Virus record (IMG/VR): IMGVR_UViG_3300048924_000203
Location: 22,232-86,231 of that record
Length of the DNA stretch: 64,000 nt
Reading direction: 5' to 3' (one strand)
DNA from: a virus
Lineage: Duplodnaviria; Heunggongvirae; Uroviricota; Caudoviricetes
This document shows, piece by piece, positions 1 through 64,000 of the stretch (positions within the stretch are counted from its first letter, which is position 1; the number at the start of each line of letters is the position of its first letter). A program made the translations under genes and the position numbers. The notes below the pieces were generated by a model that saw only the letters and a list, made by a program, of their open reading frames with translations, searched no databases and had not been told where the DNA came from.

Positions 1-32
1 ACATCGACCACACGCCGGCATATGCCAGCGGC

Positions 33-227
33 ATGGCGCATCTCCGGGAAGTCATGGGCTGGGACTCCACCGATGAGCGCAACACCACCGGAGTAGGGGC
101 CAGCCGCCCCGCCGGGCCACGAACCACACCTGCCACACCCCTTTCACCCGGAGGGGCCCCACGAGGCGCCTGCGGGACGCGTAGCGGCGACTCGGAGTCG
201 GAACCGACGAGAGGCCACAGCGCATGA
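33..227 (+). CDS. hypothetical protein; frame is open to the window start, so it may be the C-terminus of an upstream gene
   Basis: ORF track; stop overlaps the next start as ATGA; Pro/Gly-rich. Confidence 0.3.
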   Translation: MAHLREVMGWDSTDERNTTGVGASRPAGPRTTPATPLSPGGAPRGACGTRSGDSESEPTRGHSA

Positions 228-478
228 GGACCAGGGCGAGCCGCCTCGTGTGGCATGAGACGGCGCAACGCTGGTTCTCGGCGACCGGGGCCCGCGGAAT
301 CTACTCGCTGTTCTGGTCTGGTGGGTGCTGGTGGCTGACCGGTAAGGGCCATGACGGGCTGTTGATGATGGCGCTCCCGCCGTTCGGTCAGCGGTTCGGC
401 GATCGTGATCAGGCGGAGCTGCACGCTGACTGGATCGAATGCCACGGCGCCGAGGGCGAAGTCAGCGGGGCCGGATGA
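224..478 (+). CDS. hypothetical protein (84 aa)
   Basis: ORF track; ATGA overlaps at both ends. Confidence 0.5.
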
Positions 479-1455
479 GCGGGAACGTCACGGCGACAGA
501 CCTTTTCGCTGGCGCCGGTGGATCATCGGAAGGCCTGAGGCAGGCGGGTATCCGCGTCGTCACTGCGGCGAACCACGACCCGATCGCCGTAGCCACCCAC
601 CGCGCCAACCATCCGGACACCGAGCACCGATGTGCTGACCTGTCCGAGACGGACTGGCGAACGTTCCCGCGGACGCAGGTGCTGTGGCTGAGCCCGTCGT
701 GTGTGTGGCATGCACGCTGTGGCGGCCGGAAGCGTCCGCCCGCCGATGTGGAGCGGATGCGCGCCGATGCCGGGGCGATCGACCGGGCCACCGCATTCGC
801 CGCGATCGAAGCTGCCGAGGTTCACCGGTACCCGCTCATTTTCGTGGAGAACGTCCCGGAGTTTCAGGCATGGACCTTGTATCGGTGGTGGCTGGACGGG
901 CTGCGGGCACTCGGCTATCACGTGCAGCCAATGGTGTTGGACGCCTACGACTTCGGTGAGGCGCAGCATCGGAAGCGTTGGTTCCTCGCAGCGACGTTCG
1001 ATGGTCTGCACATCGACCTCACCCCGCCGTACGTGCCGGTCCGGAACGCCGCGGACATCCTCGACGACCACGCGCTGGAGCCGGTGACCCGCCGGTTGTA
1101 CGTGTCTCCGCAGATCGACGCCATCGCAGAACGCGAGGTGCCGCACCTGGTGACCTACCGGCGCAACGCCAGACCGCACCGGACCGACCGGAGGCCGTTG
1201 GCCACGATCACAGCCGGCGGGAACCACCACGCCGTCGCCCTGGTCGACAGCCTCGGCCGGCAGTGGCACCGGCTGCTCACGGACCGGGAATGTGCACGCG
1301 CACAGGGCTTCCCGGACAGCTATGAGTTCGTCGGCACCAGAACACCGGTACCCGAGTTGCATGGCCCGGTGCGCCGCCAGATTGGTAATGCGGTGCCGGT
1401 GGGTATCGCCCGCTGGTTCGGCGAGCGCGCCATCGAAGCGTTGGGGGCGGCATGA
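475..1455 (+). CDS. DNA cytosine-5 methyltransferase
   Basis: Motifs I (DLFAGAGG), IV (SPSC), ENV, QHRKRWF and GNAVPV; start at MSGNV, which overlaps the upstream stop. Confidence 0.9.
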
Positions 1456-1598
1456 CTGACCCGATGTCACCTGAAGCGTGGGCGATCGCACGGATCCGGG
1501 AACTGCACGCCGAGTACTCGAACGCGCTGGAGGTTCCCCGCTACCGCATCGGCTCCATCTTGTCGGACCTTGATCGCGAACAGGCGGCGCAGCCATGA
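1452..1598 (+). CDS. hypothetical small protein (48 aa)
   Basis: ATGA overlap with the methyltransferase stop; below the ORF-track size cutoff. Confidence 0.35.
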
Positions 1599-1627
1599 CG
1601 AACCGGCCCACAATCTTCGGAAATACA

Positions 1628-1710
1628 TTGCACTGCAAGTGGTTTCATCATAGGATGAGCTTGTTGGCAAGCGGAAACGAGTCCGCGAGCGAGACGGAAT
1701 GGAGTCCGAT
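1628..1710 (+). promoter_or_regulatory. Promoter-plus-leader repeat, copy 1: -35 TTGCAC (1628-1633), 17-nt spacer, -10 TAGGAT (1651-1656), conserved structured leader
   Basis: One of five homologous ~90-bp elements; the others are copies 2-5 at 20382, 26594, 31327 and 32703. Confidence 0.55.
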
Positions 1711-2259
1711 TTGAAGCCGATTCTCACCGTTGACCAGCGCTGGCTACTTCGGTCCGTCGGCGGCTGGACGATGCGCGACTGCATGATCAGCCCCGAAGGC
1801 GTCTCTCACCTGATGCAGTCCATGTATGGCAGCAGTGGACACCCGATCGACGGTGGCCCGGCATGGCTGGCCAGCGGATTCCAATGCCGGGGCCGCAAAG
1901 TGGTGTCGAAACAGCCGCCGGTCGTCACTGTGACGGATGTGCAGATCAACCGCTACGCCGCCCAATTGGATGCGCCGCTCAAGGCTGAGTTGGTTGAGTG
2001 CCAGCAGGCTGACCGCGCGGAGAACGACCGCGTGTGGAAGTGGTGCCGCTGCGGACGCGAAGCCGAATGTCTCAGGGCCAACGAGGGTGATCCGTTCTGG
2101 GGCAACAGGTATCACCCATCCGAGGCTGAGGTGCAGGAGCACTACGAGGAGTGCTGGCGGATCCGCGACTGGACGGATGACCTTCTCGACCGGGCGCTCG
2201 GATTCGAGATCGCCGGCGAACAGCTCGGCCAGTTGGAACTTTTCGAGGTAAGCGCATGA
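1711..2259 (+). CDS. hypothetical protein; first gene downstream of repeat copy 1 (alternative ATG start at 1699)
   Basis: ORF track 1699..2259; TTG at 1711 aligns with the second-ATG position of the other copies, 6 nt after GGAG. Confidence 0.55.
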   Translation: MKPILTVDQRWLLRSVGGWTMRDCMISPEGVSHLMQSMYGSSGHPIDGGPAWLASGFQCRGRKVVSKQPPVVTVTDVQINRYAAQLDAPLKAELVECQQADRAENDRVWKWCRCGREAECLRANEGDPFWGNRYHPSEAEVQEHYEECWRIRDWTDDLLDRALGFEIAGEQLGQLELFEVSA

Positions 2260-2312
2260 CCCAACTGCCCGGTCCCGTGCCGGGCCACACGACGGATTGA
2301 AGGAGACAACGA

Positions 2313-2618
2313 ATGGCTGAAATCCCTGTAATCGATGCTGCGAGAAAGGCTGTCGGCCTGGACCGCGAGTCCATCCTCGCCGAGGTCGAAAGCCTGATCC
2401 GTTCGGGCATGCCGGACGCCGTGGTGATGGGCTTCATGAAGGCCAAGGTCGATGACCTGGCCGACCGATACTCGGAGGCGCAGTGGGCTGAGGCCGGCCG
2501 CATCGTCGACGAGCTTGGCCAGACGGTGCACAAGGGCGACCCGATCAAGAGGGCGCGTGTCGAACAGTTCAACCAGATGTTCCTGTCCGAGCTGCGGAAG
2601 CGGCAGGGGGAATCCTAG
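2313..2618 (+). CDS. hypothetical protein
   Basis: ORF track; ribosome binding site GAAGGAGA. Confidence 0.65.
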   Translation: MAEIPVIDAARKAVGLDRESILAEVESLIRSGMPDAVVMGFMKAKVDDLADRYSEAQWAEAGRIVDELGQTVHKGDPIKRARVEQFNQMFLSELRKRQGES

Positions 2619-2872
2619 TGAGCGACAACCTGACCAACGCGTGGATTCGCCCCATTGGCGATGACGAAGCATTCGAGGGAATGCTCGAATGCGAGAGACG
2701 CCGCGACTACGAGGCCGCCGCACTGAACTGTCTTGCTGCAGCGTCTATGACGCCCGAGGGCAGCGGTGAGGGCACTGATCTCGTCCGTATTGCCCAGGTG
2801 TACGCCACGCTTCATCAGGCACAGACGGCGCTGTTTATTGCAGAGAACCGTCAGCCGGTGATTTACCGATGA
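2618..2872 (+). CDS. hypothetical protein (GTG start)
   Basis: ORF track; N-terminal MSDNL shared with the next gene. Confidence 0.5.
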   Translation: MSDNLTNAWIRPIGDDEAFEGMLECERRRDYEAAALNCLAAASMTPEGSGEGTDLVRIAQVYATLHQAQTALFIAENRQPVIYR

Positions 2873-3975
2873 GCGACAACCTGATCGAACGCGCCGACGC
2901 CGCGCTAGTGGGAATCGAGACGTGGGATGTGTTCGGCGACTGGGTGGCAGCGCGGGTCAACCAGTGCACCTGCGCCTGCATCTCTGGGTATGGCCATGAG
3001 CCGGGGTGTGGATACGAACCCGTCGGCAAGGTCGACGAGCCAATCCTGAAACTCGCTGTGGCAGCGCGTGAACTGCTGCCGGAGCTGGTCGAGGCGCTCA
3101 AGCAGGCGCGCTCGTACAAGTCGCTGCCGATCGACATGGTGTGGCAGGACTACTACTCGCCGGACGACGTGCTCAAGATCCGGCGCCCACTCGATGCCGA
3201 GATTGAACGATTGCGTGCTGGCGGGCCTTGGGTTGAGCACGTCGAAACTGTTCGCGCCCTGCAAGAGTCACGGCACGGGGGCTGCATCTGCGACCGCAAC
3301 CCCGAAACCACCAACGGCCCCGAAGAGTACTGCTCGCACCACGGGCGCCCGTACTACGAGGCGGTCGACCGGCTGACGGCTGAGATCGACCTTCTGGTCC
3401 AGCAGCGGCGTGAGTTCACCGACCGGCTCGGGTACGGCGATGGTGTCACCGAACCGGCAGCCGAACTGGCCGACCTCGTCGACCCGATCAAGGAAGCGTT
3501 CTCCGAGGCCCGTGAGCACCACGAGTGCCCGCGTCTGTGTGAGCTGTGCGGGGAGCACCGGGCAACCACACGTTGCCCCGAGTGCCACGGGTCGGGCTGC
3601 CACGCGGCGATGTGCGAAGCATCGGGCGCGTACCGGGAGTGCGAGTACTGCGCCGGCGTCGGCTGGGTCCATGATGGCTGCGCCGAAATGAGTTACGCCG
3701 ACCTGGTCGCCCAGGCCGAGGTGGCGGTACGTCCCGTCGAGGACCCTGACTGGAAGCAGACCGACACCGGAGTCAAGGCCGGAGGAAAGCCCATTGATTG
3801 GTGCCCGAAGTGGTTGCGAGAGTGCTTATGCGCCCAGGCGACCAACGCGCCCGACGACCGAACACGGGCTGAGATTGGCCGGCTGATTCGACTGCTCGAC
3901 CTGCATCGGCCGCTGAGGAATGACGGGAAGCACCGCACCCTTCACACACCGACTTGCGGATGTGACGACCGATGA
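2869..3975 (+). CDS. Cys/His-rich protein with DnaJ-type CxxCxGxG zinc-finger motifs
   Basis: CPECHGSGCH, CELCGEH and CEYCAGVG motifs; ATGA overlap. Confidence 0.6.
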   Translation: MSDNLIERADAALVGIETWDVFGDWVAARVNQCTCACISGYGHEPGCGYEPVGKVDEPILKLAVAARELLPELVEALKQARSYKSLPIDMVWQDYYSPDDVLKIRRPLDAEIERLRAGGPWVEHVETVRALQESRHGGCICDRNPETTNGPEEYCSHHGRPYYEAVDRLTAEIDLLVQQRREFTDRLGYGDGVTEPAAELADLVDPIKEAFSEAREHHECPRLCELCGEHRATTRCPECHGSGCHAAMCEASGAYRECEYCAGVGWVHDGCAEMSYADLVAQAEVAVRPVEDPDWKQTDTGVKAGGKPIDWCPKWLRECLCAQATNAPDDRTRAEIGRLIRLLDLHRPLRNDGKHRTLHTPTCGCDDR

Positions 3976-4178
3976 GCGAGATCACCCGCTATGTCCTGGT
4001 TGGTCAGGACAACACCGAAGGCAGCTTCGAGTACACCGACTACGACGAGGCGGTGCGCGCCGCCACGGCGACTGGGCGCACGGCAGTCATTGAGCGTGTC
4101 TACACCTACGAGGACAGCGGCCTGGTCTGGACGCCGGACGGATCAGGCGTCTGGCCGCCGAAACGAGGGACGAGATGA
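3972..4178 (+). CDS. hypothetical protein
   Basis: ORF track; ATGA overlap. Confidence 0.5.
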   Translation: MSEITRYVLVGQDNTEGSFEYTDYDEAVRAATATGRTAVIERVYTYEDSGLVWTPDGSGVWPPKRGTR

Positions 4179-4492
4179 TTGACCCCGCAATTGAAGCCGC
4201 GCGGCGCGCATGGGTAGAGCGGTACGGCGAAAGCCAACTCGACAAATTCACGGACAAGGTGGATGACGAGGAAGACATCGCAGCATTCGTCACCGCCGCC
4301 GCCCGCGAGATGGCCAAGCCGATCAGGGAACTGCATCGGCCGATGACCCCCGACGAACTGCGCGATACGTGGCCGGGATACGTCGGAGTCGATCGCGCTG
4401 TTTGTGCGGAATGCACCAACGTCGACCGACTCAGGTGGCTGGACGAGTGCCCTACCGCCGATTGCGTCTACACCACCGAGGAGCTGGCGTGA
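4175..4492 (+). CDS. hypothetical protein (paralog A)
   Basis: ORF track; N-terminus MIDPAIEAARRAW. Confidence 0.55.
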   Translation: MIDPAIEAARRAWVERYGESQLDKFTDKVDDEEDIAAFVTAAAREMAKPIRELHRPMTPDELRDTWPGYVGVDRAVCAECTNVDRLRWLDECPTADCVYTTEELA

Positions 4493-4764
4493 GAGATCCC
4501 GCAATTGAAGCCGCACAACGCGTGTGGGATGAGATCGAGGACAACGACGCCACGTTCGACCCTGTGTTGGACATCGAGTGCGCCGAGCTGGTCGACGCTG
4601 CCCGCGAGGCGCTCGCCCCGATCCGGGAGCGTCACCGCCCATACGACCGGCCCATCTACGGCTCCGCTCAGACCGAGCGGGTGTGCCGCCACTGCCTCGG
4701 ACCGATCAAGTGGCCGTGCCCGGACGCCAGGGATGCCTACAGCAGTGAGGAATTGGAACGATGA
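4489..4764 (+). CDS. hypothetical protein (paralog B of 4175..4492)
   Basis: GTGA-overlap start; N-terminus VRDPAIEAAQRVW matches the upstream gene. Confidence 0.5.
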   Translation: MRDPAIEAAQRVWDEIEDNDATFDPVLDIECAELVDAAREALAPIRERHRPYDRPIYGSAQTERVCRHCLGPIKWPCPDARDAYSSEELER

Positions 4765-5201
4765 GTGATTCACTTCCCCCAGCAGAGGCCCAGCATCCGG
4801 CCTGTGGAGCATGCGGCAGCGAAACGCGGTACGACGGTGATCGCTTCATCTGCGAGGACTGCCAACTCGCGTTCAGCACCGACGACTTCCATGCCTTCTA
4901 TCTCGACCCCGAAGATGAGCCATGCGGCAAAGCGTGTGACAACAAATGGCACGGCGACAACAAGATCACACCTGGACACGGATTCGACTGCGGCACATGC
5001 AAACTTCCGACAGAGCACACGTCACCGTGCTGGAGGAACTGCCAGCCACGTGAGGTGCGAACCGAAATCGAAAAGCTAGATGACGCCGTCAAGAATCGCA
5101 CCCGCGGCAAGCTGCTCGGCGAGCTGACGCCGGATGAACTGAAGGCTGCGTTCGCGAGCGGGCCGATCATGTTCCGCGATGGCGAGCTGGTCGAGCCATG
5201 A
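4761..5201 (+). CDS. Cys-rich hypothetical protein (zinc-ribbon-like)
   Basis: ORF track; CGACGSETRY...CEDC motif. Confidence 0.55.
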   Translation: MSDSLPPAEAQHPACGACGSETRYDGDRFICEDCQLAFSTDDFHAFYLDPEDEPCGKACDNKWHGDNKITPGHGFDCGTCKLPTEHTSPCWRNCQPREVRTEIEKLDDAVKNRTRGKLLGELTPDELKAAFASGPIMFRDGELVEP

Positions 5202-5458
5202 GCTGGCGCAAGATCACCTGCGAAGAACGCGACGCCATCTATCAGGCCGAGCGCGACGAGAAGCTGGCCCCGATCTCCAGCTGCACCGACATGTCCGGCG
5301 AATTCCACGGCGGAGAGCCGCAGATGGACATCATCTGGGGCCTTGCGTCCACCGACACCCCGGTCCTGCGCGAGACGCGTTACCCGTCGCGGGATGCGGG
5401 GCAGCCTGACCGTAAGCCCTGTGAGCACTGGACATTTCAGAACGATGGTGACCGATGA
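5198..5458 (+). CDS. hypothetical protein
   Basis: ORF track; ATGA overlap. Confidence 0.5.
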   Translation: MSWRKITCEERDAIYQAERDEKLAPISSCTDMSGEFHGGEPQMDIIWGLASTDTPVLRETRYPSRDAGQPDRKPCEHWTFQNDGDR

Positions 5459-5571
5459 AAGACAAGAGATTCGACGCGCTGTTCTTCGTGCTGATGATCC
5501 TGCTCGCATTCGTAGGGCTGTGCGGGCTCGCCTGGTTCATCTGCGACTACGTGAACGGGGCAATGCCTTGA
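5455..5571 (+). CDS. small membrane protein (38 aa)
   Basis: ATGA overlap; hydrophobic core FFVLMILLAFVGLCGLAWFI. Confidence 0.35.
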   Translation: MKDKRFDALFFVLMILLAFVGLCGLAWFICDYVNGAMP

Positions 5572-6416
5572 GAGGCAAGACATCACCGCCGTTTGCCTAC
5601 TACGGCGGCAAGACTCGTATGGCATCGAGAATCGCGGCCCTGCTGCCGGCGCACGACCATTACATCGAACCGTTCGCCGGGAGCCTCGCAGTGCTTCTGG
5701 CCAAGGAACGCAGCCGCATGGAGACGGTCAACGACATTGACAACCTGCTGATGGCGTTCTGGCAAGTGCTCCGGGACAAGCCCGACGAGCTGGCGCGCGC
5801 CTGCGCGTTGACGCCGCATTCAAGGACGGAGTACTTGGCTGCGCGCGAGGCCTCGCTGGACGATCTCGACGATGTTGAGCGCGCACGCCTGGTCTGGGTG
5901 CAGCTCGCGCAGGGCCGCGGCGGCACACTCCGGAAAACGGGCTGGCGCTGCTACATCGACCCGGCGGGGTGTTCGTCTGGGATGACTCAGTACCTCGCCG
6001 GCTACGTCGATCGCATGGCTGCGTGCGCTGAGCGGCTTCAGCGCGTGAGCCTCGAATGCCTTCCCGGCCTGGAGATCGTCAAGAAATACGGGGCGTACGC
6101 GGACTGCTGCCTGTACGTTGACCCGCCCTACGTCGGGACCACTCGCGCCAGCGGCGGTGGGACGTACCGGCACGAGATGCGTAGCCGTGACGAGCACCTC
6201 GAACTGATTGAGGAGTTGATGGCCTGCCGCGCCTCAGTGGTTGTCTCCGGCTACCCCTCGGAGCTGTACGACGACGCGCTGCGCGGATGGGACCGCGTCG
6301 AGATTCCCACGATGACCGGCCAGGCGAAGACCAATCACTCACGCACCGAGGTTGTTTGGTCGAACCGTCCGATCAGCGAGCAGCAGTCTCTCTTCGAAAG
6401 CGAGCCTGCGTCATGA
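5568..6416 (+). CDS. dam: DNA N6-adenine methyltransferase (Dam family)
   Basis: Motif I PFAYYGGK and DPPY motif; TTG start overlapping the upstream stop; the ATG at 5343 is rejected. Confidence 0.8.
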   Translation: MRGKTSPPFAYYGGKTRMASRIAALLPAHDHYIEPFAGSLAVLLAKERSRMETVNDIDNLLMAFWQVLRDKPDELARACALTPHSRTEYLAAREASLDDLDDVERARLVWVQLAQGRGGTLRKTGWRCYIDPAGCSSGMTQYLAGYVDRMAACAERLQRVSLECLPGLEIVKKYGAYADCCLYVDPPYVGTTRASGGGTYRHEMRSRDEHLELIEELMACRASVVVSGYPSELYDDALRGWDRVEIPTMTGQAKTNHSRTEVVWSNRPISEQQSLFESEPAS

Positions 6417-6447
6417 CCCGTGGCACCACTGAACGATTGGGAGGTCC

Positions 6448-7119
6448 TTGATGTCTGAAACTAAATCCGATGACGAGTTCGTCGATGTTCGGATCGAGTT
6501 GCCGTTGCCGATGGACATCACCGGGACGCTGCTTCAGGTCATTGGGATGACGTGGCCGGGCACGATGATCAAGGACGGCAAAGGGGAGTGGCGTAGCGAT
6601 AGCCGTCTGGTGCTGGCGATCCCGAATGCGGAGCGGCACAAGTCGCCGAAGAAGGCCGAGAAATACGCGAAAGTCAAAGCGCACCTTGATGGTTGGGCCG
6701 ATACGGTGCTCAACGACCTTGGCCCCAGCGGTGTCGGTTTCGGTCTGCCGATGTACGTGGCAGACCTGCTGATCGGTATGTGCCAGGCGCAGTTCGAGCA
6801 GTGCCCCGACGCAGAAAACTACTTCGAATCGACGGTGTACGACCGGGAGAACCACACGCGCTACGTGGTTATCTGCGCGAGGTCCGAGGGCCAGACGCCG
6901 CACGCGCTGCGCCGGCAGGCCGAAGCTGAGCGGGACGATGCGCTGGCCGAAGTCGAACGACTCCGCGCAGCGCTAGATGACCGGAACATCATCACCGATC
7001 ACTACTTCCTGCCAGTGCTCGGCCATCCCGATGACGACGAGTGCACACACCGATCCGACGGCGCCGACTCGACGTACTGCGGCCAGTCGGAATCCGACCA
7101 CGCATGGAGTGACCGATGA
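6448..7119 (+). CDS. hypothetical protein
   Basis: ORF track; ribosome binding site GGGAGG. Confidence 0.6.
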   Translation: MMSETKSDDEFVDVRIELPLPMDITGTLLQVIGMTWPGTMIKDGKGEWRSDSRLVLAIPNAERHKSPKKAEKYAKVKAHLDGWADTVLNDLGPSGVGFGLPMYVADLLIGMCQAQFEQCPDAENYFESTVYDRENHTRYVVICARSEGQTPHALRRQAEAERDDALAEVERLRAALDDRNIITDHYFLPVLGHPDDDECTHRSDGADSTYCGQSESDHAWSDR

Positions 7120-7577
7120 GCGCGATCAACAAGGCTTTCTACATCGACAGCTACGGGAACCGTCATTGGTACCTGATGCTCGATGAGTATCCCGACTATC
7201 GCTACGAAGCGCGCAGGGTTGAGCCGCACGAGCTTCGGCACGGGCGCCCCAATGGCGAGACGCTCTACTGGGCCGAGGTCGGCCCGTTCGTCACGAGCTA
7301 CGTGCATAGCCCCGGGAGTAGGGACGCCTTTGGCGGGAGTGAGATCACGGTTCCCATGAAGGACGGCAGCGCCCGAACGTTCAAGGGTGATCTGTGGAGT
7401 TCTGGGCAGTGGTTGGCGAACCCCAACAGCAAGGGCGTCGCGATTGCATCTGTCGAGCAACTGACGAAGTGCTACGTGTTCTTCGGCGGCAGCCACATCG
7501 ACAACGACTTCTTCGAGCGATGGCTGGACGAGAACCCAGACAAAATCGCGCCGTATGAACGAGGCAGGGTCGCATGA
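7116..7577 (+). CDS. hypothetical protein
   Basis: ORF track; ATGA overlap. Confidence 0.6.
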   Translation: MSAINKAFYIDSYGNRHWYLMLDEYPDYRYEARRVEPHELRHGRPNGETLYWAEVGPFVTSYVHSPGSRDAFGGSEITVPMKDGSARTFKGDLWSSGQWLANPNSKGVAIASVEQLTKCYVFFGGSHIDNDFFERWLDENPDKIAPYERGRVA

Positions 7578-7882
7578 GTCCTTGCAAGCGTTGCCCGACG
7601 TGCCGCAGCTGGATGCTGTGCGTCTGGGGGAAGTGGCAGCACTTCGACGTCGCTACGCAGCGGTGGGTCGACGAATCCCTGGGCTGTCCACTAACGGACC
7701 TAATGGCGGCTGCGGTGACGGCCGGCGACTACCACGTCACGCCCAACGAAGACGTCATCGATCATCCTGCCTCGGATGAATGTCCCTGCGGCCCAACGCT
7801 CGACCCTGTTGAGCGTGACGACGGCAGCATCGGTTGGGTCTACATCCACCACGCCCTGGACGGAAGAGAGAAGGACGAATGA
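7574..7882 (+). CDS. hypothetical protein
   Basis: ORF track; ATGA overlap. Confidence 0.5.
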   Translation: MSPCKRCPTCRSWMLCVWGKWQHFDVATQRWVDESLGCPLTDLMAAAVTAGDYHVTPNEDVIDHPASDECPCGPTLDPVERDDGSIGWVYIHHALDGREKDE

Positions 7883-8103
7883 GCACGTGCGATCCGACCA
7901 TCGACCCCAGCATGCGGTCACGGCTGACGGTGCGTATGGAGATGTTCGAGGTGTACGAGAAATGTGGCGGCGCAATGGCGCTGCTGATGGTCACCTCTGA
8001 TCCGACTACGGCGCTGAAGGCCGCAACGCAGCCGACCGACAAGATCGTCAAACGCTGGTGGGTACGCGAAGGAACCGCATGTGAGGAGCTGGAAATCCGA
8101 TGA
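7879..8103 (+). CDS. hypothetical protein
   Basis: ATGA-overlap start inside ORF 7834..8103. Confidence 0.45.
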   Translation: MSTCDPTIDPSMRSRLTVRMEMFEVYEKCGGAMALLMVTSDPTTALKAATQPTDKIVKRWWVREGTACEELEIR

Positions 8104-8291
8104 AATGGTTCAGCCGCAAACCCAAGCCGCCATCCGGCCCTGAAATCGTGCGCGACACCTGCGACCCGAATCCCGGCGAATGGCAACCCTTCCCAGACAA
8201 TCTCGCCATCGGCCGCAAGGCTCTCCTGCTCTACGACGTCATCGGTGAGACTGATGGCACCGTCTGGATCCGGAAGAAGCCCAATGCCTGA
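8100..8291 (+). CDS. hypothetical protein
   Basis: ORF track; ATGA overlap. Confidence 0.45.
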   Translation: MKWFSRKPKPPSGPEIVRDTCDPNPGEWQPFPDNLAIGRKALLLYDVIGETDGTVWIRKKPNA

Positions 8292-8562
8292 CACGGCAGA
8301 CAGCCCCGAAGACAAGGCGCACGCTGCGTCGATCGCAATCGCCGAGCAGGCCGGGCACCTGTGGATGCTGGCGAACGCGCAGGGCATGAGGCAGGGCATG
8401 GCGGTGACCGCGGAGATGGTGGACGGCACTATCACCGCACTGTCCGGCGACCCGTCATTGGACGCCGGTCAACGGCGCCTATGCAGCTCCGTGCTGACGT
8501 CGTTGCGGGAGCAAATCACCTTGGCGGCGTTGCAGATTGAAGATCCGGAGCCCCGGCCATGA
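8284..8562 (+). CDS. hypothetical protein
   Basis: ATG at 8284 within ORF 8245..8562. Confidence 0.45.
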   Translation: MPDTADSPEDKAHAASIAIAEQAGHLWMLANAQGMRQGMAVTAEMVDGTITALSGDPSLDAGQRRLCSSVLTSLREQITLAALQIEDPEPRP

Positions 8563-8589
8563 CGAACCACCTGAAGGAAGGCGACACCG

Positions 8590-8862
8590 ATGAAACCTGT
8601 TGATATCGAACGCTGGCAGGAGCTGGAGGACCTGAAGTACCGGGCCTCCCTGGTCCAGTGCCGCATCGCCGCCGGCATCACCGTGCATGACATCGCCGTC
8701 GCAGCTGGGGTTTCCGACTCGTTCATCGAGCGCATCGAGGACTTCACCGCAGACCCGCACCTGTCGACGTTGCGCCGGTACGCGGCTGCGATCGGCGCCG
8801 CGGTTCACCACAGTGTCCGCCAGGTGCCCGCCGACGAGGAACCGGAAGGCGACCAGCAGTGA
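8590..8862 (+). CDS. helix-turn-helix DNA-binding protein (XRE-like)
   Basis: Helix-turn-helix segment CRIAAGITVHDIAVAAGVSDSFIERIE; ribosome binding site GAAGGAAGG. Confidence 0.55.
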   Translation: MKPVDIERWQELEDLKYRASLVQCRIAAGITVHDIAVAAGVSDSFIERIEDFTADPHLSTLRRYAAAIGAAVHHSVRQVPADEEPEGDQQ

Positions 8863-9233
8863 GCACCTGCAGCGACTACCCGTGGATCGAGGTGTACCCG
8901 GTCACCCGTCCATCCAAGGCCGACCTTGGTTGGACGCGCGCCGAATGCCAGCGCTGCGGCCAAGATTCATGCGACAACGCGGAGCCGTACACCGAGGACT
9001 GGACCCACGAGCACGCCAAGAAATGCCACCCCCGCTGGACAGTTCGGAAAGGGCGCTGCAAACCGTGTGCTGACAGCAAACCAGGAGCCTGCCTCAAAGC
9101 GTGGGTGATTACCGATTCCACCGGAGCAACCGTTGGATGCAGCGACGACTTTTACGACGCGATCACCTATGCCACTCGAAAGGCTGGCATCTGCCTGCAG
9201 AACGAACTCACCACACTGGGGGTCACATCCTGA
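8859..9233 (+). CDS. Cys-rich hypothetical protein
   Basis: ORF track; GTGA overlap. Confidence 0.5.
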   Translation: MSTCSDYPWIEVYPVTRPSKADLGWTRAECQRCGQDSCDNAEPYTEDWTHEHAKKCHPRWTVRKGRCKPCADSKPGACLKAWVITDSTGATVGCSDDFYDAITYATRKAGICLQNELTTLGVTS

Positions 9234-9598
9234 TGAACGCTGAAGCCCACAACGTGCTCACCGCTGCATTCGCTCACAGCTTGCAGCATGACGCCCGGCC
9301 GATGTCCACCGCGGGGGAGGCCGAGCACTTCACCAATGTCGCACTGTCTGCTCTCACCGCCGGCCACGCCGTCGTGAAACTGCCTGGACGGTGCGAGATC
9401 CCGATCAGCTGGGGCGGCGATTGCTTGGGAGCCTGGCAGGGGCCCGCGCTGAAGGACCCCGTCAGTGCGTGGCCGTCGCGAACCGGTGGCGAGCCGGAGA
9501 TCGCCCTGCCGGACGGCTCGTTCGTGAGCCTCCAAGATGCTCTCGACTTCGCAGGCGCGCTGTTGGCTGCTCTGAAAGCTGTGGAGTCTGTCCGATGA
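9233..9598 (+). CDS. hypothetical protein
   Basis: TGATG-overlap start inside ORF 9101..9598. Confidence 0.45.
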   Translation: MNAEAHNVLTAAFAHSLQHDARPMSTAGEAEHFTNVALSALTAGHAVVKLPGRCEIPISWGGDCLGAWQGPALKDPVSAWPSRTGGEPEIALPDGSFVSLQDALDFAGALLAALKAVESVR

Positions 9599-9762
9599 CC
9601 GGCCGCCACCGCATGTTCGATGCGAAACGCTGCGACGGGTGGATTGTGCACTGGGCCAAGGAAGTTGGCCACTTCATCAAGATTGGTCAGTTTCGGGCGT
9701 TCTTCCCCGGCGGATTCACGGTGCCCGTCATCATCCCCGGCGAACTTGGAGTTGACCGATGA
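9595..9762 (+). CDS. hypothetical small protein
   Basis: ATGA overlaps at both ends. Confidence 0.35.
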   Translation: MTGRHRMFDAKRCDGWIVHWAKEVGHFIKIGQFRAFFPGGFTVPVIIPGELGVDR

Positions 9763-10412
9763 CCGCTGAATCTCTCACTGCCCGCCCACCGATCCCGGCC
9801 ATGTGCGAGCACCGACCGACCACAGGTGGTGTCGTAATCCCCTGGGGCAATGTCCAACTGGCGGACGGCGGCTGCGACTTCCGAGGCCAGCACGAATCCC
9901 GTATCCAACGATGCTGGCTCGAGAACCGCTGCCAGATCTGCGGCGAGACGATGCCGGATCGGCCGATCGTTCTGTTCGGCGGGCCCAACCAGATCCGGCG
10001 CCTGCAGTTCGACGAGCCACCGATGCACCCGGCGTGCGCCGTGTACGCATCGCAGGCATGCCCGATGGTCGCTGGCCGGCAGAGTCACTACGCGGACCGT
10101 GCCACGGTCAGCGACGGGCCGCGGGCGGCGAAATGCCCCGAGCCTGGCTGTGACTGCGGAGGTTTCGTCCAGACCCCGGGACTCACGGCGGCACCCGGCG
10201 GCGACCCGGCGCACAACTGGTACGCGGTCTACGTGTCGGGCATCGCGCTCTGCGTCTCCGAGCATCGGCCCGACCGGATCCACTCCTGCATGGTCTCGCC
10301 GGGCCAGGTGTTGGCGATCCGGCACGTGTCGACGCCCGGTGTTGGCCGTGTGTGGAAACGCACCACGCTGGACCAGGCAGCCAGTAATAGCAAAGGAGCA
10401 CAGGGTGATTGA
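9759..10412 (+). CDS. Cys-rich hypothetical protein
   Basis: ORF track. Confidence 0.55.
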   Translation: MTAESLTARPPIPAMCEHRPTTGGVVIPWGNVQLADGGCDFRGQHESRIQRCWLENRCQICGETMPDRPIVLFGGPNQIRRLQFDEPPMHPACAVYASQACPMVAGRQSHYADRATVSDGPRAAKCPEPGCDCGGFVQTPGLTAAPGGDPAHNWYAVYVSGIALCVSEHRPDRIHSCMVSPGQVLAIRHVSTPGVGRVWKRTTLDQAASNSKGAQGD

Positions 10413-10884
10413 CCTCGAAGCTGTTCGTTCCGCCTATGCGAACGGTGAATCCCGCACCAGCATCGCTGCACGACTCGGCATCAGCTACAACGAGGTCTGG
10501 CGGATCATCCGCGCCGGCACATTCACACCGACTGCCGACGGTCACATCAGCGACCAGCTGCCCCGCAACTCCAGCACCTACACCAACTACCGCTGCCGCT
10601 GCGACGACTGCAGCGCCGCCGGCAGACTGAACTCACGCGAACGCTCCTGCGACTACCGAACCCGCATGCCCGCCGAGGTCCGCGCACGTGCGAAGGCACG
10701 AAAACTCAAGCGCGACCAGCGGTTGCGCGACGAAACCGCCGCTGCCGCTACGAAACACGGACAACCGTGGACGTTCGAGGAGATCGACGTGGCCTGCGAC
10801 CCGACTCTGTCAGCGCGCGAGGCGGCGCTGCGCATCGGCCGGTCGATCGACACCGTCAAGAAGATGCGGCGCCGCCGTGCCTGA
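10405..10884 (+). CDS. DNA-binding protein with two helix-turn-helix-like segments
   Basis: GTG start after AAAGGAG; helix-turn-helix segments SIAARLGISYNEVWRII and LSAREAALRIGRSIDTVKKM. Confidence 0.55.
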   Translation: MIDLEAVRSAYANGESRTSIAARLGISYNEVWRIIRAGTFTPTADGHISDQLPRNSSTYTNYRCRCDDCSAAGRLNSRERSCDYRTRMPAEVRARAKARKLKRDQRLRDETAAAATKHGQPWTFEEIDVACDPTLSAREAALRIGRSIDTVKKMRRRRA

Positions 10885-10911
10885 ACGTCACCCTCGAAGG
10901 AGCAGCCAGCG

Positions 10912-11253
10912 ATGAACCACCAGACGTATCAGGCCAGCGCCGGGCAGACCGAGCTGTCCAAGGCCATCGCCAAACACGCACGCCAACGATTGGAGCACCG
11001 GCTGTTCGCACCCACCAGCAAGGACGTGGCGAAGCCCTGCCGGGTCAGCTACGGCTGGTGCTTCGTGCACATGGCCAAGGAGCTACCTCCCGAGCCGGTG
11101 GTCGCCGTGGGCCAGTTCCAGATCGCCCGTAGCAATGAGCTGGAGATCGACCTGCGGGACGTCCACCCCGAGGTGGTTAGCGCGCTCACCGACCCTACGT
11201 GGGGCATTGACGCCGAGCCCGTGGGGTTCAAGGAGGTCGGCGGCGATGACTGA
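10912..11253 (+). CDS. hypothetical protein
   Basis: ORF track; ribosome binding site GAAGGAG. Confidence 0.55.
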   Translation: MNHQTYQASAGQTELSKAIAKHARQRLEHRLFAPTSKDVAKPCRVSYGWCFVHMAKELPPEPVVAVGQFQIARSNELEIDLRDVHPEVVSALTDPTWGIDAEPVGFKEVGGDD

Positions 11254-11662
11254 CACCCCAATCGAGATCACCTCAGCGGTGGACCAGGAATTCCTGAGCG
11301 ATCCCGACAACGGCATCCTCGGCGACTGCTGGCGCGCCTGCATCGCCACGGTCCTCGGTCTACCGGGCTCGGTCGTCCCGCACTTCATCCGCGACCACGG
11401 CGACGAATGGCTGGAGGCCACTGAGGACTGGCTGATAGCCAACGGGCATCCAAGGCTCTACTATTTCCCGGTTCGATTCCCAATCGCAGACCTGTTGCGG
11501 CCGTTTGTGATCCTCGTCGGGCCAAGCCCCCGAGGAGTAGCCCACGCGGTGGTGGCCGACGCGGACACCGGCGAGATGGTCCACGATCCGCATCCGTCGC
11601 GCGACGGTCTCGTATCCCACGCCGCTGTCTATGCCTTCGATGAGTTCCCGGAGGACGACTGA
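11250..11662 (+). CDS. hypothetical protein (possible papain-like Cys/His fold)
   Basis: ATGA-overlap start; CWRAC ... GVAHAVV motifs. Confidence 0.5.
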
Positions 11663-11892
11663 TGCCGGAGCCCCTCGTTGTCCGCCTGTCCGACCATCCC
11701 GCTGACACCTACATCGTGCCCTGCAGCTGCACACACCAGTTCAGTGACCACGCACGCGGCGGAAACCGGTGCACAGCACCCGACTCCTACGGCTGCCGCT
11801 GCGAGTGCCCCTCGTACGAGCCTGACCCGAATGGCTCGATGCGTGACGTCATCTTCGAAGTGCCTGATTCGACAGTGAGGAAGCTGCGATGA
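11662..11892 (+). CDS. Cys-rich hypothetical protein
   Basis: ORF track. Confidence 0.45.
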   Translation: MPEPLVVRLSDHPADTYIVPCSCTHQFSDHARGGNRCTAPDSYGCRCECPSYEPDPNGSMRDVIFEVPDSTVRKLR

Positions 11893-12311
11893 CCATGCGC
11901 ATCAAGGTCGCCCCGGCCGTCCAGTGCTGGAGCCCAAACATCTACGACGCCAACGGTGTCATGACCTACGAGCTGAAGCCGTTCTCCGAGGACCCCCGAT
12001 GCCTTTTCGGGTGGGGCCCGCCGACGCGCGGCTGCCACTGCATGTTCGGCCACACGTGCATCCGTGAACTCGGGCACCGCGGCAAGTGCGTGGACGGAAC
12101 TGAGGACGGAGCGAAATGCAGTAGCGCACAACGCCCGAAGAACTGGGACTCAAGGGAACGGGAACGCTGCAACGGCTCCTGCCCAGACTGCCACGGACCC
12201 ATCGACATCGGCGGCGCGTCGGACAAGCAGTGCGCGGTTGGACGCTACGGAACCGATAACCCCAACTGCTGCAGCACCTGCGGCGGCTGCTGCTGCGACG
12301 GAGCCTGCTGA
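11889..12311 (+). CDS. Cys-rich hypothetical protein with C-terminal CCSTCGGCCCDGAC
   Basis: ORF track; ATGA overlap. Confidence 0.5.
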   Translation: MTMRIKVAPAVQCWSPNIYDANGVMTYELKPFSEDPRCLFGWGPPTRGCHCMFGHTCIRELGHRGKCVDGTEDGAKCSSAQRPKNWDSRERERCNGSCPDCHGPIDIGGASDKQCAVGRYGTDNPNCCSTCGGCCCDGAC

Positions 12312-12535
12312 TGCGTACACACACCCCGCCTGTCGTCACGACCCGCGAGGACGGCACCAACTCAACACGTCACACCGTCCAACGCGTCTGCAACGGCTGT
12401 CACCGTGGCATCGGCGACGTCACCGAAGACGAGATGAACTGCATCACCTCCGGTCGACCGCTGCCCGATGTTCGGCATGAATGCCCTTGGTGCGCACTGT
12501 TCCTTGCCGAGGAACGGGCGAATGGCCATGCCTGA
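12311..12535 (+). CDS. hypothetical protein
   Basis: ORF track. Confidence 0.4.
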   Translation: MRTHTPPVVTTREDGTNSTRHTVQRVCNGCHRGIGDVTEDEMNCITSGRPLPDVRHECPWCALFLAEERANGHA

Positions 12536-12848
12536 CGAACCTTGCACGCTAACGACCGCTGACCACGCCGAAGCGCTCCACCAAGCATTCCAAGACGGCT
12601 ACGCCGCAGGACGAGCATCACGCGGCGGCATCCTGGACCCATGCCCCGGCAGCGGCCGGCCACCCTCGAAGATCACCCGCGCGATCACCGACCCGCTCGC
12701 CCGCCCGTACCGCGGTCTATGCCCAACCTGCGGTCGCGAATACACGCTCACCGACCGCGGCAAGACTGTCCGCAAGCACCGGAGAAACGAAGCGCCCAAT
12801 CAGGCAGAAAAGGAGAACCGCGATGTCGAAAAAGACGCAGTCCATTGA
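12522..12848 (+). CDS. hypothetical protein (overlaps its neighbours)
   Basis: ATG in ORF 12468..12848. Confidence 0.35.
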   Translation: MAMPDEPCTLTTADHAEALHQAFQDGYAAGRASRGGILDPCPGSGRPPSKITRAITDPLARPYRGLCPTCGREYTLTDRGKTVRKHRRNEAPNQAEKENRDVEKDAVH

Positions 12849-13344
12849 GAACAAGGACAGGGCGCGTAGAGCCGTTGACCTGAAAATCGCCGGGGCCACG
12901 TGGAAGCAAATCGCCGACGAACTCGGGATGGATTCAGAGTCCGGTCCCCGGCTGTTGGTGATGCGGTATTTCGAGAAGACCGCTAAAACGCAATTCGAGG
13001 AAATGCACCCGATCCTCCTCGAACGCTCCGAAGCGCTGTGGCGGAAAGCCTGGGCGAAGTTGAATGCCGTGCAGGCGAACGGGTCAATGGAAGACTGGGA
13101 CAAGGCCATGCGCCGATGCATCGACGTCCTCCAGAGCCTTGCTCGTATCAGCGGTTTGGGTAACGGCCCAGCGATTCAGGTGAACATCACCACCCCTGAG
13201 GACGTAAAGAAGCTCCGCGATGAATTCATGGAATTGCGCGGAATCAGTAATGCCATCGACGCGGAAATCATCGAGGATGAAGAAATGGTCGGAGGCGCTG
13301 AAATCGTCACGGTAAACGACCCGAGTGACGCACCTGTTGCATAG
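12823..13344 (+). CDS. helix-turn-helix DNA-binding protein (terminase-small-subunit-like or sigma region-4-like)
   Basis: Ribosome binding site AAAGGAGAA; N-terminal helix-turn-helix KIAGATWKQIADELGM; AAA/GAA-rich codons unlike neighbours. Confidence 0.55.
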   Translation: MSKKTQSIENKDRARRAVDLKIAGATWKQIADELGMDSESGPRLLVMRYFEKTAKTQFEEMHPILLERSEALWRKAWAKLNAVQANGSMEDWDKAMRRCIDVLQSLARISGLGNGPAIQVNITTPEDVKKLRDEFMELRGISNAIDAEIIEDEEMVGGAEIVTVNDPSDAPVA

Positions 13345-13382
13345 GATTAAAACAGTCAATAACCAGCAGAAAGGCCGCAAGA

Positions 13383-13808
13383 GTGATTCAAATAGCGACG
13401 TGTTCCTACGGGGAATTCAAGCCGGAAATGGGGATGCCGATCCGCACCAGCAACGGATTCCCGAAATGGTTCGCGCACCAGACCGTGGCATGGGAAAGCA
13501 CGTATCCGAAGTGGCACTGGATGAAGCTGCCGTACGAGGACTTCCACTCCCGGTACGTGCGCATGCTGGACGAGGTCGGCGCCGACACGCTCCGCGCCGA
13601 TCTGGAGTTCATGGCCGACACGTACGAGAAACTCACCGGCAGCCGGCCGGAGCGGGCAGTGCTGCTCTGCTACGAGAAGCTGTCCAAGGGCTCCTGGTGC
13701 CACCGCACGATGCTCTCGACGTATCTCACGGAGCACCTGGGCTGCACCGTCGTCGAGCTCGGCGCCGTACCTGTCGCGCTGCCTGATCCCGAGCCGACGC
13801 TGTGGTGA
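13383..13808 (+). CDS. hypothetical protein (possible DUF488-like)
   Basis: ORF track; weak resemblance only. Confidence 0.5.
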   Translation: MIQIATCSYGEFKPEMGMPIRTSNGFPKWFAHQTVAWESTYPKWHWMKLPYEDFHSRYVRMLDEVGADTLRADLEFMADTYEKLTGSRPERAVLLCYEKLSKGSWCHRTMLSTYLTEHLGCTVVELGAVPVALPDPEPTLW

Positions 13809-14050
13809 CAAGCCCGCGCCCGTGCTCGCCGTTCCGGGGACGGCACATCAGCATCCAGATCGGATCGGCCGCCGGCCGCGAAGGCGTCAAGGAACTCGTC
13901 GACAAGGCATTCGAGTACTACGACCGGATCGGGCCGGACGGTACCAACGAAGACGGGAAGCTGATCATGGGCACCGACGTGCCCGGGAACGGCTGCGCCA
14001 TGGTGTACGTGTGGCCACCCGACCACGCGGTGGTGTGCACATGCGAGTGA
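13802..14050 (+). CDS. hypothetical protein
   Basis: ORF track; GTG start. Confidence 0.4.
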   Translation: MVTSPRPCSPFRGRHISIQIGSAAGREGVKELVDKAFEYYDRIGPDGTNEDGKLIMGTDVPGNGCAMVYVWPPDHAVVCTCE

Positions 14051-14466
14051 CTGCTGCCGGAGCGGTGGCTGGCCCAGCTCCGCGTCCTTGCTCTTCGTGC
14101 CCGTATCGGCAGGATGTGCCTTCCGGGATATGGGACGCAAGCGAATACAACAAGCTGCCGGCATACGACCGCGACACCGGTGAGCAGCCAGCCAGCTTGT
14201 TCCTGTGCCACCAAACCAACGCCGATGACGCTAAGTCGGGGTTGTGCGCCGGATGGGTGGCATGCCACGGCCAGGAACTGCTCGCCCTGCGCCTCGCAAT
14301 CACGATGGGCCGCGTCGCCCCAGCGGTCATGGCCTACTCCACAGACATTCCGCTCTTCCAATCCGGTTCAGCCGCAGCGGAACACGGCAAAGCCGAGATC
14401 GCGCATCCTGACCGACGCGCGGTCTCAGCGACTCGCAAGGTCGCCGCGCGAAGGGGACTGGCATGA
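14041..14466 (+). CDS. Cys-rich hypothetical protein
   Basis: ATG inside ORF 13822..14466. Confidence 0.4.
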   Translation: MRVTAAGAVAGPAPRPCSSCPYRQDVPSGIWDASEYNKLPAYDRDTGEQPASLFLCHQTNADDAKSGLCAGWVACHGQELLALRLAITMGRVAPAVMAYSTDIPLFQSGSAAAEHGKAEIAHPDRRAVSATRKVAARRGLA

Positions 14467-14642
14467 CCGCATCTCACGACCGCGGAATCTACTGCCGATG
14501 CGCCGACATGCCCATCCTGCCCGACGTGGGGCGCGCCCTGGGATGTCACCAGAACGGAGGGTGCCCAGAACTGCGCGCGCTTGGTTGCTCAGCAGACGAT
14601 CCTCACCAGCGCTCTTCCGAATCGACTGAAAGAACACGATGA
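14463..14642 (+). CDS. hypothetical small Cys-rich protein
   Basis: ATGA overlaps at both ends. Confidence 0.3.
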   Translation: MTASHDRGIYCRCADMPILPDVGRALGCHQNGGCPELRALGCSADDPHQRSSESTERTR

Positions 14643-15355
14643 AATTCCACGAACTAACCCGGCAGGCCCGCAGCGCAATGCAGAAGCGAGGCTGGATGGA
14701 CAGCCGCCTCGACGACACGCTGCGATCCCGCGTAGCCCGGGCAGCCGGCGACTGGAACCACTGGTGGGATTGGGGCCACCCAGCCATGTGGCTCGTCGGC
14801 CGCTACGACACCGGATCAGCCGGCGTCCCACGCGGCCGCGACCTCTGGTGGATCCCCACCGAGTACGTCGAACACCCACTCGCCGGCTCACTGGTCGCAG
14901 ACTGCGAGCAGCGATTCGGCTGCTACATCACCACCGACTACAACGTTGTCCGCTCGTCGGCCGCCGAAATCGACTGGCGTATCTACGACCTGCAAGACGA
15001 CGGCCGCACCGTCAAGGTCGGGCTCTGGCCCAACCAGCCCGAGCACGGGGGCCGCATGCAGCCGCTGCCGTGGCAGGAGCTGAAGGTCGACCTGTTCCTC
15101 TGGTGGTACGTCTGGCAACACAAGGGAGTCGCCCAGTGGTTCGGCCTGCGCCGCTGGGCGTACTACAAGGCGCTCCACGCGGCGGTCAACAGGAAGGTCC
15201 CGTTCACCTGCCAGCAGGTGCCACCACCGAACTCGGGCGGCTACTCGCACTGGTATTGCCAGCTGAAGCGCCGTCACGCCGGAGACCACCGCGTCGGGGC
15301 CTACACCTGGTCCACGGGCCGTGTTCAGCGCTCGCCAATCGAGGCAAGCAAATGA
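14639..15355 (+). CDS. Trp-rich hypothetical protein
   Basis: ORF track. Confidence 0.55.
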   Translation: MKFHELTRQARSAMQKRGWMDSRLDDTLRSRVARAAGDWNHWWDWGHPAMWLVGRYDTGSAGVPRGRDLWWIPTEYVEHPLAGSLVADCEQRFGCYITTDYNVVRSSAAEIDWRIYDLQDDGRTVKVGLWPNQPEHGGRMQPLPWQELKVDLFLWWYVWQHKGVAQWFGLRRWAYYKALHAAVNRKVPFTCQQVPPPNSGGYSHWYCQLKRRHAGDHRVGAYTWSTGRVQRSPIEASK

Positions 15356-15546
15356 GCGACGAGACCCACGCCACCGAAGACGAAGCTCTCAAAGAGGCGC
15401 GCATCCGGAACAACGAGCGCCACCGGATTGCGTACCTGCTGGAGCAGAGCGGCGACACTCTCGTGAGCTACCTGAGCGATCCGCGTGACGCCGTGAAGCT
15501 GATCGCGTATCTGCTTCGGCTCGAAGCGAACAGGACAGCCGAATGA
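15352..15546 (+). CDS. hypothetical protein
   Basis: ATGA-overlap start. Confidence 0.4.
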   Translation: MSDETHATEDEALKEARIRNNERHRIAYLLEQSGDTLVSYLSDPRDAVKLIAYLLRLEANRTAE

Positions 15547-15740
15547 GCAACGAACCGATCGCGCACGTCTATGCGCAGGAAGACCAAGACGGCAAGTGGC
15601 AGTGGTGGATTACCTCACTCGGCAACAACGCCACCCTGGCCAAATCGGCACGCAAGTACTCCACGAAACGCGCCGCACTCAAGTCAGCACAGAAAGTCGC
15701 GTCACTCGGCGCCCTCGAAATCGATTGGCGGAACCAGTGA
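15543..15740 (+). CDS. hypothetical protein
   Basis: ORF track. Confidence 0.45.
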   Translation: MSNEPIAHVYAQEDQDGKWQWWITSLGNNATLAKSARKYSTKRAALKSAQKVASLGALEIDWRNQ

Positions 15741-16129
15741 GCGACGAACTGCGCGACATCACCCCCGCGAAAGTGCTTGCCGCTCATCAGCAACGGTTTG
15801 ATCCACGAGCCAGCTTCTGGGAAGTGTCCTGCACTTGCGGCGAGTGGAAGGCCGAAGCGAACGACCTGCATGCATCGAAAGTCCAACTGCACGCCGAACA
15901 CCAACTGGCCGCGCTCAAGGCTTCTGGCTACGAGGTGGTGAAACTGCCCGAACCGATGTGTCCTGGACGGCCAGAGATTGCCGCAGGGAACGGCGCCATC
16001 ACTTCACACGACGGCCACGACGTGCTGATCGCATTCCCCGGCGAGGCGCACCGATGGCGGTCACCTCGCATGGCCAGAGTCTTGGCCGGCTCGATCCTGG
16101 CTTCGGCGGCGGATGCGGACGGTGCCTGA
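15737..16129 (+). CDS. hypothetical protein
   Basis: GTGA-overlap start. Confidence 0.45.
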   Translation: MSDELRDITPAKVLAAHQQRFDPRASFWEVSCTCGEWKAEANDLHASKVQLHAEHQLAALKASGYEVVKLPEPMCPGRPEIAAGNGAITSHDGHDVLIAFPGEAHRWRSPRMARVLAGSILASAADADGA

Positions 16130-16410
16130 TGAGCCGATCGCGAATCATCAAGTTCGATGACGGCGGAACTGTCACCCTTCCGGACGTCGAAGCGAATGGC
16201 GTCACCGCGCTCGGTTGCTGGGTCAAGTCGAGCCCCATTCCCGGCACGCTGCCCTGGGAATGGGTGATCACCAACATGCCCGTCTGGGCCGTGACTGGAA
16301 TGTCGGCTGGCTACACGGCAACGCAGTGCGAAGCGCAACAGGCAGCACTGAGGGCGCTCGATTTCTGGGAGTCGTACGGCTACAACGTGAATCGGGACGG
16401 TGCGCGGTGA
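16129..16410 (+). CDS. hypothetical protein
   Basis: TGATG-overlap start. Confidence 0.4.
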   Translation: MSRSRIIKFDDGGTVTLPDVEANGVTALGCWVKSSPIPGTLPWEWVITNMPVWAVTGMSAGYTATQCEAQQAALRALDFWESYGYNVNRDGAR

Positions 16411-16754
16411 GGTACCCGAACGACATCGTCAACGAGGACTACGGGCTGCACCGAATCCACAAGGGACACGGCCTGGATCGGGACATGCTGCTCGTCGACC
16501 TTGAAGAACACGGCGACCGCCGGCGGGCAGGCGATGAACTCGTCGTCAAAGAGGTCTACCTGCGCTACGTGCCCCGCGTGAAGTGGTGCCAGAACTTGGA
16601 CGGCTGGGGCTGCGGGCAGGAGGGGGATTGGCATCCGCACTGGGTTGAGATCAAACAGCACCCCGACCACGCATTCACCGTCGTCCATTGGGGCGATGAC
16701 GACGACCCGCGCAACACCGATTGGACCCACAGCACCGGAAACGAGCCTCGATGA
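16407..16754 (+). CDS. hypothetical protein
   Basis: GTGA-overlap start inside ORF 16215..16754. Confidence 0.4.
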   Translation: MRYPNDIVNEDYGLHRIHKGHGLDRDMLLVDLEEHGDRRRAGDELVVKEVYLRYVPRVKWCQNLDGWGCGQEGDWHPHWVEIKQHPDHAFTVVHWGDDDDPRNTDWTHSTGNEPR

Positions 16755-17155
16755 GCGCCGAATTCCCCAGCCTCGCCGAGGTACTCGCCAAGCACCTGCA
16801 TAACGACGAAGGCGGCGGGCACGTTTGGTGCTCCTGCGAATCACACGCACAGTTCGGCCAGCTAGAGGTAATCAGCGAAGCCACCTACCTCGCGCACATC
16901 GAGCGCCGGTGGTTGGAGGCCCGCACGATCCGCACCGTCGACCAGCTCGACACGCTTCCTCCCGGTGCGATCGTGCTCACGGCCAGCCCACGCCTCATCC
17001 CCAGCTCATGCATCTGGATCAGAGACACCAGCGACGAGCACGGCCACTGGTGGAACTACCGCGGCGACGACTCATTCACCAGCGCTGACGTCCTGTACGA
17101 GAAGCCCGAGATCGCGCTCCTGCTCCACCACCCTGATTGGCCAGTGCCGCAATGA
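16751..17155 (+). CDS. hypothetical protein
   Basis: ATGA-overlap start. Confidence 0.45.
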   Translation: MSAEFPSLAEVLAKHLHNDEGGGHVWCSCESHAQFGQLEVISEATYLAHIERRWLEARTIRTVDQLDTLPPGAIVLTASPRLIPSSCIWIRDTSDEHGHWWNYRGDDSFTSADVLYEKPEIALLLHHPDWPVPQ

Positions 17156-17628
17156 GCGAGAAGCTGACCGGCGACGAGTACATGGAGCTTCTCCAGAGGC
17201 GGCTGGACGAGTACGTGAAGGCGCAGCGTGAGCGGATCGCGGCATCGGGCGTCACCCCACGACTGAGCCCGTTTCCTCCGCTGCTGACGTGGTTCATCCG
17301 GCCCGGCGACGAAGACCTGGTGGAGCTTCCACCCGATCCGGCGCCGAAGGTCCGCGAGCCGCGCCAGTACCGGCCGGCCTCGTACTGGCGCGAGCGGGTG
17401 GCGGCGATCGAGGCAGAGATGGAGGCGGTTGCGGCGCGTGCCAGTGTCGGCGACCGGGCCGCAGCCGGCGGGTGTGCGCTCGGACCGAAGCGCACTGCAG
17501 CCCACCAGAAGCGCGCTGACCAGGCGCTATCGCGGTACGTCGAGCTGGACAAGAAGCTGCAGGTCGCCAAGGGCCGGCTGTGCAGCGCGCAAGCCAGAGA
17601 AGCACGTCACGAAGGAGCACGCAAATGA
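17152..17628 (+). CDS. hypothetical protein
   Basis: ATGA-overlap start. Confidence 0.5.
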   Translation: MSEKLTGDEYMELLQRRLDEYVKAQRERIAASGVTPRLSPFPPLLTWFIRPGDEDLVELPPDPAPKVREPRQYRPASYWRERVAAIEAEMEAVAARASVGDRAAAGGCALGPKRTAAHQKRADQALSRYVELDKKLQVAKGRLCSAQAREARHEGARK

Positions 17629-17960
17629 ACCGAGCGCAACGCCGAGCAGCTGCACGCGAGCCCGACCCGCGCATCTGCGAACACGGAAACCCCAAGAAGA
17701 CCGACGGCAATGGCGAGCCTATGTGTCCGCACGGCTGTGGGTTCGTCGACAAACCAGTGAAGCGTCACCGCTGCTGCGGGAACGCCGCCAGCGGACAGCA
17801 CAGGCCCACTTGCCCACGCCGCCCGACGAAGCGACTCCGTCGGCGCACAAACGACAACGCCGCGGTGGTGGTGCTGATGCCACCTCAGCACGGGCGACCA
17901 CAGACCGCGGTGACGAAGGCCATCCGCAAGTACCTCGACATCAACCTTCAAGGCCGTTAA
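17625..17960 (+). CDS. basic Cys-rich hypothetical protein
   Basis: ATGA-overlap start. Confidence 0.45.
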   Translation: MNRAQRRAAAREPDPRICEHGNPKKTDGNGEPMCPHGCGFVDKPVKRHRCCGNAASGQHRPTCPRRPTKRLRRRTNDNAAVVVLMPPQHGRPQTAVTKAIRKYLDINLQGR

Positions 17961-17974
17961 GCGGGCCGCGTCAC

Positions 17975-17986
17975 GCCCCTTGCATA
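17975..17986 (+). promoter_or_regulatory. GCCCCTTGCATA 12-mer (site A)
   Basis: Exact 12-mer found three times, always intergenic; flanked by GTCAC..GTGAC. Confidence 0.4.
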
Positions 17987-18000
17987 CAGTGACGCTCACT

Positions 18001-18020
18001 CCGCCCGCAAGGCGGGGGAC
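18001..18020 (+). terminator. stem-loop CCGCCCGCAAGGCGGGGG
   Basis: GC-rich hairpin downstream of the stop at 17960. Confidence 0.35.
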
Positions 18021-18127
18021 TGCGCAGTTGGGGTAGTTGAAACCCGGCCCGCTTCCAGCGGGAAGCCTCCAGTTCGTTACTGGGACTGCGCTCAAACAGT
18101 AGGGCCTTGGAAGGGGAAGGAGCCCCA

Positions 18128-19459
18128 TTGTTCGCCGGCACGATCGAAGTCGAAGTCCGGGCAATGGTTCAGGAACACGTCCGGTCATGGGGCGTCAACG
18201 ACGTCTACATCGGCTGCAGCGGCAACTTCAGCATCGAACGGTTCCTCGGCCCGCTCGGGCACCGGATGCACGGCAACGACGTGTCGATCTACACGTGCCA
18301 GCTCGGCAAGTACCTGTCCGGCCAGTTCGTCGACTACACCATCCGCCCCGAGTCCGCGGAGGAGCTGGCGTGGCTCGAACCGTTCATGGAGACGGACGCC
18401 GACCGGATCGCGACCCTGATGCTCGGCACACGGTTCCTGCAGTTCGTCGGCAAGACCGGCGCGTACTTCGACCGGATGCTCGACGGCTTCCAGCGGCAAT
18501 TCCCGGAGATGCACGCCGCGACCAAGGCCAAGGTGGAGGCCGTCGAGACCCGGTTGGCGTCGTTTCACGTCATGGACGTGCGCGACTGGCTCCGCAACAT
18601 CGTCCCCCCAGAGGGCGCCGTGGCCAGTTTTCCACCCTTCGATATTGGTGGGTACGAGACCATGTGGAAGCCCCTCGACCAGCATTTCGAGTGGGCCGAA
18701 CCGGACTACGACATCCTGGACGAGAAGGGTATCCACGACACCCTTGAGCTGATCATGGACCGGGACCACTGGATCCTCGCGTCGAACCACCGCAGGCCGG
18801 AGTGGGAGGAGCGGCTGGTCGGCGTCGTGCAGACGTCGCCGCGGCGCCGGCCGAACTACGTGTATGCGTCGACGGAGAAGACGCGGATCGTGAAGCCCCG
18901 CACAGTGCTTGAGCCGGTCAAGGTCCCACGATTGGGTAGGGGCGACCGGATCGGCGACACCCTGAAGCTCGCGCCTCTCACTCTGCCGCAGTTCAACATG
19001 CTGCGGGCGCAGTACCTGAATCCGAAGATCCGCACCGCCGCGCCATCGGCGTCGTTCGCGGTCCTGTCGGAGGGTCGGATCATCGGCGCCGTCGCCGTGC
19101 TGCCCGGCAAGTTCGATCCGGATGAGATCTACCTGATGTCGGACTTCGCGGTTGCGTCGTCGGACTACTCGAAGTTGTCGAAACTCGTTGTCATGGCTGC
19201 TTGTTCGAAAGAATTGCAGCATTTGATGCAGAACGCGATGTCGCGGCCGATCCGGAAGGTTGCGACAACCGCGTTCACGCAGCGCCCGGTCTCGATGAAG
19301 TACCGCGGGCTGCTCGATCTGTCGAAGCGATCCGATTCCACGGATCCCGAGTTCGCGTACGAGCTGCAGTACGGCGGCACGGTCGGCCGCTGGACCTTGA
19401 CCGAGGCTGTGGCGGAGTGGCGTAAGCGTGGCTGGGACACGGTGAAAGGCGAAGAGTGA
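18128..19459 (+). CDS. hypothetical protein (443 aa); possibly a divergent gamma-class methyltransferase-like N-terminal domain
   Basis: TTG start after GGGAAGGAGCCC; YIGCSGNFS and FPPF motifs spaced as in Dam; GTGA-coupled to the ParB-like gene. Confidence 0.55.
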   Translation: MFAGTIEVEVRAMVQEHVRSWGVNDVYIGCSGNFSIERFLGPLGHRMHGNDVSIYTCQLGKYLSGQFVDYTIRPESAEELAWLEPFMETDADRIATLMLGTRFLQFVGKTGAYFDRMLDGFQRQFPEMHAATKAKVEAVETRLASFHVMDVRDWLRNIVPPEGAVASFPPFDIGGYETMWKPLDQHFEWAEPDYDILDEKGIHDTLELIMDRDHWILASNHRRPEWEERLVGVVQTSPRRRPNYVYASTEKTRIVKPRTVLEPVKVPRLGRGDRIGDTLKLAPLTLPQFNMLRAQYLNPKIRTAAPSASFAVLSEGRIIGAVAVLPGKFDPDEIYLMSDFAVASSDYSKLSKLVVMAACSKELQHLMQNAMSRPIRKVATTAFTQRPVSMKYRGLLDLSKRSDSTDPEFAYELQYGGTVGRWTLTEAVAEWRKRGWDTVKGEE

Positions 19460-20367
19460 AAAGGCATATCGAGGTACTGAAGCTCGCTGACCTCAAGGCG
19501 CAGCACATCAATGCTCGCTACATGAAGTCGGATATGTTCCGGCAGCTGGTCGCGAACCTGCAGAAGGATGGCACACTCACCTCCGTGCCGCTGGTCCGGC
19601 CGGACGGTGACGGTCACCGCATACTCTCCGGACACCACCGCATCGCCGCCGCCATCGAAGCGGGCATCACTGAGTCCGAGTGCTTGGTGCTGGACGAGGA
19701 AATCTCGCGGCAGCAGGAAGTCGCACTCGTCATCTCGCACAACAGCATCGACGGTGAGGACGACCCCGCCACGCTGAAAGCGATGTACGCGGAACTCGAC
19801 GACACGGAGTGGATGGACTACTCCGGTCTGGACGATCGCACCCTCGAACTCCTGGACGAGGTGTCGACGGAAGGGCTGTCGGAGGCGAATCTGTCGTTCT
19901 CCACGATCAACCTGGTGTTCCTGCCGCACGAGAAGGAAGCCGCCGAAGAGGCGCTGTTCGAGGCGACGAAGCAGTACGGCAGCGGCGATAAGTGGCTGGC
20001 TGGGATCGCCCAGTACGAGCCAACTTTGAACGCGCTGGAGACGGTCAAGTCGTCGTACGCCATCGGAAATATCGCCACCGCGCTCGGGATTGTGCTCGCG
20101 GTTTTCGAGAAGAATCTGACGCAGCTGGCTGACGGCTGGGTCGACAAGTCCGGGAAGCCGCGCCGGAAGAAGCCGGTCCCGATGGAGACCGTTTTCGGTA
20201 CGCGGCTGGTGGACAGCACTGTCGCGGCGAAAGTCCTTGCGGCGGTGAAGCAAGCGGAGAAGGCCGGCGATGTGCCCGATGGTGACCCTTGGGCGTTCAT
20301 CGGGTACCTCGCGGACACCTACCTCCTGTCACTACAGGCGGACGACGAGAACGAAAAGGCGTCCTAA
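19456..20367 (+). CDS. ParB-like nuclease-domain protein
   Basis: ParB N-terminal box RILSGHHRIAAA. Confidence 0.7.
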   Translation: MKRHIEVLKLADLKAQHINARYMKSDMFRQLVANLQKDGTLTSVPLVRPDGDGHRILSGHHRIAAAIEAGITESECLVLDEEISRQQEVALVISHNSIDGEDDPATLKAMYAELDDTEWMDYSGLDDRTLELLDEVSTEGLSEANLSFSTINLVFLPHEKEAAEEALFEATKQYGSGDKWLAGIAQYEPTLNALETVKSSYAIGNIATALGIVLAVFEKNLTQLADGWVDKSGKPRRKKPVPMETVFGTRLVDSTVAAKVLAAVKQAEKAGDVPDGDPWAFIGYLADTYLLSLQADDENEKAS

Positions 20368-20381
20368 TTTCACGAAATACA

Positions 20382-20464
20382 TTGCATAGCAAGCTGTTTC
20401 ATCATAGGATGAAGGAGTAAGCAAGCGGAAATGAGTCCGCGAGCCTGACGGAATGGAGTCCGAA
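20382..20464 (+). promoter_or_regulatory. Promoter-plus-leader repeat, copy 2: TTGCAT, 17-nt spacer, TAGGAT
   Basis: Homologous to copies 1, 3, 4 and 5. Confidence 0.55.
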
Positions 20465-20740
20465 ATGCCCCGCACCCGCACCTCACGCCCGGCGGTGGAC
20501 CACGCCGCGCGTCAGCAGGTTATTGAGCGTTTCGATGCGCAGCTCGACGCGCACGTCGCACCCCACGACAGCGCCTACCTCGACGGCGTGTACATGCTGA
20601 CCGCCCGCGGCACAGACGGCGAAGTCAAGATGACCGCCCGCAACCTTTCGATCGTTGACACAACCCGCCGGCTCGCGCTGATCTCGGTGACCAACGGTGC
20701 GACCGACGTCACCCTGAGCGTGCAGGAGTCCGCCCGATGA
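20465..20740 (+). CDS. hypothetical protein (alternative start at 20453, MESEM)
   Basis: ORF track 20453..20740; the second ATG lies 6 nt after GGAG. Confidence 0.55.
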   Translation: MPRTRTSRPAVDHAARQQVIERFDAQLDAHVAPHDSAYLDGVYMLTARGTDGEVKMTARNLSIVDTTRRLALISVTNGATDVTLSVQESAR

Positions 20741-21075
20741 GCACCATCACCATCCCCGCGATCGGCGACTCATTCGCGTACGAAGTGATCGTCTCCCACG
20801 CGAGCCTCCCGCAGGACCACAGCTGGCCCGGCAATCACGGCGTCGTTGGTGAGCACAAGCGTGGCTGGTTCAAGGACGCCAACGGCAAGTCGTACGTCGC
20901 ACACGGCTGCGACCTTGACCGCAAGCGCGCCTGCGCCGAGTGCTTCGACCAGTGGCAGACCCGCACCAGCACCGTGGTTTCCGTGCAGCACTACATGGAC
21001 AACAGCATCGAGGTCGTCCTGGCCGACGGCACCCGCCGCACCGTGGTCGCCCCGAACGGCGACGCCTGCTTCTGA
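20737..21075 (+). CDS. hypothetical protein
   Basis: ORF track. Confidence 0.55.
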   Translation: MSTITIPAIGDSFAYEVIVSHASLPQDHSWPGNHGVVGEHKRGWFKDANGKSYVAHGCDLDRKRACAECFDQWQTRTSTVVSVQHYMDNSIEVVLADGTRRTVVAPNGDACF

Positions 21076-21147
21076 CCCCCTGACCGGTGGGCCGGTCCCT
21101 CACCCCCCCGGGGACCGGCCCACCACTCCAACCGAAAGAGAGAGACG

Positions 21148-21528
21148 ATGTACCTCACGACCAAAGCGTCCGCGAAAGCCACGCTCGACGACCTGATCGC
21201 CCGCCTCACCACCCGCGTCTCGGAGAACCCGCGGCGAGTCACGGAGTACGCCAACGAGATTGAGGAGTGGCGCGGCATCACCGACACACTCTCCGAGTGG
21301 GAGCGATGGGAGTCCGACGCATCCGGCTACTTCAAGAACGCCGCAGAGCTGGTTACGGCGAAATGCGAGTGGATCGGAAGGATGGGCACCGAATCACCGG
21401 ACGATACGTGGTCCGGTCGCGGTAACGACGGACGCCGTGCCTACGCAGACGGGCGGCGCAAGGCGTTGCTATCGATCCGCGAACAGATCAGCGGCGAGGT
21501 CCGCGCGCTGAATGGAGCGTCGGCATGA
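21148..21528 (+). CDS. hypothetical protein
   Basis: ORF track. Confidence 0.55.
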   Translation: MYLTTKASAKATLDDLIARLTTRVSENPRRVTEYANEIEEWRGITDTLSEWERWESDASGYFKNAAELVTAKCEWIGRMGTESPDDTWSGRGNDGRRAYADGRRKALLSIREQISGEVRALNGASA

Positions 21529-22031
21529 CCGCACCCGCCGTGACCCCGACCATGACCGAGGGCCGAAAGAAGTTCCTGCACTACGTGTTCACCACCGCCA
21601 TGGAGGGCGGCATCCGCTACTGGGCCCAATGCGAGACCTACCATTGGGTCAACCCGAACCGTCGGCCTGAGTCGACCGTCATGGACACCGACTACCTCGA
21701 TCTCGACGGCTTTTCCGCGAAGATCACGAGCATCGATGGTGGCTGGGGCACCGACGAGGTATTCCAGTCAGGGCAGGAAGGTCCTCGCGAACTCCGCAAG
21801 AACGAGCCTCTGCGCATCGATGCCGCGGTCATCAACCGTGGCGTCATCATGATGGTCGACAAGGTGATGGAGGCAGCCGAGAGCGAGGACCCCAATGCCC
21901 AATTCAGCTGGAACTACCTGCGTCAGTTCGTGATCCAGTATCTGACCGACGGCGAGGACGGGGACTCAGACGCCACGGTCTGCGACTGGGTGGTCCAGCT
22001 CGGCTTGTTCGGAGCGCAGGTGTACGGCTGA
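21525..22031 (+). CDS. hypothetical protein
   Basis: ORF track. Confidence 0.55.
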   Translation: MTAPAVTPTMTEGRKKFLHYVFTTAMEGGIRYWAQCETYHWVNPNRRPESTVMDTDYLDLDGFSAKITSIDGGWGTDEVFQSGQEGPRELRKNEPLRIDAAVINRGVIMMVDKVMEAAESEDPNAQFSWNYLRQFVIQYLTDGEDGDSDATVCDWVVQLGLFGAQVYG

Positions 22032-22465
22032 TGAGCGATACCACTGTCGACGTGAGTGAGTGCCCCGGTCCGAACGGCTCAACAGTTCCACTGTGCGTAT
22101 TCGAGAACGCTGAGCCGAAATACGGCGGCCGGTTGGCCGTGAGCCTGGCCGACGACATGGCCTTGTTCACGCATCCCGACTATCCGACGGATTTCACCGC
22201 ACGTCCGCGGTTCCTGTCCACGGCAGACCGTCGGGTGCTGGGCTTCCTGCTGATCGAAGGACTGCCGCCGGCGGAGTACTCCGTGGGCGATCGTGTTGGA
22301 ATCCTGGGCCGCACCAAGAGCTGGGGATACGGGACCGTCGTCGCGGTCGAGACGCCGGACCCCGAAGACGTCGACGACTGCGAGCCCGAAATCAGTGTGA
22401 AGTGGGACCGGGTGACCGCGGTACAGACTCACTACCCTTCGGCGCTGTTCCCGGCGGTTTTCTGA
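22031..22465 (+). CDS. hypothetical protein
   Basis: ORF track. Confidence 0.5.
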   Translation: MSDTTVDVSECPGPNGSTVPLCVFENAEPKYGGRLAVSLADDMALFTHPDYPTDFTARPRFLSTADRRVLGFLLIEGLPPAEYSVGDRVGILGRTKSWGYGTVVAVETPDPEDVDDCEPEISVKWDRVTAVQTHYPSALFPAVF

Positions 22466-22674
22466 TGAGCGCCGCGGTCCGAAAGTACGGCAACGTGCCC
22501 CGCGAGTTCTTCGTCGAACAGCGCGTCGAGGCCATAGTCGGAGGCAGATTCCATCCTGGCACCGTCGAGCGCATCGGCCGCAAGTACGTGTACGTGCAGC
22601 TCGACAGCGGCGGCGAGCCTGTCGCTTTCAGTCCGGGCGTCGTGTCGTTCTGGCAGAACAGGGGCGACCGATGA
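22465..22674 (+). CDS. hypothetical protein
   Basis: TGATG-overlap start. Confidence 0.4.
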   Translation: MSAAVRKYGNVPREFFVEQRVEAIVGGRFHPGTVERIGRKYVYVQLDSGGEPVAFSPGVVSFWQNRGDR

Positions 22675-23156
22675 GCGCCGATCTGGTTGACCCCGAGCAC
22701 ATCCACGTCATGCTGTGGGCCGGCATGGAGCGCCGCTACGGCGGCCGGTGCAGCCCGTTGTCCTGGTACTGGGGCAACCCCGACGAGCGGGGCGTCCTCG
22801 ATCACCAGAGCGCTGATGCGGTCGGGCAGATGCTGCTCGACGCCAACGCCGCCAGCGTCAACGCCCGGTACGACGAGGACAACGCCTACGTCTGCCAGTA
22901 CCAGCGCCCGCGGTACCGGTCTTGGCAGCCGGTCGAGCTGCTGAAGGCGATCGAATGCTACGAGTACCAAGCATGCGAGGTCCACGACTGGCCGCAGACC
23001 CAGGCGTACGCGTTCTGCCAGGCCCTGCGCAAGGCCGTGATCCGCGGGATCGCCGACTACAGCGACGCCGGCACCTGGTCGATCACGTCGTCGAGCACGC
23101 CGCTGGCTGAGGTCAAGCGCCTCGCCATGGCACTGGAACGGGGTAGTGCCCGATGA
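22671..23156 (+). CDS. hypothetical protein
   Basis: ORF track. Confidence 0.55.
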   Translation: MSADLVDPEHIHVMLWAGMERRYGGRCSPLSWYWGNPDERGVLDHQSADAVGQMLLDANAASVNARYDEDNAYVCQYQRPRYRSWQPVELLKAIECYEYQACEVHDWPQTQAYAFCQALRKAVIRGIADYSDAGTWSITSSSTPLAEVKRLAMALERGSAR

Positions 23157-23584
23157 ACATCCCCGATTCGGTCATCGACCCGGCCACCGCGGATCTGGAC
23201 GTGTGGGCGTACGTCGTCGCGCTCAAGGACGACGACTGGGTCAACTGGGACTCGCCCGGCCAGATCACGAAGTACAACGGCAGCCGCCACCAAGTCGGCC
23301 GCTGGAACCTGCGTGACCTCTCCACCGGCTCACCGGTCGGGTGGGGCTACACGGACCACGAAGTCGTTGTGCTGCAAGTGATCAGCACGAGCACGGATAA
23401 CCGTGTGAGGGTCGAGGATGTGCGTCCCGGTGACGTGGTGAACGCCAAGTTGGCCCTCAGTGAGGCTGAGCTGGACTACACCGAAGTGGCTGAGGTGCGC
23501 GAACGCCCGCGCGGCAAGACGCTGGTATTCGTGGACGGTCGCACCCGCGACGTTCGCGCTATGGGATGGGTGGCCCGACGATGA
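23153..23584 (+). CDS. hypothetical protein
   Basis: ORF track. Confidence 0.55.
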   Translation: MNIPDSVIDPATADLDVWAYVVALKDDDWVNWDSPGQITKYNGSRHQVGRWNLRDLSTGSPVGWGYTDHEVVVLQVISTSTDNRVRVEDVRPGDVVNAKLALSEAELDYTEVAEVRERPRGKTLVFVDGRTRDVRAMGWVARR

Positions 23585-23847
23585 GCGAGATGGAATCGGT
23601 TGTGGCCGTTGAGGAAATCGAAACGGCGGAGCTGTCACCACGGAAGCGGCACGCGAACCGCATGTTGTTCATCGGCTGGGTCAATGCACGGCCGGGCGAA
23701 CGGTCCAGTTTGGATGTGCTCGGCTCGGTGATGCTGTACGACGCCGAGAAGTACTTCGTGGCCGCGGCGGAGGAGCTGCCCGACGAAGACGCGCTCCGGC
23801 AGCTGCACGCCGGCACCAAGGTCCGCTACTGGTCGCGGGGGATCTGA
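23581..23847 (+). CDS. hypothetical protein
   Basis: ATGA-overlap start. Confidence 0.45.
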   Translation: MSEMESVVAVEEIETAELSPRKRHANRMLFIGWVNARPGERSSLDVLGSVMLYDAEKYFVAAAEELPDEDALRQLHAGTKVRYWSRGI

Positions 23848-24089
23848 TGGCCGGGTTCCGCGTCGGCCAGCGCGTGGTGGTCAAGGCCTGCAACCTCTAC
23901 GACATCGAACCATGTGACGGCATGCCACTCGGAGGTCACTACGGCCATGTGAGTGTGGTGACTCATCGACTGATCAACGTCGAGTTGTCGGGCCGAATCG
24001 ACAAGGCGCACAGCGAATACGTCGGCGCCCGCAGCAGCCGGGACCGCACCTGGCCTTTCATCGCGGACGAGCTGGAGGCGGTGGACTGA
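23847..24089 (+). CDS. hypothetical protein
   Basis: ORF track. Confidence 0.45.
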   Translation: MAGFRVGQRVVVKACNLYDIEPCDGMPLGGHYGHVSVVTHRLINVELSGRIDKAHSEYVGARSSRDRTWPFIADELEAVD

Positions 24090-24298
24090 TGACCAAGGTC
24101 GACTACCCGCCGTGTGTGTGCGGCCATCCCGCCATTGAGCACCATCACAGCCCGTCGGGTTGCGGCACCTCGCGCTGCGAGTTCGACTCCGATCCCGACA
24201 CGGGCGCACCCAACTGCCCGTCCCAGTGCCGCGAGTACGAGCCGGCCGATATGGAGGCATGGGAGCGGGCATATGACATCAACGCGAAAGGAATCTGA
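24089..24298 (+). CDS. Cys/His-rich hypothetical protein
   Basis: ORF track. Confidence 0.45.
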   Translation: MTKVDYPPCVCGHPAIEHHHSPSGCGTSRCEFDSDPDTGAPNCPSQCREYEPADMEAWERAYDINAKGI

Positions 24299-24555
24299 TG
24301 GCGTACATCGACGTTCAGGGGCTGTTCGACGGGCCTGGTCTTGAGTTCCCCACCGACAACGAGTGGGAGCGTTCCGACTCGCTGCTGACGGAGTACGGCA
24401 TCAAGCCCGTCGAGCGCAGACATCCCGACGCGAGCGACGAGGGACTCGCCAGTTTCCTTGCGGGGAAGCCCACCAACCGGGCGTACCTGCGTTCACATAT
24501 GCGGCGGCGACTGGTCAAAGCCGGCCACCAGGTCGATGGGGGAGAAGGCATTTGA
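24298..24555 (+). CDS. hypothetical protein
   Basis: ORF track. Confidence 0.45.
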   Translation: MAYIDVQGLFDGPGLEFPTDNEWERSDSLLTEYGIKPVERRHPDASDEGLASFLAGKPTNRAYLRSHMRRRLVKAGHQVDGGEGI

Positions 24556-24719
24556 TGGAGATTCACACCCTGGTCACGGTGACCGCGGACATGCCGCTCC
24601 CGGACAACCTTCCCCGTGAAGGCTGGCGTGTCATCGGCCATCTGGACCGTGATCGCCTCACCATCGCGCGCAGTGGGCGCCGCATGGAGGTCTACAGCAA
24701 CCAAGTGGAGGCGAACTGA
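24555..24719 (+). CDS. hypothetical small protein
   Basis: TGATG overlaps at both ends. Confidence 0.35.
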   Translation: MEIHTLVTVTADMPLPDNLPREGWRVIGHLDRDRLTIARSGRRMEVYSNQVEAN

Positions 24720-25000
24720 TGGACGGCGCGATGAACGTCATGCAGCACGCCAACCTGCTGGACCGATCCACCGTCGTGGCGAAGCGCAACGGCTTCATTG
24801 AAAGCAAGGAGTACGGCGACGTCGTCGGCCTCGTCCGCCTGGACGTGAACGCGGCCGGTAAGCCGATTTGGCGCGCGCAGGCCGGCGACGTCGGATCGTT
24901 CGACTTCACCCGCGACGGCGCCATTCAACGCGTGATCGACCTGCACAACATGCAGGAGAAAGCGCGACTGTTCGATCTGATGCCGAAGGCGGAACGATGA
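24719..25000 (+). CDS. hypothetical protein
   Basis: ORF track. Confidence 0.45.
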   Translation: MDGAMNVMQHANLLDRSTVVAKRNGFIESKEYGDVVGLVRLDVNAAGKPIWRAQAGDVGSFDFTRDGAIQRVIDLHNMQEKARLFDLMPKAER

Positions 25001-25338
25001 GCGCCGAAGCCTGCGACGATTTCCCCTTCGAGCCGAGCGACTCGCACCCTGCACTCGTCGCGCCACCGCTGTTGCCTCGGAACAACTTCGACCTCGACGC
25101 GCGCAACGACACCGCTCTGGGCGCGAAGCTGCTCGCTGAAATCCTCATGGACGACGAGTGGCACCACGTCGATGACGTTGTCGACGAACTCATGGACGAA
25201 TGCGGACTCACGCTGCGCGGTGCCCGTTCCCTACTCAAGTCCGTCCGATCGCACGGTGACCTGCGGCGTGACGAACGCGGCTGGTTGCGACTCACAACCC
25301 GCTGGCAGGACTGGAACCCCGAGGCGGCTGAGCAGTGA
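24997..25338 (+). CDS. acidic hypothetical protein
   Basis: ATGA-overlap start. Confidence 0.45.
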   Translation: MSAEACDDFPFEPSDSHPALVAPPLLPRNNFDLDARNDTALGAKLLAEILMDDEWHHVDDVVDELMDECGLTLRGARSLLKSVRSHGDLRRDERGWLRLTTRWQDWNPEAAEQ

Positions 25339-25374
25339 TCAGCGGCTCTCCGGCATCAACACGAAAGGAATCTG

Positions 25375-25656
25375 ATGGAAGCGACTGACATCCGGCTCGA
25401 AATGACCTGCGCGGCTTGCCCCGAACAATACGAGGCCTTCATGGGCGCTCAGCAGGTCGGGTACCTGCGACTGCGGCACGGCACCTTCCGGGTCGACGTT
25501 CCCGACGCGGGAGGCCGCTGCGTCTACGCGGCCGAGACGATCGGTGACGGCGAGTTCGAGGACACGGAGCGTGAGTACCACCTGACACGGGCCAAGGAAG
25601 CCATCGCACGGCATGCCGAGCACGACGACTCATCCACCAACGGAAAGGACCGATAA
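25375..25656 (+). CDS. hypothetical protein
   Basis: ORF track. Confidence 0.45.
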   Translation: MEATDIRLEMTCAACPEQYEAFMGAQQVGYLRLRHGTFRVDVPDAGGRCVYAAETIGDGEFEDTEREYHLTRAKEAIARHAEHDDSSTNGKDR

Positions 25657-25658
25657 CC

Positions 25659-26066
25659 ATGAGCACTGAAACGACGGCGGCGAAGTGCCCCCTGTGCACA
25701 GCCGATATGGACCCGACTCCGGTGCGAAATGCCCTCTCTCGCTACGACAATGAGACGTACATCTGCTCTCGCTGTGGGACGGTGGAGGGCCTTGCTATGC
25801 CGACGGTGCATGACCGGCTGCCGGCGGGTGAGCCCCGCACGGTCCTGTACTTCGACGAGGTCATTGGAATTGTCAAGGTCACCGAGAACGAAGCGGGATA
25901 CATACCCGTCTTCATGAGCCCGGCCAACCCGTCGTGGTCCCGCAGCTACGTCGAGAAGGTCAACCAGCGCCTCGGCTGCGACTCGTCGACCGCGTTCAAG
26001 ATCGTGGCCGGCTCCATGGCCGCGCAGAACGACATGGAGGAGTTCCTGGGATTGAGGGAGCGATGA
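25659..26066 (+). CDS. hypothetical protein (zinc-ribbon-like)
   Basis: ORF track; CPLC..CSRC. Confidence 0.5.
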   Translation: MSTETTAAKCPLCTADMDPTPVRNALSRYDNETYICSRCGTVEGLAMPTVHDRLPAGEPRTVLYFDEVIGIVKVTENEAGYIPVFMSPANPSWSRSYVEKVNQRLGCDSSTAFKIVAGSMAAQNDMEEFLGLRER

Positions 26067-26314
26067 CCGCGACCGAGATCGCCTCTGCGGCAATGAACGT
26101 CGTCGAGGTCTTCGCCGACGGCGAGATCGCCGATTCCGTTGGCACATCGCTGACCTGTACCGAGGTCGAGACGCTGGCGGACCTGTTCCGGGCGACCGGT
26201 CACGAGCAGGCCGCCCAGGTATGGATCGACTGCCACGCCGAGGGTGACGACTGCGGCGACAGCCACTGCCGCTGCAAGGACTGCACCAATACCCCCGAAG
26301 GAGCGAAACCGTGA
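26063..26314 (+). CDS. hypothetical protein
   Basis: ATGA-overlap start. Confidence 0.45.
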   Translation: MTATEIASAAMNVVEVFADGEIADSVGTSLTCTEVETLADLFRATGHEQAAQVWIDCHAEGDDCGDSHCRCKDCTNTPEGAKP

Positions 26315-26556
26315 GCGGAATTGTGAAAGTCGAGTGGACTGAAACGTCGCAGTATTGCGCATTCATCGAGCTGCCTGAAGGCGAGACGTTCGAAGACTTC
26401 GACAAGTCCCGCTACGACATGGAGTCCCTTGTGGCGGAATACAACACGGACATCAACTTCGAGGGATGCGAGCGCAGCGACATCGAGATCTACAACCAGC
26501 AGCCCGGCCTCGGCGATGACGTCGAAGAACCGGATTGGGAGATGTTCGAAACGTGA
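26311..26556 (+). CDS. acidic hypothetical protein
   Basis: ORF track; GTGA start. Confidence 0.45.
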   Translation: MSGIVKVEWTETSQYCAFIELPEGETFEDFDKSRYDMESLVAEYNTDINFEGCERSDIEIYNQQPGLGDDVEEPDWEMFET

Positions 26557-26593
26557 CGGCTGGCACCAATGCCGCTATGAGCATCGAAACCCA

Positions 26594-26677
26594 TTGCATA
26601 ACAGTGTGTTTCATCATAGGATGATGTTGTCAGCCAGTCGGGATCGAGCCCGTAGGCGAGAGGGAATGGAGTCCCAC
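26594..26677 (+). promoter_or_regulatory. Promoter-plus-leader repeat, copy 3: TTGCAT, 17-nt spacer, TAGGAT; leader stem carries compensatory changes
   Basis: Inner stem CGGG..CCCG with loop AUCGAG replaces GCGGA..UCCGC. Confidence 0.55.
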
Positions 26678-27163
26678 ATGTCCGCAATGATCAGCACCGA
26701 GCAGTCCTCCGACCAGAAGCTGTGCGCAGGGTGCGGCAAGGCGTTCCGCGGCGACCGCGGTTTGAAGTCGCATCAGAATCACCGGAACGCGGCGCCGGAG
26801 TGCCTGCCGCACAACATCATTGAGCCAGATGCCGCGCCGGTCGAGCCGGTGATCGAGGTGGCCGCGGTGCGCGCCGCTCCGGTCTCGCCTGTGGCCGAGG
26901 CCGGCGACCGCGACGAGTTGATCCGAACGGCCCACACGTACGCGTTCGTGCCTGAGTTCCACACGCTGCTTGTCAAGGTCGACGGCCGTGACAAGTGGGC
27001 GATCCGGATGCTCGCCGAGGACGCCTTCGCTATCGCCCGGACGGCCGACAACAGGGTGCTGGTGCGGCGGACGAAGCATGAGAACAGCACCGAGACGACG
27101 GTGACGGATTACTACTGGAACGACGGCCTGCGGGTCCGCATGACCGAGCGGAATGCCGTCTAG
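26678..27163 (+). CDS. protein with C2H2-type zinc finger (alternative start at 26666)
   Basis: CAGCGKAFRGDRGLKSHQNH fits Cx2Cx12Hx3H. Confidence 0.55.
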   Translation: MSAMISTEQSSDQKLCAGCGKAFRGDRGLKSHQNHRNAAPECLPHNIIEPDAAPVEPVIEVAAVRAAPVSPVAEAGDRDELIRTAHTYAFVPEFHTLLVKVDGRDKWAIRMLAEDAFAIARTADNRVLVRRTKHENSTETTVTDYYWNDGLRVRMTERNAV

Positions 27164-27180
27164 CTACAGAACTCGCCCCG

Positions 27181-27192
27181 GCCCCTTGCATG
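27181..27192 (+). promoter_or_regulatory. GCCCCTTGCATG 12-mer (site B)
   Basis: Second copy of the 12-mer; followed by hairpins CTACCG..CGGTAG and ACCGCCGGA..TCCGGTGGT. Confidence 0.4.
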
Positions 27193-27271
27193 GGGTGTGC
27201 CTACCGTTTCGGTCGGTAGCGGGGCACGGAACCGCCGGAAGAGTCCGGTGGTCGTAGGGAAGGAGCCCTCA

Positions 27272-28303
27272 GTGGCACACGAATTGGACATCACCGACGG
27301 CGTCGCGTCGTTCGCATCCGCCAGGGAGCACGCGTGGCACCGACTCGGCACCGTCCTCCCGGACGCGATGACGGCCGAACAGGCCTTGGCCGCAGCACAT
27401 TTGGCGGGCTGGAACGTCCGCAAGAAGCCCCTGTACGTGGAGGGTGACCCGGTGCTCGCCGAGGACGGTGTCACCCTCGGTGGACCGGTGGAGGTGCCCG
27501 GGAAGTTCGCGACGGTCCGCACCAACCCCATCAACCAGAAGGAGGACGTGCTGGGCGTGGTGGGGGAGCAGTACACGATCATCCAGAACGAAGAAAACGC
27601 AGACATCCTGAACGCGATCGTCGACGAGTCCGGCGCCCACTTCGAGACCGGCGCGGCCCTGTTCGGCGGCCGGCAGACGTTCCTGTCGATGAAGCTGCCC
27701 CGCGCGATCGAGCTGCGCGGCGCGGCGGGCGTCGACGTGACGGAGCTGTACCTGATCGCGCGTAACTCGCACGACGGGTCGTCCGCGTTCCAACTGATGG
27801 TCAGCCCGGTCCGACCGGTGTGCATGAACACCCTGGCCGCGGCGATCCGAGAAGCCAAGTCTCAGTTTGCGATCCGGCACACCACGAACGCCAGGCAGAA
27901 CATCCAGTTGGCCCGCGAGGCACTGGGGATGACGTGGAAGTACGTCGACGTGTTCGAGAAGGAGTTGCAGAAGATGATCCACCGCGAGGTGTCCCGCTCG
28001 GACGCGACGATCACGCTGCGGAAAGTGCTCAAGTTCGACGAGAAGGCGCTGACGGAGCGGTCGGAGAAGAACCAGAACGCCCGCATCGGTGAGATCCTGA
28101 AACTGTGGACCAGCTCGGACACCCTGAACGGATTCCACGGATCCAGCTACGGCCTGTACCAGGCGGTGGCGGAGTGGGCTGACCACTACTCGCCGACGTG
28201 GGCCGGTCAGGGCCAGGCGGAGATGCAGCGTGCTGAGCGGATCGCGAAGGGCGGCGAGATGCAGCGCATCAAGACGGAAACGTTCACACTGCTGACGGTG
28301 TAA
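27272..28303 (+). CDS. DUF932 (TIGR03299-like) phage/plasmid protein
   Basis: GTG start after GGGAAGGAGCCC; motifs AWHRLG and NSHDGSSA. Confidence 0.75.
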   Translation: MAHELDITDGVASFASAREHAWHRLGTVLPDAMTAEQALAAAHLAGWNVRKKPLYVEGDPVLAEDGVTLGGPVEVPGKFATVRTNPINQKEDVLGVVGEQYTIIQNEENADILNAIVDESGAHFETGAALFGGRQTFLSMKLPRAIELRGAAGVDVTELYLIARNSHDGSSAFQLMVSPVRPVCMNTLAAAIREAKSQFAIRHTTNARQNIQLAREALGMTWKYVDVFEKELQKMIHREVSRSDATITLRKVLKFDEKALTERSEKNQNARIGEILKLWTSSDTLNGFHGSSYGLYQAVAEWADHYSPTWAGQGQAEMQRAERIAKGGEMQRIKTETFTLLTV

Positions 28304-28312
28304 CCCCCACTC

Positions 28313-28355
28313 GGGGTGCTCACCGGTCGCCTACGGGATGATCAGTGAGCACCCC
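28313..28355 (+). terminator. perfect 11-bp inverted repeat GGGGTGCTCAC..GTGAGCACCCC
   Basis: Immediately downstream of the DUF932 stop. Confidence 0.45.
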
Positions 28356-28404
28356 AACCCACCTCCCGAACGGAAGGTACGGGGCGGTACAGGCCAGCAG
28401 AGTC

Positions 28405-28431
28405 GGAACCCCAACTACCCGTTGGGGTTCC
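28405..28431 (+). promoter_or_regulatory. perfect 11-bp hairpin GGAACCCCAAC-taccc-GTTGGGGTTCC abutting the ribosome binding site of the XRE gene
   Basis: Inverted repeat 20 nt upstream of the ATG at 28452. Confidence 0.4.
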
Positions 28432-28451
28432 CCGCATAGGAGGAACAACGG

Positions 28452-28760
28452 ATGAGCGAGTACCAGTGGGGCCAGGCAGCACGGATCCGCTGCCTGCGCG
28501 ACTACCTCGGCCTGTCCGTCAACGAGCTCGCCGCCGCGCTGAACGTGTCGACACGCTCCTACCAGAGTTTCGAGTCCGGCCGCGCCGCCATCCCCGCCGG
28601 CGTCATGGCCGACGTCAACGCACTGGTCCACCGCCTCGACGTCCTGGCCGCCGACTACTCGTCGCGCGATGAACTGTCCATCGCAGACATGTCCGCGTTC
28701 GAGCTGCGCGCCGCCGGCATCGCCGCCGCCGCCAACCAGGAACTCCAAATCAGCCAGTGA
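28452..28760 (+). CDS. XRE-family helix-turn-helix transcriptional regulator
   Basis: LRDYLGLSVNELAAALNVSTRSYQSFESGR; ribosome binding site TAGGAGGAA. Confidence 0.75.
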   Translation: MSEYQWGQAARIRCLRDYLGLSVNELAAALNVSTRSYQSFESGRAAIPAGVMADVNALVHRLDVLAADYSSRDELSIADMSAFELRAAGIAAAANQELQISQ

Positions 28761-28784
28761 ACGCCTCGGCAGAAGGTGACGGCA

Positions 28785-28907
28785 ATGGATGACGACGACC
28801 GCGTGGCACTGCGCATCCTCGCCGTGGAGATGCTCATGGCCCTGGTGCTCCTCGCGCTGGGCTTCGGCCTCTCGGCACTCATTGTGTGGCTATTCCTGAC
28901 GAACTGA
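28785..28907 (+). CDS. small membrane protein (40 aa)
   Basis: Single hydrophobic helix; ribosome binding site GAAGGTGA. Confidence 0.3.
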   Translation: MDDDDRVALRILAVEMLMALVLLALGFGLSALIVWLFLTN

Positions 28908-28958
28908 CCCCGCGTCACACGTAGGCGCTGCACTGGCCGCGGCTACACATCTCTACCC

Positions 28959-29165
28959 ATGAGCACCCACGAGTCAGCACAAGCGACTGACCGCCGGTGG
29001 GCCACAGAATCCGAAACCGCCGAACACGCCCGCGTCAGCAACAACACCATCCGACGCTGGCGAGACCGCGGGCTGATCACCGGATACAGGGTCGGCCGCA
29101 CCGTGCGCTACGACCTCTGCGAGATCGACGAACTGCTCATCTCAGGCGCCGGCGTCGCCCCATGA
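28959..29165 (+). CDS. excisionase/MerR-like helix-turn-helix DNA-binding protein (candidate small terminase partner)
   Basis: Helix-turn-helix segment SETAEHARVSNNTIRRWRDRGLITGYRVGRTVRY; ATGA-coupled to terminase. Confidence 0.6.
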   Translation: MSTHESAQATDRRWATESETAEHARVSNNTIRRWRDRGLITGYRVGRTVRYDLCEIDELLISGAGVAP

Positions 29166-30766
29166 CAGCTGTCGTCCCCGACCAGCTCGAAGCATGGTTC
29201 GACAAGCTGGAGAAGCTGGAAGAGCCGAAACGCACCCAGATGCTGAAATGGGTGAAACAGGAACTGGCGCGCGAAAAGTCGCTCGCCACGCACCGGAACG
29301 CAGCCGAGCTCGCGGCCAGCCTCGACCCCAGCTTCGTGATTACGCCGGCCAACCGTCTGATCGCTGAGGCGATCGAAGAGGCGATCGATACGCGCCGCGG
29401 ACGACTCCTGATTACTTGTCCGCCACAAGAGGGCAAAACGACCTTATCTGCTGTGTATGGCGTGGTCAGGGCGCTGCAGAAGCACCCCGAGTGGCGGGTC
29501 ATGCTGGCCTGCTTCGCATCTGGCCTCGCGGAAGATTCCTCGATCGCCGCCCGTGCCGTCATCTCCAAGCACGGCTCGGATGCCGTGGACCCCCTCACCC
29601 AGATGGACGGCACCGACGAGCTGGGCCTCGCCCTCGCATATGACAAGGCCGCGGCGGCTCAGTGGCGGATTCGCGGCCATCGCGGTGGCCTTGTCGCTGT
29701 CGGTCTCGGCGGAACGATCTCCGGCCGGCCAGCGGACTTGCTGATCATCGACGACCCCATCCGCGGCATGGAAGCGTCAAACTCTCCAACCGTCAAGCGC
29801 CATGTGATCGAGAGCTTCCAAGGTGACCTGACGACCCGACTCGCTGCCGGGGCGCCCGTGATCCTGATCCAAACCCGATGGGCGACAGACGATTTAGCAG
29901 GCTGGATCTTGGACCGTGAGGGCAAACTGCCGACGGAGAAGCGGCGGTGGCGGCACCTCAACATCCCTGCTTTGTCTGAGGAAGGCCTCTACGATTCGCT
30001 CGGCCGCCCTCCTGGTGTGTGGTTGGAGTCGGCGCGTGGCCGCACCACCTCGGACTGGGAAGAGACTCGCGACGACGTTGGCTCCCGTGTGTTCGGCTCC
30101 CTCTATCAGGGTTCGCCGTCCCCGCTTGAGGGCGGCCTGATCAAGAAGCAGTGGCTGGAGGACCACCGACTCACACTCCCGCCCGCCAATCCGGAGTGGA
30201 CTGTGGTCGGTGTGGACCCGTGCGACTCCGGGCACGGTGACGATGCCGGTGTTGTCGCTGCCTCGATAGGCACCGACGGGCGCGTGGCGATGATCGCTGA
30301 CCGGTCCGCTCCCATGACGTCGGATGAGTGGGCGAAGACCGCCGTGAAGCTGGCGATCGAGGTCGGCGCCAGCAAGATCGTCGTCGAATCGTTCGCGACC
30401 CGGGAAACCTACCGGCGGGTGCTCGACGAAGCAGTCACCGATGCCAACCCGCCCCACTCGATCGAGATTGTGCCGTGGCCGCCGATCGGGTCCGGGCGCG
30501 GCGGCGGTGACGCGCTGGCCCGCTCCACGGCACTATTGGCGCAGTTGGAGAACGGAAAAACCCGGCTGGTTGGTCACTTCCCGAAGTGGGAGGAGAAGGC
30601 GACGAGCTGGAATGCGGGCCAGCACCAGCCAGACGGTGTCGCGGCCCTGACCGTCGCACATGACGAGCTGCTCCATGCCGCCGGGCTGGAATGGGATTTC
30701 GCGACGCCGTTCGAGACGCCGCAGGACGACGGCGACATGGGGGACTGGATGCAACGCAACATCTGA
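29162..30766 (+). CDS. terL: terminase large subunit
   Basis: Walker A-like LITCPPQEGKTT; C-terminal nuclease VGVDPCDSGHGDDAG; 534 aa. Confidence 0.85.
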   Translation: MTAVVPDQLEAWFDKLEKLEEPKRTQMLKWVKQELAREKSLATHRNAAELAASLDPSFVITPANRLIAEAIEEAIDTRRGRLLITCPPQEGKTTLSAVYGVVRALQKHPEWRVMLACFASGLAEDSSIAARAVISKHGSDAVDPLTQMDGTDELGLALAYDKAAAAQWRIRGHRGGLVAVGLGGTISGRPADLLIIDDPIRGMEASNSPTVKRHVIESFQGDLTTRLAAGAPVILIQTRWATDDLAGWILDREGKLPTEKRRWRHLNIPALSEEGLYDSLGRPPGVWLESARGRTTSDWEETRDDVGSRVFGSLYQGSPSPLEGGLIKKQWLEDHRLTLPPANPEWTVVGVDPCDSGHGDDAGVVAASIGTDGRVAMIADRSAPMTSDEWAKTAVKLAIEVGASKIVVESFATRETYRRVLDEAVTDANPPHSIEIVPWPPIGSGRGGGDALARSTALLAQLENGKTRLVGHFPKWEEKATSWNAGQHQPDGVAALTVAHDELLHAAGLEWDFATPFETPQDDGDMGDWMQRNI

Positions 30767-30773
30767 CCGTCGC

Positions 30774-30785
30774 GCCCCTTGCATA
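30774..30785 (+). promoter_or_regulatory. GCCCCTTGCATA 12-mer (site C)
   Basis: Third exact copy, directly after the terminase stop. Confidence 0.4.
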
Positions 30786-30829
30786 ACGTTCGTAGCGTGC
30801 CTCCGGATCGTTGGGAACCAGATGCTCAC

Positions 30830-31300
30830 ATGATCGACTCGGTGCTGTCTACGCCGAAGTCATCGTGGAAGATGACGGACCTGTCCGGGCCCGACAGATC
30901 GTGGCTGGTCGCAGGCCTGACGTTGGCTGGTGTGACAGCTCAGGACATCGCCGACCGGCTGTCGTGCTCGCTCCGGTTGGTGCGGACGATTCGCGCGGAG
31001 GACATGACGCAGGTCTGCTACCTGGCGCAGCAGCAGCTCAAGACGATGGGTGATGACCTCCGGCAGGCGGAGCTGACGGAGCGACTGACCAGCCGGGAAC
31101 TCGTCAAGTCGCAGTCCGAGACGGACCGGGTACGGCTGCAGCTCGACCAGGTCATCGACGCTCACATTGCCGGCACGCTGGACACCTTCCCGCGGTGTGG
31201 GCATCCGAAGGTCCCGTACAACGTGTACAAGTCGCAGGGCCGCGAGTACTGCCGGGAATGCCGCCGGGACTGGGACAAGAACCACCGGAAACCGGCGTGA
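30830..31300 (+). CDS. helix-turn-helix plus zinc-ribbon protein
   Basis: ATG in ORF 30779..31300; AGLTLAGVTAQDIADRL and CGHP...CREC motifs. Confidence 0.5.
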   Translation: MIDSVLSTPKSSWKMTDLSGPDRSWLVAGLTLAGVTAQDIADRLSCSLRLVRTIRAEDMTQVCYLAQQQLKTMGDDLRQAELTERLTSRELVKSQSETDRVRLQLDQVIDAHIAGTLDTFPRCGHPKVPYNVYKSQGREYCRECRRDWDKNHRKPA

Positions 31301-31326
31301 AGCATGGGCGCGGTCAATGAAATCAA

Positions 31327-31409
31327 TTGCCCTGCAACAGATTTCGGCATAGGATGAATTGGTAGGCAAGCGGAAACAAGTCCGCATGTTCAACGGAAGA
31401 AAGTCCGAA
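31327..31409 (+). promoter_or_regulatory. Promoter-plus-leader repeat, copy 4: TTGCCC, 17-nt spacer, TAGGAT
   Basis: Homologous leader GCAAGCGGAAACAAGTCCGC. Confidence 0.5.
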
Positions 31410-31508
31410 ATGCCCACAGCACCACATACCCACTTACGAGTGGCGTTCAACGCGCGACATTCGGGACCCACCGCAATTCAGGCGGGCGATGAACCGGAAC
31501 GGTGGTGA
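31410..31508 (+). CDS. leader-encoded small ORF (32 aa)
   Basis: ATG at the conserved repeat position. Confidence 0.3.
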   Translation: MPTAPHTHLRVAFNARHSGPTAIQAGDEPERW

Positions 31509-31565
31509 TCAGGCAGACCTCTGACCTCTGTAAACGACCCGAAATTTGAAGAAGGAGACATACCT

Positions 31566-32495
31566 ATGTGGTTAATCGTCTGGACCGTCATCGTCGGTCT
31601 GGTGTTGCTGGCGGCCATCGTGATTGGCGCCATCGCAACCGTGCTGTCAGTAAGGGAACGAGAACCGTTATGGGAGGCAATCGGAACCGCCGTCGGTGTG
31701 GGGCTGATCGGACTCATCATGCTGGTGTTCTCCTCCGCCACCGTGGTGCCAACCCGGGACTACGGCGTGGTGACCAAGTTCGGCCGCCCGGTGGGTACGT
31801 TGCCCAACGGACTGCATTGGGTCGCGCCATGGGAATCCGTCGAGTCGATGGATGGCGCCATTCAGATCGACTGGCACCGGGACACCGACAACAACAAGGA
31901 CACCCACGGCGACGCCATCCAGGTGCGCCTCGGTAACCAGTCCAATGCCTACCTGGACACCTCGGTGCGCTGGGAGATGAAGCAGGACGCAGCCGACGAT
32001 CTATACCTCCAGTACCGGTCATTCGACGCGGTGCGGACCAACCTCATCACGCGGAACTTGCAGACCGCGCTCAACGAGGTGTTCGCGCATTACAACCCGC
32101 TGGCCACCGTCGTCGCAGCTGATCCGAACTTGCCGGCGGACAAGGTCCAGACCGACACCCTTATCTCGCTGGCGGCAAAGGCCACCGAAATCATGAAGTC
32201 CAAGGTCGGTGACCAGGTGACGATCTTTGAGATCCAGATTCCGACCATCGCGTTCGACGAGGAAACGCAGCACAAGATCGACCAGCTCAACCAGCAGAAG
32301 GCTGCCACGGCGGTCGCGGTCGAACAGCAGAAGACCAACGTCGAGCAGTCCAAGGCCAACAACGACCTGGTCGCTTCAGTGAAGGATCCGAACGTGCTGG
32401 TCTCCAAGTGCCTGGATATCGTCCGGGATAAGGGCGGAAGCCCACTCGGATGCTGGCCAGGTGCGGGGGTTGTGCCCACCATCCCCACGAAGTAA
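31566..32495 (+). CDS. SPFH/band-7 (stomatin/HflC-like) membrane protein
   Basis: N-terminal membrane helix plus VVPTRDYGVVTKFGRPVGTLPNGLHWVAPW; ribosome binding site GAAGGAGA. Confidence 0.8.
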   Translation: MWLIVWTVIVGLVLLAAIVIGAIATVLSVREREPLWEAIGTAVGVGLIGLIMLVFSSATVVPTRDYGVVTKFGRPVGTLPNGLHWVAPWESVESMDGAIQIDWHRDTDNNKDTHGDAIQVRLGNQSNAYLDTSVRWEMKQDAADDLYLQYRSFDAVRTNLITRNLQTALNEVFAHYNPLATVVAADPNLPADKVQTDTLISLAAKATEIMKSKVGDQVTIFEIQIPTIAFDEETQHKIDQLNQQKAATAVAVEQQKTNVEQSKANNDLVASVKDPNVLVSKCLDIVRDKGGSPLGCWPGAGVVPTIPTK

Positions 32496-32512
32496 CGCCT
32501 GAGCACGAAGAA

Positions 32513-32545
32513 GGCCCCGCACTCATCTAGTGCGGGGCCTTTCTC
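32513..32545 (+). terminator. rho-independent terminator GGCCCCGCAC..GTGCGGGGCC followed by TTTCT
   Basis: Perfect 10-bp stem plus T-tract after the SPFH gene. Confidence 0.7.
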
Positions 32546-32702
32546 TGTATCTCGGTCGACAGGCCTCTGTCCTGGCCTTCCGTTACCGAGTAACGGAAGT
32601 TCGTCGCGCCTGCTGCATAGGCTTCCCCACGTGGACAGGACGGGCTACGCCGCGCAGGCTCCGGATTACACCGAAAAACATGCGTTGAACTGCATAAACA
32701 TC

Positions 32703-32785
32703 TTGATTAGCACATCTAATTGTCATAGGATGAAGGAGTAAGCAAGCGGAACTGAGTCCGCGAGCCTGACGGAATGGAGTCCGAA
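32703..32785 (+). promoter_or_regulatory. Promoter-plus-leader repeat, copy 5: TTGATT, 17-nt spacer, TAGGAT
   Basis: Leader nearly identical to copy 2. Confidence 0.55.
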
Positions 32786-33106
32786 ATGCCCACCAGCAAC
32801 CACCGACGCGCCTCGGCGCACGCCATCCTCGCCGCCGGCATCGTCATCGGCGCCGCTCTCGGCATCCCCACCGGTGCCATCGTCTCGGCCACATCCGCCA
32901 TCGCCGCCCCGACCGTGACCGAGGACAGCCCCGCGTGGGACTGCATCTTCGACGGGAACCGCATCTGCGGGCCCGGCAACCCTCAGGGCGTGGCCGCCGG
33001 CTGCTACAACGACCGGGGCGCGCTGGTCGCGCCGTGGCCCTGCCATCTGGTCGTCAACCCCGACGGCAGCGCCGACGTCTACACCGGCTCGGCGGTCACC
33101 CGATGA
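32786..33106 (+). CDS. secreted/membrane-anchored Cys-rich small protein (alternative start at 32774)
   Basis: N-terminal hydrophobic signal-like segment; 5 Cys. Confidence 0.55.
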   Translation: MPTSNHRRASAHAILAAGIVIGAALGIPTGAIVSATSAIAAPTVTEDSPAWDCIFDGNRICGPGNPQGVAAGCYNDRGALVAPWPCHLVVNPDGSADVYTGSAVTR

Positions 33107-33402
33107 GCGACCTGAGCAACGTCACCATCGACGGCGTTCCCCAGACCTGGCGGCAGCTCTACGAACGCGAGCACGCGGCCTGTATGCGACTGGAGGACTA
33201 CCGGCGAATGCTCACCGACCTGTCGCGTAACGAGCATGGCCGACATGAGGGCGATATCGACGGCGCGAGCCCATCGCAGGGAAACCCACATCTCAGGACC
33301 GGGGACGTGATCGGCTACGCGATCGGCGGGGCATTCAAGTACGTCGTGCCCGCCCCGGAGCTGCGCGGCGACATCGCGGCGTGGAAGGTGCGGAACCAGT
33401 GA
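33103..33402 (+). CDS. hypothetical protein
   Basis: ATGA-overlap start. Confidence 0.45.
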   Translation: MSDLSNVTIDGVPQTWRQLYEREHAACMRLEDYRRMLTDLSRNEHGRHEGDIDGASPSQGNPHLRTGDVIGYAIGGAFKYVVPAPELRGDIAAWKVRNQ

Positions 33403-33506
33403 CCGCGCCGCCTCGCCGCCGGTTCCGTGACACGCTGTGGCCGCCGGCCATCGTGCTGGTCGTCCTGTGGGCGTTGATCGGCCTCTTGATCTGGTGGCTG
33501 CTATGA
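33399..33506 (+). CDS. small membrane protein (35 aa)
   Basis: GTGA start; hydrophobic. Confidence 0.3.
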   Translation: MTAPPRRRFRDTLWPPAIVLVVLWALIGLLIWWLL

Positions 33507-33790
33507 CCGGCATCGACCGGCAGTCCGCCTACGCGCTCCGGGCCGCCGAGGGCTTTCTCGCCTCGATGAACTACTACGGGCAGGCCTACGTACCCGTGGC
33601 TGCCGTCGGTGGGCCCGCGACACCGACCTACTACCGGAACATGCTCAGCAGGGCCGTTCACGCGCTCGGCGACTACGCCGCATTGTCCGAAGTATCAGCC
33701 GCGGCCACCGCTCGCGACGGGCACGCGTTCTACGCCTGGAACGTCTACGCCGAAGCTGTGATCGCACGATACGGAGGTACTACCCCATGA
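33503..33790 (+). CDS. hypothetical protein
   Basis: ATGA-overlap start. Confidence 0.45.
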   Translation: MTGIDRQSAYALRAAEGFLASMNYYGQAYVPVAAVGGPATPTYYRNMLSRAVHALGDYAALSEVSAAATARDGHAFYAWNVYAEAVIARYGGTTP

Positions 33791-34059
33791 AGCACGACAT
33801 CGACCACAGCGGCCACCACTGGCCGATCCTCGGCGGTCGTGGCATCCCGTGCGTGCTCGTCGAGGCCGACCAGGAGATGACTGGCGGCTGGGTCGTGACG
33901 GCCGGCGAGAAGTTCCCCGTCACGGTGTTGGTGCGCCCGGTGGGCACGCTGGAGTTGGCTCCCGACACCGCGGCTCTGCTGTCCGGCCTGTTCTCGGCCG
34001 ATTACGTCGACGATCTGCTGCACGCGTTGGAGCAGGCGAGGAGGATCGCGGAGTCATGA
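33787..34059 (+). CDS. hypothetical protein
   Basis: ORF track. Confidence 0.45.
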   Translation: MKHDIDHSGHHWPILGGRGIPCVLVEADQEMTGGWVVTAGEKFPVTVLVRPVGTLELAPDTAALLSGLFSADYVDDLLHALEQARRIAES

Positions 34060-34424
34060 GCGCGACGAGCATCGACGCGACCCTCGATTGGCAGGTGGGC
34101 GACCCGGAAGCGCGCGTATGGCGAGCACGTCAGCCGTATTGGGCTGAACACCGCGATGGTGATGGCGTGTACATCGTCACCCGGACGGAAGCGCGGACGG
34201 TGACCGTCCTCGGCGAGCACCTGGACGATCCGTCGGTGTGGCGCGTGTCCTGGCACGCCCGGTCGAGAGACATGGACGCCGTCGTGATGCCTCTCGACCT
34301 GGCTACGCATACGGACCTGGAACTGGTGAAGGCCGCCGCGGCCGCGCACCACGCGGTCGGAAGGCGCGCGAATGCGTGGGCCCGATATATGCGTGAGAAC
34401 GATCCTCCGGAGGTAACCCGATGA
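34056..34424 (+). CDS. hypothetical protein
   Basis: ATGA-overlap start. Confidence 0.45.
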   Translation: MSATSIDATLDWQVGDPEARVWRARQPYWAEHRDGDGVYIVTRTEARTVTVLGEHLDDPSVWRVSWHARSRDMDAVVMPLDLATHTDLELVKAAAAAHHAVGRRANAWARYMRENDPPEVTR

Positions 34425-34900
34425 GCCATATTCGAGATATCAAACTGGTTGGGCACTGCCCGATCTGCGGCGAGTCCACCCTCTACGCCAAGCCAGGCGG
34501 CCTGATCCACTGCGCCAACGCTGAGTGCGCGAACCGCGTCGCCGTGACTGCGATCCTCGGAGAACACGAGACCGAGCACATCGTCACCCTGAACGACGAC
34601 GCCATGACCTGGGTGTTCAACAAGGAGACCGGATACGACGAGCAGGTAAGCCCCGGCGTGTTCTACGGCAGCTTCACCATCCGCCATCCGCTGCGGGAAC
34701 GCGTCGAGCTGGCTGACCTCGCAGACTGCACGCTGCACCCGCGGCTCTCGCGCAACCATCCCGGCGAGGCCGGAACTTACCGGGTGACGCCGACGAGCCG
34801 GGTCCACAACGCCGACCCAGATCCGGACGATCCGCTGGCCGAGTTGGGCCCGAAGCGCGGCGACACCGTCCACGACTGGACCTGGGAAAGGATCGCGTAG
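34421..34900 (+). CDS. hypothetical protein (zinc-ribbon-like)
   Basis: ORF track; CPICG...CANAEC. Confidence 0.5.
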   Translation: MSHIRDIKLVGHCPICGESTLYAKPGGLIHCANAECANRVAVTAILGEHETEHIVTLNDDAMTWVFNKETGYDEQVSPGVFYGSFTIRHPLRERVELADLADCTLHPRLSRNHPGEAGTYRVTPTSRVHNADPDPDDPLAELGPKRGDTVHDWTWERIA

Positions 34901-35016
34901 TGGACGTTCTTGGCGGGCTCATCGCTGCGGCTTTCGGGCTGTTGCTGTCGGTCGTGCTCACGATGGGCGTCGGCTGGCTACTTGGGATGGCTCTCGATCA
35001 GTGGGCTAACAAGTGA
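34900..35016 (+). CDS. small membrane protein (38 aa)
   Basis: GTG start overlapping TAG; hydrophobic. Confidence 0.3.
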   Translation: MDVLGGLIAAAFGLLLSVVLTMGVGWLLGMALDQWANK

Positions 35017-35312
35017 CCGATGCAACGATGACTCGCAGTGAGCGGCGTGAACGTCAGGACGCCGAGACCAAAGCCTTCCTGGAGACCGCGTACGCGAATC
35101 CTGGCGTGTGGTTCAAAGTGCCGCTCCACCTCGGTGTAGTGCCCATCTCCGCCGTGAATCTCGCGCCTGATGGCAGCCGCGTGGAAATCACCGCGGCCCT
35201 GGACCTGTCGGTGTTCGATTTCTACCGTGAGGGCGGCCTTGGCGAGTATGGCCAGGTCTGGGCGCGCCGCAAGAAGCGGCCATTCGACCTCCCGCCGGAG
35301 GGACGCGACTGA
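35013..35312 (+). CDS. hypothetical protein
   Basis: ORF track. Confidence 0.45.
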   Translation: MTDATMTRSERRERQDAETKAFLETAYANPGVWFKVPLHLGVVPISAVNLAPDGSRVEITAALDLSVFDFYREGGLGEYGQVWARRKKRPFDLPPEGRD

Positions 35313-35422
35313 TGGACACCGTGATCCTCGTGCTGTTGGCGCTCGGCGTGCCGGTTGGCGTGGTCCTGTTGGCGTGGCGGTGGGTTTTCACCTCCGATGA
35401 CGAGGGCAACGACGATGCTTGA
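35312..35422 (+). CDS. small membrane protein (36 aa)
   Basis: TGATG start; hydrophobic. Confidence 0.3.
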   Translation: MDTVILVLLALGVPVGVVLLAWRWVFTSDDEGNDDA

Positions 35423-35786
35423 CCCGGACAACCCGAACCTTTGCCTCGGGCATGGACACGTGTTCCCCCGCCCTGACGGTGCGAAGGCGCGGTGCGGTGG
35501 CCCGGCGTTATGCGCTGACTGTCGCCGTGATCAGGCCAAGGCGGATGCGGGCACCACTCACCGGCTGACGGCACAGCAGATCACCCAGCGCAAGGCGGCG
35601 ATGGAAGCCCATCCCGACGAACCGGCGCGGTGGCGCCCATGGCTCGACGACGCGAGCGACGATCTATTTCCCGAGACCGCTATCCCGCCGCTCGGCACCC
35701 CCGGCAACGACGCCACTGCCGTCACGGTGACCGCCAACATGCGAATCCCGCTGCACACGAACGATCCACCGGAGGTAACCCTGTGA
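35415..35786 (+). CDS. hypothetical protein
   Basis: ATG in ORF 35355..35786. Confidence 0.4.
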   Translation: MLDPDNPNLCLGHGHVFPRPDGAKARCGGPALCADCRRDQAKADAGTTHRLTAQQITQRKAAMEAHPDEPARWRPWLDDASDDLFPETAIPPLGTPGNDATAVTVTANMRIPLHTNDPPEVTL

Positions 35787-36268
35787 GCACCTACGCGGCC
35801 GACACCACTGTCAGCAGCGAGAAGTCGCGTGGCGAGATCGAACGGACGCTCAGCCGATATGGGGCGAAGTCGTTCATGTACGGCTACGACGAAACGCACG
35901 CGATGATCCAGTTCGACACCCAGAACCGCCGGGTGCGGTTCGTACTGCCCATGCCCGACCGGAACGCGGCTGAGTTCGTTATGTCGGGCCACACGCCGCC
36001 GCGGCGACGGACGCCGGCCCAGACCGCCGAGGCGTACGAGAAAGCGGTCCGCCAACGCTGGCGCGCCCTGGCCCTGGTGATCAAGGCGAAGCTGGAGGCC
36101 ATCGAGTCCGGAATCTCCACGTTCGACGTCGAGTTCATGGCTCAGCTGGTGATGCCCGACGGTCGGACCGTCGCTGAGGACGTCGTGCCGAAGATAGTTG
36201 CTGCGTACGAGAACCACCGGATGCCGGCACTACTCCCGGCCTACTCGACGAAGGCGATCGAGGCATGA
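35783..36268 (+). CDS. hypothetical protein
   Basis: GTGA-overlap start. Confidence 0.45.
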   Translation: MSTYAADTTVSSEKSRGEIERTLSRYGAKSFMYGYDETHAMIQFDTQNRRVRFVLPMPDRNAAEFVMSGHTPPRRRTPAQTAEAYEKAVRQRWRALALVIKAKLEAIESGISTFDVEFMAQLVMPDGRTVAEDVVPKIVAAYENHRMPALLPAYSTKAIEA

Positions 36269-36438
36269 GCAACACGACACGCGATGCCCAGGCGCTGAAG
36301 GACCTCAAGGAAGCGCAGCGGCTACTGGTCGCAGTCAAGGGCCAGTTCCTCAACGACCATCCCGCCTACACCCTGCTCACAGTGGCGATCAACGACGCCT
36401 ACGAGGCGGAGCGCGCGATTCAGGGGTGGTGGCCATGA
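36265..36438 (+). CDS. hypothetical small protein
   Basis: ATGA overlaps at both ends. Confidence 0.35.
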   Translation: MSNTTRDAQALKDLKEAQRLLVAVKGQFLNDHPAYTLLTVAINDAYEAERAIQGWWP

Positions 36439-36626
36439 GCCGGATCCGGCCTCACACGTGTGGCGACCCCGGACCGTATGACGCTCACTGCACCGACGAT
36501 CCGGGGCACCGCTACTCGTGCTACGACGGCGGCGATGACGTGTCGTTCAACCGTCGGCAGGACTTCCGCCACGACTGCGATGACCCTTCGTGCGACCGAC
36601 AGCACTTCACCAACGAGGGAGATTGA
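36435..36626 (+). CDS. Cys/Asp-rich hypothetical protein
   Basis: ATGA-overlap start. Confidence 0.4.
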   Translation: MSRIRPHTCGDPGPYDAHCTDDPGHRYSCYDGGDDVSFNRRQDFRHDCDDPSCDRQHFTNEGD

Positions 36627-36628
36627 CC

Positions 36629-36793
36629 ATGGCCGGCTCTTCGCGTGTGCAGTGGCCCCAGAGCGTGTACAACGCCTACGTCCAGTTCGGTCCGCGTCCG
36701 CGGTGGCTGCTGAAGCTCATCGCCCGACCGTTCGTTCGCGTAGTGCCTGACGACGAGATGTTGCCGAAGAAGGTGGCCGCTGATGATCGCTAA
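36629..36793 (+). CDS. hypothetical small protein
   Basis: Ribosome binding site GAGGGAG. Confidence 0.35.
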   Translation: MAGSSRVQWPQSVYNAYVQFGPRPRWLLKLIARPFVRVVPDDEMLPKKVAADDR

Positions 36794-37325
36794 CCTGGCT
36801 GGCCAGTCCGTCCCAGACGATGGGGTGAACCCGCCGCCGGTCCGCATCGTGGAGGACACCGCAATTCATGGTGGTCGTGAGCTCAGGTGCTACGTCGGCA
36901 CCACCACGATCGCGACGGCCACGCTGCTCCCCGCGTCGACAGGCTTCGGCAATGGCCGGTGGTCAGTGCTGCCCCACCCAGCGATGGAGCGGCTCGCCGG
37001 TACGCGGGCGGCCTCGTCGGTGGTGCTCGACGAAGACGACGCCCGCCAGGCACTTGGCTTCCTCGCCGGCCTCTACCTAGCTGGTGCTCCAGACATTCCG
37101 CGTCTGCACGCACTCGGCTCGTACGCATCTAGCCAGGGCGTTGTGTACAGCTTCCCGGCTGGCGCTCTCCCTGAAGGAGTCCGTCATGCTCGTCAGCTAA
37201 TCGGCCAGCAGGTGCTGATCGACGGCCTCCGATTCACGGTCCGTGGTGTCGAACACTGGGCGATCGTCTGCCCGCGTGACGGGGCACGGTGCGAGCATCC
37301 GTTCGGCTTGTTGGTCGAGTCATGA
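36783..37325 (+). CDS. hypothetical protein
   Basis: ORF track. Confidence 0.5.
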   Translation: MIANLAGQSVPDDGVNPPPVRIVEDTAIHGGRELRCYVGTTTIATATLLPASTGFGNGRWSVLPHPAMERLAGTRAASSVVLDEDDARQALGFLAGLYLAGAPDIPRLHALGSYASSQGVVYSFPAGALPEGVRHARQLIGQQVLIDGLRFTVRGVEHWAIVCPRDGARCEHPFGLLVES

Positions 37326-37381
37326 GCACGTACGTGTACCTGGAATACGGCGTGCGCCATCCGGTTGAGGAGGAATCGTGA
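37322..37381 (+). CDS. possible 19-aa bridging micro-ORF
   Basis: ATGA/GTGA overlaps only. Confidence 0.2.
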   Translation: MSTYVYLEYGVRHPVEEES

Positions 37382-37968
37382 GCGGGACGGAGCCACGCAT
37401 GGTGCGCGCTGTTCAGGGCTGGCGGTGGATGCCCGGACATTCGCACGTGCAGCAGTCGTTCATCGTGCGTGCCCCGGAGGCCGAGCTGGAGGCGGAGCTG
37501 GCGCGGCAGTGTGCGGCGACTGCAGCTCTGCCTGGTTTGTTGCCGACGCCGTCGATCATCGAGCTACCGGCAGAGGCTCTGTCCGATGACGCTCCCGCAC
37601 CGTCCCTGGTCGATGTGCTGCTGGCGCACCTGGTCCCGTATGGAGGCCACGGAGTACACGTGACGTGCGAATGTGGCTGGGAGACCGGCACTGACGACCT
37701 CCGGGACTGGTGGGTCAAGCACGCTGAGCACGTCGCCCAGGAGGCGAAAGCAGCCGGCCTGATGGTGCTGCCCGCGCCGCGCTCCGACGTCATGGACCGG
37801 GTGATAGCTGAGGTGGCGAGGATCGACGGCCGCGATGAGCCGTTCTGTGTGGACTGCCACGACCGGGAGGTTGGCGTCGACGCGACGCTTGTCACTGAGT
37901 TGGTCGCCGAGGTCGCGCAGTTGCGGGCCGAGCAGGAGCGTGCGATGGCTGAAGGGGACTGGGCATGA
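37378..37968 (+). CDS. hypothetical protein
   Basis: ORF track. Confidence 0.5.
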   Translation: MSGTEPRMVRAVQGWRWMPGHSHVQQSFIVRAPEAELEAELARQCAATAALPGLLPTPSIIELPAEALSDDAPAPSLVDVLLAHLVPYGGHGVHVTCECGWETGTDDLRDWWVKHAEHVAQEAKAAGLMVLPAPRSDVMDRVIAEVARIDGRDEPFCVDCHDREVGVDATLVTELVAEVAQLRAEQERAMAEGDWA

Positions 37969-38282
37969 GTGAGGGGGCGGACTCGCCGCGTATGCGGGAG
38001 TATGACGATCCTTCGGGCCTGCTGGAGGTCGATACAACTGACGCCAATGAAGTGTCGTTCGGCATGGCTGACCGGTTGGGCGACCAGGCTGGCATGCGGC
38101 TCGGCCGGGACGTGGTCGCTGCCTTGCACGCCCAGCTCGGCGAGTGGCTTCGCGTCGACCCGCCGATTGGCAATGTCCCCTGCCCAACCTGCGGCGAATA
38201 CGACCCATACGACTGCACATGCCCAGATCGGCAACGGTCAGCGGGTCGACACGACCACCGAGCGCAGGAAGGTGGTGAGTGA
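37965..38282 (+). CDS. hypothetical protein
   Basis: ORF track. Confidence 0.45.
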   Translation: MSEGADSPRMREYDDPSGLLEVDTTDANEVSFGMADRLGDQAGMRLGRDVVAALHAQLGEWLRVDPPIGNVPCPTCGEYDPYDCTCPDRQRSAGRHDHRAQEGGE

Positions 38283-38575
38283 TGGTCGAGTGGGCGTGGT
38301 GGTTGGGCCTGACCGTACTGAGCGTGGCGGTGGTGCTGGCGCTGGCGCCCCGTCGCGCGAAGCCTCCAGTTGCTCTCGGCCTGGTCGTCGATCGCTACAG
38401 AGTGGCAATCACGGTGGATGGCCGGCGGGTCGCTGAGACGTCCTGCGCGGTCGGGGATGGCGACCTTGTGCGACTGGTTCCGATCCCAGGCGAGCAGTGC
38501 TGGCGGTACGTCGCGATGGTTGGTGATGCACCGGTACTGGAGTGGGCTGACACAGGCGGGCTGGTGCGGCGATGA
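38279..38575 (+). CDS. membrane-anchored hypothetical protein
   Basis: ORF track; N-terminal membrane helix. Confidence 0.45.
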   Translation: MMVEWAWWLGLTVLSVAVVLALAPRRAKPPVALGLVVDRYRVAITVDGRRVAETSCAVGDGDLVRLVPIPGEQCWRYVAMVGDAPVLEWADTGGLVRR

Positions 38576-38868
38576 GTGCGAACGGCGACGAGGTCTACGC
38601 GCTCGCGTCTGTCCTGGGCCACGAACCGGAATGCTGCACCAAACGAGAAGAGGGCGATGGGGAATGCACGCCAGACTGGCCCGACTGCTCACTGTGGGAG
38701 ACGGCCAGCTTGATTCTGCGGTCGAGCAACCTGAATGAGTTGTTGGCGATGGCGTGGCAGCGTGGATTTGAGGCGTGCCAGCAGCGGACAGCCAACGAGC
38801 TACTGGCTCTGTTGCCGCAGGTACGGGATACGACCAACCCGTTTTCCGGTGAGGAGTTGTCGTCATGA
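38572..38868 (+). CDS. hypothetical protein
   Basis: ORF track. Confidence 0.45.
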   Translation: MSANGDEVYALASVLGHEPECCTKREEGDGECTPDWPDCSLWETASLILRSSNLNELLAMAWQRGFEACQQRTANELLALLPQVRDTTNPFSGEELSS

Positions 38869-39554
38869 CCGAGCTGGTGTGCACCTGCCCAACGAATGAC
38901 CAGGGGGTGCGTGTGTCGATCGATCCGGCGTGCCGTCGGCATCCGGGGCACAAGGGCATCGGGTCGCCGGATTGCTGGTGCCTTCAGGATGGGCTGATCG
39001 GCCGATTGGCGACGGCTATGGATTGCCCGCAGCACGGGCGTCCACGCGGAGCGTCACCGATGCCTCGGTACGCGACTGGCGGGCTGATCAGTCCGCGGCC
39101 GGACGATGGCAGCCTGCTGGTTGATCTGTCGCCGGGATACATGCTGCCGGCGGACTATGCGGCCGCGTTGGGTATCGGGTCGGACTTGATGGCGATGCCG
39201 AACGACCACGGCGGCCCGGGTGCGTCCAAACCGGATATGGATTTCTCCAGCCAGGCCCATGCCGAAGCGGAGGCGCGGTGTCGGGCGGAGTTCGCGGAGC
39301 GTGAGTCGAAGGCCCGCGCGTGGCTGCGTGAGCGAGTGCAGGCCGCGTTGATCGACGAGCTGAAACGGCAGACCGCTGCCTATCCGGGTTTCACGGCACA
39401 GACAACGACGCAGCCGAATCTGTTCGTGGTAGACGGCATCTTGTCGGTGGACGAGTTGGCCAGCGCGACGGTCGACGTGTTCCTGGCGATGCTGTCCGAT
39501 CCGCCGGCGATGGTGACTGATCAGGATGGTGTGACTCGGGTGGAACAGCGCTGA
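38865..39554 (+). CDS. hypothetical protein
   Basis: ORF track. Confidence 0.5.
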   Translation: MTELVCTCPTNDQGVRVSIDPACRRHPGHKGIGSPDCWCLQDGLIGRLATAMDCPQHGRPRGASPMPRYATGGLISPRPDDGSLLVDLSPGYMLPADYAAALGIGSDLMAMPNDHGGPGASKPDMDFSSQAHAEAEARCRAEFAERESKARAWLRERVQAALIDELKRQTAAYPGFTAQTTTQPNLFVVDGILSVDELASATVDVFLAMLSDPPAMVTDQDGVTRVEQR

Positions 39555-39856
39555 TGCCTGGCCGCTCGGTCGCGCTGGCGAAGGGTCCGGCGTTGTCGTT
39601 ACACCGGACGTATGTAGCCGAGTGCGCTGATGGTGCCCGAGCGGAGTTCTTTGATGATCTGGCCGGCGCGAAGGCCTGGATTCGGGTGCACGGCGGGACG
39701 ATCCGGTACGGCAATCACGCCGGCGCTCCCGCACGTTGTGATGAGCCGCATTGGTGCCAGGGCTGCGATGAAGTGGTTCATGGCACGTGGATGGCGTGGC
39801 GTGATGGGTTGTGGCGGTGCGCTGAGTGCCGTGGCGTGTGGAAAGCGGTTGTGTAA
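39554..39856 (+). CDS. Cys-rich hypothetical protein
   Basis: ORF track. Confidence 0.45.
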   Translation: MPGRSVALAKGPALSLHRTYVAECADGARAEFFDDLAGAKAWIRVHGGTIRYGNHAGAPARCDEPHWCQGCDEVVHGTWMAWRDGLWRCAECRGVWKAVV

Positions 39857-40188
39857 TGGACGAATTGGATAATCCGGAGGGCCAGGGGTCATACGGGATG
39901 GTGATGCCGTTCGTGACTGTCGCATCGAAGGGTGGACCGCACGACGACGAGTCGTACGCGGCGGGCTTTGAGATGGGTGGTCTGGACGCGACGTTGAAGG
40001 CCTTGGCCCCGTTCACGGCGTTGGTGCGGATGCCGGTGACGATCCGCAGCGTCAATCGTGAGCAGGCGGATTTGATCGCGATGAAGCACGGGTTCACGAT
40101 CGACGATGTGATGTGGACGGACGAGTCGGGGCCCGATGGCTGGGATGTGATTGTCGTCCGCCGCGATGTGGCCGGGGGAGACGAATGA
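39856..40188 (+). CDS. hypothetical protein
   Basis: ATG overlapping TAA in ORF 39826..40188. Confidence 0.45.
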   Translation: MDELDNPEGQGSYGMVMPFVTVASKGGPHDDESYAAGFEMGGLDATLKALAPFTALVRMPVTIRSVNREQADLIAMKHGFTIDDVMWTDESGPDGWDVIVVRRDVAGGDE

Positions 40189-40832
40189 TGAGCGTTTTCG
40201 ACGATGGTGGCCCTGTGACGGGCGCGGGTCCGATCCCTGCGTCGACGGGTGCGCCGGATGCGCGGTTGACCGACGAGCAGCGCGCGGTGTTGTCCGCTTA
40301 TGCGGAGGCGCTGGGCGCGGATGCTGTCCTTGATCGCGAGTACACCGATGAGCAATTGGAGAGCAGCCCGTACGCCGAGATGATGTCCGAAGCTGTACCC
40401 GTTGGTCAGGACGAATACCGCGGCCGACCTGCCGACGGCGGTCCGTCTTCGTTCTCTGCTGGTGGTGTGGTTGTCGGCGGCGTTCGAGTTTCGTACTTGA
40501 GCGGACAGCCGGATGTGCATCTCGCTGAGTCCCAGAGGCAAGCGTTGGTGGGCGAGGCCCAGGAGCAGCTCGACGAGCCGGTCCTGGCGTGCCCGACGTG
40601 CTGGCGCAGTCACGGCTGTGACCTCCCCGCCGGCCATCCTGGCGACGACTACAGCCATGTGTGCGATCCGTGCCCGGATGGCTGTTCAGAGCCGGACCTT
40701 GAAGACTGGCCAGATGGTTGGTCGGCATCGGTGGGCCGCTGTTCGGTGCATTGCGGTGATCATCCGATCAGTGGCGACCGGCTGTTCGACGTGACGCGCG
40801 CGGGTTCGACGAACGAGCGTGTGCTGCCGTGA
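40185..40832 (+). CDS. Cys-rich hypothetical protein
   Basis: ATGATG start. Confidence 0.45.
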   Translation: MMSVFDDGGPVTGAGPIPASTGAPDARLTDEQRAVLSAYAEALGADAVLDREYTDEQLESSPYAEMMSEAVPVGQDEYRGRPADGGPSSFSAGGVVVGGVRVSYLSGQPDVHLAESQRQALVGEAQEQLDEPVLACPTCWRSHGCDLPAGHPGDDYSHVCDPCPDGCSEPDLEDWPDGWSASVGRCSVHCGDHPISGDRLFDVTRAGSTNERVLP

Positions 40833-41089
40833 CGGCGCGGGACGATCTGGCTGAGCGTGTGCGGACGGGTGTGCTGTCTCCGGAGCAGGCTGCTGCGGTG
40901 CGTGCGTCGCTGGAGGCTTCGGGCGCGAGGATGCGGGCGGCTGCGCAGGCGTTCGCTGAGGCAGCGCGGCCGGGGCTGGTGGAGTTCGAGCAGCGGGTGA
41001 ATGACCTGATGGAGGCGGCGCGGCGGTCGCTGCAGGGCCAGAGTGAACCGATTCCGATCCCCTGGGGTGTTGTGCCGGTTACGGTTTGA
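40829..41089 (+). CDS. hypothetical protein
   Basis: ORF track. Confidence 0.4.
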   Translation: MTARDDLAERVRTGVLSPEQAAAVRASLEASGARMRAAAQAFAEAARPGLVEFEQRVNDLMEAARRSLQGQSEPIPIPWGVVPVTV

Positions 41090-41705
41090 CGGTGTCGTCA
41101 GATCGGCGGCCGGGGTGAATCGGGGAGGTTGGGCATGGCCGAGATTGCGGAGGCGACGGACGCGGCGCGTGAGGCGTTGTTGAGGAGGATCGCGAATCTT
41201 GCGCCGCAGTTGAGTGCTGCTGCGGGTGTGCGGGATTTGGCGCAGGCGTTTGCGTTGACGGTTGGTGCGATGCCGGGTCGGTTGCCGGGTGCGTTGGGTG
41301 AGGTGAAGGTCTCGAATTAGGGCGCTGCTGCCGCTGCTGCGGGCTTGTCGGGTCGGTGGTGGTGATGTCGTCGGCGAGGAGCCAGAGCTGCATCGTCACG
41401 GTGGATTTGTCGTTGCCGCTGCGGGCCTCCAACTCCACTACGGCCAACCATGTTCCGTCGTCGCGTAGCAGCCAGGCTGATTGGTGCGCGGGCATCCAGG
41501 GTTCGAGGTGGAGGCCTCCGGCTTTGGCCCACATGGGGATCTGGTCGCGGCGCAGTGGGCCGCGCGGGAATGCTCGGGCGGTGTTGATCCAGACGGGTCT
41601 GTCGACGTGATGGAGGGTGCGGTAGCCGAGCAACTCGCGAGCCCAGTTGTCGAACATGTGTGCGAGTCTGTCAGGTCTGCGCTGGGTTGACCAGGCCAGG
41701 GCCAA
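41079..41705 (-). CDS. reverse-strand hypothetical protein; C-terminal 90 aa are low-complexity and overlap 41129..41320
   Basis: Long reverse-strand ORF with a plausible globular N-terminal 115 aa. Confidence 0.4.
   Translation of the reverse strand: MALAWSTQRRPDRLAHMFDNWARELLGYRTLHHVDRPVWINTARAFPRGPLRRDQIPMWAKAGGLHLEPWMPAHQSAWLLRDDGTWLAVVELEARSGNDKSTVTMQLWLLADDITTTDPTSPQQRQQRPNSRPSPHPTHPATDPASHQPSTQTPAPNPAHPQQHSTAAQDSRSSSTTPHAPRPSPPQSRPCPTSPIHPGRRSDDTVKP
41129..41320 (+). CDS. hypothetical protein; overlaps a reverse-strand ORF
   Basis: Ribosome binding site GGGGAGG; T/G-ending codons with many TTG. Confidence 0.3.
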   Translation: MGMAEIAEATDAAREALLRRIANLAPQLSAAAGVRDLAQAFALTVGAMPGRLPGALGEVKVSN

Positions 41706-41765
41706 TGAAAACCGGCCCTTACCCCTCGGTGGATGGAATCCGTTGAGGGGCAGCGGGGCCGGTGT

Positions 41766-42089
41766 TTATGCGCCTGAGACTACACCCGGATCCAGCGGCG
41801 CCAGCTTGATCGGATCGCCGACCACCGCGCCGGCCTCTTCCCTCGTCGGCCAGAACAGCTCAGGGCTGCCGGTCTCGTCCAAGTACATGATCCAGGTCGT
41901 GCCGTCGTCCCTGGTGCCTTCGATGTATCCGGCGTAGCCACTCTCCGCGGGGACGGGGTAGCGGCCGATCTCGACTCGTTGCATTGGAATGCCCTTCTCG
42001 TGGTGGATGCGGTGGTTGCGCCCCACCTGGGCACGGGATGAACGGTAGCAGCGCCCCGTGACACGAATCTGTCGTCGCAGGTCTTGCAT
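41766..42089 (-). CDS. reverse-strand hypothetical protein
   Basis: ORF track. Confidence 0.45.
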   Translation of the reverse strand: MQDLRRQIRVTGRCYRSSRAQVGRNHRIHHEKGIPMQRVEIGRYPVPAESGYAGYIEGTRDDGTTWIMYLDETGSPELFWPTREEAGAVVGDPIKLAPLDPGVVSGA

Positions 42090-42134
42090 AACCTCACGGG
42101 GTATGGCCTTGGAACCTGGTAGGTGCGTAGCGCG

Positions 42135-43700
42135 ATGACTTCGGAAACCGTCTCGTCTGAATCGTCAGGCAACGCGTCTGATCTGATTGCGACCCTGCTG
42201 CATCGGTCTCCGCGGATCGCGATGGCAGCCGCGTCGGCCCAGTTCGCGTGGCCGCTGGTGAAGCGCGCGCACACGAAGGTCAAGGAGCGCCGCACCTACA
42301 CGGTGAAGGTTCCAGCGACCGACGAAATCTACGACGACCTGCACGAATGGGTGTTGGGTCTGCTGCCCACCGATGAGCAGCGCGCGTTGGTGGCGTGGAC
42401 CTCGAAACGCGACGACCTCGGACCCACCGCCGCGTACCCGGGAAGCAGCGGACCGCCGAAGCCCCCGCGAATTCGCCTGCGGTACGACGGTTCTCGCGAG
42501 CAGATGGTCACCATCGGCGGACACCGCATCAAGGTCGTGATCAACGACGGCGAGGCGTACAAGGACGATGGCCGCTGGAAGCCCGCCGAGCTGATGTTCA
42601 CCATGCACTCGCTCGGCGCCCAACAGGCGCTGCTGCAGGAGATGGCTCAGGTGGCCAAGCGGTCACGCGAAGAGAAGCGCCAGCCCGTGTTCCGGATGCT
42701 CGACAAGTGGGGCGACTGGGCCCGCGTCGACGACCTGCCGGTCCGCGACCTGGACAGCGTCATCCTGGCGGACGGACAGCTCGACAGGCTGGTGGCCGAC
42801 GTCGCCGATTTCCTTGAGCGCGAAGGGGAGTACGCGCGCCGCTGCATCCCGTGGCACCGCGGACATCTCTACGAGGGGCCACCGGGGACCGGGAAGACGT
42901 CGGTGGCCCGTGCAATCGCCAGCCACTTCACGATGGACGTTTGGTACCTGCCGCTGGCTGACATCACGAAGGACTGCAACCTGCTGAACGCGATCAGCCG
43001 GATCACGCCGCGCTCGATGCTGCTGCTCGAAGACGTCGACGTGTTCCACGCAGCCACCCAGCGTGACGAGAACGCCGGCGTCACGCTGTCCGGGCTGCTG
43101 AACGCTCTGGATGGCATCGCCACGCCGCACGGTCTGCTCACGGTGCTGACCACGAACACGCCGGAGGTCCTGGACAAGGCGGTGGTTCGACCTGGCCGCG
43201 TGGACCTGGTCGAGCACTTCGGGTTCGCCACCGCTGATCAGGTCGCACGGTTGTTGAGCCGCTGGTACGACTGCCCTGTCCATCCGGCTGCGGTCAGCCC
43301 GATGGACAGTGTTCCGCCGGCTCAGATCGTGGAGGTGTGCAAGCGCAGCGCCACCATCGATGATGCGTGGCGCGAACTCGACAAGCTCAAGGCGAACAGC
43401 ACCAGCGTGATTACTCCGCCCATTGCCGTGGGATTCCGGACCGTAGGAGAACCGGCACAGGACCGTGAATCCTACCGGCAGCTGAGCTTCACATTCCACA
43501 GCAGCCGCCCGTCGGAGTTCCGCGTTCAGCTGTCGGTCGACGGTGTCGAGGCAGAGTCTGATCCGCTTCCCTACGACGCCGACAATGACGCTGCGAACGA
43601 TGCACGGTTACAGGCGATATCCCGTTGGGAAGAGAAAACGGGTCGCGTGTTGCCAGCAGACGCGAGAGCGTGGCTGCCGATCGAGATGGTGGCGTTCTGA
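42135..43700 (+). CDS. AAA+ ATPase of BCS1-like type
   Basis: Walker A GPPGTGKTS; Walker B LLLEDVD; sensor TTN; Arg finger PGRVDL; SGLLNALDGIA block matches the BCS1 signature. Confidence 0.8.
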   Translation: MTSETVSSESSGNASDLIATLLHRSPRIAMAAASAQFAWPLVKRAHTKVKERRTYTVKVPATDEIYDDLHEWVLGLLPTDEQRALVAWTSKRDDLGPTAAYPGSSGPPKPPRIRLRYDGSREQMVTIGGHRIKVVINDGEAYKDDGRWKPAELMFTMHSLGAQQALLQEMAQVAKRSREEKRQPVFRMLDKWGDWARVDDLPVRDLDSVILADGQLDRLVADVADFLEREGEYARRCIPWHRGHLYEGPPGTGKTSVARAIASHFTMDVWYLPLADITKDCNLLNAISRITPRSMLLLEDVDVFHAATQRDENAGVTLSGLLNALDGIATPHGLLTVLTTNTPEVLDKAVVRPGRVDLVEHFGFATADQVARLLSRWYDCPVHPAAVSPMDSVPPAQIVEVCKRSATIDDAWRELDKLKANSTSVITPPIAVGFRTVGEPAQDRESYRQLSFTFHSSRPSEFRVQLSVDGVEAESDPLPYDADNDAANDARLQAISRWEEKTGRVLPADARAWLPIEMVAF

Positions 43701-43752
43701 TGGCCCGCACGGCGCCGCTGCTCGACCCAGGCATCGCATCGCAGGTCGACTG

Positions 43753-43998
43753 ATGCCCAGGCGCGAGTTGCACACGTACGAGTACGTCTGCGACGGCTAC
43801 CTGCGGCACGACGGCAAGAAATGCACCAGCCGCAAGGTGGTCTCGGCCTATGACGCCAACGCCGCCGACGCGGCGATAACCGAGCCAACGCTGGATTCGG
43901 CCGAGTTGCTCGTCACTGGCCGTTGGGGATGGGCGTTCACGCGGCATGGTTGGTTGTGCCACCTCCCACACCGCGACGATCCGCGAGTACGCGACTGA
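43753..43998 (+). CDS. hypothetical protein
   Basis: TGATG start. Confidence 0.4.
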   Translation: MPRRELHTYEYVCDGYLRHDGKKCTSRKVVSAYDANAADAAITEPTLDSAELLVTGRWGWAFTRHGWLCHLPHRDDPRVRD

Positions 43999-44285
43999 TG
44001 GCCGTCGGGACGCTCGTCCTGCGGCGCCACACAGATGGCGACGACGTCTGGCTGACGGTCGAGACCGCTGACCCGGAGATCCACGTCAATGACGCCATCC
44101 TGGAGGACATCGAGCGATGCCGAGACACGGGCTACATCCCCGGATGCCGACTCATCCGCACTGCCGGCGAGACGGGTTACCGAGGGGCGCTGCTTCACCT
44201 CGACGCGCGTGATCGGCACGTGGTGTACCGCGTCTCTGAATTTGACGAGGCCACTGGGTACTGGATCGCGAGGTGGCCCGACTGA
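43998..44285 (+). CDS. hypothetical protein
   Basis: TGATG start. Confidence 0.4.
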   Translation: MAVGTLVLRRHTDGDDVWLTVETADPEIHVNDAILEDIERCRDTGYIPGCRLIRTAGETGYRGALLHLDARDRHVVYRVSEFDEATGYWIARWPD

Positions 44286-44563
44286 TGAGGTTGCGATTCG
44301 CGTTGTGGATGATGGCTCGCTGCTACCGATTAGTCGAGCTAATTGATCGGCGTGCGGTGCCGAAGTGTTCTCCGTGGGCATTCACGTTCGAAGAGGGCCG
44401 CGGCGCGGTGATCAACAACTCCGGGTCGTCGTTGAACGCCCGCCGTGGCGCTGCGCTCTGGTACACGAACGATCTGGACTATGAGCGAGCATGGTCCGAC
44501 TCGACCACATTCGCCGGCCGCGACGCATTGGCCGAGTTCATGGCTCGGCACGGGATCACGTGA
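44285..44563 (+). CDS. hypothetical protein
   Basis: TGATG start. Confidence 0.4.
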   Translation: MRLRFALWMMARCYRLVELIDRRAVPKCSPWAFTFEEGRGAVINNSGSSLNARRGAALWYTNDLDYERAWSDSTTFAGRDALAEFMARHGIT

Positions 44564-44603
44564 GCGGCATGGGGGCGCACCCTCCGCTCATAACGTCCAG
44601 TCC

Positions 44604-45008
44604 ATGAGCCTTGGACACGTACTCCTGATTCTGTCGATCTACGTGCTGACGGTGGCGAGCGTGACTCGCCTCGTGAACTACGACGTGATCTTCGACCCGA
44701 TCCGCCTGTGGCCGGCCCGCCGCGCCTCGGTCGCCCACGCCGCCGCGAAGGAGGCTGAAGCCAACGGCATGGCCATCGAGCACTCCGCGGCGATGAAGCG
44801 CTACGCCCGCTGGGTCCTGGTGTGCGACTTCATGGCCTGCCCGTGGTGCGTGTCCACGTGGGTCGCCGCCGCCACCGCGCCCGCCGTGATCCTGCTGACC
44901 GGCTGGTCCTGGTGGACCCTCCCGCCGCTCGCGCTCTCCGCCCGCTACCTGGTCGGATTCTGCGACCGCTGGGTAGCGGAGGACCTCACAATCGTCGACA
45001 AGGGCTAA
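44604..45008 (+). CDS. DUF1360-like integral membrane protein
   Basis: Three hydrophobic helices; LVNYDVIFDPIR motif. Confidence 0.5.
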   Translation: MSLGHVLLILSIYVLTVASVTRLVNYDVIFDPIRLWPARRASVAHAAAKEAEANGMAIEHSAAMKRYARWVLVCDFMACPWCVSTWVAAATAPAVILLTGWSWWTLPPLALSARYLVGFCDRWVAEDLTIVDKG

Positions 45009-45017
45009 ACACCCAGC

Positions 45018-47033
45018 TTGGCTACCGTCCGTCTCGTGACGGCCACCAATCTCCGCGTCGTTCGGCGCCCACGCACCCCGCTCGTCGCCGCACTCACGGC
45101 CGCCTCCGCGCCGGTCACGGACCCCACGAAAATCTTCACCGCCACCACAGGCCGCCACAACGCATGGCAGGACGACGCATGGCGCTACACGAAGTGCATC
45201 CCAGAACTCGGCTACTTCGTCCGCTGGCGCTCCAACGCCTGCGCACAGGTCCGCCTCGTCGCATCCGCCATCGACCCCGACACCGGGCTGCCCACCGGCT
45301 CGATCGACGAGAAGGACACTCAGGGCAAGGAGTTCGTCGAGCTGGTCAAGCAGATCGCCGGCGGGCCGCTTGGCCAGAAGCGGCTGATCAAGCGCGCCGC
45401 CACCTGCCTCACCGTCCCCGGCGAACTGTCCATCTGCATCCTGCAGACCGACGACGGCGAGAAGTGGTACGCGATCTCGAAGAAGCAGATCAAGCCGTCC
45501 CAGCAGAAGTCCGACTCGGTCGCGATCAAGCTGCCCGACGGCACCCTCCACGAGTTCGACAAGGGCAAAGACGCGATGTTCCGCGTCTGGAACGAGGACG
45601 CCGAGGACCCCTCCGAAGCTGACTCACCCGTCCGCGCCTGCCTCGACGCGCTCGGCGAGATCGAGCGCGCCACGAAGAAGATCAAGAACGCCGACCGCTC
45701 CCAGCTGCTGAACAACGGCCTGCTCATGGTCCCGTCGGAAGCATCCCTCCCGGACAACCAGGCACCGACCGCCGCAAGGCAGGAAGGCACTCCCACAGCG
45801 GCACAGTCCAAGCGGGTCGCCCAGTCCCTGCAGCGCATGATCGTCCAGGCCGCAGAAGCCTCCGTACGCGACGAGAACAGCGTCGCCGCGGTACTCCCGA
45901 TGGTCGCCGCCGCACCGGGCGAGCACCTCGGCAAGGTCGTCCACATCGAGTTCTCGAAAGAGGCACAGAAGTCCGCTGTCGAGATCCGCGACAGCGCCAT
46001 CGCCCGCACCGCAACAGGCCTGGACATCACCAAGGAACGCCTCCTCGGCATGGGCGAGAACTCCAACCACTGGACCGCCTACCTGCTGGCCGACGAAGAC
46101 GTGAAGCTGCACGTCAACCCGCCCATGGAAGTGCTCTGCCAGGCCATGTACGAGCACACCTTGTCGAACATGCTCGACGCGAAGGGCATCGACTCGTCCA
46201 AGTACACGCTGTGGTTCGACGCCTCGAACCTCACCAAGGACCCGGACCTCACCGACGAGTTCAAGGACGCGTACCAGTCGGGCACCGTCACCAGCACCTC
46301 GTTCGTCGACGGACTCGGCCTCCCCGAACGCGCCCTCTACGACTTCACCACCGAAGAAGGCAAGGCCCAGTGGGCACGCGACCGCGTCTCCGCCGACCCC
46401 AACCTGCTGCCAATTCTGGGGCAGATGATCCCCGAATTCGCAGGCTACGACTTCGGCACCCCACAACCAGCAGCACCGGGCCAGCCCGTCGACGACTACG
46501 GCAACCCCATCGACACCGGACAGGCATACGACCAGTCCACAGACACGAGCACCGACACGGCGACCACCAACCAGCAGACCAACGGACCTGCCGACGTGCA
46601 AGAACCGCAGACCGAAACCAACGACCCCACCACACCCACGTACAGCGTGGAATCACTGGCACGCGCCCGAGCAGAGACCGTCGCCCTCACAGTCGAAGAA
46701 CTCCTCGCCAACCGCGCACTCGAACTGGCCGCCAAGCGACGAATCCACACCAGCGACCGCGCACTCCACGCACGCCTCCGCCACGTCCCCGCACACGAAC
46801 GAAACCGCCACCTACCACCAGTCACACCAGCCGAAGTCCAACGCCTCATCAGGGGATGGGACGACATCCTCACCCCAGAGTTCGCGACCGCCAGCGGCCT
46901 GAACTACAACCGGCTCCACGCCGCTGTCTCCGCCCGGGTGATCGCTGAGCTCACGGCCGGCCAGGTGAACGCCCACGCCACGAACGGGCCGACGGCCACC
47001 TCATCCACCCCGACGAGCCTTGGAGTGTCCTGA
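45018..47033 (+). CDS. portal protein
   Basis: Size, position, acidic C-terminal tail; typical actinophage portal. Confidence 0.8.
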   Translation: MATVRLVTATNLRVVRRPRTPLVAALTAASAPVTDPTKIFTATTGRHNAWQDDAWRYTKCIPELGYFVRWRSNACAQVRLVASAIDPDTGLPTGSIDEKDTQGKEFVELVKQIAGGPLGQKRLIKRAATCLTVPGELSICILQTDDGEKWYAISKKQIKPSQQKSDSVAIKLPDGTLHEFDKGKDAMFRVWNEDAEDPSEADSPVRACLDALGEIERATKKIKNADRSQLLNNGLLMVPSEASLPDNQAPTAARQEGTPTAAQSKRVAQSLQRMIVQAAEASVRDENSVAAVLPMVAAAPGEHLGKVVHIEFSKEAQKSAVEIRDSAIARTATGLDITKERLLGMGENSNHWTAYLLADEDVKLHVNPPMEVLCQAMYEHTLSNMLDAKGIDSSKYTLWFDASNLTKDPDLTDEFKDAYQSGTVTSTSFVDGLGLPERALYDFTTEEGKAQWARDRVSADPNLLPILGQMIPEFAGYDFGTPQPAAPGQPVDDYGNPIDTGQAYDQSTDTSTDTATTNQQTNGPADVQEPQTETNDPTTPTYSVESLARARAETVALTVEELLANRALELAAKRRIHTSDRALHARLRHVPAHERNRHLPPVTPAEVQRLIRGWDDILTPEFATASGLNYNRLHAAVSARVIAELTAGQVNAHATNGPTATSSTPTSLGVS

Positions 47034-47215
47034 TGGGCGTGCGCGAGCGGGTGGTGCAGATCATCGGGGATGCGATCACCGCTGAGGTGATGGCGACGGC
47101 GTTCAACGAGATCGTCGGTGGCTTGGCGGACGGTCAGGGGAAGTACGCGGTGGACGTGGAGAAGGTCGCGGAGGCGGCTGCCGGGCGGTTGGAAGCTGAG
47201 GGGTTGATCCGATGA
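47033..47215 (+). CDS. hypothetical protein
   Basis: ORF track. Confidence 0.4.
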   Translation: MGVRERVVQIIGDAITAEVMATAFNEIVGGLADGQGKYAVDVEKVAEAAAGRLEAEGLIR

Positions 47216-47604
47216 ACGTTGCAGAGGCGATCGCGTGTGCTGGGTTGGCGCACATGGTGGGGGATTACGTGATCCAGTCGGATTGGATGGCGTCGGAGAA
47301 GACGAAGCGGTGGTGGCCGGCCATCGCGCACGGGGTCAGCTATGGGCTGCCGTTTGTGCTGGTGACGCAGTCGATCGTGGCGTTGGCGGTGATCGTCGGG
47401 ACGCACATCCTGATCGACCGCTGGCGTCTCGCTCGGCATGTGGTGTGGTTCAAGAATCAGCTGGCGCCCAAGGTGTTTCGGCCTGGTCACACGCCGACGG
47501 GCATGGGTGTGGGGAAGCCGGACTGGATGGCGGTGTGGCTGCTGATCATCGCGGACAACGTGCTGCACATGCTGATCAACGTCGGTTCGGTGGTGTGGCT
47601 CTGA
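47212..47604 (+). CDS. integral membrane protein (DUF3307-like)
   Basis: ORF track; hydrophobic helices. Confidence 0.5.
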   Translation: MNVAEAIACAGLAHMVGDYVIQSDWMASEKTKRWWPAIAHGVSYGLPFVLVTQSIVALAVIVGTHILIDRWRLARHVVWFKNQLAPKVFRPGHTPTGMGVGKPDWMAVWLLIIADNVLHMLINVGSVVWL

Positions 47605-47783
47605 TGGCCGAGATCGACCGCTCATACCCCGATCGCATCCGCGCGCACACCGAGCATGTGACGGTCACCCTGTACCGACCCGGCCAGCCCGACAGCCGCA
47701 TTGTCCTGGTGACCGACAAGGGGTACCACGTGGACGAGGTCATCGAGGCTGTGTTGGCCGTCCGTGACGAGGTGAACGGCTGA
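47604..47783 (+). CDS. hypothetical protein
   Basis: TGATG start. Confidence 0.4.
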   Translation: MAEIDRSYPDRIRAHTEHVTVTLYRPGQPDSRIVLVTDKGYHVDEVIEAVLAVRDEVNG

Positions 47784-47953
47784 TGCTCAGCGACTTCGAC
47801 CTGGCGCGGAAGCTGTGGTGGGCCGCGCACCAGATGAAGCGGCAGTACCGCGACGCCGGCTTCTGCATCGCCCGCCTCTTCTGCACTGAGCGGGGCATCG
47901 ACGCGGATGCCGCCGAGTACGACGTCGTGCACAGCGGATGGGAGCCGTCCTGA
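47783..47953 (+). CDS. hypothetical protein
   Basis: TGATG overlaps at both ends. Confidence 0.4.
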   Translation: MLSDFDLARKLWWAAHQMKRQYRDAGFCIARLFCTERGIDADAAEYDVVHSGWEPS

Positions 47954-50900
47954 TGTGGCCGAAGCCTGGTCAAGGGCTGGACCGCGTGCTGGCTGGTGAA
48001 GCTGCTGTTGAGGGCCTGTACCGGGAGGCGCTGACCCGCTGGTCGCCGGTCGCGATGGCCGCGGTGCTGCCGACGTTCGGCGCCGCCGTCACCGCGGATG
48101 CCGGCTACCCGCAGGACCCGCAGCTGCCCCCGGACCCTGCGGCTGTCGAGCAGGGCAACGGCTGGGTCACCGTCGCCGAGGTCGTGATCGTGGCGGGCGT
48201 GGCGGCGCTGTTCGCCGCCGCGGTGGTGGAGGCGATGGACGGTCTCGGCATCCCTCTGCCCGGCCTGCCGTCACTGAAACGCCAGGAACGTGCCGGAAAC
48301 CCGCAGGTCGCACCCCCCACGAGCAGCGTGACGGTCACCCGCGACCAGGCAAAACAGTCACACCGGGAAGACCCGAACGGTCCGTCTGCGGCCCGACCAG
48401 ACCCGACAACGCCCCCGCATGGTCCGAATCCCCAGGACGATACGACGAAACCGCTGGTCGCACCCGACCTGGATCCGGCAGTCCTGGCGATCGTCAACAC
48501 GGCGGCCGCCGACATGGACGCCGAACAGCTCCACGAGGCGATGCGCATCGTCGACGAAACCCCCGCCCTGGCGCAGGCCCGCGACCAAGTGGTCCAGGTC
48601 CAGCGCGACGCTGCCGCCCGCACGCCGAAGGTCGTCGCTGAGAAGGTCACCGCCGCGATCCGCGACACCGCTCCCGACGAGGCGGGCACGGTCACGATGG
48701 CCGCGCAACGCTCGGCCGCCGCCGACGTGCTGCAACCCGACAGCGACGCCATGGCCCAGATCGCGGCCACCGCCGGCCACCTCTCGGCCGCCGTGCAGAA
48801 CCACGCCTTGCAGGCCGCCGCCGAACTGTCCGAAGACGCGCCGGAACTCGAGAAATTCTGGGCCTGCACCCTCGACGGCCGGACCCGGGACACGCACTGG
48901 GCCGCCGACGGCGCCCGCGTCCCGCTGGCCGCGCCGTTCATCGTCGGCGGCGAACCACTCATGTTCCCCGCCGACCCGGCCGGCTCCCCGGCTGAGACGT
49001 ACGGCTGCCGCTGCCGCATGGGCATCCTCGCCCGCGACGAGTCCCTGCCGACCGAGGTGGACCGGCACACCGAACGCCTCGACGGCCACGACTCTGTCGC
49101 TGTGCACCGCGGGGGCCGCACCCAGGTAGAGGAAATTGAGGCCCGTGCAGCCCGAGGGAACACCCGGGCGCGCGACAACCGTGACGGAGTCGGGACCGTG
49201 GCATCAGCCGCGCCGGATGATCAGGAGTTGACGATGACCAGTGCCATTGCCGCTGAGGACCTGCCTGACGGCCTGACCATCCGGCCGTCCGCCGAGCTCG
49301 CCGCGACCGCCGAGCCGGCCATCCCTGTCGACGGCGCCACCGGGGAAACCGTCGACGGTGAGACGTTCCTGACGTTCACCGACGCACTGTTCGCCGTCAC
49401 CGGCATCCCCACCGACGACCGCCGAATGCTCCTCTCCACCATCGAGCTTGAGTTCCGGGACTTCCCGCTTCCGCTGCAGTGGAAGGAGAAGACCGGCGAC
49501 GGCCACACTGGCTCTGTCACCGTCGGCGTCATCGAGTCCGGCTCGCTGAACGACCAGGGCGAGATCCGCGGCTCCGGCTACATGCTGAACAACAGCAACG
49601 CGTACAAGGCCCTGGAGCTGATCCAGCACGGCGTGAACCGGCCGTCCATCGACATGGCCGACGCCACCGCCGTCCTCGCGTACGACGACGGCACCGAAGT
49701 CACCGAGGAAAACCTCGACCCCACCCAGCGGATCAGCGAGGCGTACACCCGCGGCACCGTGACCGCATGCACGATCGTCGCCATCCCCGCGTTCGGGCAG
49801 ACCCGACTCGCCCTGAACCCCGAACGCGAGTCGCGGGACGTGGCCATGACCGCAGCCGCCCTGACCGCTGCCGCCGCCTACCAGCAGCCGGTCTACGAAC
49901 CCGCCATGTTCGCCGCCGCCGACCCGAACCTGCTCGCGCCGATGCGCCTGTCGATCGACCCCGACACCGGGCACGTGTTCGGATTTATCGCCACCTGGAA
50001 GGACAAGCACCGCTCCGTTGGCCTCGGCCACATCAAGCCGCCCCGCTCGCACACGAACTACGAGCACTTCCACACCAGCCCGGGTGTGCACCTGTCGAAC
50101 GGCACCGTGCTGCCGGTCGGCAGGCTCACGGTCGGCATCGGCCACGCCCCGACCCGCGGCATCTCCTCGGCCGCCGCGCAGGCGCACTACGACAACGTCG
50201 AAGCGTGCTGGGCCATCGGCCGCATCAGCGAGCACCGGCTGGGCATCTACTTCTCCGGCGTCGTCGCACCCTGGGCCAGCCCCGAGAAGGTCCAGATGGG
50301 TCTCGCATCGCCCGTGTCCGGTGACTGGCGCCCGGTCGGACAGGGCAACGCCCTGGAGCTGGTCGCCGTCCTCAGCGTCAACACCCCGGGGTTCCTGTGC
50401 AAGACGGAAACCGACGCGTCGGGCGCCCCGCTGGCGATGGTCGCCTCCCTGACCGTCGCCGACGACGTGCCGGTCATGTCCTACTCGCTGGACGAGCTGA
50501 AAGCGGTGTTCGCGCAGGTGCTGGCCGAGGACCGTGCCGCAAGCAACGCTGACCGCGCGCAGCTGGTGAACAACGGCGTGCTGATGGCCCCGTCGGAGGC
50601 GTCTCTCCCTGGCCCGCAGGCCAGCGCCGACCCGGCCCCCGCCGCCGACGACACGGCCACGGACACCGACCTGGCCCCTGCCGCCGTCGACGCGACCGAC
50701 CGCATGGGCGAACTGATCGCACAGTTCAGCGGCATCGACGCACCGGCCACGCCGGCCACCCCGGCGGAAGCCGCGCCGGTCGAGCTGACCCCGACGGAAC
50801 GCATGGGCTCCCTGATCAGCGAGTTCAACGGCAAGGTCCGCGACGCCGCCTACTGGGGCAAGCCTGTCGGAACCCCGATCACCCCCGGCATGAAGCCGAA

Positions 50901-51366
50901 GGGCCGGAGCGACCACGACCTGAGCAAGGCATCACACAACCAACTGGTCCAGGGTCTGCACGATGCTGAGGTCCACGGTGACCGAGAGGGCGCAGCCGAG
51001 ATCCGCGCCGAAGCAGAGAAGCGGCCTGCGTCGAAGGGCCAGGTATCGAAGCTCGACGCTGACGGCAAGTTGCAGTACGACTACGGCACCGGCGCCAACG
51101 CCAAGTCCAATGAGCGCCGCGACCGCATTCTCATGGCGCGGTCCGCTCCGGAGCGGTTGTCCACGAAGGACCTCAAGACCGCCCGCACGCACATGCTGGC
51201 CGACCAGAAGCGCATGGCAGACCCCCGCTTCAAACTTCCTGGCGAGGACACGTCCGCGCAGGACAAGAAGCGAGCACAGGAACTGGCCGGTGTGGAGCGC
51301 GAGCTTGAGGCGCGCAAGAAGGCTCCCAGCAGCAAGTCGAGTGGCGGTAGCAGCCCAAAAGCCTGA
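47953..51366 (+). CDS. MuF-like minor capsid (head morphogenesis) protein, probably fused to a capsid maturation protease
   Basis: MuF motif CTLDGRTRDTHWAADG...YGCRCRMG; no separate protease gene between portal and capsid. Confidence 0.75.
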   Translation: MWPKPGQGLDRVLAGEAAVEGLYREALTRWSPVAMAAVLPTFGAAVTADAGYPQDPQLPPDPAAVEQGNGWVTVAEVVIVAGVAALFAAAVVEAMDGLGIPLPGLPSLKRQERAGNPQVAPPTSSVTVTRDQAKQSHREDPNGPSAARPDPTTPPHGPNPQDDTTKPLVAPDLDPAVLAIVNTAAADMDAEQLHEAMRIVDETPALAQARDQVVQVQRDAAARTPKVVAEKVTAAIRDTAPDEAGTVTMAAQRSAAADVLQPDSDAMAQIAATAGHLSAAVQNHALQAAAELSEDAPELEKFWACTLDGRTRDTHWAADGARVPLAAPFIVGGEPLMFPADPAGSPAETYGCRCRMGILARDESLPTEVDRHTERLDGHDSVAVHRGGRTQVEEIEARAARGNTRARDNRDGVGTVASAAPDDQELTMTSAIAAEDLPDGLTIRPSAELAATAEPAIPVDGATGETVDGETFLTFTDALFAVTGIPTDDRRMLLSTIELEFRDFPLPLQWKEKTGDGHTGSVTVGVIESGSLNDQGEIRGSGYMLNNSNAYKALELIQHGVNRPSIDMADATAVLAYDDGTEVTEENLDPTQRISEAYTRGTVTACTIVAIPAFGQTRLALNPERESRDVAMTAAALTAAAAYQQPVYEPAMFAAADPNLLAPMRLSIDPDTGHVFGFIATWKDKHRSVGLGHIKPPRSHTNYEHFHTSPGVHLSNGTVLPVGRLTVGIGHAPTRGISSAAAQAHYDNVEACWAIGRISEHRLGIYFSGVVAPWASPEKVQMGLASPVSGDWRPVGQGNALELVAVLSVNTPGFLCKTETDASGAPLAMVASLTVADDVPVMSYSLDELKAVFAQVLAEDRAASNADRAQLVNNGVLMAPSEASLPGPQASADPAPAADDTATDTDLAPAAVDATDRMGELIAQFSGIDAPATPATPAEAAPVELTPTERMGSLISEFNGKVRDAAYWGKPVGTPITPGMKPKGRSDHDLSKASHNQLVQGLHDAEVHGDREGAAEIRAEAEKRPASKGQVSKLDADGKLQYDYGTGANAKSNERRDRILMARSAPERLSTKDLKTARTHMLADQKRMADPRFKLPGEDTSAQDKKRAQELAGVERELEARKKAPSSKSSGGSSPKA

Positions 51367-51407
51367 CCGCCCGCGCGGCGGCACAACTCGCGCATGTCGA
51401 CCCGGCC

Positions 51408-52400
51408 GTGTTCGACATCTCCCGGATGCCGGCCAGCCTGAAGCAGTACTGGCTGGCGGGCGCCGGCGCAGCGAAAATCCGGTGGGGCGCCGGTGGCGAC
51501 TTCGACCGCTGCGTGACTGCGATCAACGCCGAGATCACCAAGCACGGCCGAAAGCCGTTGCCGGACCACGAGATCAAGGGCCTGTGCGCGAACCTGCACC
51601 GCGAAGCCACAGGCGCGACACCCGGTAACGCGCCGGGGGAGCGGCACCACTCCATCGATGATCCGACTGCGCGGATGGCCGAACTGATCGCCGAGTTCGC
51701 GCAGCGCTTCGTCCGGAACGCCGACTACTGGGGAAAGCCAGTCGGGACGCCGATCAAACCTGGCATGAAGCCGAAGCGCGGCAAGGGCCACGAGTATCGG
51801 CCTGCGAAGCACCGAGGCATCGAAGGCTGGGAGAACCCGCCGACCACGCCCGCTCGCGCCGACGACGCGCACGTGCTGGCGAACATCATCCACCAGCAGG
51901 GCTGGACCGGCCCGATGGACGAACTCGACGACGACGCGTTCGACCGGTTCGCCGCCGACTCCCCGGCCGTCGTCTACCGCGGGCTGACCGGCTTCCTCGA
52001 CCGGACCGGAGGCAAGCGGACACCGCGATCGGCGGAGGAGCTGCACCGCCAGTTCATCGACGAGGACGACCCGTTCATCGGCAGCGGCCACTACGGGTAC
52101 GGCTGGTACACCAGCGACAAGGTTGACCGGGCGAACGAGTACGCCGGCGAGTCGTCGACGGGCAAGGGGGACCGGTCGGCGGTCGGCCGCTCCGTCATGG
52201 AGATGGCGGTCCGCCCCGAAGCTCGAATCCTGGACCTCACCGGGCCCGACGTGAAGAACAGCGACCGACGCGACGACCTTGGGCAGTACGCGGCGCAGCT
52301 CGGCTACGACGGTGTGAAGCTCTCGGGAACGACGCCTCGCGAGTCGTACTATCTGCTGTTGAACCGCTCCGCGGTGGTGGTCAGGAGAATGCGTCAGTGA
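51408..52400 (+). CDS. ADP-ribosyltransferase-like (R-S-E type) domain protein
   Basis: VVYRG (Arg motif), GWYTSDK (STS-like motif); N-terminus repeats a module of the upstream gene. Confidence 0.5.
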   Translation: MFDISRMPASLKQYWLAGAGAAKIRWGAGGDFDRCVTAINAEITKHGRKPLPDHEIKGLCANLHREATGATPGNAPGERHHSIDDPTARMAELIAEFAQRFVRNADYWGKPVGTPIKPGMKPKRGKGHEYRPAKHRGIEGWENPPTTPARADDAHVLANIIHQQGWTGPMDELDDDAFDRFAADSPAVVYRGLTGFLDRTGGKRTPRSAEELHRQFIDEDDPFIGSGHYGYGWYTSDKVDRANEYAGESSTGKGDRSAVGRSVMEMAVRPEARILDLTGPDVKNSDRRDDLGQYAAQLGYDGVKLSGTTPRESYYLLLNRSAVVVRRMRQ

Positions 52401-52681
52401 TCAGTCCAGATGTGAGCCGGGCACTCGGCACGCTGACCGCTGCCGCCACGGATCACCGGTGGCGTGACCGCCCCGAGTTCGAAGGCCTCCGCGGATTCAT
52501 CTTCGACGCCGGCGAACTCGATCCGAGCTGGGACGACGACGACCCGAAAGTGCTCGCAGCGTTCGCCGACAACCCCGAGCGCGTCGATCAGATCCGCAAG
52601 CTGGCGCCGTACCTCGATGAGGCCGGTTGGCACGGCGACATGCCCGCCGCCGCGAAGGCGCTTGGTTTCGAGTACCCGTAG
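52397..52681 (+). CDS. hypothetical protein
   Basis: ORF track; GTGA start. Confidence 0.45.
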   Translation: MISPDVSRALGTLTAAATDHRWRDRPEFEGLRGFIFDAGELDPSWDDDDPKVLAAFADNPERVDQIRKLAPYLDEAGWHGDMPAAAKALGFEYP

Positions 52682-52711
52682 CTGCACGGGCGGCCCATAC
52701 CGTCCCGGGTC

Positions 52712-52891
52712 ATGGGATGCAGCTGCCGAGGTGCTGGTCGTGCCGGTGGAACCACCAGTAGTGGTGCGACGATCACCGGCTACCAGTACACGTCACCGAC
52801 CGGCCAGGTGAAGGTGTTCCTGAACATCAATGAGGCGAAGGCCGAGATGCGGAAGAACGTCGGCGGCGAGATCCGCCAACTCACGTCGTAG
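52712..52891 (+). CDS. hypothetical small protein (MGCSC N-terminus)
   Basis: 59-aa ORF, below the track cutoff. Confidence 0.3.
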   Translation: MGCSCRGAGRAGGTTSSGATITGYQYTSPTGQVKVFLNINEAKAEMRKNVGGEIRQLTS

Positions 52892-52957
52892 ATGACTCGC
52901 GTCCGGCGTTGTGTTGGCGCCGCTACTCGAAACCTACTGTAAAGCTCCGCGCCACCC

Positions 52958-52985
52958 TTGAAAGCCTCTGACCTGCGCCTATGGG
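52958..52985 (+). promoter_or_regulatory. candidate late promoter: TTGAAA, 16-nt spacer, TATGGG
   Basis: AT-richer 225-bp gap upstream of the capsid gene. Confidence 0.3.
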
Positions 52986-53114
52986 TCGCACTCTAAAACT
53001 ACTTGAAGCGTTTGCACCCCGCATTCCTAGCTTCTGCCGAGTAAGAGAGCTTCCGTCGAGAGCTATGTGCCGGGAAGCGATCTGACCGACGTACAGACCG
53101 CTAGGAGCACTCCC

Positions 53115-55235
53115 GTGAAGTTCACGATGCCCGACGACCTCTCCACCCTCACCGTCGCTGAGCTCGATGCCCTCGCCGCCGAAGCTCAGGCCGAGATCAA
53201 CGTCTACGTGGCCCAGCACGCGGCCAAGAAGACGTTCTCTCCCGAGGACGTGGCCGATTTCGAGTTCCTGTCCAACGCGCACAAGACGATCACCACGGCA
53301 TCCGCCGATCTGGTCGCTGCTGAGCAGGCCGACGCCGCCAAGCTGGCCGACCTGATCGAGCAGAACACGCCGAAGCCTGCCGCCCCGGCAGAGCCCGAGG
53401 CTCCGGCAGCCCCCGAGGCAGCGGCCGGTGAAGACACCGGTGGTGACGCGACCATCGCCAATGGCGCGATCGTCGACACCGCGCCGGCTCCTGCCGCCCC
53501 CGCGGCACCGGCTCCCGCAGCAGCACCCGCAGCCGTCCCGGCACCGGCCGAACCCGCACCAGCGCCGGTCGAGCAGCCGGTAGCAGTCGCCGCCGCAGCT
53601 ACCGCGCCGGTGAACTTCGCCGCCGCGACCACCAGCACCCCGGTGCCCACCCCCACGGACAGCAAGCCTGGCCGTAAGTGGAACCTGCTGCCGTCCGCCG
53701 CGAACTTCGCCGAGCACGAAGGCAAGGGCGTCAGCCTCCGCGAGATCGCCATGGGCATCTCCGAGATCGACCTCGGTAGCGGTCACGGCGTCCGGCAGAC
53801 CGGCACCTTCAACGGCATGGCGAAGCAGGCCATCGCCACCATCGCCCGCCCGCAGGTCACCATGGAGGCGACCAGCGAACAGCAGGTCTACGACTTCCTG
53901 CAGACGCTCGGCAAGGAGATCCCCGGCCACGGCGACGCCACGGCCAATGGTCTCGTCGCTGCAGGTGGTTGGTGCGCCCCGTCGCAGCAGCTGTACGACT
54001 TCTGCGACGTCCCCCCGGCTTCGGGCCTGATCTCGCTGCCGGACTTCCCGTTCGACATGTCCCGCGGCGGCGTCCGCGTCCCCGTCAACCCGGACATCTC
54101 GGCCCTGCTGTCCAAGCTGTGGCACTACACCGAGACCGAGCTGGAGGCCACCAACGGCCAGGGCGACCCGACCGCGGTCAAGCCGATCATCGAACTGCCT
54201 TGCCCGGACGAGTTCATCGAGTGGCGGCTGGAAGCGATCGGCTGGGCCGCGAAGGCCGGCATCCTGCAGAAGTCGGCATGGCCCGAAGCCATCGAGAACG
54301 CGCTGCAGCAGATTCAGGTCGCTCACCAGCACCGTGTCTCGCAGCTGTCGATCGGCAAGATGGTCGCCGGCTCCGGCCCAGTGAAGGTCGTCCCGACCGA
54401 CGCCGTACTCGGCGCCACGTCCGGCGCGCTGAACGCTCTGGACATCAACGCCGTCAACCTGCGCATCGACAAGGGCCTCGCCATCGACGCCACCATCGAA
54501 GGCACCGCCCCGATCTTCTTCCGGAACGTGCTGCGCGCCGACCTCGCACTCCGCGAGGACAAGGAGTTCCTGGAAGTCACCGACGCCGATATCGACCGCT
54601 GGTTCGCGGTCCGGAACATCTACCTGCAGTACGTGGTGGATTGGCAGAAGGGTGGCAGCGGCCAGCCCGGCGATCTGAATGCGCAGCGGTGGCCTGGCCA
54701 CGCGGACGTGATGCTGTACCCGGCCGGCACCTGGTTCCGCCAGCTGGCCAACGTCATCACGCTGGGTGTGCAGTACCCGCTGGAGCTGCTGCAGCTGAAC
54801 CAGTACACGCACATCTTCACCGAGGACTCGTTCCAGGTGGGTCGTCGCTGCAACGAGTCGATCAACGTGCGGCTGCCGTTGTGCGTGAACGGCGCGGTCG
54901 GTGCTCGCGAGCGCATCGAGTGCTCCGGCGTCTACAACGAGACGGTGACCAAGACGGTCACCATCGGTGGCACGGTCCTGCCGACCGGCGGCCTGTTCCC
55001 GGTGTCGTTCTCCAACGGCGGCACCGCGAACATCGCGTGGAACTCGACCAACACGCAGGCCAAGACCGCGCTCGGCGCGATCGACGACGGCCACCCGGCC
55101 AGCGAGTTCACCGTCGCTGGCGGCCCGCTGCCGGGCGCTGCGCTGGCGATCACCTACCCGGCCGAGCTGGGTGACCTGTCGGCCACTGAGGTCGGTCTGA
55201 CCGGTGGTACCGGCACCACGGTCACCGTCGCCTGA
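53115..55235 (+). CDS. major capsid protein (HK97 fold) with N-terminal scaffolding domain and Pro/Ala-rich linker
   Basis: GTG after AGGAGC; coiled-coil N-terminus; GGWCAPS motif; C-terminal Ig-like tail. Confidence 0.8.
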   Translation: MKFTMPDDLSTLTVAELDALAAEAQAEINVYVAQHAAKKTFSPEDVADFEFLSNAHKTITTASADLVAAEQADAAKLADLIEQNTPKPAAPAEPEAPAAPEAAAGEDTGGDATIANGAIVDTAPAPAAPAAPAPAAAPAAVPAPAEPAPAPVEQPVAVAAAATAPVNFAAATTSTPVPTPTDSKPGRKWNLLPSAANFAEHEGKGVSLREIAMGISEIDLGSGHGVRQTGTFNGMAKQAIATIARPQVTMEATSEQQVYDFLQTLGKEIPGHGDATANGLVAAGGWCAPSQQLYDFCDVPPASGLISLPDFPFDMSRGGVRVPVNPDISALLSKLWHYTETELEATNGQGDPTAVKPIIELPCPDEFIEWRLEAIGWAAKAGILQKSAWPEAIENALQQIQVAHQHRVSQLSIGKMVAGSGPVKVVPTDAVLGATSGALNALDINAVNLRIDKGLAIDATIEGTAPIFFRNVLRADLALREDKEFLEVTDADIDRWFAVRNIYLQYVVDWQKGGSGQPGDLNAQRWPGHADVMLYPAGTWFRQLANVITLGVQYPLELLQLNQYTHIFTEDSFQVGRRCNESINVRLPLCVNGAVGARERIECSGVYNETVTKTVTIGGTVLPTGGLFPVSFSNGGTANIAWNSTNTQAKTALGAIDDGHPASEFTVAGGPLPGAALAITYPAELGDLSATEVGLTGGTGTTVTVA

Positions 55236-55327
55236 CCGGTGATCCGTCGATAGGACTGGTGGGTCGGGTGTGAGCAACCAAGGCCGTTCACGCCCGACCC
55301 ACCTCCACACCACCGGGAGGCCAAACG

Positions 55328-56107
55328 ATGACCGTAGAGACCGCACCAGCACCGTTTTACTTCGATGCACCGCTGGTCAACCCATCGCCGAACGGCCTCT
55401 ACGGCGCCACGGACTGGGCTGACGAGGGGGAGCCGCACCGGTGGCTCACCGCAGGCGTGCAGATCCGTCCGCACAACTACGGCGGCGAGACAGGGTTCGG
55501 CGTGTGGACCGGCACCTGGTGCGCGCCGCCGATCGACCCGGACGAGAAGAAGGACGGCGAGCGTCCGGACATGGACCCGCCGCCGTTCGATCCGATCGTC
55601 GTGTGGGCTGCCGACAAGTGTGACTTGACTCGTGGGTCGCAGACCGAGGTCGTCACACGCGCACAGCAGAATCTGCGGCTGCAGGAGCAGAACGCAGTGG
55701 AGATGGATCTTGCGGTGCGTGCCCTGGCCGACGCGGGCGCACCCACCGCGGTCGCTGACATCACGGCAGCGGTGTCGAAACTCGAAGAGCTGCTGGCGGA
55801 TACGAACACCGTCGGTCAGATTCACGCGGCGGCGGGCTGGGCGGCGTATGCCGCGCAGGCCCAGCTGATCTTCCGTTCCGGATCGACGCTGAAGACCCCG
55901 TTGGGTCACACGTGGGTGTTCGGCGGCGGCTACAAGGCCGGCCTGGGCGCGAAGCTGGTTGCCACGAGCCCGACGTACGGCTGGCGTGGCGAGGCCAAGA
56001 CACGCACGGCGATCCGGCAGGAGTGGAACCGCTTCGTGGCCATTGCCGAACGCCCGGTTGCTGTCGGCTATGAGAAGGCCGTCGGCGCAGTCACCATCAC
56101 CCCGTAG
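55328..56107 (+). CDS. hypothetical capsid-associated protein
   Basis: ORF track; ribosome binding site GGAGG. Confidence 0.55.
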   Translation: MTVETAPAPFYFDAPLVNPSPNGLYGATDWADEGEPHRWLTAGVQIRPHNYGGETGFGVWTGTWCAPPIDPDEKKDGERPDMDPPPFDPIVVWAADKCDLTRGSQTEVVTRAQQNLRLQEQNAVEMDLAVRALADAGAPTAVADITAAVSKLEELLADTNTVGQIHAAAGWAAYAAQAQLIFRSGSTLKTPLGHTWVFGGGYKAGLGAKLVATSPTYGWRGEAKTRTAIRQEWNRFVAIAERPVAVGYEKAVGAVTITP

Positions 56108-56121
56108 AGGAGCAACAGACC

Positions 56122-56724
56122 ATGCCTGAAGGCATTTCCGTCATCATCGACGACGAGGGCTACGCCAACATCACCTTCGAGAACCGGGCACTCCGCGGCC
56201 CGGCCCTCGACCGGCTGATCGAGATCGGCGGGCCCGGCACTGTGGACAAGAGCACCGAGCACGGATACCCCGTGTACCGGGTGCCGGAAGGCAACGCCCG
56301 CGCCGCCGGCCTGCTCGCCACTGCCGGTGTCGCTGACGATCTCCCCACAGCCACGTTGCTGCCAGATGAGAAAGGCGTTCACACGATCCTGAGTCCTCTG
56401 CCGCCCGAACCTGGCACCGTGCTGACCCCGGCGCAGACCGAGCACGTTGAGCGGCTGACCGAACTGCTGGATAACGGCGGCACTTCGCAGACCGAGGAAG
56501 AGAAGGCCGCTGCCGACGGCACCCAGCCCGCACCGGCCGAAGCCCCCGAGACGCCCGCTGCCCCCGAGGTACCGGGCGCTCCTGCCGAGAAGAAGTACCC
56601 GGAAGGCGAGCCCACCACTGAGTGGAAGCTGCTGCAGCTCAAGGCGTACGCCGCCGACCACGGCAAGGACGCAGAGGAACTGCGCACCAAGGCTGAGGTG
56701 CTGGAGCTGATCAACAGCAAGTAG
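56122..56724 (+). CDS. hypothetical protein with Rho-N/SAP-like C-terminus
   Basis: Ribosome binding site GAGGAG; C-terminal WKLLQLKAYAADHG. Confidence 0.55.
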   Translation: MPEGISVIIDDEGYANITFENRALRGPALDRLIEIGGPGTVDKSTEHGYPVYRVPEGNARAAGLLATAGVADDLPTATLLPDEKGVHTILSPLPPEPGTVLTPAQTEHVERLTELLDNGGTSQTEEEKAAADGTQPAPAEAPETPAAPEVPGAPAEKKYPEGEPTTEWKLLQLKAYAADHGKDAEELRTKAEVLELINSK

Positions 56725-56738
56725 GCCCGAGCACACGA

Positions 56739-56769
56739 CAGCCCAGCAGCCGGGGAAGCTGCTGGGCTG
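56739..56769. terminator. bidirectional terminator hairpin CAGCCCAGCAGC-cgggga-GCTGCTGGGCTG
   Basis: Perfect 12-bp stem between convergent genes. Confidence 0.6.
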
Positions 56770-56776
56770 TCGTGCG

Positions 56777-58930
56777 TCAGAGTGCGAGCAGTGACCGGAT
56801 GAGGTCACGATCGACCGCAGCGGCCGGGTCCTGCTGCTGCCGGAACGCTTCCGCGGCGATGATCGCCATGTCCCCGTACGTCAGCCGGTCCACGCCGATC
56901 TCCGCGGCGATCGCATCAGCGATGGTGCCGCCCAACGAGATCGAGTGCCCCGCAGCCTGCGACCCGTTGGAGGTGTCGACCCAGATCGCCTCACGGCTGA
57001 CCAGATCGACCACCATCGGTGCCACCAGAGTGGCGTCGCAGCTGGACTGGAACGCCGTCGCCACCGTGCGTGGATCGAACTGCTGGCCGGCGTCCCCGTT
57101 CGAGCGGAGCATCGCGCCGGCCAGGTTGTCCACCTTCGACAGGTGCTGACCCGAGAACGAGTTCACCGTCATCGCCACGTACCGCGCCTGCGGGTACATC
57201 CGGAGCGCTGCCGCCATGTCGATGTCGATGAACTCTGCGGCGCCGTGCGGCGGCGGGGCGTCCGTGAGGTCACCGGAGAACGTCGCGAAGTGCCGGTTGC
57301 CGCCATATGAGCGGTAGTCAACGGTCGTGACCTGGCGGAAGTCCTTGTCCAGCAACAGTGCTCCGAGGTCGAGATCGACCCGGCCGTGGCCGTTGTGCCA
57401 GTGCACGAACAGCCGCAGCACACCGTGGTCTCCGCCGATCACGAACCGCTCGCCACGCTCGATCGATCGGTCCGTCGACGAAGCGTCCCGGTTGATCGTG
57501 GAGATCGCGGCCGTGTCGGCGGTGCCGATCACGAGCTCGGCCGGCACCAGCTCGCTGCCGAGCCCGCGCAGTCGGGATGCGAGAGCGCCGCGCACTGCGA
57601 GCTGCAGCAGCACCGCGTCCGCCGCCGACACGACGCTCCGCTGCTCCCGCACGAAGTTCGCCCGGCCAGTGACACGCTGCACCGTCGCCCGGCCCGCAGC
57701 GACCGCAGCCAGCCCGTTGTACGCCGCCACGAGCTGTGTGGCCCGGGCCCGCATCCCGTGATGCTCCACCGCGTCACGCAGGTATCCGAGGTCGCCATCC
57801 AGCGTCGCGAGATGCACGAGCCGCGCTACCAGCTGACCCGGCCGCTGCACCAGCAGGTCCACCGCCGTCCCGAGATGCCCGGCCTCGAACGCCGCCTCCA
57901 TCAGCGACGCGAACGTACGGTACTCGATGTTCGAGTGGATGATGTCCAGCGCACGCCGCTCAGCGTCGGTGGACGCGAACTCGAACGGGTGCACGTACCG
58001 CATCACCCGGCGCCACAGGTTGCGGCGCGTGGCCAGGGTGTCCGCACGGTAGCCCTCGGTGAGCTCGCCGAGGCGCTTCACCAGCAGATGCCGGATCGGC
58101 TTCGGCACCGACCGGACCCGGACCGAGCGGTACGCCGAATCAGCCAGTGCCCGCACCGCACGGTCATGCTCCTGGGCGAGGTCCTCGCGGAGCGGCTCGG
58201 TGTACAGCGTCAGGACAGCGCGGAGAAGGTCGTCGGCGCCCTCTGCCGTGTGCAGCGCGGCGGCGGGCACATTCTCGGTGGACCCGCCGGCACTGGCCAG
58301 CGCTTCGATCACGGTCTGCCAGTTCTCCCGGTTGCGCACGCCCGACACGTCAACGCCGAAATCGGGCCGCCGCTCTGCTCCGTATGAGATGGCCGCGGTG
58401 ACGAACTCGCGGTCGTCGGGGGAGAGTGCGACCGGCCGCCGGATCAGGTCCAGTGCCATGTCGAGCAGCCCGTACCCGTCGGCCACACGGAGGGGCTTCG
58501 ATGACACCAACAGGTCCGCCAACGGCAAGTCCGGCCGGACCTTCACCGACCGGTCCACCATGGCGAACCGGTCAAGCTCCTTGCCCGACGGGTCGAACGC
58601 CACCGACAGGTAGTAGACGATCTGGTCGACGAACAGCTGCAGCGTCGACAAGTCCCGGACCTGCTCCGGAAACCCCGGATACACGGGCAGGTACGTCCGG
58701 TCCGCGCCGGACACCTTCCGCGCCGCGGCCAGGATCGCCCGCATATCCAACTCGGAGAGCCCCTGCAGCTCTGCAGGGTTGGTGAGGTAGCCGAGGTTCA
58801 GCAGCTCGACCGCCACCACGTCTCCGCCGTGCTCGATCGGCTCGTCGCTGGCGTGCAGGCGTGCGGCGATTCCCCGGCGCAGCGCGGACTCAGTGAGCGC
58901 CTGCGAGTGGGTCGTGAGCGTCGTGGTCAT
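56777..58930 (-). CDS. large TerD-domain-containing protein (717 aa)
   Basis: Reverse-strand ORF starting MTTTL after GGAGACA; C-terminal block VHWHNGHGRVDLDLGALLLDKD...FSGDLTDA...EFIDIDM matches the TerD signature. Confidence 0.65.
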   Translation of the reverse strand: MTTTLTTHSQALTESALRRGIAARLHASDEPIEHGGDVVAVELLNLGYLTNPAELQGLSELDMRAILAAARKVSGADRTYLPVYPGFPEQVRDLSTLQLFVDQIVYYLSVAFDPSGKELDRFAMVDRSVKVRPDLPLADLLVSSKPLRVADGYGLLDMALDLIRRPVALSPDDREFVTAAISYGAERRPDFGVDVSGVRNRENWQTVIEALASAGGSTENVPAAALHTAEGADDLLRAVLTLYTEPLREDLAQEHDRAVRALADSAYRSVRVRSVPKPIRHLLVKRLGELTEGYRADTLATRRNLWRRVMRYVHPFEFASTDAERRALDIIHSNIEYRTFASLMEAAFEAGHLGTAVDLLVQRPGQLVARLVHLATLDGDLGYLRDAVEHHGMRARATQLVAAYNGLAAVAAGRATVQRVTGRANFVREQRSVVSAADAVLLQLAVRGALASRLRGLGSELVPAELVIGTADTAAISTINRDASSTDRSIERGERFVIGGDHGVLRLFVHWHNGHGRVDLDLGALLLDKDFRQVTTVDYRSYGGNRHFATFSGDLTDAPPPHGAAEFIDIDMAAALRMYPQARYVAMTVNSFSGQHLSKVDNLAGAMLRSNGDAGQQFDPRTVATAFQSSCDATLVAPMVVDLVSREAIWVDTSNGSQAAGHSISLGGTIADAIAAEIGVDRLTYGDMAIIAAEAFRQQQDPAAAVDRDLIRSLLAL

Positions 58931-59261
58931 GGCGTGTGTCTCCGTTCGTGGAACGTGTGCACACCACGGAGACCGTCGAGCGGAGCAGTGCCTGAACAGG
59001 TTCTGCTCCGCTCGGGGAGTGTGCACGGTGGAAAGGTGTGACGGCTGGGTTCATTAAGAGTGAAGAGCCACCACTATGGCCCCCGTGCAGTAGCAACGGT
59101 AGCAGTCGGGTGCGACGGCACCTCAGCCATTTTCCGGGCGCGCCGACGCGCCGCCGACTGATCCATCCGCACCGGCCTGCTGCCATTTCAGGGCGGATGC
59201 ACCCCGCATTCATAGCGTCAGCCACAACCTTGGACCCCGACGCTATGAGGAGCCGGCCGTC

Positions 59262-60335
59262 ATGGCTATGTACACACTGATCAAGGGCAACCGCCTGCGA
59301 CTCACCAAGGTCAACTCGTGCGGTAAGCCGGTCGCCGGCCCCGCCAACTACCTCGTCACCGACGGCTTCGTCCGTCTCAGCATCGATCCTCAGATGAAGG
59401 AACGTAAGGAGATCGAGCAGGAGAACGCCGAAGGCAAGGTGTGCTTCACCGACACGACGCCCGCGGTACGCAAGTACCACAACGTCAAGTTGGAAATGTG
59501 CAACATCAACACCCACGCGATCACGCTGCTGAACGGCTGGCCGCAGGTCCTGGACTACGCGGATGTGCCGATCGGCTTCGAGGACCTGCCCGACGTTGAC
59601 GGCGACTACGGCGTCATGGTCGAGGTGTGGACCACGGGCCGCTCCGACGAGGACTGCGCGATCCCGCTGACCGACGACGACCTCGCTGACACCGGGTCAG
59701 GCAAGAAGTACGGCTACCTGGCCATCGCCGCGAAGGAATGGGTCCTCGACGGCGGCCTGTCGGTCCAGGCAGACATCTCGACCGTCAACTTCACCGGCAT
59801 CAGCCTCCCGCCGACCGGCTGGGGCCGCGGCCCGTGGAACGTCATGGAGACCGACGCCCTCGGCACCCCGGGTCGTCTGCTGACACCAATGGGCCGCAAC
59901 AAGTCGCACTACCGGTCGTTCCGCACCGGCATCGAGCCGCCCGCCATCACTCCCGGCGACGGCCTGTGCGAGCTGGCGATCGACACGATCTTCACCGCCC
60001 CGGACTTCTACTACGGCGGCACCGCCGGCGCCCCGGCGGCGGATGTCGCTCCGGCGCAGCCGATCTGCGGCGGCAAGAAGTACTCGGTGGTGGTCACCGG
60101 TACCGGCAACTTCAGCCTGAAGGTCGGCACGCCGGACACGGCGCCGATCGCGGTCGGCGCGCTGAAGGGTGCGGTGGAGTCGGCGATCGTTGCCCTGTCC
60201 AACGTCGCCCCGGGCCAGGTGCAGGTGTCCGGTACCGCCGGCAACTACACCGTGACGCTCGACCCGTCGCTGCCGGCGCTGACCGCTGGTGCCACGGTGC
60301 CCACCGGCGGCACCGCGACCGTGACAGCGCTCTGA
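59262..60335 (+). CDS. hypothetical structural protein with C-terminal Ig-like domain
   Basis: ORF track; C-terminal 90 aa resemble the capsid C-terminus. Confidence 0.6.
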   Translation: MAMYTLIKGNRLRLTKVNSCGKPVAGPANYLVTDGFVRLSIDPQMKERKEIEQENAEGKVCFTDTTPAVRKYHNVKLEMCNINTHAITLLNGWPQVLDYADVPIGFEDLPDVDGDYGVMVEVWTTGRSDEDCAIPLTDDDLADTGSGKKYGYLAIAAKEWVLDGGLSVQADISTVNFTGISLPPTGWGRGPWNVMETDALGTPGRLLTPMGRNKSHYRSFRTGIEPPAITPGDGLCELAIDTIFTAPDFYYGGTAGAPAADVAPAQPICGGKKYSVVVTGTGNFSLKVGTPDTAPIAVGALKGAVESAIVALSNVAPGQVQVSGTAGNYTVTLDPSLPALTAGATVPTGGTATVTAL

Positions 60336-60431
60336 CCGGACCTGGAAGTGGTGAAGGTGGCACCTCCCCTGGAGGTGCCACCTCCACAGGCCCGACAACC
60401 TTTCCCGGCAGCTGAGTAGGGGAGTGCGGTC

Positions 60432-61817
60432 ATGGATTTCGTGCCTACGGTCTTTCACGACGATGCACCTCCCGGCGTCTCGGCCAGCGAGCTGGCCAAG
60501 GTCAACGCGGGCGTCGTTGAGGGCATCACTAAAGCTGAGGCGGCGAAGTCGATCGCCGACGCTGCAGCGGTCGCTCCTCAAATGATTGCGGCGACCTGGG
60601 CCGAAACCACCGACAAGCAGGCTGCCCCCGTACGACCGGGCCTTGTAGCTATCGGTGACTCATTCATCGGCCTCACGTACATCACGACTCCGTGGAATGG
60701 GTCCAGCCTGAGCCGTACTGCGGTCTATTACAGCGGTGGGTACCTCGCCACGGCGATGATCTGGACACGTCAGCCGTGCACCTTCATTCCGAAGGGCGTA
60801 TCGGGAGAATCTGCAGCCACCGGGCTGACGCGATTCGACGCTGACGTTGTGGCGAAGCATCCACACGTGGTGTTGATCAACTACGGATCAAACGACATGG
60901 CCCTGAGTCGCACAGCTGCGGATACGTTCGCGGATATGCGGGCCATGTACGCAAAGGCGTGGAGGATTGGGGCGAAAGTCATCGCGACGACGTGCCCGCC
61001 TCGCAACTCGTTCACTTCGACCCAGATGAAAGAAGCCTGCAAGCTCAACACGCTGATGCGGAATTACGCCGCGACCAATCCACAGGACTTTTACCTGGTC
61101 GATCTGTGGCGTGCTCTGGCTGATCCGGCCACCGGAAACTACATCGCGGCCTACACAGCCGATGGTATTCATCCGAACGCCGCTGGTGCATGGCGGCTGG
61201 CCAAGGAGTTCGACAGCGCATTCGGGCGGTTCTTCATGAACCCAACCACCAACCTGGCCCGCTGCAACATCAACGATGACAACCTGCTGGTAAACCCGAT
61301 GTTCATCACCTCAGGCGGCAGCCTCCTGACCGCTGGAATAACTGGCACCGTGGGATCCGGTTGGGCAGCGTTTTCAGACGACGCTGCAACGGTGGTGGCC
61401 AACGTATCGCTAGTCGCTCGCGCCGACGGCCTGGGAAACTGGCAGCAGGTGAATGTCACATCCGATCCGACACCAACGAAGTGCGCTCATTTCCTACAAA
61501 GCATCGCGACAGGATTCGCCGCTGGCGATCTGGTGCAGGCGTGGGTCGAGTTCGAGACCGACTCCGCAGGCTGGACCAACGGATCGGTAGAGATGTTCCT
61601 GATGTGTCAGGACGGGAGCGGGAATCTGCTGCATTTCACTCGAAGCCTCAGCCCCGACACGTCCGTACTTGGGGTTCGCCCAGAGTCAGGGGTGCAGGCC
61701 ACTCCGCCGGTCGTCGTGCCGGCTGGTACCACCCAGATCACGTGCCGACTCAGTAAGGGTGGCACCGGCACCGTGCGATTCGGGCGAGTGTCCATCCGGA
61801 AACTGCCTACGTCGTAG
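60432..61817 (+). CDS. SGNH/GDSL hydrolase with C-terminal beta-sandwich domain
   Basis: GDS block AIGDSF; GSND; DGIHPN; AT-richer codons than neighbours. Confidence 0.75.
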   Translation: MDFVPTVFHDDAPPGVSASELAKVNAGVVEGITKAEAAKSIADAAAVAPQMIAATWAETTDKQAAPVRPGLVAIGDSFIGLTYITTPWNGSSLSRTAVYYSGGYLATAMIWTRQPCTFIPKGVSGESAATGLTRFDADVVAKHPHVVLINYGSNDMALSRTAADTFADMRAMYAKAWRIGAKVIATTCPPRNSFTSTQMKEACKLNTLMRNYAATNPQDFYLVDLWRALADPATGNYIAAYTADGIHPNAAGAWRLAKEFDSAFGRFFMNPTTNLARCNINDDNLLVNPMFITSGGSLLTAGITGTVGSGWAAFSDDAATVVANVSLVARADGLGNWQQVNVTSDPTPTKCAHFLQSIATGFAAGDLVQAWVEFETDSAGWTNGSVEMFLMCQDGSGNLLHFTRSLSPDTSVLGVRPESGVQATPPVVVPAGTTQITCRLSKGGTGTVRFGRVSIRKLPTS

Positions 61818-61871
61818 CCGGTTTCAATCTGCAGCCTGGCCAGAGCACCCGGCGTCGTTACCGTCACCCGC

Positions 61872-62636
61872 ATGTCCTGCGACTGGCCGATCGACCGTGG
61901 TTGCCTTCCGCCACTGCCTGAGCTGTCGGACCCGCCGACCCCCGAAGAGCAGGCCGCCTACGACCGTGCCCGCGCGCAGCAATACGCCGCCGAAGACCTC
62001 GCGGTCTCGGTCATGTGGGCGCTCTCCGGCCGCCAGTTCGGCGTCTGCCCTGTGATCACCCGCCCGTGCCCGCCACAACGGAACTGGGACCGCTACAACT
62101 ACGACTGGCCGACCACCGCGTTCTACGGCCTGTCCGAGCTCGACCGCTACCTGCTCGCGTCGGGCTGCGGCTGCGCCGGGTCCTGCAGCCAGGGCGGCCC
62201 CGCGATGCTGCACCTGCCCGGCCCTGCCCAGTCCGTCACCAAAGTCACCATCAACGGCACCGTGCTCGACCCCGCCGAGTACCGGCTGGAAGGCGACATC
62301 CTGTACCGGCTCGGCGGGGTCTGGCCGTCGCAGAACCTCGGCCTCCCCGCCGGCGAGAACGGCACCTGGACCGTCGAATACCTGCAGGGCACCCCGCCGC
62401 CCGCTGGCACAGCGAAACTCGTCGGCCTGCTCGCGAACGAGTTCCTGGCTGCCTGCAACGGCGGGAAGTGCCGACTCCCGAGGAACGTCACCAACGTGCA
62501 GCGGCAGGGTGTCTCGTTCGACATGTTCAACCCGAACGACATCTACGACTCCGGCAAGACCGGCCTCGCAGAGGTCGACATGTGGCTGGCTGCGGTCAAC
62601 CCGAATCACCTGGCGTGCGCGCCGGAGGTCCTGTGA
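61872..62636 (+). CDS. head-to-tail adaptor/connector protein
   Basis: MSCDWPID N-terminus; position before the gp10-like gene. Confidence 0.55.
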   Translation: MSCDWPIDRGCLPPLPELSDPPTPEEQAAYDRARAQQYAAEDLAVSVMWALSGRQFGVCPVITRPCPPQRNWDRYNYDWPTTAFYGLSELDRYLLASGCGCAGSCSQGGPAMLHLPGPAQSVTKVTINGTVLDPAEYRLEGDILYRLGGVWPSQNLGLPAGENGTWTVEYLQGTPPPAGTAKLVGLLANEFLAACNGGKCRLPRNVTNVQRQGVSFDMFNPNDIYDSGKTGLAEVDMWLAAVNPNHLACAPEVL

Positions 62637-63157
62637 TGGCCGCGGTGTGTACGGATCCGGCGTCGGAGGTCATCAACGCGCTGATCGTTGCGCTGCGGGA
62701 CGCGTTCGACCCAGCGGGGCCCTGCCCGATCGACAGCACGGCGACTCCGACTGTGCGGTTCTTCGCCGGCGACACAGAACCGCCGGCGGCCTGGAACGCG
62801 CACGCCCAAACCGCCGGGTGCGATGAGCCGCTCCTGTGGGTCCGAGTAGTGAAGCGGTACCGGTCTGATCGATTCCCCGATCAGACGACCGTTGTGGATG
62901 ACTGCAAAACGATGCGAGTGGTCGTGGTGGAGGTGGGTATCGCCAGGTGCGCGGTGGTGGACGCGGACCCATCGTGGGACGACTACGCCACTGAAGCTGA
63001 AGTGTCCCTGGACGATTCGCGGCGCATCGAGAAAGCGCTGTGTGCGGCCGTCACTGCACTTAGGCAGGACCATCGGGCTGGTTACGAGAGCATCCTGCCG
63101 TTCGGCCCCGAGGGCGGCATCCTCGGCTGGACCGCGCAGGTCCTCGCGAGTTTCTGA
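62636..63157 (+). CDS. head-tail connector/stopper-like protein
   Basis: TGATG start in ORF 62015..63157. Confidence 0.5.
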   Translation: MAAVCTDPASEVINALIVALRDAFDPAGPCPIDSTATPTVRFFAGDTEPPAAWNAHAQTAGCDEPLLWVRVVKRYRSDRFPDQTTVVDDCKTMRVVVVEVGIARCAVVDADPSWDDYATEAEVSLDDSRRIEKALCAAVTALRQDHRAGYESILPFGPEGGILGWTAQVLASF

Positions 63158-63172
63158 GAAAGGAAGAACGCT

Positions 63173-63520
63173 ATGGCAACAAAGGTGACGATCGAAGGCT
63201 CGCGCATCACCCCGACGGACAAGCTGCCTCGCGGTGTGCGGACCACCGTGGAGCTGACACCGTCAGTGCAGGAGTTCATCAACCGAGGGTTCGCGGTGGA
63301 GATCAGCCGCCAGGAGCTGCCCGACGAACAACCCGTCGAGGTGCCCGATGGCGACCAGACGGGCGATTCGGATGCTGATGAGGCACCGGGCGCAGGGGAG
63401 GCCGACGACTACCCGGCGGCAGCACCTGACCAGGAAGCCGACGCCAAGCCGAATGATGAGTCGGCCGAGAAGCCCAGCCGCGGGCGCCGACCGAAGACGA
63501 CTGAACCGCCCGAGGAGTAG
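63173..63520 (+). CDS. acidic hypothetical protein
   Basis: Ribosome binding site AAAGGAAG. Confidence 0.5.
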   Translation: MATKVTIEGSRITPTDKLPRGVRTTVELTPSVQEFINRGFAVEISRQELPDEQPVEVPDGDQTGDSDADEAPGAGEADDYPAAAPDQEADAKPNDESAEKPSRGRRPKTTEPPEE

Positions 63521-63522
63521 CC

Positions 63523-63954
63523 GTGGCCGGCATCCAAATCACGTCGGTCAGCTTCGAGGTCAACGAGGTAGGCCTGCAGGAGCAGACGCGCCCGATCCTC
63601 CGCACAAGGCACTCATCGCTGACACGGCGGACTGAAGCCCAAGCGAAGATCAACGTCCCGGTCCGGACCGGGCATCTTGGCCGCTCGATCCGCGAAGACC
63701 CGCAGGTGTGGAAGGGCCCGTTCCACGTGTCCGGCGGCGTCACCGCACACGCAGAGTATGCCGCCGCGGTCCACAACGGCCGCAACGGAAACGGGCGGTT
63801 TATCTACCCGCGCAACGGGACGACGCTCAAATTCACCGGCCGTGACGGACGGACGGTGTTCGCACCTCGTGTGCGGATGGGATCCACCAAGCCTCGGCCG
63901 TTCCTGCTGAACGCTGCCCGTCAGGCCGTCGCATCTGACCCGTACATCAGCTGA
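63523..63954 (+). CDS. HK97 gp10-like head-tail joining protein
   Basis: AAVHNG motif; GTG start. Confidence 0.6.
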   Translation: MAGIQITSVSFEVNEVGLQEQTRPILRTRHSSLTRRTEAQAKINVPVRTGHLGRSIREDPQVWKGPFHVSGGVTAHAEYAAAVHNGRNGNGRFIYPRNGTTLKFTGRDGRTVFAPRVRMGSTKPRPFLLNAARQAVASDPYIS

Positions 63955-64000
63955 CCTGGGAATGCCTGCGACTGCAACCAACTGGCCCGTAAGCTCACGC

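What the first reader, a model, noticed from the sequence alone, without database searches (positions are those of the whole stretch)
1628..1713. Five-copy promoter-plus-structured-leader repeat spliced onto the start of five operons
About 90-bp homologous elements at 1628, 20382, 26594, 31327 and 32703. Each has a -35-like hexamer (TTGCAT, TTGCAC, TTGCCC or TTGATT), exactly 17 nt of spacer, then -10 TAGGAT inside CATAGGATGA. A conserved leader follows (GCAAGCGGAAAYGAGTCCGCGAGC..GACGGAATGGAGTCCGAAATG) and runs into the first codons (MESEM, MESHM). Copy 3 changes both arms of the leader stem (GCGGA/UCCGC becomes CGGG/CCCG) while keeping the 6-nt loop and the outer GC pairs. That is covariation, and it argues for a selected RNA hairpin between the transcription start and a GGAG ribosome binding site. 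It resembles the start-associated sequences of mycobacteriophage Cluster K but is longer and includes a promoter.
Basis: seen in the sequence. Interest (0 to 1): 0.8.

Follow-up and report, generated by a model that had tools for sequence, protein, structure and literature searches.

The report
Repeated promoter, RNA-hairpin control cassette
A mycobacteriophage carries five copies of a promoter followed by two small RNA hairpins, the second holding the ribosome-binding site; together with an Aca2-like regulator gene in one of the operons, this looks like the DNA-plus-RNA repression circuit recently described for anti-CRISPR operons.

Summary
Five ~95-nt cassettes lie on the + strand at 1620-1713, 20374-20467, 26586-26680, 31319-31412 and 32695-32788. 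Each has TTGCAT-like/17 nt/TAGGAT and then a structured leader that ends at a start codon.

- There are two leader hairpins, not one. Both share the core GGA-[AnnRAG]-UCC, and the second holds the GGAG Shine-Dalgarno in its loop, 2 nt before the start codon. The real start is therefore the second ATG/TTG, not "MESEM".
- A 27-bp inverted repeat, GRAAY-N17-RTTYC, spans the -35 and the spacer.
- The gene at 28452-28760, inside the copy-3 unit, encodes an Aca2/YdiL-like HTH protein. It has its own perfect inverted repeat 20 nt upstream.

Cluster W mycobacteriophages and six metagenomic relatives carry the same cassette. Across 28 leaders both hairpins show clear compensatory change (96-98% paired).

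Published work shows that Aca2 dimers repress their operons by binding a promoter inverted repeat and two 5'-UTR hairpins. The best reading is therefore an Aca2-type dual transcriptional and translational control cassette that governs five operons. The main rival is a purely cis-acting cassette like the Cluster K ESAS/SAS. Binding and promoter activity are inferred, not shown.

Verdict: new member of a known kind, moderately interesting.

The parts
1620..1713 (+). Cassette copy 1 (the finding). Inverted repeat 1620-1646; -35 TTGCAC 1628-1633; -10 TAGGAT 1651-1656; hairpin 1 GCGGA-AACGAG-TCCGC 1671-1686 (outer GC pairs 1667/1668 with 1689/1690); hairpin 2 CGGA-ATGGAG-TCCG 1695-1708 with GGAG in the loop; start TTG 1711-1713 of a 182-aa phrog_12222 protein.
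20374..20467 (+). Cassette copy 2. Inverted repeat 20374-20400; -35 TTGCAT 20382-20387; -10 20405-20410; hairpin 1 20425-20440; hairpin 2 20449-20462; ATG 20465 (91-aa protein of unknown function). It follows the ParB-like gene.
26586..26680 (+). Cassette copy 3. Inverted repeat 26586-26612; -35 26594-26599; -10 26617-26622; hairpin 1 CGGG-ATCGAG-CCCG 26639-26652; hairpin 2 GGGA-ATGGAG-TCCC 26662-26675; ATG 26678 (C2H2 zinc-finger-like protein, an ortholog of Taptic gp75, which also follows a cassette).
31319..31412 (+). Cassette copy 4. Inverted repeat 31319-31345; -35 TTGCCC 31327-31332; -10 31350-31355; hairpin 1 31370-31385; hairpin 2 CGGA-AGAAAG-TCCG 31394-31407; ATG 31410 of a 32-aa ORF (to 31508). 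The SPFH/band-7 gene at 31566-32495 follows.
32695..32788 (+). Cassette copy 5. The inverted repeat is degenerate; -35 TTGATT 32703-32708; -10 32726-32731; hairpin 1 32746-32761; hairpin 2 32770-32783; ATG 32786 (106-aa protein, PHROG families of unknown function). The stretch from the -10 through the leader to ATGCCC is 98% identical to copy 2.
27201..27274 (+). Leader without the promoter, in front of the DUF932 gene. Extra hairpin CTACCG-TTTCGGT-CGGTAG 27201-27219; hairpin 1 CCGCCGGA-AGAG-TCCGGTGG 27232-27251; hairpin 2 AGGG-AAGGAG-CCCT 27256-27269; start GTG 27272. Orthologous leaders in Taptic (L001 30040-30130), L107, L204 and L205 have different but complementary stems.
18113..18130 (+). 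Lone second-type hairpin GGGG-AAGGAG-CCCC plus start TTG 18128, in front of the DAM-like/GNAT-like gene just after tRNA-Gly. The Taptic ortholog reads CGGG-AAGGAG-CCCG.
28405..28431 (+). Perfect inverted repeat GGAACCCCAAC-TACCC-GTTGGGGTTCC, of the same GRAAY-N17-RTTYC type as in the cassettes. It ends 20 nt before the ATG of the Aca2-like gene and is a candidate autoregulatory site.
28452..28760 (+). Aca2/YdiL-like helix-turn-helix gene (102 aa; ortholog of Taptic gp1). It lies downstream of copy 3 and upstream of the large terminase gene (ORF 28997-30766). It is the candidate trans-acting regulator of the cassettes.
61799..61825 (+). A further GRAAY-N17-RTTYC inverted repeat (GAAACTGCCTACGTCGTAGCCGGTTTC) in the virion-gene region, about 47 nt before the gene at 61872. 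It is of the same type as the cassette repeat; its function was not examined.

Best explanation
Each copy is a self-contained expression-control cassette of the kind described for Aca2-regulated operons.

DNA level. A SigA-type promoter (TTGCAT / 17 nt / TAGGAT) is overlapped by a 27-bp inverted repeat, GRAAY-N17-RTTYC. This repeat is the operator for a dimeric helix-turn-helix repressor.

RNA level. Transcription should start about 7 nt after the -10. That gives a ~50-nt 5' UTR folding into two short hairpins about 23 nt apart, with a shared core GGA-[A n n R A G]-UCC. The second hairpin carries the Shine-Dalgarno GGAG in its loop and ends 1-4 nt before the start codon (2 nt in the window's five copies).

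Proposed regulator and dynamics. The regulator is the Aca2/YdiL-like protein encoded at 28452-28760, inside the copy-3 unit, with its own inverted repeat 20 nt upstream. By analogy with Aca2, the promoters fire on infection. The free hairpin keeps the SD accessible in GC-rich mRNA, so the first cistron is translated strongly. As the regulator accumulates it binds the promoter repeat, shutting off transcription, and binds the two UTR hairpins, blocking the ribosome. All five operons and its own gene are then repressed together.

Shown here (computationally): the anatomy, the conservation, the RNA pairing, and the family and fold of the protein.
Inferred: promoter activity, the transcription start, and that this protein binds these DNA and RNA sites.
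For: Anatomy and non-randomness.

Distribution. The same cassette occurs 5 times (plus one leader-only copy) in every Cluster W phage examined. It also occurs in metagenomic relatives L107, L108 and L203-L206.

RNA pairing:
- Hairpin 1 is 96% paired, with 4 of 5 pairs changed on both sides. Covariation score is 0.52 against 0.19 in shuffles (0 of 500), and slid controls are at most 0.15.
- Hairpin 2 is 98.1% paired. The outer pair is seen as CG, GC, UA and AU, the inner pair as AU and GC. Score is 0.558 against 0.185 (0 of 500).
- Across the 28 leaders tabulated there are at least 11 hairpin-1 stems and 9 hairpin-2 stems, while both hairpins keep the same GGA/UCC core and A..AG loop. The shared core is not needed for SD display in hairpin 1 and suggests one dimeric binder.

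SD display. Predicted P(GGAG unpaired) is 0.46-0.998 in wild type, against a median of 0.005-0.01 for shuffled UTRs in four copies (0.44 for copy 4).

Inverted repeat. GRAAY-N17-RTTYC occurs 6 times against 0.44 expected (0 of 100 shuffles). The sites are copies 1-4, one just upstream of the regulator gene, and one in the late region. The fixed 17-nt spacing fits a protein site.

Regulator:
- A profile of 19 homologs hits four Aca2 PDB entries at E = 8e-7 to 1e-6; the next hit is at 2.6e-3.
- The AlphaFold model has pLDDT 93.9.
- The six best Foldseek PDB matches are Aca2 over its full length (TMq 0.62-0.68), followed by SO3848 and YdiL. Other HTH proteins align over the HTH only.
- It is the only such ORF in the window and in Taptic and is conserved in all relatives.

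Mechanism precedent (PMC13551039, read). The Aca2 dimer binds an inverted repeat overlapping the promoter and two conserved 5'-UTR hairpins, blocking the RBS. There is an actinobacterial RNA motif. [quoted passage not shown] RNA motifs also occur between genes within operons.
Against: - No binding or transcription data exist for this phage or for Cluster W.
- The window protein scores 20.6 bits on Pfam Aca2_YdiL, below the 23.8 cutoff.
- All loci that carry both the protein and the cassette belong to one phage lineage, and four were fetched through the protein. Their co-occurrence is therefore not independent evidence.
- The published actino-motif could not be obtained, so identity with it is untested. 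Rfam has no match.
- The arms of the inverted repeat differ between copies within one phage (L205), with only the outer pentamers constant. They show modest covariation (0.21 against 0.14, 2 of 500), which would also fit a terminator-like hairpin.
- The full elements in L107 and L108 lack a clear repeat, and copy 5 has a degenerate one.
- The RNA hairpin core (GGA..UCC) does not resemble the DNA half-site (GAAAC).
- None of the cassette-headed genes has a known anti-defence annotation.
- The promoter hexamers are weak by sigma-70 criteria.
Confidence: 0.55

Rival explanations
1. Purely cis-acting promoter-leader cassette, the Cluster W counterpart of Cluster K ESAS+SAS. On this reading a constitutive or host-regulated SigA promoter drives the unit. 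A 5'-proximal hairpin protects the mRNA end from RNase E/J. A second hairpin holds the SD open for strong independent initiation on the first cistron. The upstream palindrome is a terminator-like hairpin (A-tract, stem, U-tract) that insulates the unit from upstream transcription. No dedicated RNA-binding protein is involved.
For: - The layout matches Adephagia ESAS/SAS: -35/-10, an inverted repeat, then an SD-containing GGG..CCC motif 3-4 nt before the ATG (PMC3203893; PMC11373665).
- Hairpin 2 strongly raises predicted SD accessibility, and disrupting either arm lowers it about 1.9- to 75-fold.
- Hairpin 1 would begin about 4-8 nt from the predicted 5' end.
- The palindrome interior varies but stays largely complementary.
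- L107 has a separate strong hairpin just upstream of its promoter.
- Leader-only copies sit after intergenic gaps, where de novo initiation is needed.
Against: - It does not explain why hairpin 1 keeps the same GGA-[A..AG]-UCC core as hairpin 2 in most of the 28 leaders.
- It does not explain why the palindrome keeps a fixed 17-nt spacing between conserved pentamers.
- It does not explain why a perfect copy of the palindrome sits directly in front of an Aca2-like gene.
- The terminator scan does not call any of the palindromes.
- The centre of the cassette palindromes leaves a loop of only 1-3 nt.
Confidence: 0.28
2. The hairpins are bound by a trans-factor other than the Aca2-like protein. 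Candidates are another phage protein (the C2H2 zinc-finger protein at 26678-27163, or the Taptic gp3-like protein at 30779-31300), a host RNA-binding protein, or the 30S subunit using hairpin 1 as a standby SD-like site. The promoter inverted repeat may be bound by the same factor or a different one.
For: - Two hairpins with a shared core suggest a dimeric or repeated binder.
- Both loops resemble the extended SD complement GAAAGGAG (my own knowledge of the mycobacterial 16S 3' end, not tested here).
- The C2H2 protein and the gp3-like protein are conserved between the window and Taptic.
- No phage protein is shared with SAS-bearing Cluster K, which would fit a host factor if the SAS and this hairpin are the same device.
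Against: - No RNA-binding domain was found in the proteins scanned.
- The Aca2 family is the only one present with a demonstrated two-hairpin RNA-binding precedent.
Confidence: 0.1
3. Processive antitermination site, like lambda nut/boxB or HK022 put. Promoter-proximal RNA hairpins would modify RNA polymerase so that it reads through downstream terminators.
For: One or two small hairpins lie immediately downstream of repeated promoters. All genes are co-oriented in long units.
Against: - The second hairpin is locked to the SD and the start codon, and the leader also occurs without a promoter.
- No excess of intrinsic terminators lies downstream (10 found against 8.9 expected, and 4 against 11.9).
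- No boxA-like element or N-like protein was identified.
- There is no Rfam match.
Confidence: 0.03
4. The repeats act at the DNA level only, as double-stranded palindromic protein sites or as recombination or mobile-element boundaries. The apparent RNA structure would be incidental.
For: - The hairpins are inverted repeats in DNA too.
- Copies 2 and 5 are 98% identical from the -10 into the second codon, which suggests recent gene conversion.
- The cassettes head different genes in different phages.
Against: - Different complementary stems occur within one genome (CGGA/UCCG, GGGA/UCCC, GGGG/CCCC, AGGG/CCCU). A single DNA-binding specificity cannot read them all, but base pairing explains them.
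- Orientation and distance to start codons are strict.
- The SD lies in the loop.
Confidence: 0.03

Closest known systems
Aca2-regulated acr-aca operons (phage ZF40 acrIF8-aca2; 'proteo-' and 'actino-' RNA motifs; Birkholz et al. 2024 as summarised in Feussner et al. 2026, PMC13551039)
   Same: - An HTH protein with the Aca2 fold is encoded in a regulated unit.
- An inverted repeat overlaps the core promoter.
- Two conserved hairpins lie in the 5' UTR straight after the predicted TSS, with the RBS involved and the start codon at a fixed position.
[quoted passage not shown]
- RNA motifs also occur inside operons without a promoter.
   Different: - No anti-CRISPR or other known anti-defence gene has been identified downstream.
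- The regulator gene lies next to the large terminase gene of an apparently lytic mycobacteriophage.
- There are five operons plus an extra inverted repeat in the virion-gene region.
- The protein is shorter (102 aa against 115-125) and is below the Pfam DUF1870/Aca2_YdiL cutoff.
- Identity of the RNA motif with the published actino-motif could not be checked.
- Binding is untested.
Cluster K mycobacteriophage ESAS + SAS (Pope et al. 2011, PMC3203893; Freeman et al. 2024, PMC11373665)
   Same: - It is a repeated intergenic cassette in one orientation in the non-structural arm.
- It has a predicted SigA-like -35/-10 with 17-18 nt spacing plus an imperfect inverted repeat.
- A conserved SD-containing motif with complementary ends (GGGATAGGAGCCC against GGGAATGGAGTCCC / GGGAAGGAGCCC) lies a few nt before the start codon.
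- A subset of sites lack the promoter part.
- The cassettes head different gene families in different phages.
   Different: - There is no sequence homology beyond the SD motif. Only one window site is within 2 mismatches of the SAS.
- The inverted repeat spans the -35 and spacer with a 1-nt centre, instead of flanking both hexamers with a 12-14 nt gap.
- An extra hairpin 1 is present.
- Covariation here supports RNA pairing, which was not seen for the ESAS repeats; SAS arm pairing was not examined.
- No Aca2-like ORF was found in the Adephagia region examined, 20-59.6 kb.
Translational operator hairpins of phages (MS2/PP7 coat-protein operator) and CsrA-type GGA-loop sites
   Same: A small hairpin that includes the RBS region serves as a protein-binding site. 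The two sites per mRNA are reminiscent of dimeric CsrA targets with GGA motifs.
   Different: No coat-protein or CsrA homolog was found among the proteins scanned. The comparison rests on my own knowledge and on the abstract of PMC13443453. Here GGA is mostly in the stem, not the loop.
Lambda nut (boxB) and HK022 put promoter-proximal RNA hairpins
   Same: One or two hairpins are transcribed immediately downstream of repeated phage promoters.
   Different: The hairpins are tied to the SD and start codon and also occur without a promoter. There is no boxA, and no terminator context was detected.

Membership tests
Aca2-type DNA+RNA control cassette | An Aca2/YdiL (DUF1870) family HTH protein is encoded in or next to the regulated operon | tested here: met
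   The profile of 19 homologs hits four Aca2 PDB entries at E about 8e-7; the next hit is at 2.6e-3. The AF2 model (pLDDT 93.9) has Aca2 as its six best PDB matches over full length, followed by SO3848 and YdiL. Caveat: the Pfam PF08965 score of 20.6 is below the 23.8 cutoff. One homolog (P0025) carries PF08965.
Aca2-type DNA+RNA control cassette | An inverted repeat overlaps the core promoter | tested here: met
   GRAAY-N17-RTTYC spans the -35 and the spacer in copies 1-4. There are 6 sites against 0.44 expected, including one 20 nt upstream of the regulator gene. The promoter itself is only predicted.
Aca2-type DNA+RNA control cassette | [quoted passage not shown] | tested here: met
   Both hairpins covary. 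The SD lies in loop 2. The stem ends 1-4 nt before the start codon, 2 nt in the window's five copies. The TSS is inferred, not measured.
Aca2-type DNA+RNA control cassette | The protein binds the DNA repeat and the RNA hairpins and represses transcription and translation | not testable with these tools
   This needs EMSA and reporter assays.
Aca2-type DNA+RNA control cassette | The RNA matches the published proteo- or actino-motif covariance model | not testable with these tools
   Birkholz 2024 is not held and no supplement is held. Rfam 15 has no match.
Aca2-type DNA+RNA control cassette | The regulated genes are anti-CRISPR or anti-defence genes | tested here: inconclusive
   The downstream genes are phrog_12222, a 91-aa unknown, a C2H2 protein, DUF932, a 32-aa ORF plus an SPFH protein, and a small protein of unknown function. 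None is annotated as anti-defence. DNA methylase, DAM-like/GNAT-like and ParB-like genes lie nearby.
Cluster K start-associated sequence (SAS) | 13-nt GGGATAGGAGCCC with at most 2 mismatches | tested here: not met
   Only 18113-18125 qualifies. The five cassette hairpins have 3 or more mismatches. Matches at 3 mismatches or fewer are at chance level, 19 against 19.8.
Cluster K start-associated sequence (SAS) | Located 3-9 nt upstream of start codons, in one orientation, in the non-structural region | tested here: met
   All seven window sites are on the + strand. The stem ends 1-2 nt before the start codon, with GGAG 5-6 nt from it.
Cluster K extended SAS (ESAS) | A ~46-50 bp motif with SigA-like -35/-10 at 17-18 bp spacing, and 15-17 bp imperfect inverted repeats separated by 12-14 bp | tested here: not met
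   The hexamer spacing matches. The repeat geometry (13+13 bp arms, 1-nt centre over the -35) and the sequence differ. The leader model gives only two weak hits in Adephagia.
Intrinsic terminator (reading of the palindrome) | A GC-rich stem-loop followed by a U-tract | tested here: inconclusive
   None is called by the terminator scan. The arms are 83% complementary with modest covariation, and GTTTC plus a T-rich tail follows. The loop is only 1-3 nt in the cassettes, and the fixed 17-nt spacing is not expected of terminators.
Lambda nut / HK022 put antitermination RNAs | A promoter-proximal hairpin or hairpins acting on RNAP to read through downstream terminators; boxA/boxB or put stem architecture | tested here: not met
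   There is no Rfam hit and no terminator enrichment. The hairpins are tied to the RBS and also occur without a promoter.

The most novel reading that the evidence does not exclude
The SD-in-loop hairpin of this lineage and the Cluster K start-associated sequence are the same device: a small RNA hairpin that displays the ribosome-binding site and is closed by a phage HTH regulator. On this reading, Aca2-type dual DNA/RNA repression is not limited to anti-CRISPR loci. In actinobacteriophages it would be a general timing switch coordinating sets of early or anti-defence operons, and even the terminase unit. That would give the first mechanistic handle on the SAS/ESAS puzzle, open since 2011, and would mark the cassette-headed genes as candidate mycobacterial anti-defence genes.
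Probability: 0.15. Interest if true: 0.75.

Novelty: new member of a known kind. Interest (0 to 1): 0.5.

Why it matters
If the reading is right, a mycobacteriophage lineage uses an Aca2-like protein to shut down five operons at both the transcriptional and the translational level.

- It extends a mechanism so far characterised mainly in proteobacterial anti-CRISPR loci to lytic phages of Mycobacterium.
- It supplies a ready-made set of orthogonal promoter and UTR parts for mycobacterial genetics.
- It flags the first genes of each cassette (phrog_12222, the C2H2 protein, DUF932, the small ORFs) as candidates for early or anti-defence functions relevant to phage therapy.
- The covariation data are also, to my knowledge, the first structural evidence that an SAS-like 'GGG..GGAG..CCC' motif works as an RNA hairpin. 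This bears on the unexplained SAS/ESAS repeats of Cluster K phages.

Tried and rejected
- Single-sequence folding: z-scores of the leaders are mostly unremarkable, so structure had to be argued from covariation.
- Rfam, at gathering threshold on the whole window and at permissive threshold on copy 2: nothing relevant.
- First pattern scan of IMG/VR (CATAGGATGA..CGG..CCG): 64 single hits, all chance by nhmmer.
- Two-hairpin pattern in IMG/VR: 7 chance hits.
- Promoter-palindrome pattern in IMG/VR, GTDB genomes and JGI metagenomes: zero hits or unrelated ones.
- ParB-based loci L075 and L076: relatives at 57% identity without the element.
- MAFFT and CM alignments mis-register hairpin 2 when the loop is 7 nt. 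I replaced them with fixed-width windows. These windows were chosen knowing the structure, which biases the paired percentage upward; the slid controls partly address this.
- My first in-silico arm mutants were off by one or created an anti-SD and were redone. The 'swap arms' variant is not neutral because UCC placed upstream can pair with the SD.
- With the window and Cluster W only, the palindrome showed no covariation, and I first read it as purely sequence-conserved. With more lineages it shows modest covariation, so operator versus hairpin is left open.
- Shared proteins between Adephagia and the window or Taptic: none.
- PDB sequence search of the gp3-like and C2H2 proteins: uninformative.
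- The Birkholz 2024 paper and supplements could not be retrieved.
- Searches were input or script errors.
Full report

Yes. The five sites were read directly and aligned. They share a ~95-nt element on the + strand, always in an intergenic gap. CATAGGATGA occurs exactly five times, and none of 100 shuffles reached the observed count. Repeat finding recovers the same five sites.

The -35-like hexamers are TTGCAC, TTGCAT, TTGCAT, TTGCCC and TTGATT. The spacer is 17 nt and the -10 is TAGGAT in every copy. nhmmer and a covariance model run with filters off find only these five full copies in 64 kb. They also find one leader without a promoter (27230-27277) and one isolated second hairpin (18113-18126).

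A strict sigma-70 scan calls none of the five a promoter. The hexamers fit only the looser mycobacterial TANNNT -10, which I state from my own knowledge. Promoter function is therefore an inference from position and conservation.

**2.

- *Two hairpins.* Hairpin 1 is GCGGA-N6-UCCGC. Hairpin 2 is CGGA-AUGGAG-UCCG. The GGAG Shine-Dalgarno lies in the loop of hairpin 2, and the stem ends 2 nt before the start codon. Copy 3 changes both hairpins compensatorily, to CGGG/CCCG and GGGA/UCCC.
- *Start codon.* The ATG inside the loop is missing in copy 4 (loop AGAAAG) and in all Cluster W copies (loop AAGGAG). The conserved start is therefore the downstream ATG/TTG, not 'MESEM'.
- *Inverted repeat.* The element begins 8 nt upstream of the -35, with an imperfect inverted repeat GAAAnnnnTTGCA-n-TGCAAnnnnTTTC that covers the -35 and most of the spacer.
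- *Recent exchange.* Copies 2 and 5 are 98% identical from the -10 through ATGCCC, although their upstream halves differ. This points to recent gene conversion.

**3. Where the window comes from**

All genes run rightward. The nearest relatives are Cluster W mycobacteriophages of the genus Northamptonvirus (Taptic, Jeon, Argie, harman and others). Nucleotide matches cover only about 10% of each segment compared, but synteny at protein level is clear.

The window's own contig is a 108,881-nt JGI metagenome contig.

Genes identified in the window:
- a C5 methylase at 439-1455;
- tRNA-Gly;
- a DAM-like/GNAT-like gene and a ParB-like gene;
- a C2H2 protein, DUF932, an XRE-type HTH and the large terminase in the unit headed by copy 3;
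- an SPFH protein after copy 4;
- virion genes from about 44 kb onward.

**4. Related copies elsewhere**

Each Cluster W genome has five full cassettes plus one leader-only copy, clustered in the 6.5 kb before the terminase. The Taptic genome announcement does not mention them (PMC5356062).

Pattern scans of IMG/VR, GTDB genomes and JGI metagenomes for the promoter part found nothing. A two-hairpin pattern in metagenomes gave two true relatives, L107 and L108. Contigs fetched through homologs of the HTH protein gave four more, L203-L206, with 13 further leaders.

The cassettes head different genes in different phages. The exception is the C2H2 gene, where copy 3 corresponds to Taptic copy Te. 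The DUF932 leader at window 27201-27274 has counterparts ahead of the DUF932 genes of L107, L204 and L205. A homologous leader in Taptic (Tf) precedes gp73.

**5. RNA structure test**

| Feature | Alignment | Cells paired | Pairs changed on both sides | Covariation score (shuffled) | Shuffles reaching observed |
|---|---|---|---|---|---|
| Hairpin 1 | 15 distinct sequences | 96% | 4 of 5 | 0.52 (0.19) | 0 of 500 |
| Hairpin 2 | 13 distinct sequences | 98.1% | 2 of 4 | 0.558 (0.185) | 0 of 500 |

For hairpin 1, sliding the partner by 1-3 columns gives scores of at most 0.15. For hairpin 2, the outer pair occurs as CG, GC, UA and AU, and the inner pair as AU and GC.

I chose the alignment windows knowing the structure, which inflates the paired percentage. 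The model-based alignment gave the same picture for hairpin 1.

A table of 28 leaders shows at least 11 different hairpin-1 stems and 9 different hairpin-2 stems. Several differ within one genome. This argues for base pairing rather than for one double-stranded DNA specificity.

Both hairpins keep the same core, GGA-[A n n R A G]-UCC. Hairpin 1 has no need of an SD, so the shared core suggests one binder that recognises two sites about 23 nt apart.

In thermodynamic models the SD of the wild-type leaders is unpaired with probability 0.46-0.998. The median for shuffled UTRs is 0.005-0.01 (0.44 for copy 4). Destroying either arm lowers the probability about 1.9- to 75-fold. These figures assume a TSS 7 nt after the -10.

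**6. The inverted repeat**

With the window and Cluster W alone the repeat is 83% complementary but shows no covariation beyond shuffles. With more lineages it shows modest covariation: 7 pairs with double changes against 3.9 expected, and a score of 0.21 against 0.14 (2 of 500). Copies within one phage (L205) differ in the interior of the arms and keep only GAAAC...GTTTC.

The pattern GRAAY-N17-RTTYC occurs six times in the window against 0.44 expected (0 of 100 shuffles). The sites are copies 1-4, a perfect 11-bp-arm repeat at 28405-28431, and 61799-61825 in the virion-gene region.

The constant 17-nt spacing favours a protein-binding site. The complementary, variable interior keeps a terminator-like hairpin possible. 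I leave this open.

**7. The candidate regulator**

The repeat at 28405-28431 ends 20 nt before the ATG of a 102-aa HTH gene (28452-28760; ortholog of Taptic gp1).

- Its best PDB sequence matches are four Aca2 entries.
- A profile of 19 homologs hits them at E about 8e-7, with the next protein at 2.6e-3. The alignment runs through the recognition helix: RSYQNFESGRAAIP against RSWQYWESGRSAVP.
- The AlphaFold model (pLDDT 93.9) has Aca2 as its six best Foldseek matches over the whole length (TMq 0.62-0.68). SO3848 and YdiL of the same fold family follow. Other HTH proteins align over the HTH only.
- The Pfam Aca2_YdiL score of the window protein is just below threshold, 20.6 against 23.8.
- It is the only such ORF in the window and in Taptic. 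None was found in the part of Cluster K phage Adephagia that I examined.

**8. Comparison with what is known**

*(a) Aca2.* According to Feussner et al. 2026 (PMC13551039), who summarise Birkholz et al. 2024:
[quoted passage not shown] - RNA motifs exist for Proteobacteria and for Actinobacteria.
- In Aca operons generally, the DNA motif overlaps the promoter, the RNA motif starts right after the TSS, and the start codon position is conserved.
- One Aca can serve several neighbouring operons, and RNA motifs also occur between genes inside operons.

Every architectural point is matched here. What I could not test is binding, identity with the published actino-motif (paper and models not held), and whether the regulated genes are anti-defence genes.

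*(b) Cluster K ESAS/SAS.* The ESAS is a predicted SigA-like promoter with an inverted repeat. The SAS, GGGATAGGAGCCC, lies 3-9 nt before the start codon. The function of both is still unknown (PMC3203893, PMC11373665, PMC12699233).

Adephagia sequences show the same order of parts. By the published criterion, however, the window has only one SAS-like site. The repeat geometry differs, and there is no shared protein. This is an analogue and possibly a mechanistic cousin, not a member.

**9. Verdict**

The cassette is real, conserved, and contains two RNA hairpins under selection.

The best-supported mechanism (confidence about 0.55) is Aca2-type dual control. The Aca2-like protein would bind the promoter repeat and the two UTR hairpins of five operons, and the repeat before its own gene. 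This would give a burst of expression followed by coordinated shut-off.

The main rival (about 0.28) is a purely cis-acting terminator-promoter-leader cassette that stabilises the mRNA and displays the SD. The two are not exclusive, because SD display by free RNA is part of both.

It is a new member of a known kind, and possibly already covered by the published 'actino-motif'. Interest is moderate, for three reasons. It brings this circuit into lytic mycobacteriophages. It nominates candidate anti-defence genes. It provides the first covariation evidence that an SAS-like motif is an RNA hairpin.

Noticed in passing
window 18022-18130; L001 21205-21320: tRNA-Gly(tcc) is followed within about 20 nt by the SD-in-loop hairpin and the DAM-like/GNAT-like gene. 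The window gene starts with TTG (18128). At the aligned position Taptic has ATC, so the Taptic start is either non-canonical or mis-placed. The Taptic RefSeq annotation starts the gene inside the tRNA (21259).
   Followed up: partly
L001 (Taptic) 24820-25071, 28000-28311 and 28812-29024: The annotated ORFs gp88 and gp76 lie over cassette copies Tc and Te (promoter plus leader) and are probably spurious. The annotated GTG start of gp79 lies within the leader of copy Td, 27 nt upstream of the conserved ATG.
   Followed up: partly
window 28997-30766 versus 45018-47033: The large terminase gene is separated from the portal gene by about 14 kb. In Taptic this interval is about 1.4 kb. The insert carries cassettes 4 and 5, an SPFH/band-7 gene, many small ORFs and a BCS1-like AAA ATPase (42123-43700).
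   Followed up: partly
window 31410-31508: Cassette 4 drives a 32-aa ORF (MPTAPHTHLRVAFNARHSGPTAIQAGDEPERW), not the SPFH gene directly. The SPFH gene has its own GAAGGAG SD at 31566. Copies 2, 4 and 5 all begin ATGCCC, so the repeat extends into the second codon.
   Followed up: no
window 61799-61825: A GAAAC-N17-GTTTC inverted repeat of the cassette type lies in the virion-gene region, about 47 nt before the gene at 61872. It has no promoter or leader hairpins. It may be a further operator or a terminator.
   Followed up: no
window 45687-45763 / 50545-50621 and 50836-50918 / 51711-51793: Direct repeats of 77-83 nt at 81% identity lie within and between the portal gene, the MuF/protease fusion gene and the following gene. 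This suggests internal duplication of a protein segment.
   Followed up: no
L107 (QIRE01000192.1), minus strand, about 13207-13245: A strong hairpin, GGTTTGGCGGACAC-CGAC-GTGTCCGCCAAACC followed by TGTTGT, lies immediately upstream of the cassette promoter in this relative. That cassette lacks the overlapping inverted repeat. Insulation and operator functions may be separable.
   Followed up: partly
L203 8776-8823 (minus strand): The DUF932-gene leader, identical to window 27230-27277, is on the strand opposite to the called DUF932 gene (8917-9852, +) in this Logan contig. This is probably an assembly artefact or a local inversion.
   Followed up: no
window 439-1455, 18128-19459 and 19456-20367: A C5 cytosine methylase, a DAM-like/GNAT-like protein and a ParB-like nuclease-domain protein lie just upstream of cassettes 1 and 2. 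This gene set is typical of anti-restriction regions and may fit an anti-defence role for the neighbourhood.
   Followed up: no

What the first reader, a model, noticed from the sequence alone, without database searches (positions are those of the whole stretch)
17975..30785. Exact 12-mer GCCCCTTGCATA three times, all intergenic, with Cluster-K-like GGGAAGGAGCCC start-associated boxes
GCCCCTTGCAT(A/G) sits at 17975, 27181 and 30774: before the ParB module, before DUF932, and right after the terminase large subunit. A 12-mer is not expected even once by chance in 64 kb. Sites A and B are followed 80-150 nt later by GGGAAGGAGCCC immediately upstream of the start codons at 18128 and 27272. The Cluster K consensus is GGGATAGGAGCCC. 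No good -10 element follows the TTGCAT, so these may be operators or sites for a phage-encoded factor rather than sigma-A promoters. Site A is flanked by GTCAC..GTGAC; site B by CCCC..GGGG.
Basis: seen in the sequence. Interest (0 to 1): 0.6.

Follow-up and report, generated by a model that had tools for sequence, protein, structure and literature searches.

The report
Phage promoter family sharing a 12-mer
The repeated 12-mer is real, but at two of its three sites it is the upstream half of a small family of phage promoters, its last two bases starting the -10 element, and at the third site it is one arm and loop of a conserved folded RNA leader.

Summary
GCCCCTTGCAT(A/G) lies at 17975, 27181 and 30774, always intergenic and on the + strand. 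In 261 kb of this phage and 11 relatives it occurs only at these three orthologous places.

The interpretation needs changing. At sites A and C, TTGCAT is not a -35. The final TA of the 12-mer opens a -10 hexamer TAnnnT (TACAGT, TAACGT).

These two sites belong to a discrete family, GWCRCR-N9-TAnnnT. It has 7 members in the window (1.7 expected) and one more 1.4 kb upstream. All are co-oriented with the downstream genes, including the only two minus-strand units.

- Site C drives a leaderless mRNA. TAnnnT, then 7 nt (6 in one genome), then GTG/ATG is kept in 8 genomes with four different hexamers.
- Site B is different. There the 12-mer is a stem arm and loop in a conserved three-way-junction leader before DUF932, supported by covariation.

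GGGAAGGAGCCC is a start-associated RBS hairpin: six copies in two compensating variants.

No transcription start site or binding data exist. What reads the conserved box at about -25 is unknown.

The parts
17970..17990 (+). Site A promoter-like element: box GTCACG (17970-75), spacer CCCCT, TGCA, and -10 TACAGT (17985-90). The 12-mer occupies 17975-17986.
   Evidence: TAC[A/G/T]GT is conserved in 7 genomes upstream of the hairpin and tRNA.
18000..18018 (+). Hairpin CCGCC-cgcaa-GGCGG between the predicted start site and the tRNA.
   Evidence: Four different compensating stems occur in relatives: CCGCC/GGCGG, GCCCAC/GTGGGC, GCTCAC/GTGAGC and GCCCGC/GCGGGC.
18022..18093 (+). tRNA-Gly (anticodon UCC).
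   Evidence: ARAGORN. It is also found in L071 and annotated in phage Argie. No Rfam tRNA match at E <= 10, so it is atypical.
18114..18125 (+). Start-associated RBS box GGGAAGGAGCCC, a GGG/CCC stem with AAGGAG in the loop, 2 nt before TTG 18128.
18128..20367 (+). Operon body: DAM-like plus GNAT-like fusion (18128-19459) and a ParB-like protein (19456-20367).
   Evidence: Pfam and PHROGs. NCBI records name homologues 'putative antirestriction adenine methyltransferase'.
27175..27225 (+). Site B: a three-way junction. P1 is 27175-80 with 27220-25. P2 is 27181-85 with 27192-96, loop TTGCAT. P3 is 27201-06 with 27214-19. The 12-mer (27181-27192) is the 5' arm of P2, its loop, and the first base of the 3' arm.
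   Evidence: z = -2.3; 96.6% paired; 8 pairs with double changes; single copy in each of 8 genomes.
27231..27252 (+). P4 hairpin ACCGCCGGA-agag-TCCGGTGGT of the DUF932 leader.
   Evidence: 2 pairs with double changes. The same type of hairpin occurs in the canonical leader cassettes.
27257..27268 (+). Start-associated RBS box GGGAAGGAGCCC, 3 nt before GTG 27272 (DUF932, 27272-28303).
   Evidence: helix 5.
30769..30789 (+). Site C promoter-like element: box GTCGCG, spacer CCCCT, TGCA, and -10 TAACGT (30784-89). The 12-mer occupies 30774-30785.
30797..31300 (+). Leaderless gene for an HTH protein (phrog_928, equivalent to Argie gp3). GTG 30797 lies 7 nt after the hexamer and has no Shine-Dalgarno.
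   Evidence: The ATG at 30830 is not a start codon in L071, L074 or Argie.
32603..32623 (+). Family member D: GTCGCG CCTGC TGCA TAGGCT, with GTG 7 nt after the hexamer.
   Evidence: Conserved in L070 (GTCGCG..TACGCT) and L071 (GTCACG..TACGCT, then 7 nt, then ATG).
42074..42094 (+). Family member E: GTCGCA GGTCT TGCA TAACCT, upstream of the AAA ATPase gene.
42042..42062 (-). Family member E': GTCACG GGGCG CTGC TACCGT, facing the minus-strand genes 41984-41079.
59096..59116 (-). Family member: GTCGCA CCCGA CTGC TACCGT, upstream of the minus-strand 717-aa gene (58930-56777).
13327..13347 (+). Weaker family member G: GACGCA CCTGT TGCA TAGGAT. The hexamer overlaps the stop codon of the upstream gene.
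   Evidence: The box is not conserved in L070 or L078, although TGCATAAGAT is.

Best explanation
The 12-mer is not a free-standing operator and not a -35 box.

**Sites A and C.** The 12-mer is positions about -23 to -12 of a phage promoter. Its parts are G (last base of an upstream box GTCRCG), CCCCT (spacer), TGCA (the place of an extended -10), and TA (first two bases of the -10 hexamer TAnnnT).

The host sigma-A-type RNA polymerase would open DNA at TAnnnT and start about 8 nt after the hexamer.

- At C this start is the G of GTG 30797. The HTH gene after the terminase is then made as a leaderless mRNA.
- At A the transcript begins just before a conserved hairpin. It carries tRNA-Gly and then the DAM-like/GNAT and ParB-like genes.

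**The family.** A and C are two of eight such elements, GWCRCR-N9-TAnnnT. Each points at its own downstream gene(s).

- Shown: the sequence family, its orientation, and its conservation.
- Inferred: promoter activity and the start sites.
- Not known: what reads the GTCRCR box at about -28 to -23. It is too close to the -10 to be a -35. I think a phage or host DNA-binding factor is most likely.

**Site B.** The same 11 bases form the 5' arm and loop of helix P2 in a conserved three-way-junction RNA leader. This leader sits between the upstream gene's stop codon and DUF932, and it is probably transcribed from the canonical promoter at 26594. B shares sequence with A and C, probably through common descent from the group's CCCCTTGCAT promoter context. 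It does not share their function.
For: **Geometry at C.** Eight genomes keep TAnnnT, then 7 nt (6 in L074), then GTG/ATG. They use four different hexamers: TAACGT, TACCGT, TAGTCT and TATGGT. The 7-nt stretch is unrelated between genomes and has no Shine-Dalgarno.
- The coding sequence DRWEPD starts right at that codon, with synonymous changes.
- The downstream ATG is absent in three genomes.
- Argie's curated gene 3 starts at the same GTG.
- TAnnnT is rare in this window, 0.0008 per position.

**Geometry at A.** TAC[A/G/T]GT is conserved in 7 genomes. It is followed by a hairpin whose stem changes four times with compensation, then by tRNA-Gly.

**The family.**
- 7 matches to GWCRCR-N9-TAnnnT in the window against 1.72 expected; 0 of 100 shuffles reach 7.
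- An eighth copy lies 1.4 kb upstream in the same phage.
- A position-weight scan finds nothing else above 12 bits in 76 kb.
- 5 of the 7 TGCNTAnnnT sites carry the box at the fixed offset (P about 1e-11).
- The two minus-strand members sit upstream of the only minus-strand genes.
- RTG lies exactly 7 nt after the hexamer in 3 of 8 members (P about 2e-3).

**Constraint.** Four-fold-site identity between the window and L070/L075 is about 0.57. Yet the 23 nt upstream of the discriminator at C, including the 12-mer, are identical in 4 genomes.

**No -35 reading.** No TAnnnT lies 16-18 nt after TTGCAT at any of the three sites. The phage's true -35/-10 promoters, TTGCAT-N17-TAGGAT plus leader, are found elsewhere: 1628, 20382, 26594, 31327 and 32703.

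**Site B.** The consensus fold has 30 pairs, 96.6% of cells paired, and 8 pairs with double changes against 2.5 in shuffles (0 of 500). Slid controls give 0-4. The window fold has z = -2.3.

**Background.** Mycobacterial leaderless mRNAs start with RTG at +1, behind an ordinary -10 and without a Shine-Dalgarno (PMC4633059).
Against: - There is no transcription start site, RNA-seq or binding data. The phage is known only from metagenome assemblies.
- The host is inferred from similarity to Mycobacterium phages.
- Within the 12-mer, the spacer CCCCT drifts in close relatives at site A (CCCTT, TCGCT). The exact identity of A and C may therefore be partly coincidence or homogenisation.
- The box is absent from Argie, L072 and L074, although the -10 geometry is kept there. 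The box is thus not needed for the basic promoter.
- With 1.7 chance matches expected, one or two of the eight (G, or the member at 42062 on the minus strand) may be accidental.
- The sharing of 11 bases between B and A/C is not explained mechanistically. By my composition-based estimate, chance is about 0.002-0.05.
- Translational re-initiation after TerL cannot be formally excluded for the gene at 30797.
Confidence: 0.68

Rival explanations
1. Operator reading. The 12-mer, or the longer GTCRCGCCCCTTGCA, is mainly the binding site of a phage-encoded regulator that represses or activates the three loci together. Candidates are the HTH protein encoded right after site C (autoregulation), the XRE protein at 28452, the BldC/excisionase-like HTH, or the WhiB-like protein upstream of the window. 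This can coexist with the promoter reading: the factor would act at the box and spacer.
For: - The spacer and box are conserved far beyond the neutral expectation at C. An ordinary -10-only promoter would not need this.
- The box keeps a fixed 9-nt distance to the hexamer in 8 elements.
- Within a genome the box at C and D is the same: GTCGCG in the window and L070, GTCACG in L071.
- Site C sits at the promoter of an HTH gene with a weak sigma-region-4-like match (E = 0.0012, far below the family cut-off).
- Several HTH and WhiB genes are present.
Against: - The element is asymmetric, with no dyad shared by the sites. GTCAC..GTGAC occurs only at A.
- The 12-mer core drifts at site A in relatives that are 92-96% identical in the downstream protein.
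- B has neither the box nor the hexamer.
- No binding data exist and no regulator has been identified.
Confidence: 0.25
2. RNA-level signal at all three sites. GCCCCUUGCAU would act in the transcript as a structure, a processing site or a protein-binding site. This is as it appears to do at site B.
For: - All copies are on the coding strand.
- B is clearly part of a conserved RNA-type fold.
- Site A precedes a tRNA that must be processed.
Against: - The regions around A and C fold no better than shuffles (z = -0.54 and -0.43).
- There is no partner for GCCCC at A or C.
- At C a transcript starting at 30797 would not contain the motif.
- In relatives, what is conserved at A and C is the hexamer and its spacing, not pairing.
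Confidence: 0.07
3. Mosaic-junction or chance reading. The copies would be leftovers of recombination between modules (boundary sequences), or a coincidence in a GC-rich genome, with no present function.
For: - Nucleotide similarity to Argie-type phages starts at 18012, just after site A.
- Many 11-mers recur three times in this window.
- The group's canonical promoters carry a similar -35 context. Argie has AACCCCTTGCAT and the window has AACCCATTGCAT.
Against: - Synteny runs across sites B and C in all relatives, with or without the 12-mer.
- The element is strictly conserved at B and C in four genomes despite about 43% divergence at neutral sites.
- There are zero copies in coding DNA in 261 kb.
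- The family statistics argue against chance.
Confidence: 0.05

Closest known systems
Mycobacterial sigma-A-type -10-only promoters giving leaderless mRNAs (Shell et al. 2015, PMC4633059). Leaderless repressor transcripts of mycobacteriophage BPs are recalled from memory and were not checked here.
   Same: - A TAnnnT hexamer with no recognisable -35.
- RTG at the predicted +1.
- No Shine-Dalgarno.
- The hexamer-to-start distance is conserved.
   Different: - A conserved GTCRCR box lies 9 nt upstream of the hexamer, with TGC(A) next to it. This is not part of the general mycobacterial promoter description.
- No start sites have been mapped here.
Cluster K mycobacteriophage start-associated sequences, SAS/ESAS (Pope et al. 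2011, PMC3203893)
   Same: - Asymmetric box of the form GGG-N-CCC containing AGGAG.
- Lies 2-3 nt before start codons, in one orientation only.
- Often preceded by an inverted repeat.
   Different: - The box is 12 nt (GGGAAGGAGCCC, or GGAATGGAGTCC), not the 13-nt GGGATAGGAGCCC.
- There are 6 copies, not 11-19.
- The outer bases and the upstream repeat show compensatory changes consistent with RNA hairpins. Pope et al. found little support for RNA pairing in the ESAS.
- The phage is related to Northamptonvirus phages, not to Cluster K.
Phage T4 middle promoters (MotA box at -30 plus a -10, read after sigma appropriation by AsiA/MotA). Recalled from established knowledge.
   Same: Bipartite promoter: an ordinary -10 plus a phage-specific box that replaces the -35, at a fixed short distance.
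   Different: - The box sequence differs and the distance is 9 nt here, against about 12.
- No MotA or AsiA homologue was sought or found.
- The host is an actinobacterium.
- This is an analogy of mechanism only.
Cluster A mycobacteriophage stoperators (13-bp asymmetric repressor sites; cited within PMC3203893)
   Same: Short asymmetric repeats in intergenic DNA, oriented with the direction of transcription.
   Different: - The sequence is different.
- There are 3 copies (12-mer) or 8 (family), not dozens.
- Each family member carries its own -10 at a fixed distance.
- No cognate repressor has been identified.
Sigma-54 promoters (TGGCACG-N4-TTGCW)
   Same: GTCACG-CCCC-TTGCA at site A matches this consensus at every specified position but one.
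   Different: - The invariant GG is GT here.
- TGC shifts by 1 nt relative to the box in the two minus-strand members.
- TAnnnT conservation is not a sigma-54 feature.
- Actinobacteria lack sigma-54 (established knowledge).
- Rejected.

Membership tests
Sigma-A-type -10 promoter with leaderless mRNA (mycobacterial type) | TAnnnT hexamer about 6-8 nt upstream of the transcript start | tested here: met
   TACAGT at 17985, TAACGT at 30784, and 6 further members. The hexamer is conserved at sites A and C in 7 and 8 genomes.
Sigma-A-type -10 promoter with leaderless mRNA (mycobacterial type) | ATG or GTG at +1 and no Shine-Dalgarno upstream | tested here: met
   Site C: GTG 30797 lies 7 nt after the hexamer. 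The 7 nt are unrelated among relatives and purine-poor. The same holds for D and the member at 42062 on the minus strand.
Sigma-A-type -10 promoter with leaderless mRNA (mycobacterial type) | A primary (triphosphate) 5' end mapped at that position | not testable with these tools
   No transcript data exist. The phage is known only from assemblies.
Canonical -35/-10 promoter of this phage group (TTGCAT-N17-TAGGAT plus leader) | -10 hexamer 16-18 nt downstream of TTGCAT | tested here: not met
   At 17 nt the hexamers are GCCCGC (A), TCGGTC (B) and TCCGGA (C). Five true cassettes lie elsewhere.
Cluster K SAS | 13-bp GGGATAGGAGCCC with at most 2 deviations | tested here: inconclusive
   GGGAAGGAGCCC is one base shorter: 1 deletion, or more than 2 mismatches if ungapped.
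Cluster K SAS | 11-19 copies per genome, 3-7 bp before start codons, one orientation | tested here: not met
   2 exact copies plus 4 variant copies in 76 kb. All are on the + strand, 2-3 nt before starts. Position and orientation are met; copy number is not.
Cluster K ESAS | Imperfect 17-bp inverted repeats upstream of the SAS that do not covary as RNA | tested here: not met
   The upstream repeat here is a 9-bp stem with compensatory changes (helix 4).
Sigma-54 promoter | GG at -24 and GC at -12 with fixed spacing | tested here: not met
   GT replaces GG in all members. The TGC offset differs in the two minus-strand members.
Stoperator-type repressor sites | Many copies of one asymmetric site bound by the phage repressor | not tested
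   The copy number is low (3 or 8). No repressor was identified and binding cannot be tested here.
tRNA or tRNA-like element (considered for site B) | Cloverleaf recognised by tRNA finders or related to the phage's tRNA-Gly | tested here: not met
   ARAGORN at default settings finds nothing. At a relaxed threshold it calls B, but it also makes 144 calls in the window and about 90 in shuffles. Model R2 of P1-P3 does not match the tRNA-Gly loci. There is no Rfam match.

The most novel reading that the evidence does not exclude
The GTCRCR box, fixed 9 nt upstream of a bare -10, is the recognition site of a phage-encoded factor. That factor replaces -35 recognition and redirects the host sigma-A polymerase to a dedicated gene set: the tRNA and DNA-modification operon, the HTH gene after the terminase, and the reverse-oriented inserted genes. 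This would be an actinobacteriophage counterpart of T4-style sigma appropriation. The same CCCCTTGCA sequence in the DUF932 leader would then be a decoy or second target of that factor.
Probability: 0.2. Interest if true: 0.65.

Novelty: new variant of a known kind. Interest (0 to 1): 0.42.

Why it matters
Transcription signals of actinobacteriophages are poorly charted, and most are guessed from E. coli-like consensus.

This window gives a clean, testable set:
- one class of classical -35/-10 promoters with a conserved leader;
- a second class of eight -10-driven promoters with a fixed upstream box, several of which give leaderless transcripts.

If confirmed, the second class would do three things:
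- mark independently expressed genes, including the reverse-oriented insertions in the structural region;
- improve start-codon calls, since gene callers mis-start the leaderless gene after the terminase;
- point to an unknown factor that reads the box.

Two by-products bear on the long-unexplained Cluster K start-associated sequences. One is the covarying DUF932 leader. The other is the evidence that start-associated GGG..CCC boxes are small RNA hairpins presenting the Shine-Dalgarno sequence.

Tried and rejected
- **TTGCAT as a -35.** No TAnnnT lies at 16-18 nt at any of the three sites. The generic sigma-70 scan found nothing, but it also misses the phage's evident promoters, so it is uninformative.
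- **Exact-pattern scan of IMG/VR** with CGCCCCTTGCATANNGT. It gave 23 single, scattered hits that look like background, and no contig has two.
- **IMG/VR relatives through DUF932.** Only 39-48% identical proteins were found, and none carries the B element.
- **tRNA-like nature of site B.** This was prompted by weak matches of model R1 to the tRNA-Gly loci. It was rejected. Those matches come from the shared RBS box, since model R2 without it finds none. Relaxed ARAGORN calls occur at the background rate.
- **Sigma-54 resemblance.** Rejected; see the membership test.
- **Rfam.** No family matches at A or B.
- **GTCAC..GTGAC at site A as an operator dyad or hairpin.** It is not shared by other members and its fold is not significant.
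- **PDB sequence search for the HTH protein after site C.** Only a marginal Spo0J match was found (E = 0.23).
- **One mistyped pattern search** returned nothing and is meaningless.

Full report
**What the window is.** It is 64 kb of a high-GC (about 65%) tailed phage in which nearly all genes lie on the + strand. The terminase large subunit is 100% identical to a protein on a JGI metagenome contig of 108,881 bp. Two Logan contigs from run SRR35925709 are 100% identical to the window. They extend it by 4.1 kb on the left and 7.8 kb on the right.

The nearest cultured relatives are Mycobacterium phages of the genus Northamptonvirus: Argie, Jeon, Taptic and others. They share 77-81% nucleotide identity over a few segments only. 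I fetched eleven metagenomic or cultured relatives carrying the same gene neighbourhoods: L070-L075, L078-L081 and Argie.

**Checking the observation.** Only 0.06 copies are expected for that pattern, and no shuffle reaches three. GGGAAGGAGCCC occurs twice, 2-3 nt before the starts at 18128 and 27272.

The statistical argument needs tempering. 173 different 11-mers recur at least three times on this strand, because of GC-rich codon repeats. What sets this motif apart is location and conservation. In 261 kb of this phage plus relatives it occurs ten times with at most one mismatch. All ten are at the three orthologous intergenic places and none is in coding DNA.

This phage does have classical promoters whose -35 is TTGCAT. 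The unit AAATACATTGCAT-N17-TAGGAT is followed by a conserved leader (hairpin GCGGAAAnGAGTCCGC) and the RBS box GGAATGGAGTCC. It occurs at about 1628, 20382, 26594, 31327 and 32703. Argie has the same family as GAAACCCCTTGCAT-N17-TAGGTT.

None of the three 12-mer sites has a TAnnnT 16-18 nt after TTGCAT. Instead, at sites A and C the last two bases of the 12-mer begin a hexamer of the mycobacterial -10 form: TACAGT at 17985 and TAACGT at 30784.

**Site C.** The gap between the TerL stop (30764-66) and the next gene is 30 nt. Aligning eight genomes shows TAnnnT, then 7 nt (6 in L074), then GTG or ATG in every one.

- Four different hexamers are used: TAACGT, TACCGT, TAGTCT and TATGGT.
- The 7-nt stretch is unrelated from genome to genome and contains no Shine-Dalgarno.
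- The reading frame starts at that codon. The peptide DRWEPD is conserved with synonymous changes.
- The later ATG (30830) that gene callers prefer is ATC or CTC in three genomes.
- The curated start of Argie gene 3 is the same GTG.

This is the signature of a promoter making a leaderless mRNA, a common arrangement in mycobacteria (PMC4633059). TAnnnT is rare in this window, at 0.0008 per position, so its presence at a fixed offset is not trivial.

The 23 nt upstream of the variable stretch, including the whole 12-mer, are identical in four genomes. Their four-fold synonymous sites in TerL are only about 57% identical. That part is therefore under strong constraint.

**Site A.** Seven genomes keep TAC[A/G/T]GT. 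It is followed after about 10 nt by a hairpin whose stem has four different, mutually compensating sequences. Then come the box GGGAAGGAGCCC and the DAM-like/GNAT gene, with ParB-like second.

Here the 12-mer itself drifts. It reads GCCCTTTGCATA in a relative whose downstream protein is 96% identical, and GTCGCTTGCATA at 92%. It is absent from Argie, L080 and L081, which have TGC directly before the hexamer, a standard extended -10. So at A the conserved parts are the hexamer and TGC(A), not the C-run.

**The family.** Searching TGCNTAnnnT gave seven + strand hits and none on the other strand. Five of the seven carry G[T/A]C[G/A]C[G/A] exactly 9 nt before the hexamer (chance about 1e-11).

The pattern GWCRCR-N9-TAnnnT has seven matches in the window against 1.72 expected, and 0 of 100 shuffles reach seven. 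An eighth lies 1.4 kb left of the window, between a WhiB-like gene and a BldC/excisionase-like HTH gene. A weight-matrix scan of the 76 kb finds nothing else above 12 bits, although that matrix was trained on these same sites.

Two members are on the minus strand. They sit exactly upstream of the only minus-strand genes: 41984-41079, and the 717-aa gene ending at 56777. Orientation therefore follows transcription. Three of the eight have GTG exactly 7 nt after the hexamer.

Member D (32603) is conserved in L070, and in L071 it is followed by a leaderless ATG. The box is the same at C and D within a genome: GTCGCG in the window and L070, GTCACG in L071. Argie, L072 and L074 lack the box although they keep the -10 geometry.

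With a 9-nt gap to the hexamer, the box lies at about -28 to -23. That is too close to be a -35. What reads it is unknown.

The near match to a sigma-54 promoter (GTCACG-N4-TTGCA) fails on several counts:
- the essential GG is absent;
- the TGC spacing is not constant;
- TAnnnT conservation is not a sigma-54 feature;
- the host group lacks sigma-54.

**Site B is a different object.** It has neither the box (CCCCGG instead) nor a hexamer (TGGGGT). In eight genomes, the roughly 100 nt between the stop codon of the upstream gene and the start of the next gene fold into a common structure. That next gene is DUF932 in six of the eight; Argie and L074 have other small genes there. The parts are:

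- P1: GCCCCG / CGGGGC.
- P2: GCCCC-TTGCAT-GGGGT. This is the 12-mer.
- P3: CTACCG / CGGTAG.
- P4: ACCGCCGGA / TCCGGTGGT.
- A 4-bp helix closing GGG-AAGGAG-CCC.

96.6% of cells are paired. Eight pairs carry changes on both sides, against 2.5 in shuffles (0 of 500) and 0-4 in slid controls. The window sequence folds better than shuffles (z = -2.3). The regions around A, C, D and E do not.

P2 is CCCGC-GTCA-GCGGG in L072 and CCAGCTG-CC-CAGCTGG in Argie. In those two genomes the helix, not the 12-mer, is what is kept. The six others do keep GCCCC(C)TTGC.

The element is single-copy and confined to this phage group, and it matches no Rfam family. It most likely lies inside the transcript from the canonical promoter at 26594. 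Whether it attenuates, is processed, or stabilises the DUF932 message cannot be told here. My tRNA-like idea for it failed its controls.

**Why B shares 11 bases with A and C is not settled.** By my own composition-based estimate, chance is about 0.002 for + strand intergenic DNA and about 0.05 genome-wide. The CCCCTTGCAT context is also the -35 neighbourhood of this group's canonical promoters, with a CCCC..GGGG hairpin around it in Argie. Common descent from such a promoter module is therefore plausible. A shared binding factor is possible but unsupported.

**The start-associated boxes.** There are six copies: GGGAAGGAGCCC twice and GGAATGGAGTCC four times. All are on the + strand, 2-3 nt before start codons.

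The two variants differ by a compensating pair of changes, GGG/CCC against GGA/TCC. The same switch occurs between genomes (helix 5). The box therefore looks like a small RNA hairpin holding the Shine-Dalgarno in its loop.

In form and position it resembles the Cluster K SAS (13-bp GGGATAGGAGCCC, 11-19 copies, 3-7 bp before starts; PMC3203893). It fails the sequence-length and copy-number criteria, and the phage is not a Cluster K relative.

**Verdict.** The 12-mer is best read as the upstream half of two members of a phage-specific, -10-driven promoter family. One of them produces a conserved leaderless transcript. The third copy is embedded in a conserved RNA leader.

This is a new variant of a known kind of signal. 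It is of moderate interest, and it comes with clear experiments.

Noticed in passing
ARAGORN calls it, and Argie has it annotated. Rfam gives no tRNA match even at E <= 10. By eye it has a 3-bp D stem and T-loop TTCGTTA, so it is atypical.
   Followed up: partly
window about 1620-1710, 20375-20465, 26585-26680, 31320-31410, 32700-32790: There are five copies of a promoter-plus-leader cassette. Each has a -35 (TTGCAT, TTGCAC, TTGCCC or TTGATT), a 17-nt spacer, a -10 TAGGAT, a hairpin GCGGAAAnGAGTCCGC, the RBS box GGAATGGAGTCC, and a start codon. The same cassette occurs in L070-L072 and Argie.
   Followed up: partly
window 27175-27268, and the orthologous places in L069-L075: A conserved, covarying structured leader (three-way junction plus two hairpins) lies just after the upstream stop codon and before the next gene, which is DUF932 in six of the eight genomes. 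It has no Rfam family, is single-copy, and was found in all 8 genomes of this phage group that were checked.
   Followed up: yes
window 1696, 18114, 20450, 26663, 27257, 32771: The start-associated RBS boxes come in two variants, GGG..CCC and GGA..TCC. Both keep pairing, which suggests a small hairpin with the Shine-Dalgarno in its loop. This may bear on the unexplained Cluster K SAS.
   Followed up: partly
window 32513-32545: A textbook intrinsic terminator (CCCCGCAC-tcatcta-GTGCGGGG followed by a T-rich tail) lies right after the Band-7/SPFH gene. A second hairpin (CCGTTAC..GTAACGG) follows, just before family member D.
   Followed up: no
window 32631-32741: A possible 36-codon leaderless ORF starts at the GTG 7 nt after the hexamer of member D. 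A similar N-terminus (VDGTAG..) follows the orthologous element in L070. It overlaps the canonical promoter at 32703, so it may not be real.
   Followed up: no
window 42042-42094: Two family members lie back to back on opposite strands, 11 nt apart between their boxes. They form a divergent control region between the minus-strand genes and the AAA ATPase gene.
   Followed up: partly
window 28997-30766: The TerL gene as called in the databases starts at 29162 (534 aa), not at the first start of the ORF. Relatives carry inteins in TerL (P0004, P0016, P0030). In relatives a small HTH_17 gene precedes TerL, and its likely equivalent here is the ORF at 28959-29165.
   Followed up: no
window 18128-20367; L079, L080: The module of tRNA-Gly, DAM-like/GNAT gene ('putative antirestriction adenine methyltransferase' in NCBI names) and ParB-like gene travels together in several phages. 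Some relatives have insertions: a 706-aa version, and an HNH gene between the two genes in L079.
   Followed up: no
whole window: TAnnnT hexamers are strongly depleted, at 0.0008 per position on both strands. This is about 6-fold below my estimate from base composition alone. It makes the conserved hexamers stand out.
   Followed up: no
window 30797-31300: The protein after TerL has an N-terminal HTH with a weak sigma-region-4-like match (NCBIfam E = 0.0012, far below the cut-off). By eye it has a central helical stretch and a C-terminal Cys-rich tail. It could be a regulator or a small-terminase-like protein.
   Followed up: partly

Follow-up and report, generated by a model that had tools for sequence, protein, structure and literature searches.

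Why a phage should carry a gene for an SPFH/band-7-like membrane protein beside its packaging genes, and set it there between apparent signals of its own, is the question raised by positions 31327–32545 of the 64,000-nt stretch of viral DNA analysed here (the window). A sequence-only reading had taken the locus for a self-contained transcription unit. In the reading preferred here, to which a probability of roughly 0.5 is given, it is a single-gene cassette of promoter-leader element, SPFH gene and terminator, the product of which would form a cage and corral or shield a host membrane protein or complex.

Genomic position of the SPFH gene

To judge from its sequence, the source phage is a large relative of the Cluster W mycobacteriophages. 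The capsid region shares about 81% nucleotide identity with Cluster W, the rest of the phage being known at the protein level, and a megablast search of positions 30700–33200 against phages gave no match. Synteny with Taptic links the terminase gene to gp2, the gp3-like gene to gp3, the DUF1360 gene to gp5 and the portal gene to gp6. The homologues of gp3 and gp5, which have one gene between them in Taptic, are 13.1 kb apart here, and the SPFH cassette opens the 13-kb accessory island that lies between terminase and portal. As read from this synteny, it is the whole island, not the SPFH gene alone, that is inserted relative to Taptic. The terminase stop codon is located at 30766; the unit begins 561 bp and the SPFH ORF 800 bp further downstream, with the gp3-like HTH gene (30779–31300) in between. 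The distance from the terminase had previously been put at about 650 bp; the proximity stands, whereas the figure gives way to the two measured ones and the HTH gene has to be added.

Terminator and 3′ boundary

The unit closes with an intrinsic terminator at 32511–32541 (+; 32511–32550 with the sequence following the stem), detected as a perfect inverted repeat and by folding, which reads AAGGCCCCGCACT-CATCT-AGTGCGGGGCCTT followed by TCTCTGTAT. Its stem begins 16 nt past the SPFH stop codon, is perfect over 11–13 bp, carries a 5-nt loop and folds at −24.7 kcal/mol (z-score −6.2; 0 of 200 shuffled sequences folded equally well). The tail, TTTCTCTGT, overlaps the last two stem bases and has 6 T in 9 nt. 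The strong rho-independent terminator with a 10-bp stem that the sequence-only reading had announced is present and is stronger than described. With GAAGAA upstream of the stem, the terminator looks bidirectional.

Seven places in the window (2669, 28405, 32511, 32577, 56734, 60355 and 62863) bear perfect inverted repeats of 9 bp or more, and only the hairpin at 32511 is followed by a T-rich tail. The statement that this is the only clear terminator holds for canonical terminators; the other six perfect hairpins may also terminate transcription. One of them, CTTCCGTTAC-CGA-GTAACGGAAG followed by TTCGTC at 32577–32599 (+), has a perfect 10-bp stem and is a possible back-up terminator. An Rfam search of 31250–32850 returned sub-threshold matches only, to the terminator hairpin, and the region past the SPFH stop codon matched just generic GC hairpins of other actinophages (E ≥ 0.05).

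The 3′ boundary of the SPFH unit is well supported. Upstream of the promoter-like element of copy 4 (see below) no terminator was found, so that the unit is insulated at its 3′ end only. The claimed self-containment therefore holds downstream but not upstream, where read-through from the terminase and gp3-like genes is not stopped, and for the same reason most of the SPFH gene's expression may come from read-through.

Putative promoter-leader repeat upstream of the SPFH gene

The SPFH gene is preceded by one of exactly five copies of a repeat, which were located by nhmmer, using a model made from the copies (E = 4e-27 to 8e-32), at 1612–1720 (copy 1), 20366–20474 (copy 2), 26578–26687 (copy 3), 31311–31419 (+; copy 4, ahead of the SPFH gene) and 32687–32795 (+; copy 5, the next promoter-leader after the SPFH terminator). 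Each of the five is located in an intergenic gap ahead of an ORF, and for the 28-nt core pattern 0.00 chance occurrences are expected. The promoter-like core of copy 4 (31327–31355, +) consists of a −35 hexamer TTGCCC (31327–31332), a 17-nt spacer and a −10 hexamer TAGGAT (31350–31355), the latter matching the mycobacterial TANNNT form. The five window copies all keep the hexamers and their spacing, as do five copies of Taptic, i.e. TTGCxx-N17-TAGGWT occurs at fixed spacing in 10 of 11 copies from two phages that are ~20–35% diverged in the element. Taptic has six copies in all, of which the one at 60030 retains the leader only, and the element is conserved in Cluster W phages. Neither the promoter pattern nor the leader pattern of the repeat was present in the viral contigs searched; a single match to the leader pattern in a bacterial genome was discarded as chance, there being no other similarity at that place.

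The hexamers of copy 4 agree with the E. coli consensus at 8 of 12 positions, a moderate match, and a generic sigma-70 scan did not call the promoter. We infer a promoter at copy 4 from the conservation of its core and from the consensus; of the promoter plus leader assigned to this copy earlier, repeat and leader were recovered directly, and the promoter is putative on these two grounds. The −35 hexamer is overlapped by an imperfect palindrome, GAAATCAATTGC-CCT-GCAACAGATTTC (31319–31345, +), which is weak as RNA (−8.5 kcal/mol). Taptic has hairpins at the same position, of −20 to −24 kcal/mol in four of six copies and of −7.6 and −10.5 kcal/mol in the others, so that copy 4 carries the weak counterpart of what is a strong terminator-like hairpin over the −35 in Taptic.

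Downstream of the core, leader hairpin 1 (GCGGA-AACAAG-TCCGC, 31370–31385, +) shows pairing in 100% of cells when 11 copies are compared, with three of its five pairs changed on both sides. Leader hairpin 2 (CGGA-AGAAAG-TCCG, 31394–31407, +) presents a Shine–Dalgarno sequence in its loop, which is GAAAG in copy 4 and weaker than the GGAG of the other copies. For the leader structure overall, 83.5% of cells pair, compared with 33–50% when the partners are slid. Beyond these two small hairpins the 5′ UTR (31362–31590) showed nothing unusual in structure, and a riboswitch-like 5′ UTR was dropped as a candidate, the whole predicted UTR folding at z = +0.40.

The ATG of the repeat, which opens ORFs of ~90–180 aa in the other four window copies, here begins a 32-codon ORF (ATG 31410 to TGA 31508, +). 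This leader ORF, as the sequence-only reading had termed it, exists and is probably translated, but coding signature and homologue are lacking: its GC3 is 0.56, compared with 0.85 ± 0.10 in 32-codon windows taken from real genes (1.5% of them as low), and a homology search of uORF and spacer (31416–31570) gave no match. On these two grounds it is best read as a putative fossil, left over from the gene start normally present in the repeat, rather than as a conserved gene. It is separated from the SPFH gene by 57 nt, which include a separate strong Shine–Dalgarno sequence (AAGGAG, 31552–31557, +, 8 nt ahead of the ATG; read from the sequence).

These features also admit an alternative in which the SPFH gene is not an independent unit at all: the repeat would serve as a translation-initiation or mRNA-stability leader, the SPFH gene would be read through from the terminase and gp3-like genes, and the hairpin behind it would stabilise the 3′ end or attenuate. 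Within the repeat, it is in fact the leader hairpins, the Shine–Dalgarno sequence and the ATG that are best conserved and covary, and the leader left alone at Taptic 60030, the just moderate consensus match of the hexamers and the open 5′ side of the unit point the same way. The fixed hexamer spacing in 10 of 11 copies of two phages, however, speaks against this account, as does the strong terminator-like hairpin ahead of four of the six Taptic copies, an arrangement that is intelligible only with a restart of transcription at that point. The SPFH hairpin has, moreover, a canonical U-rich tail and is followed by a promoter copy after 150 nt. This alternative is thus considered unlikely; that the repeat might act chiefly as a leader for translation or stability is retained as a caveat on the promoter.

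In the preferred single-gene cassette, the host RNA polymerase with its primary sigma factor would probably initiate at copy 4, giving a transcript that consists, in this order, of the structured leader, the fossil 32-codon ORF, the 57-nt stretch and the SPFH gene, and that would end at the GC-stem/U-tract terminator. The latter would also halt read-through from the upstream terminase and gp3-like genes, and copy 5 would restart transcription into a gene for a 106-aa protein with an N-terminal signal/TM-like segment (32786–33106) and into the rest of the island. Seen in this manner, the cassette shows how a lineage assembles new transcription units in the packaging/head region by re-using a single promoter-leader element. 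Being compact, with predicted start and stop signals, and cleanly deletable or movable, it is also convenient for experiments.

The SPFH protein

The identity of the SPFH gene (31566–32495, +; 309 aa) is well supported. Its product matched Pfam Band_7 (PF01145) over residues 60–257 with E = 1.9e-19 (70.9 bits, cutoff 23.6) and phrog_200 with E = 1.1e-51, i.e. HMM searches recovered the SPFH domain that had been named beforehand. Two transmembrane stretches, both hydrophobic and uncharged (TM1, residues 2–27; TM2, residues ~37–59), are followed by the SPFH domain (60–257) and a long helix (232–272). An AF2 monomer model (pLDDT 82.9) accordingly contains helices at 2–31 and 35–56, the SPFH sheet and the long helix at 232–272.

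Foldseek returned E. coli HflC as the best match of the model (7vhq_G, E = 2.5e-12, 273 columns), closely followed by erlin, stomatin, HflK and prohibitin, these full-length matches, HflC included, spanning E values from 1e-12 to 1e-9, at an identity of just 8–17% to any solved SPFH protein. A phmmer search of the protein against the PDB returned nothing, and no NCBIfam family, HflK and HflC included, was matched at E ≤ 0.01. At the level of sequence profiles, HflC was the only match among the SPFH proteins of the PDB: the family profile aligned TM2 and the start of the SPFH domain with the transmembrane helix and SPFH start of HflC (E = 0.0076). HflK/HflC, which form the FtsH-enclosing cage (7vhq, 7wi3, 9cz2), share with the phage protein a transmembrane helix that leads straight into the SPFH domain, the subsequent long helix and, if the orientation predicted below is correct, the outward-facing domain. 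The phage protein differs from them in its low identity (13–15%), in an additional N-terminal transmembrane helix and a family-specific cysteine pair, and in being encoded by one gene instead of a K/C pair; an adjacent second SPFH paralogue was not found, the neighbouring genes being without Band_7 match. The same superfamily fold and cage-forming architecture are found in stomatin/QmcA-NfeD, erlins, prohibitins and flotillins (Foldseek E from 1e-11 to 1e-7); no NfeD partner was matched among the flanking genes, and the flotillin-type repeats of flotillins are absent from the phage protein.

C282, C296, W297 and P298 are invariant in 32 of 32 aligned family members (motif DPNVLVSKCLD ... CWP). 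C282 and C296 are the only cysteines of the window protein, and in eight members checked the invariant pair comprises the only cysteines outside the membrane anchor. The label "lipoprotein", which RefSeq and PHROG homologues bear, was rejected for this protein, as an N-terminal cysteine is missing. In all 32 aligned members the N-terminal tail is free of K and R, which, together with the invariant C-terminal cysteine pair, indirectly suggests an SPFH domain facing outward, as in HflK/HflC; positive charge is also found on the residues that follow TM2, which counts against a simple reading of the topology. To judge from the modelled fold, a ring or cage attached to the membrane would be the likeliest assembly of the protein. 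The gene itself has a GC3 of 0.83, typical of the genome (0.85 ± 0.10); its total GC of 61% is lower, the drop stemming from codon positions 1 and 2.

Distribution and gene contexts of the family

By sequence, the protein falls into PHROG 200, the already annotated family of band-7-like membrane proteins of actinobacteriophages, to which the finding as such adds one further member, a tidy but ordinary example. Homologues are present in 368 phage records, mostly under the label "band-7-like membrane protein", and in tblastn searches 357 records covered at least 80% of the protein. At E ≤ 1e-10 there were 217 homologues, the named ones belonging to phages and to genomes of Mycobacteroides, Mycolicibacterium, Mycobacterium and Gordonia. 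Identity amounts to 61% in Cluster C (Bxz1-type), 53% in M. abscessus prophages, 42–46% in Clusters M and R and in Gordonia and Rhodococcus phages, and 25–29% in Streptomyces phages. Bxz1/Drazdys gp29, Send513 gp78 and prophiGD25-1 gp15 have the same two transmembrane helices, SPFH domain, long helix and C...CWP tail.

In its arrangement the gene differs here from those of other phages. It stands alone between the promoter-like element of the repeat and the terminator, at the head of the terminase-portal island, whereas the other phages examined have it tightly enclosed in early/replication operons, with no terminator. Scans of viral and metagenome sequences for relatives with the same cassette yielded only the contig L007, the closest relative (75% identity), where the gene is located in the same island but is operonic, without the repeat, the uORF and the terminator. 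Function, therefore, does not depend on the cassette form. With their position among early and replication genes, the homologues point to a role in the course of infection and not at lysis. No conserved partner gene emerged from an all-against-all BLASTP comparison of the neighbours in seven contexts.

SPFH genes recur in many large phages, among them Bxz1-like and Streptomyces phages, and also occur in T4-like phages (PMC1524935) and in a Schitoviridae phage, in the report of which (2026) the reason for their occurrence in a phage genome was still called unclear (PMC13239085). In a full-text search of the literature, no paper turned up that reports a function for a phage SPFH protein; the only functional data point found is the mild cytotoxicity of the Band-7-like gp49 of phage LeBron when overexpressed (PMC13148394).

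Possible functions

Anchored by its two N-terminal transmembrane helices, the protein would have the full architecture of cage-forming SPFH proteins, and we would guess that during infection it corrals or shields some protein or complex of the host membrane, which would preserve or re-programme a membrane function. The sequence-only reading had ventured remodelling of the host membrane or exclusion of other phages, and both of these roles are to be taken as guesses. The precedent is the FtsH protease, and it is a precedent only: FtsH is a guess by analogy, nothing tying the phage protein to it specifically.

The isolated position between genes that are close together in Taptic, with promoter-like element and terminator on either side, would also suit an add-on of the moron type for defence or superinfection exclusion, which would be expressed independently and block the DNA entry or growth of competitors, and the product of which might be made even with the surrounding packaging genes silent. 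Morons, according to Hendrix and colleagues, are reportedly promoter–gene–terminator inserts in the late operons of lambdoid phages, and a single gene with a promoter-like element and terminator of its own in the packaging/head region resembles them. Small gene groups next to an integrase are a frequent site of prophage-expressed genes, and a 61%-identical homologue resides in such a group, on the opposite strand beside the integrase of a Mycolicibacterium fortuitum prophage; homologues are also common in Mycobacteroides abscessus prophages. In contrast to a moron, however, the promoter-like element comes from a repeat family that is the phage's own and is not foreign, the GC3 is not deviant and gives no compositional sign of recent import, and L007 has the gene at this place without the signals. 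A prophage state is not evident either, since neither integrase nor immunity repressor was seen in the examined parts of the window or in the Taptic annotation. Most homologues are found in lytic phages, within early operons, and the copy of prophiGD25-1 is part of a lytic RecET/replication operon. PADLOC gave no match for the SPFH protein at E ≤ 0.01. A function in exclusion is accordingly judged improbable.

A more specific version of the cage reading would have the family form an outward-facing, disulfide-stabilised, HflK/C-like cage of actinobacteriophages, made from a portable promoter–gene–terminator module and enclosing a host inner-membrane machine such as FtsH or the complex through which phage DNA enters. 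We regard this as speculative and rather doubtful. If true, host membrane proteolysis would be frozen or superinfecting phages would be shut out, and the protein would represent a new class of host-takeover or exclusion device and provide a first function for the widespread phage SPFH genes.

A part in lysis timing or envelope disruption, e.g. as holin modulator or membrane-fusion helper, would suit a membrane protein whose domain probably faces outward and the cytotoxicity of LeBron gp49 but is very improbable, given that tblastn with Taptic LysA and holin found no homologue anywhere in the window, consistent with the earlier remark that lysis genes are far away, that the lysis cassette lies >30 kb off by synteny with Taptic, and that the SPFH gene never adjoins lysis genes in the other-phage contexts examined.

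A Logan assembly and a JGI contig of 108,881 bp each encode an identical SPFH protein.

Family and predicted topology of the SPFH protein

The 309-codon ORF at 31566-32495 was present as described in the sequence-only reading, and its product was matched to Pfam Band_7 by domain search, which confirmed it as an SPFH-domain protein; it also matches PHROG 200. By tblastn, SPFH homologues were found in 368 phage records, usually annotated as 'band-7-like membrane protein', with identities of 61% to Cluster C (Bxz1 group), 53% to M. abscessus prophages, 42-48% to Rhodococcus, Gordonia, Cluster M and Cluster R phages, and 25-29% to Streptomyces phages. In a large protein database, 217 relatives reached E ≤ 1e-10; those with a named source belong to phages and to genomes of Mycobacteroides, Mycolicibacterium, Mycobacterium and Gordonia. 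The gene clearly belongs to the actinophage band-7-like family, and the cassette (gene plus signals) is of modest interest: it offers a tidy copy, convenient for experiments, of a gene widespread in phages rather than a new type of system.

The 32 aligned family members share one plan, consisting of a very short uncharged N-tail, a first transmembrane helix (TM1), a variable charged loop, a second helix (TM2), the SPFH domain and a long helix, and end in the invariant C-terminus DPNVLVSKCLD...CWP; the window protein has no cysteine besides the two in this motif. Positive charge was absent from the N-tail in 32/32 members. An N-out/C-out topology is predicted, in agreement with the uncharged N-tail, the charge of the loop and the two invariant cysteines; it would put the SPFH domain on the outer side of the membrane, like that of HflK/C. 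The AF2 model (pLDDT 82.9) matched full-length cage-forming SPFH proteins, best HflC (E = 2.5e-12), followed by erlin, stomatin, HflK, prohibitin, QmcA, flotillin and major vault protein. When the sequence profile was compared with solved structures, HflC was the only SPFH protein detected, weakly (E = 0.0076), the family TM2 being aligned with the HflC transmembrane helix. An HflK or HflC orthologue was ruled out because NCBIfam gave no match. An NfeD partner gene was absent beside the SPFH gene, and no neighbour gene was conserved across seven contexts.

The label 'lipoprotein' used in RefSeq and PHROG 200 (e.g. NC_029044.1, NC_011272.1) is unsupported, because the window protein lacks both an N-terminal cysteine and a lipobox; no cysteine was found in the N-terminal ~50 residues of 8 family members checked, and judged by these sequences the label looks wrong.

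Terminator and proposed transcription unit

The strong terminator reported after the SPFH gene was borne out. Located at 32511-32541, 16 nt past the stop codon, it has a perfect, GC-rich stem of 11-13 bp, a 5-nt loop (-24.7 kcal/mol; fold z-score -6.2) and the T-rich tail TTTCTCTGT, which shares the last two stem bases; a second hairpin of 10 bp follows at 32577-32599. The 64 kb contain just seven perfect inverted repeats of 9 bp or longer, and the SPFH hairpin alone has a T-rich tail. As mycobacterial RNA polymerase reportedly requires a U-tract at intrinsic terminators, this is the one canonical terminator of the window, and in that sense the claim that no other clear terminator exists holds. 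Perfect GC-rich hairpins without T tail lie directly after the major tail protein gene (60355-60383, 13 bp) and the DUF932 gene (28405-28431, 11 bp), and are likely U-tract-less terminators or RNA-stabilising stems. A perfect 17-bp hairpin at 56734-56774 lies between convergent genes and precedes a minus-strand gene (56777-59026, 749 aa, phrog_33734) inside the otherwise plus-strand head/tail region.

The self-contained unit that had been proposed was upheld at its 3′ end, by the canonical terminator, and not at its 5′ side, which lacks insulation: the palindromes of the promoter-leader repeats are weak in the window (copy 4, before the SPFH gene, included), so terminase and gp3 transcripts can run into the SPFH gene. 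The SPFH terminator would stop these incoming transcripts as well. It sits between the genes for terminase (28997-30766) and portal (45018-47033), so the head genes would have to be transcribed from repeat copy 5 (the next one downstream), from an unrecognised promoter, or by antitermination; no perfect hairpin was found between 32.6 and 56.7 kb. This separation of terminase and portal is one of the two most interesting by-products of the analysis.

Putative promoter-leader repeat

A profile made from the repeat copies and run on the window gave exactly five copies (E 4e-27 to 8e-32), at 1612-1720, 20366-20474, 26578-26687, 31311-31419 and 32687-32795, the fourth preceding the SPFH gene as had been noted. 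All lie in intergenic gaps, and each opens an ORF with its own start codon. The layout comprises a palindrome over the -35 (GAAA-N4-TTGCA-N-TGCAA-N4-TTTC), the hexamers TTGCxx and TAGGAT with a 17-nt spacer, and a ~50-nt leader with two small hairpins (CGGA-N6-TCCG), the second of which holds the Shine-Dalgarno GGAG in its loop, followed by the start codon. By BLAST the repeat was present in 11/11 Cluster W records. In the Cluster W mycobacteriophage Taptic the profile search found five or six copies before gene starts at 53.6-60.1 kb; in L003 coordinates the Taptic copies are 41591-41702, 42204-42315, 42955-43065, 45927-46038, 46910-47022 and 48030-48140. The hexamers across both phages follow TTGCxx-N17-TAGGWT.

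Over 11 aligned copies, 83.5% of cells pair in the proposed leader structure, compared with 33-50% when the partners were slid by 1-3 columns; hairpin 1 is paired to 100%, with both-sided changes in 3/5 pairs. The Taptic genome holds two stem variants, CGGA/TCCG and CCGG/CCGG, which speaks for an RNA structure rather than for an operator bound by one DNA-binding protein. In 4/6 Taptic copies the palindrome folds into a strong hairpin (-20 to -24 kcal/mol), has a T-containing tail behind it and resembles a terminator for the unit before; relative to Taptic it has decayed in the window (-1.8 to -8.9 kcal/mol; copy 4, -8.5). The leaders of copies 5 and 2 (32747-32791 and 20426-20470) are 98% identical, so copy 5 looks like a recent duplicate of, or conversion from, this right-arm copy. 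The copy 4 leader is only 63-76% identical to copies 2 and 5, and its Shine-Dalgarno is weakened to GAAAG. No description of the composite element turned up in the searches. This terminator-promoter-leader element, which the window shares with Cluster W, is the other of the two most interesting by-products.

The 32-aa leader ORF behind copy 4 was found (31410-31508), but with neither a coding signature nor, in a homology search, a homologue. Its GC3 is 0.56, a value as low as that of just 1.5% of 32-codon windows from 28 genes (mean 0.847, sd 0.097), and the similarity between copies 4 and 5 dies out within about six codons after the ATG. We read this ORF as the stump of a gene start normally carried by the repeat, probably translated but not encoding a conserved peptide. 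The SPFH ORF has its own AAGGAG, 8 nt before the ATG.

SPFH genes in other genomes

The closest homologue (75% identical) is encoded on metagenomic contig Ga0153956_1001256, in the equivalent island of another relative, with the order terminase, gp3-like gene (69%), SPFH, DUF1360 and a 941-aa ORF at the portal position, further genes flanking SPFH. The two islands differ, yet the SPFH gene is at the same place in both. On this contig it is operonic, its stop codon being overlapped by the next gene, and neither repeat nor terminator is present, which argues that the gene is older than its present transcription signals. In Drazdys, prophiGD25-1, Send513 and homologue context L012 it has early or replication genes around it, and in an M. 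fortuitum prophage it belongs to a small opposite-strand group near the integrase. No terminator followed the gene in the two contexts inspected, L010 and L012. A DUF732 gene occurs in the same small group in both of these unrelated contexts (L010, 6861-7190; L012, 5358-5972, with SPFH directly downstream of it); as the two DUF732 proteins gave no mutual BLASTP match, the link may be coincidence.

Proposed expression and function

At the sequence level the cassette consists of a two-TM SPFH gene, a canonical terminator, and a conserved promoter-like element with leader ~200 nt upstream. Transcription would be started by host RNA polymerase at TAGGAT+7, ribosomes would load at the start codon of the repeat, translate 32 codons and stop, SPFH translation would begin from its own Shine-Dalgarno, and the transcript would end at the terminator hairpin. 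Being short and carrying a hairpin at each end, a strong one at the 3′ end, the message is expected to be stable, which would fit a protein of which each assembly needs many copies.

The product is expected, from analogy with all full-length SPFH proteins solved so far, to assemble into a ring or cage attached to the membrane, which from the topology would stand on the outer face of this membrane; HflK/C, which encloses FtsH, is the best-understood outer-face precedent. Corralling or shielding of a host membrane protein is ranked first, tentatively (probability roughly 0.3), ahead of superinfection exclusion, which we regard as rather unlikely, and general membrane stabilisation, ranked third. 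The observation made in the sequence-only reading was confirmed, its interpretation supported in part. SPFH genes have been noted in T4-like phages 44RR, Aeh1 and RB43 since at least 2006 (PMC1524935), their role in phages was still called unclear in a 2026 paper (PMC13239085), and Band-7-like LeBron gp49 showed mild cytotoxicity in a systematic screen (PMC13148394).

As to timing, numerous short units that share one host-type promoter, an arrangement also seen in the Taptic right arm, look like early genes; against an early class, copy 5 could feed the head genes too.

Source phage and accessory island

The source element is, judging by terminase, capsid-region and tRNA-arm matches, a large uncultured Cluster W relative. 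At the protein level the terminase shares 77% identity with those of Cluster W mycobacteriophages such as Taptic, Jeon, D12 and PR, and the capsid region is ~81% identical to these phages in DNA. GC content is 65.3%, and nearly all convincing ORFs are on the plus strand. A tRNA-Gly(tcc) gene (18022-18093) with a DAM-like/GNAT gene behind it has its counterpart at Taptic 51.2-52.6 kb, which equates 18-29 kb with the Taptic right arm and the sequence from 29 kb on with the left arm. No integrase is annotated in Taptic. An SPFH protein identical to that of the window is encoded on a 108,881-bp JGI contig and on a Logan contig, the latter identical in DNA across the compared part.

Between terminase and cassette lies an HTH/zinc-ribbon gene (30779-31300, 65% identical to Taptic gp3). 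From there to the DUF1360 gene (44445-45008, 47% identity to Taptic gp5) extends an accessory island of 13.1 kb (31300-44445), at whose position Taptic has one 315-bp gene. The SPFH cassette comes first, then copy 5, ~25 small genes and a 525-aa BCS1-like AAA ATPase gene (42123-43700; Pfam AAA E = 1.7e-16, BCS1_N E = 3.7e-7), whose product is of the membrane-translocase type, which seems unusual for a phage. Copy 5 would drive a gene for a 106-aa protein (32786-33106, phrog_1148) with an RR-containing N-terminal signal/TM-like segment and four cysteines, which has no Pfam match and no homology to Taptic gp4. In layout, though not in composition, the cassette is moron-like; the GC3 of the SPFH gene (0.83) is normal for the genome, and its lower total GC (61%) is due to codon positions 1 and 2.

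Three genes of DNA methyltransferase type, a C5-cytosine type, a D12-class N6-adenine type and a DAM-like/GNAT fusion, are located at 439-1455, 5343-6416 and 18107-19459, which suggests heavy investment against restriction. Genes for portal, MuF/protease fusion, major capsid, major tail and head-tail adaptor proteins occupy 45-63 kb. The MuF/protease fusion ORF (47938-51366) and the next ORF (51408-52400, 330 aa) both match phrog_21406. Internal direct repeats of ~80% identity (45687-45763 / 50545-50621; 50693-50918 / 51664-51793) tie the fusion gene to the following ORF, which looks like a partial duplicate of the C-terminal part of the fusion protein.
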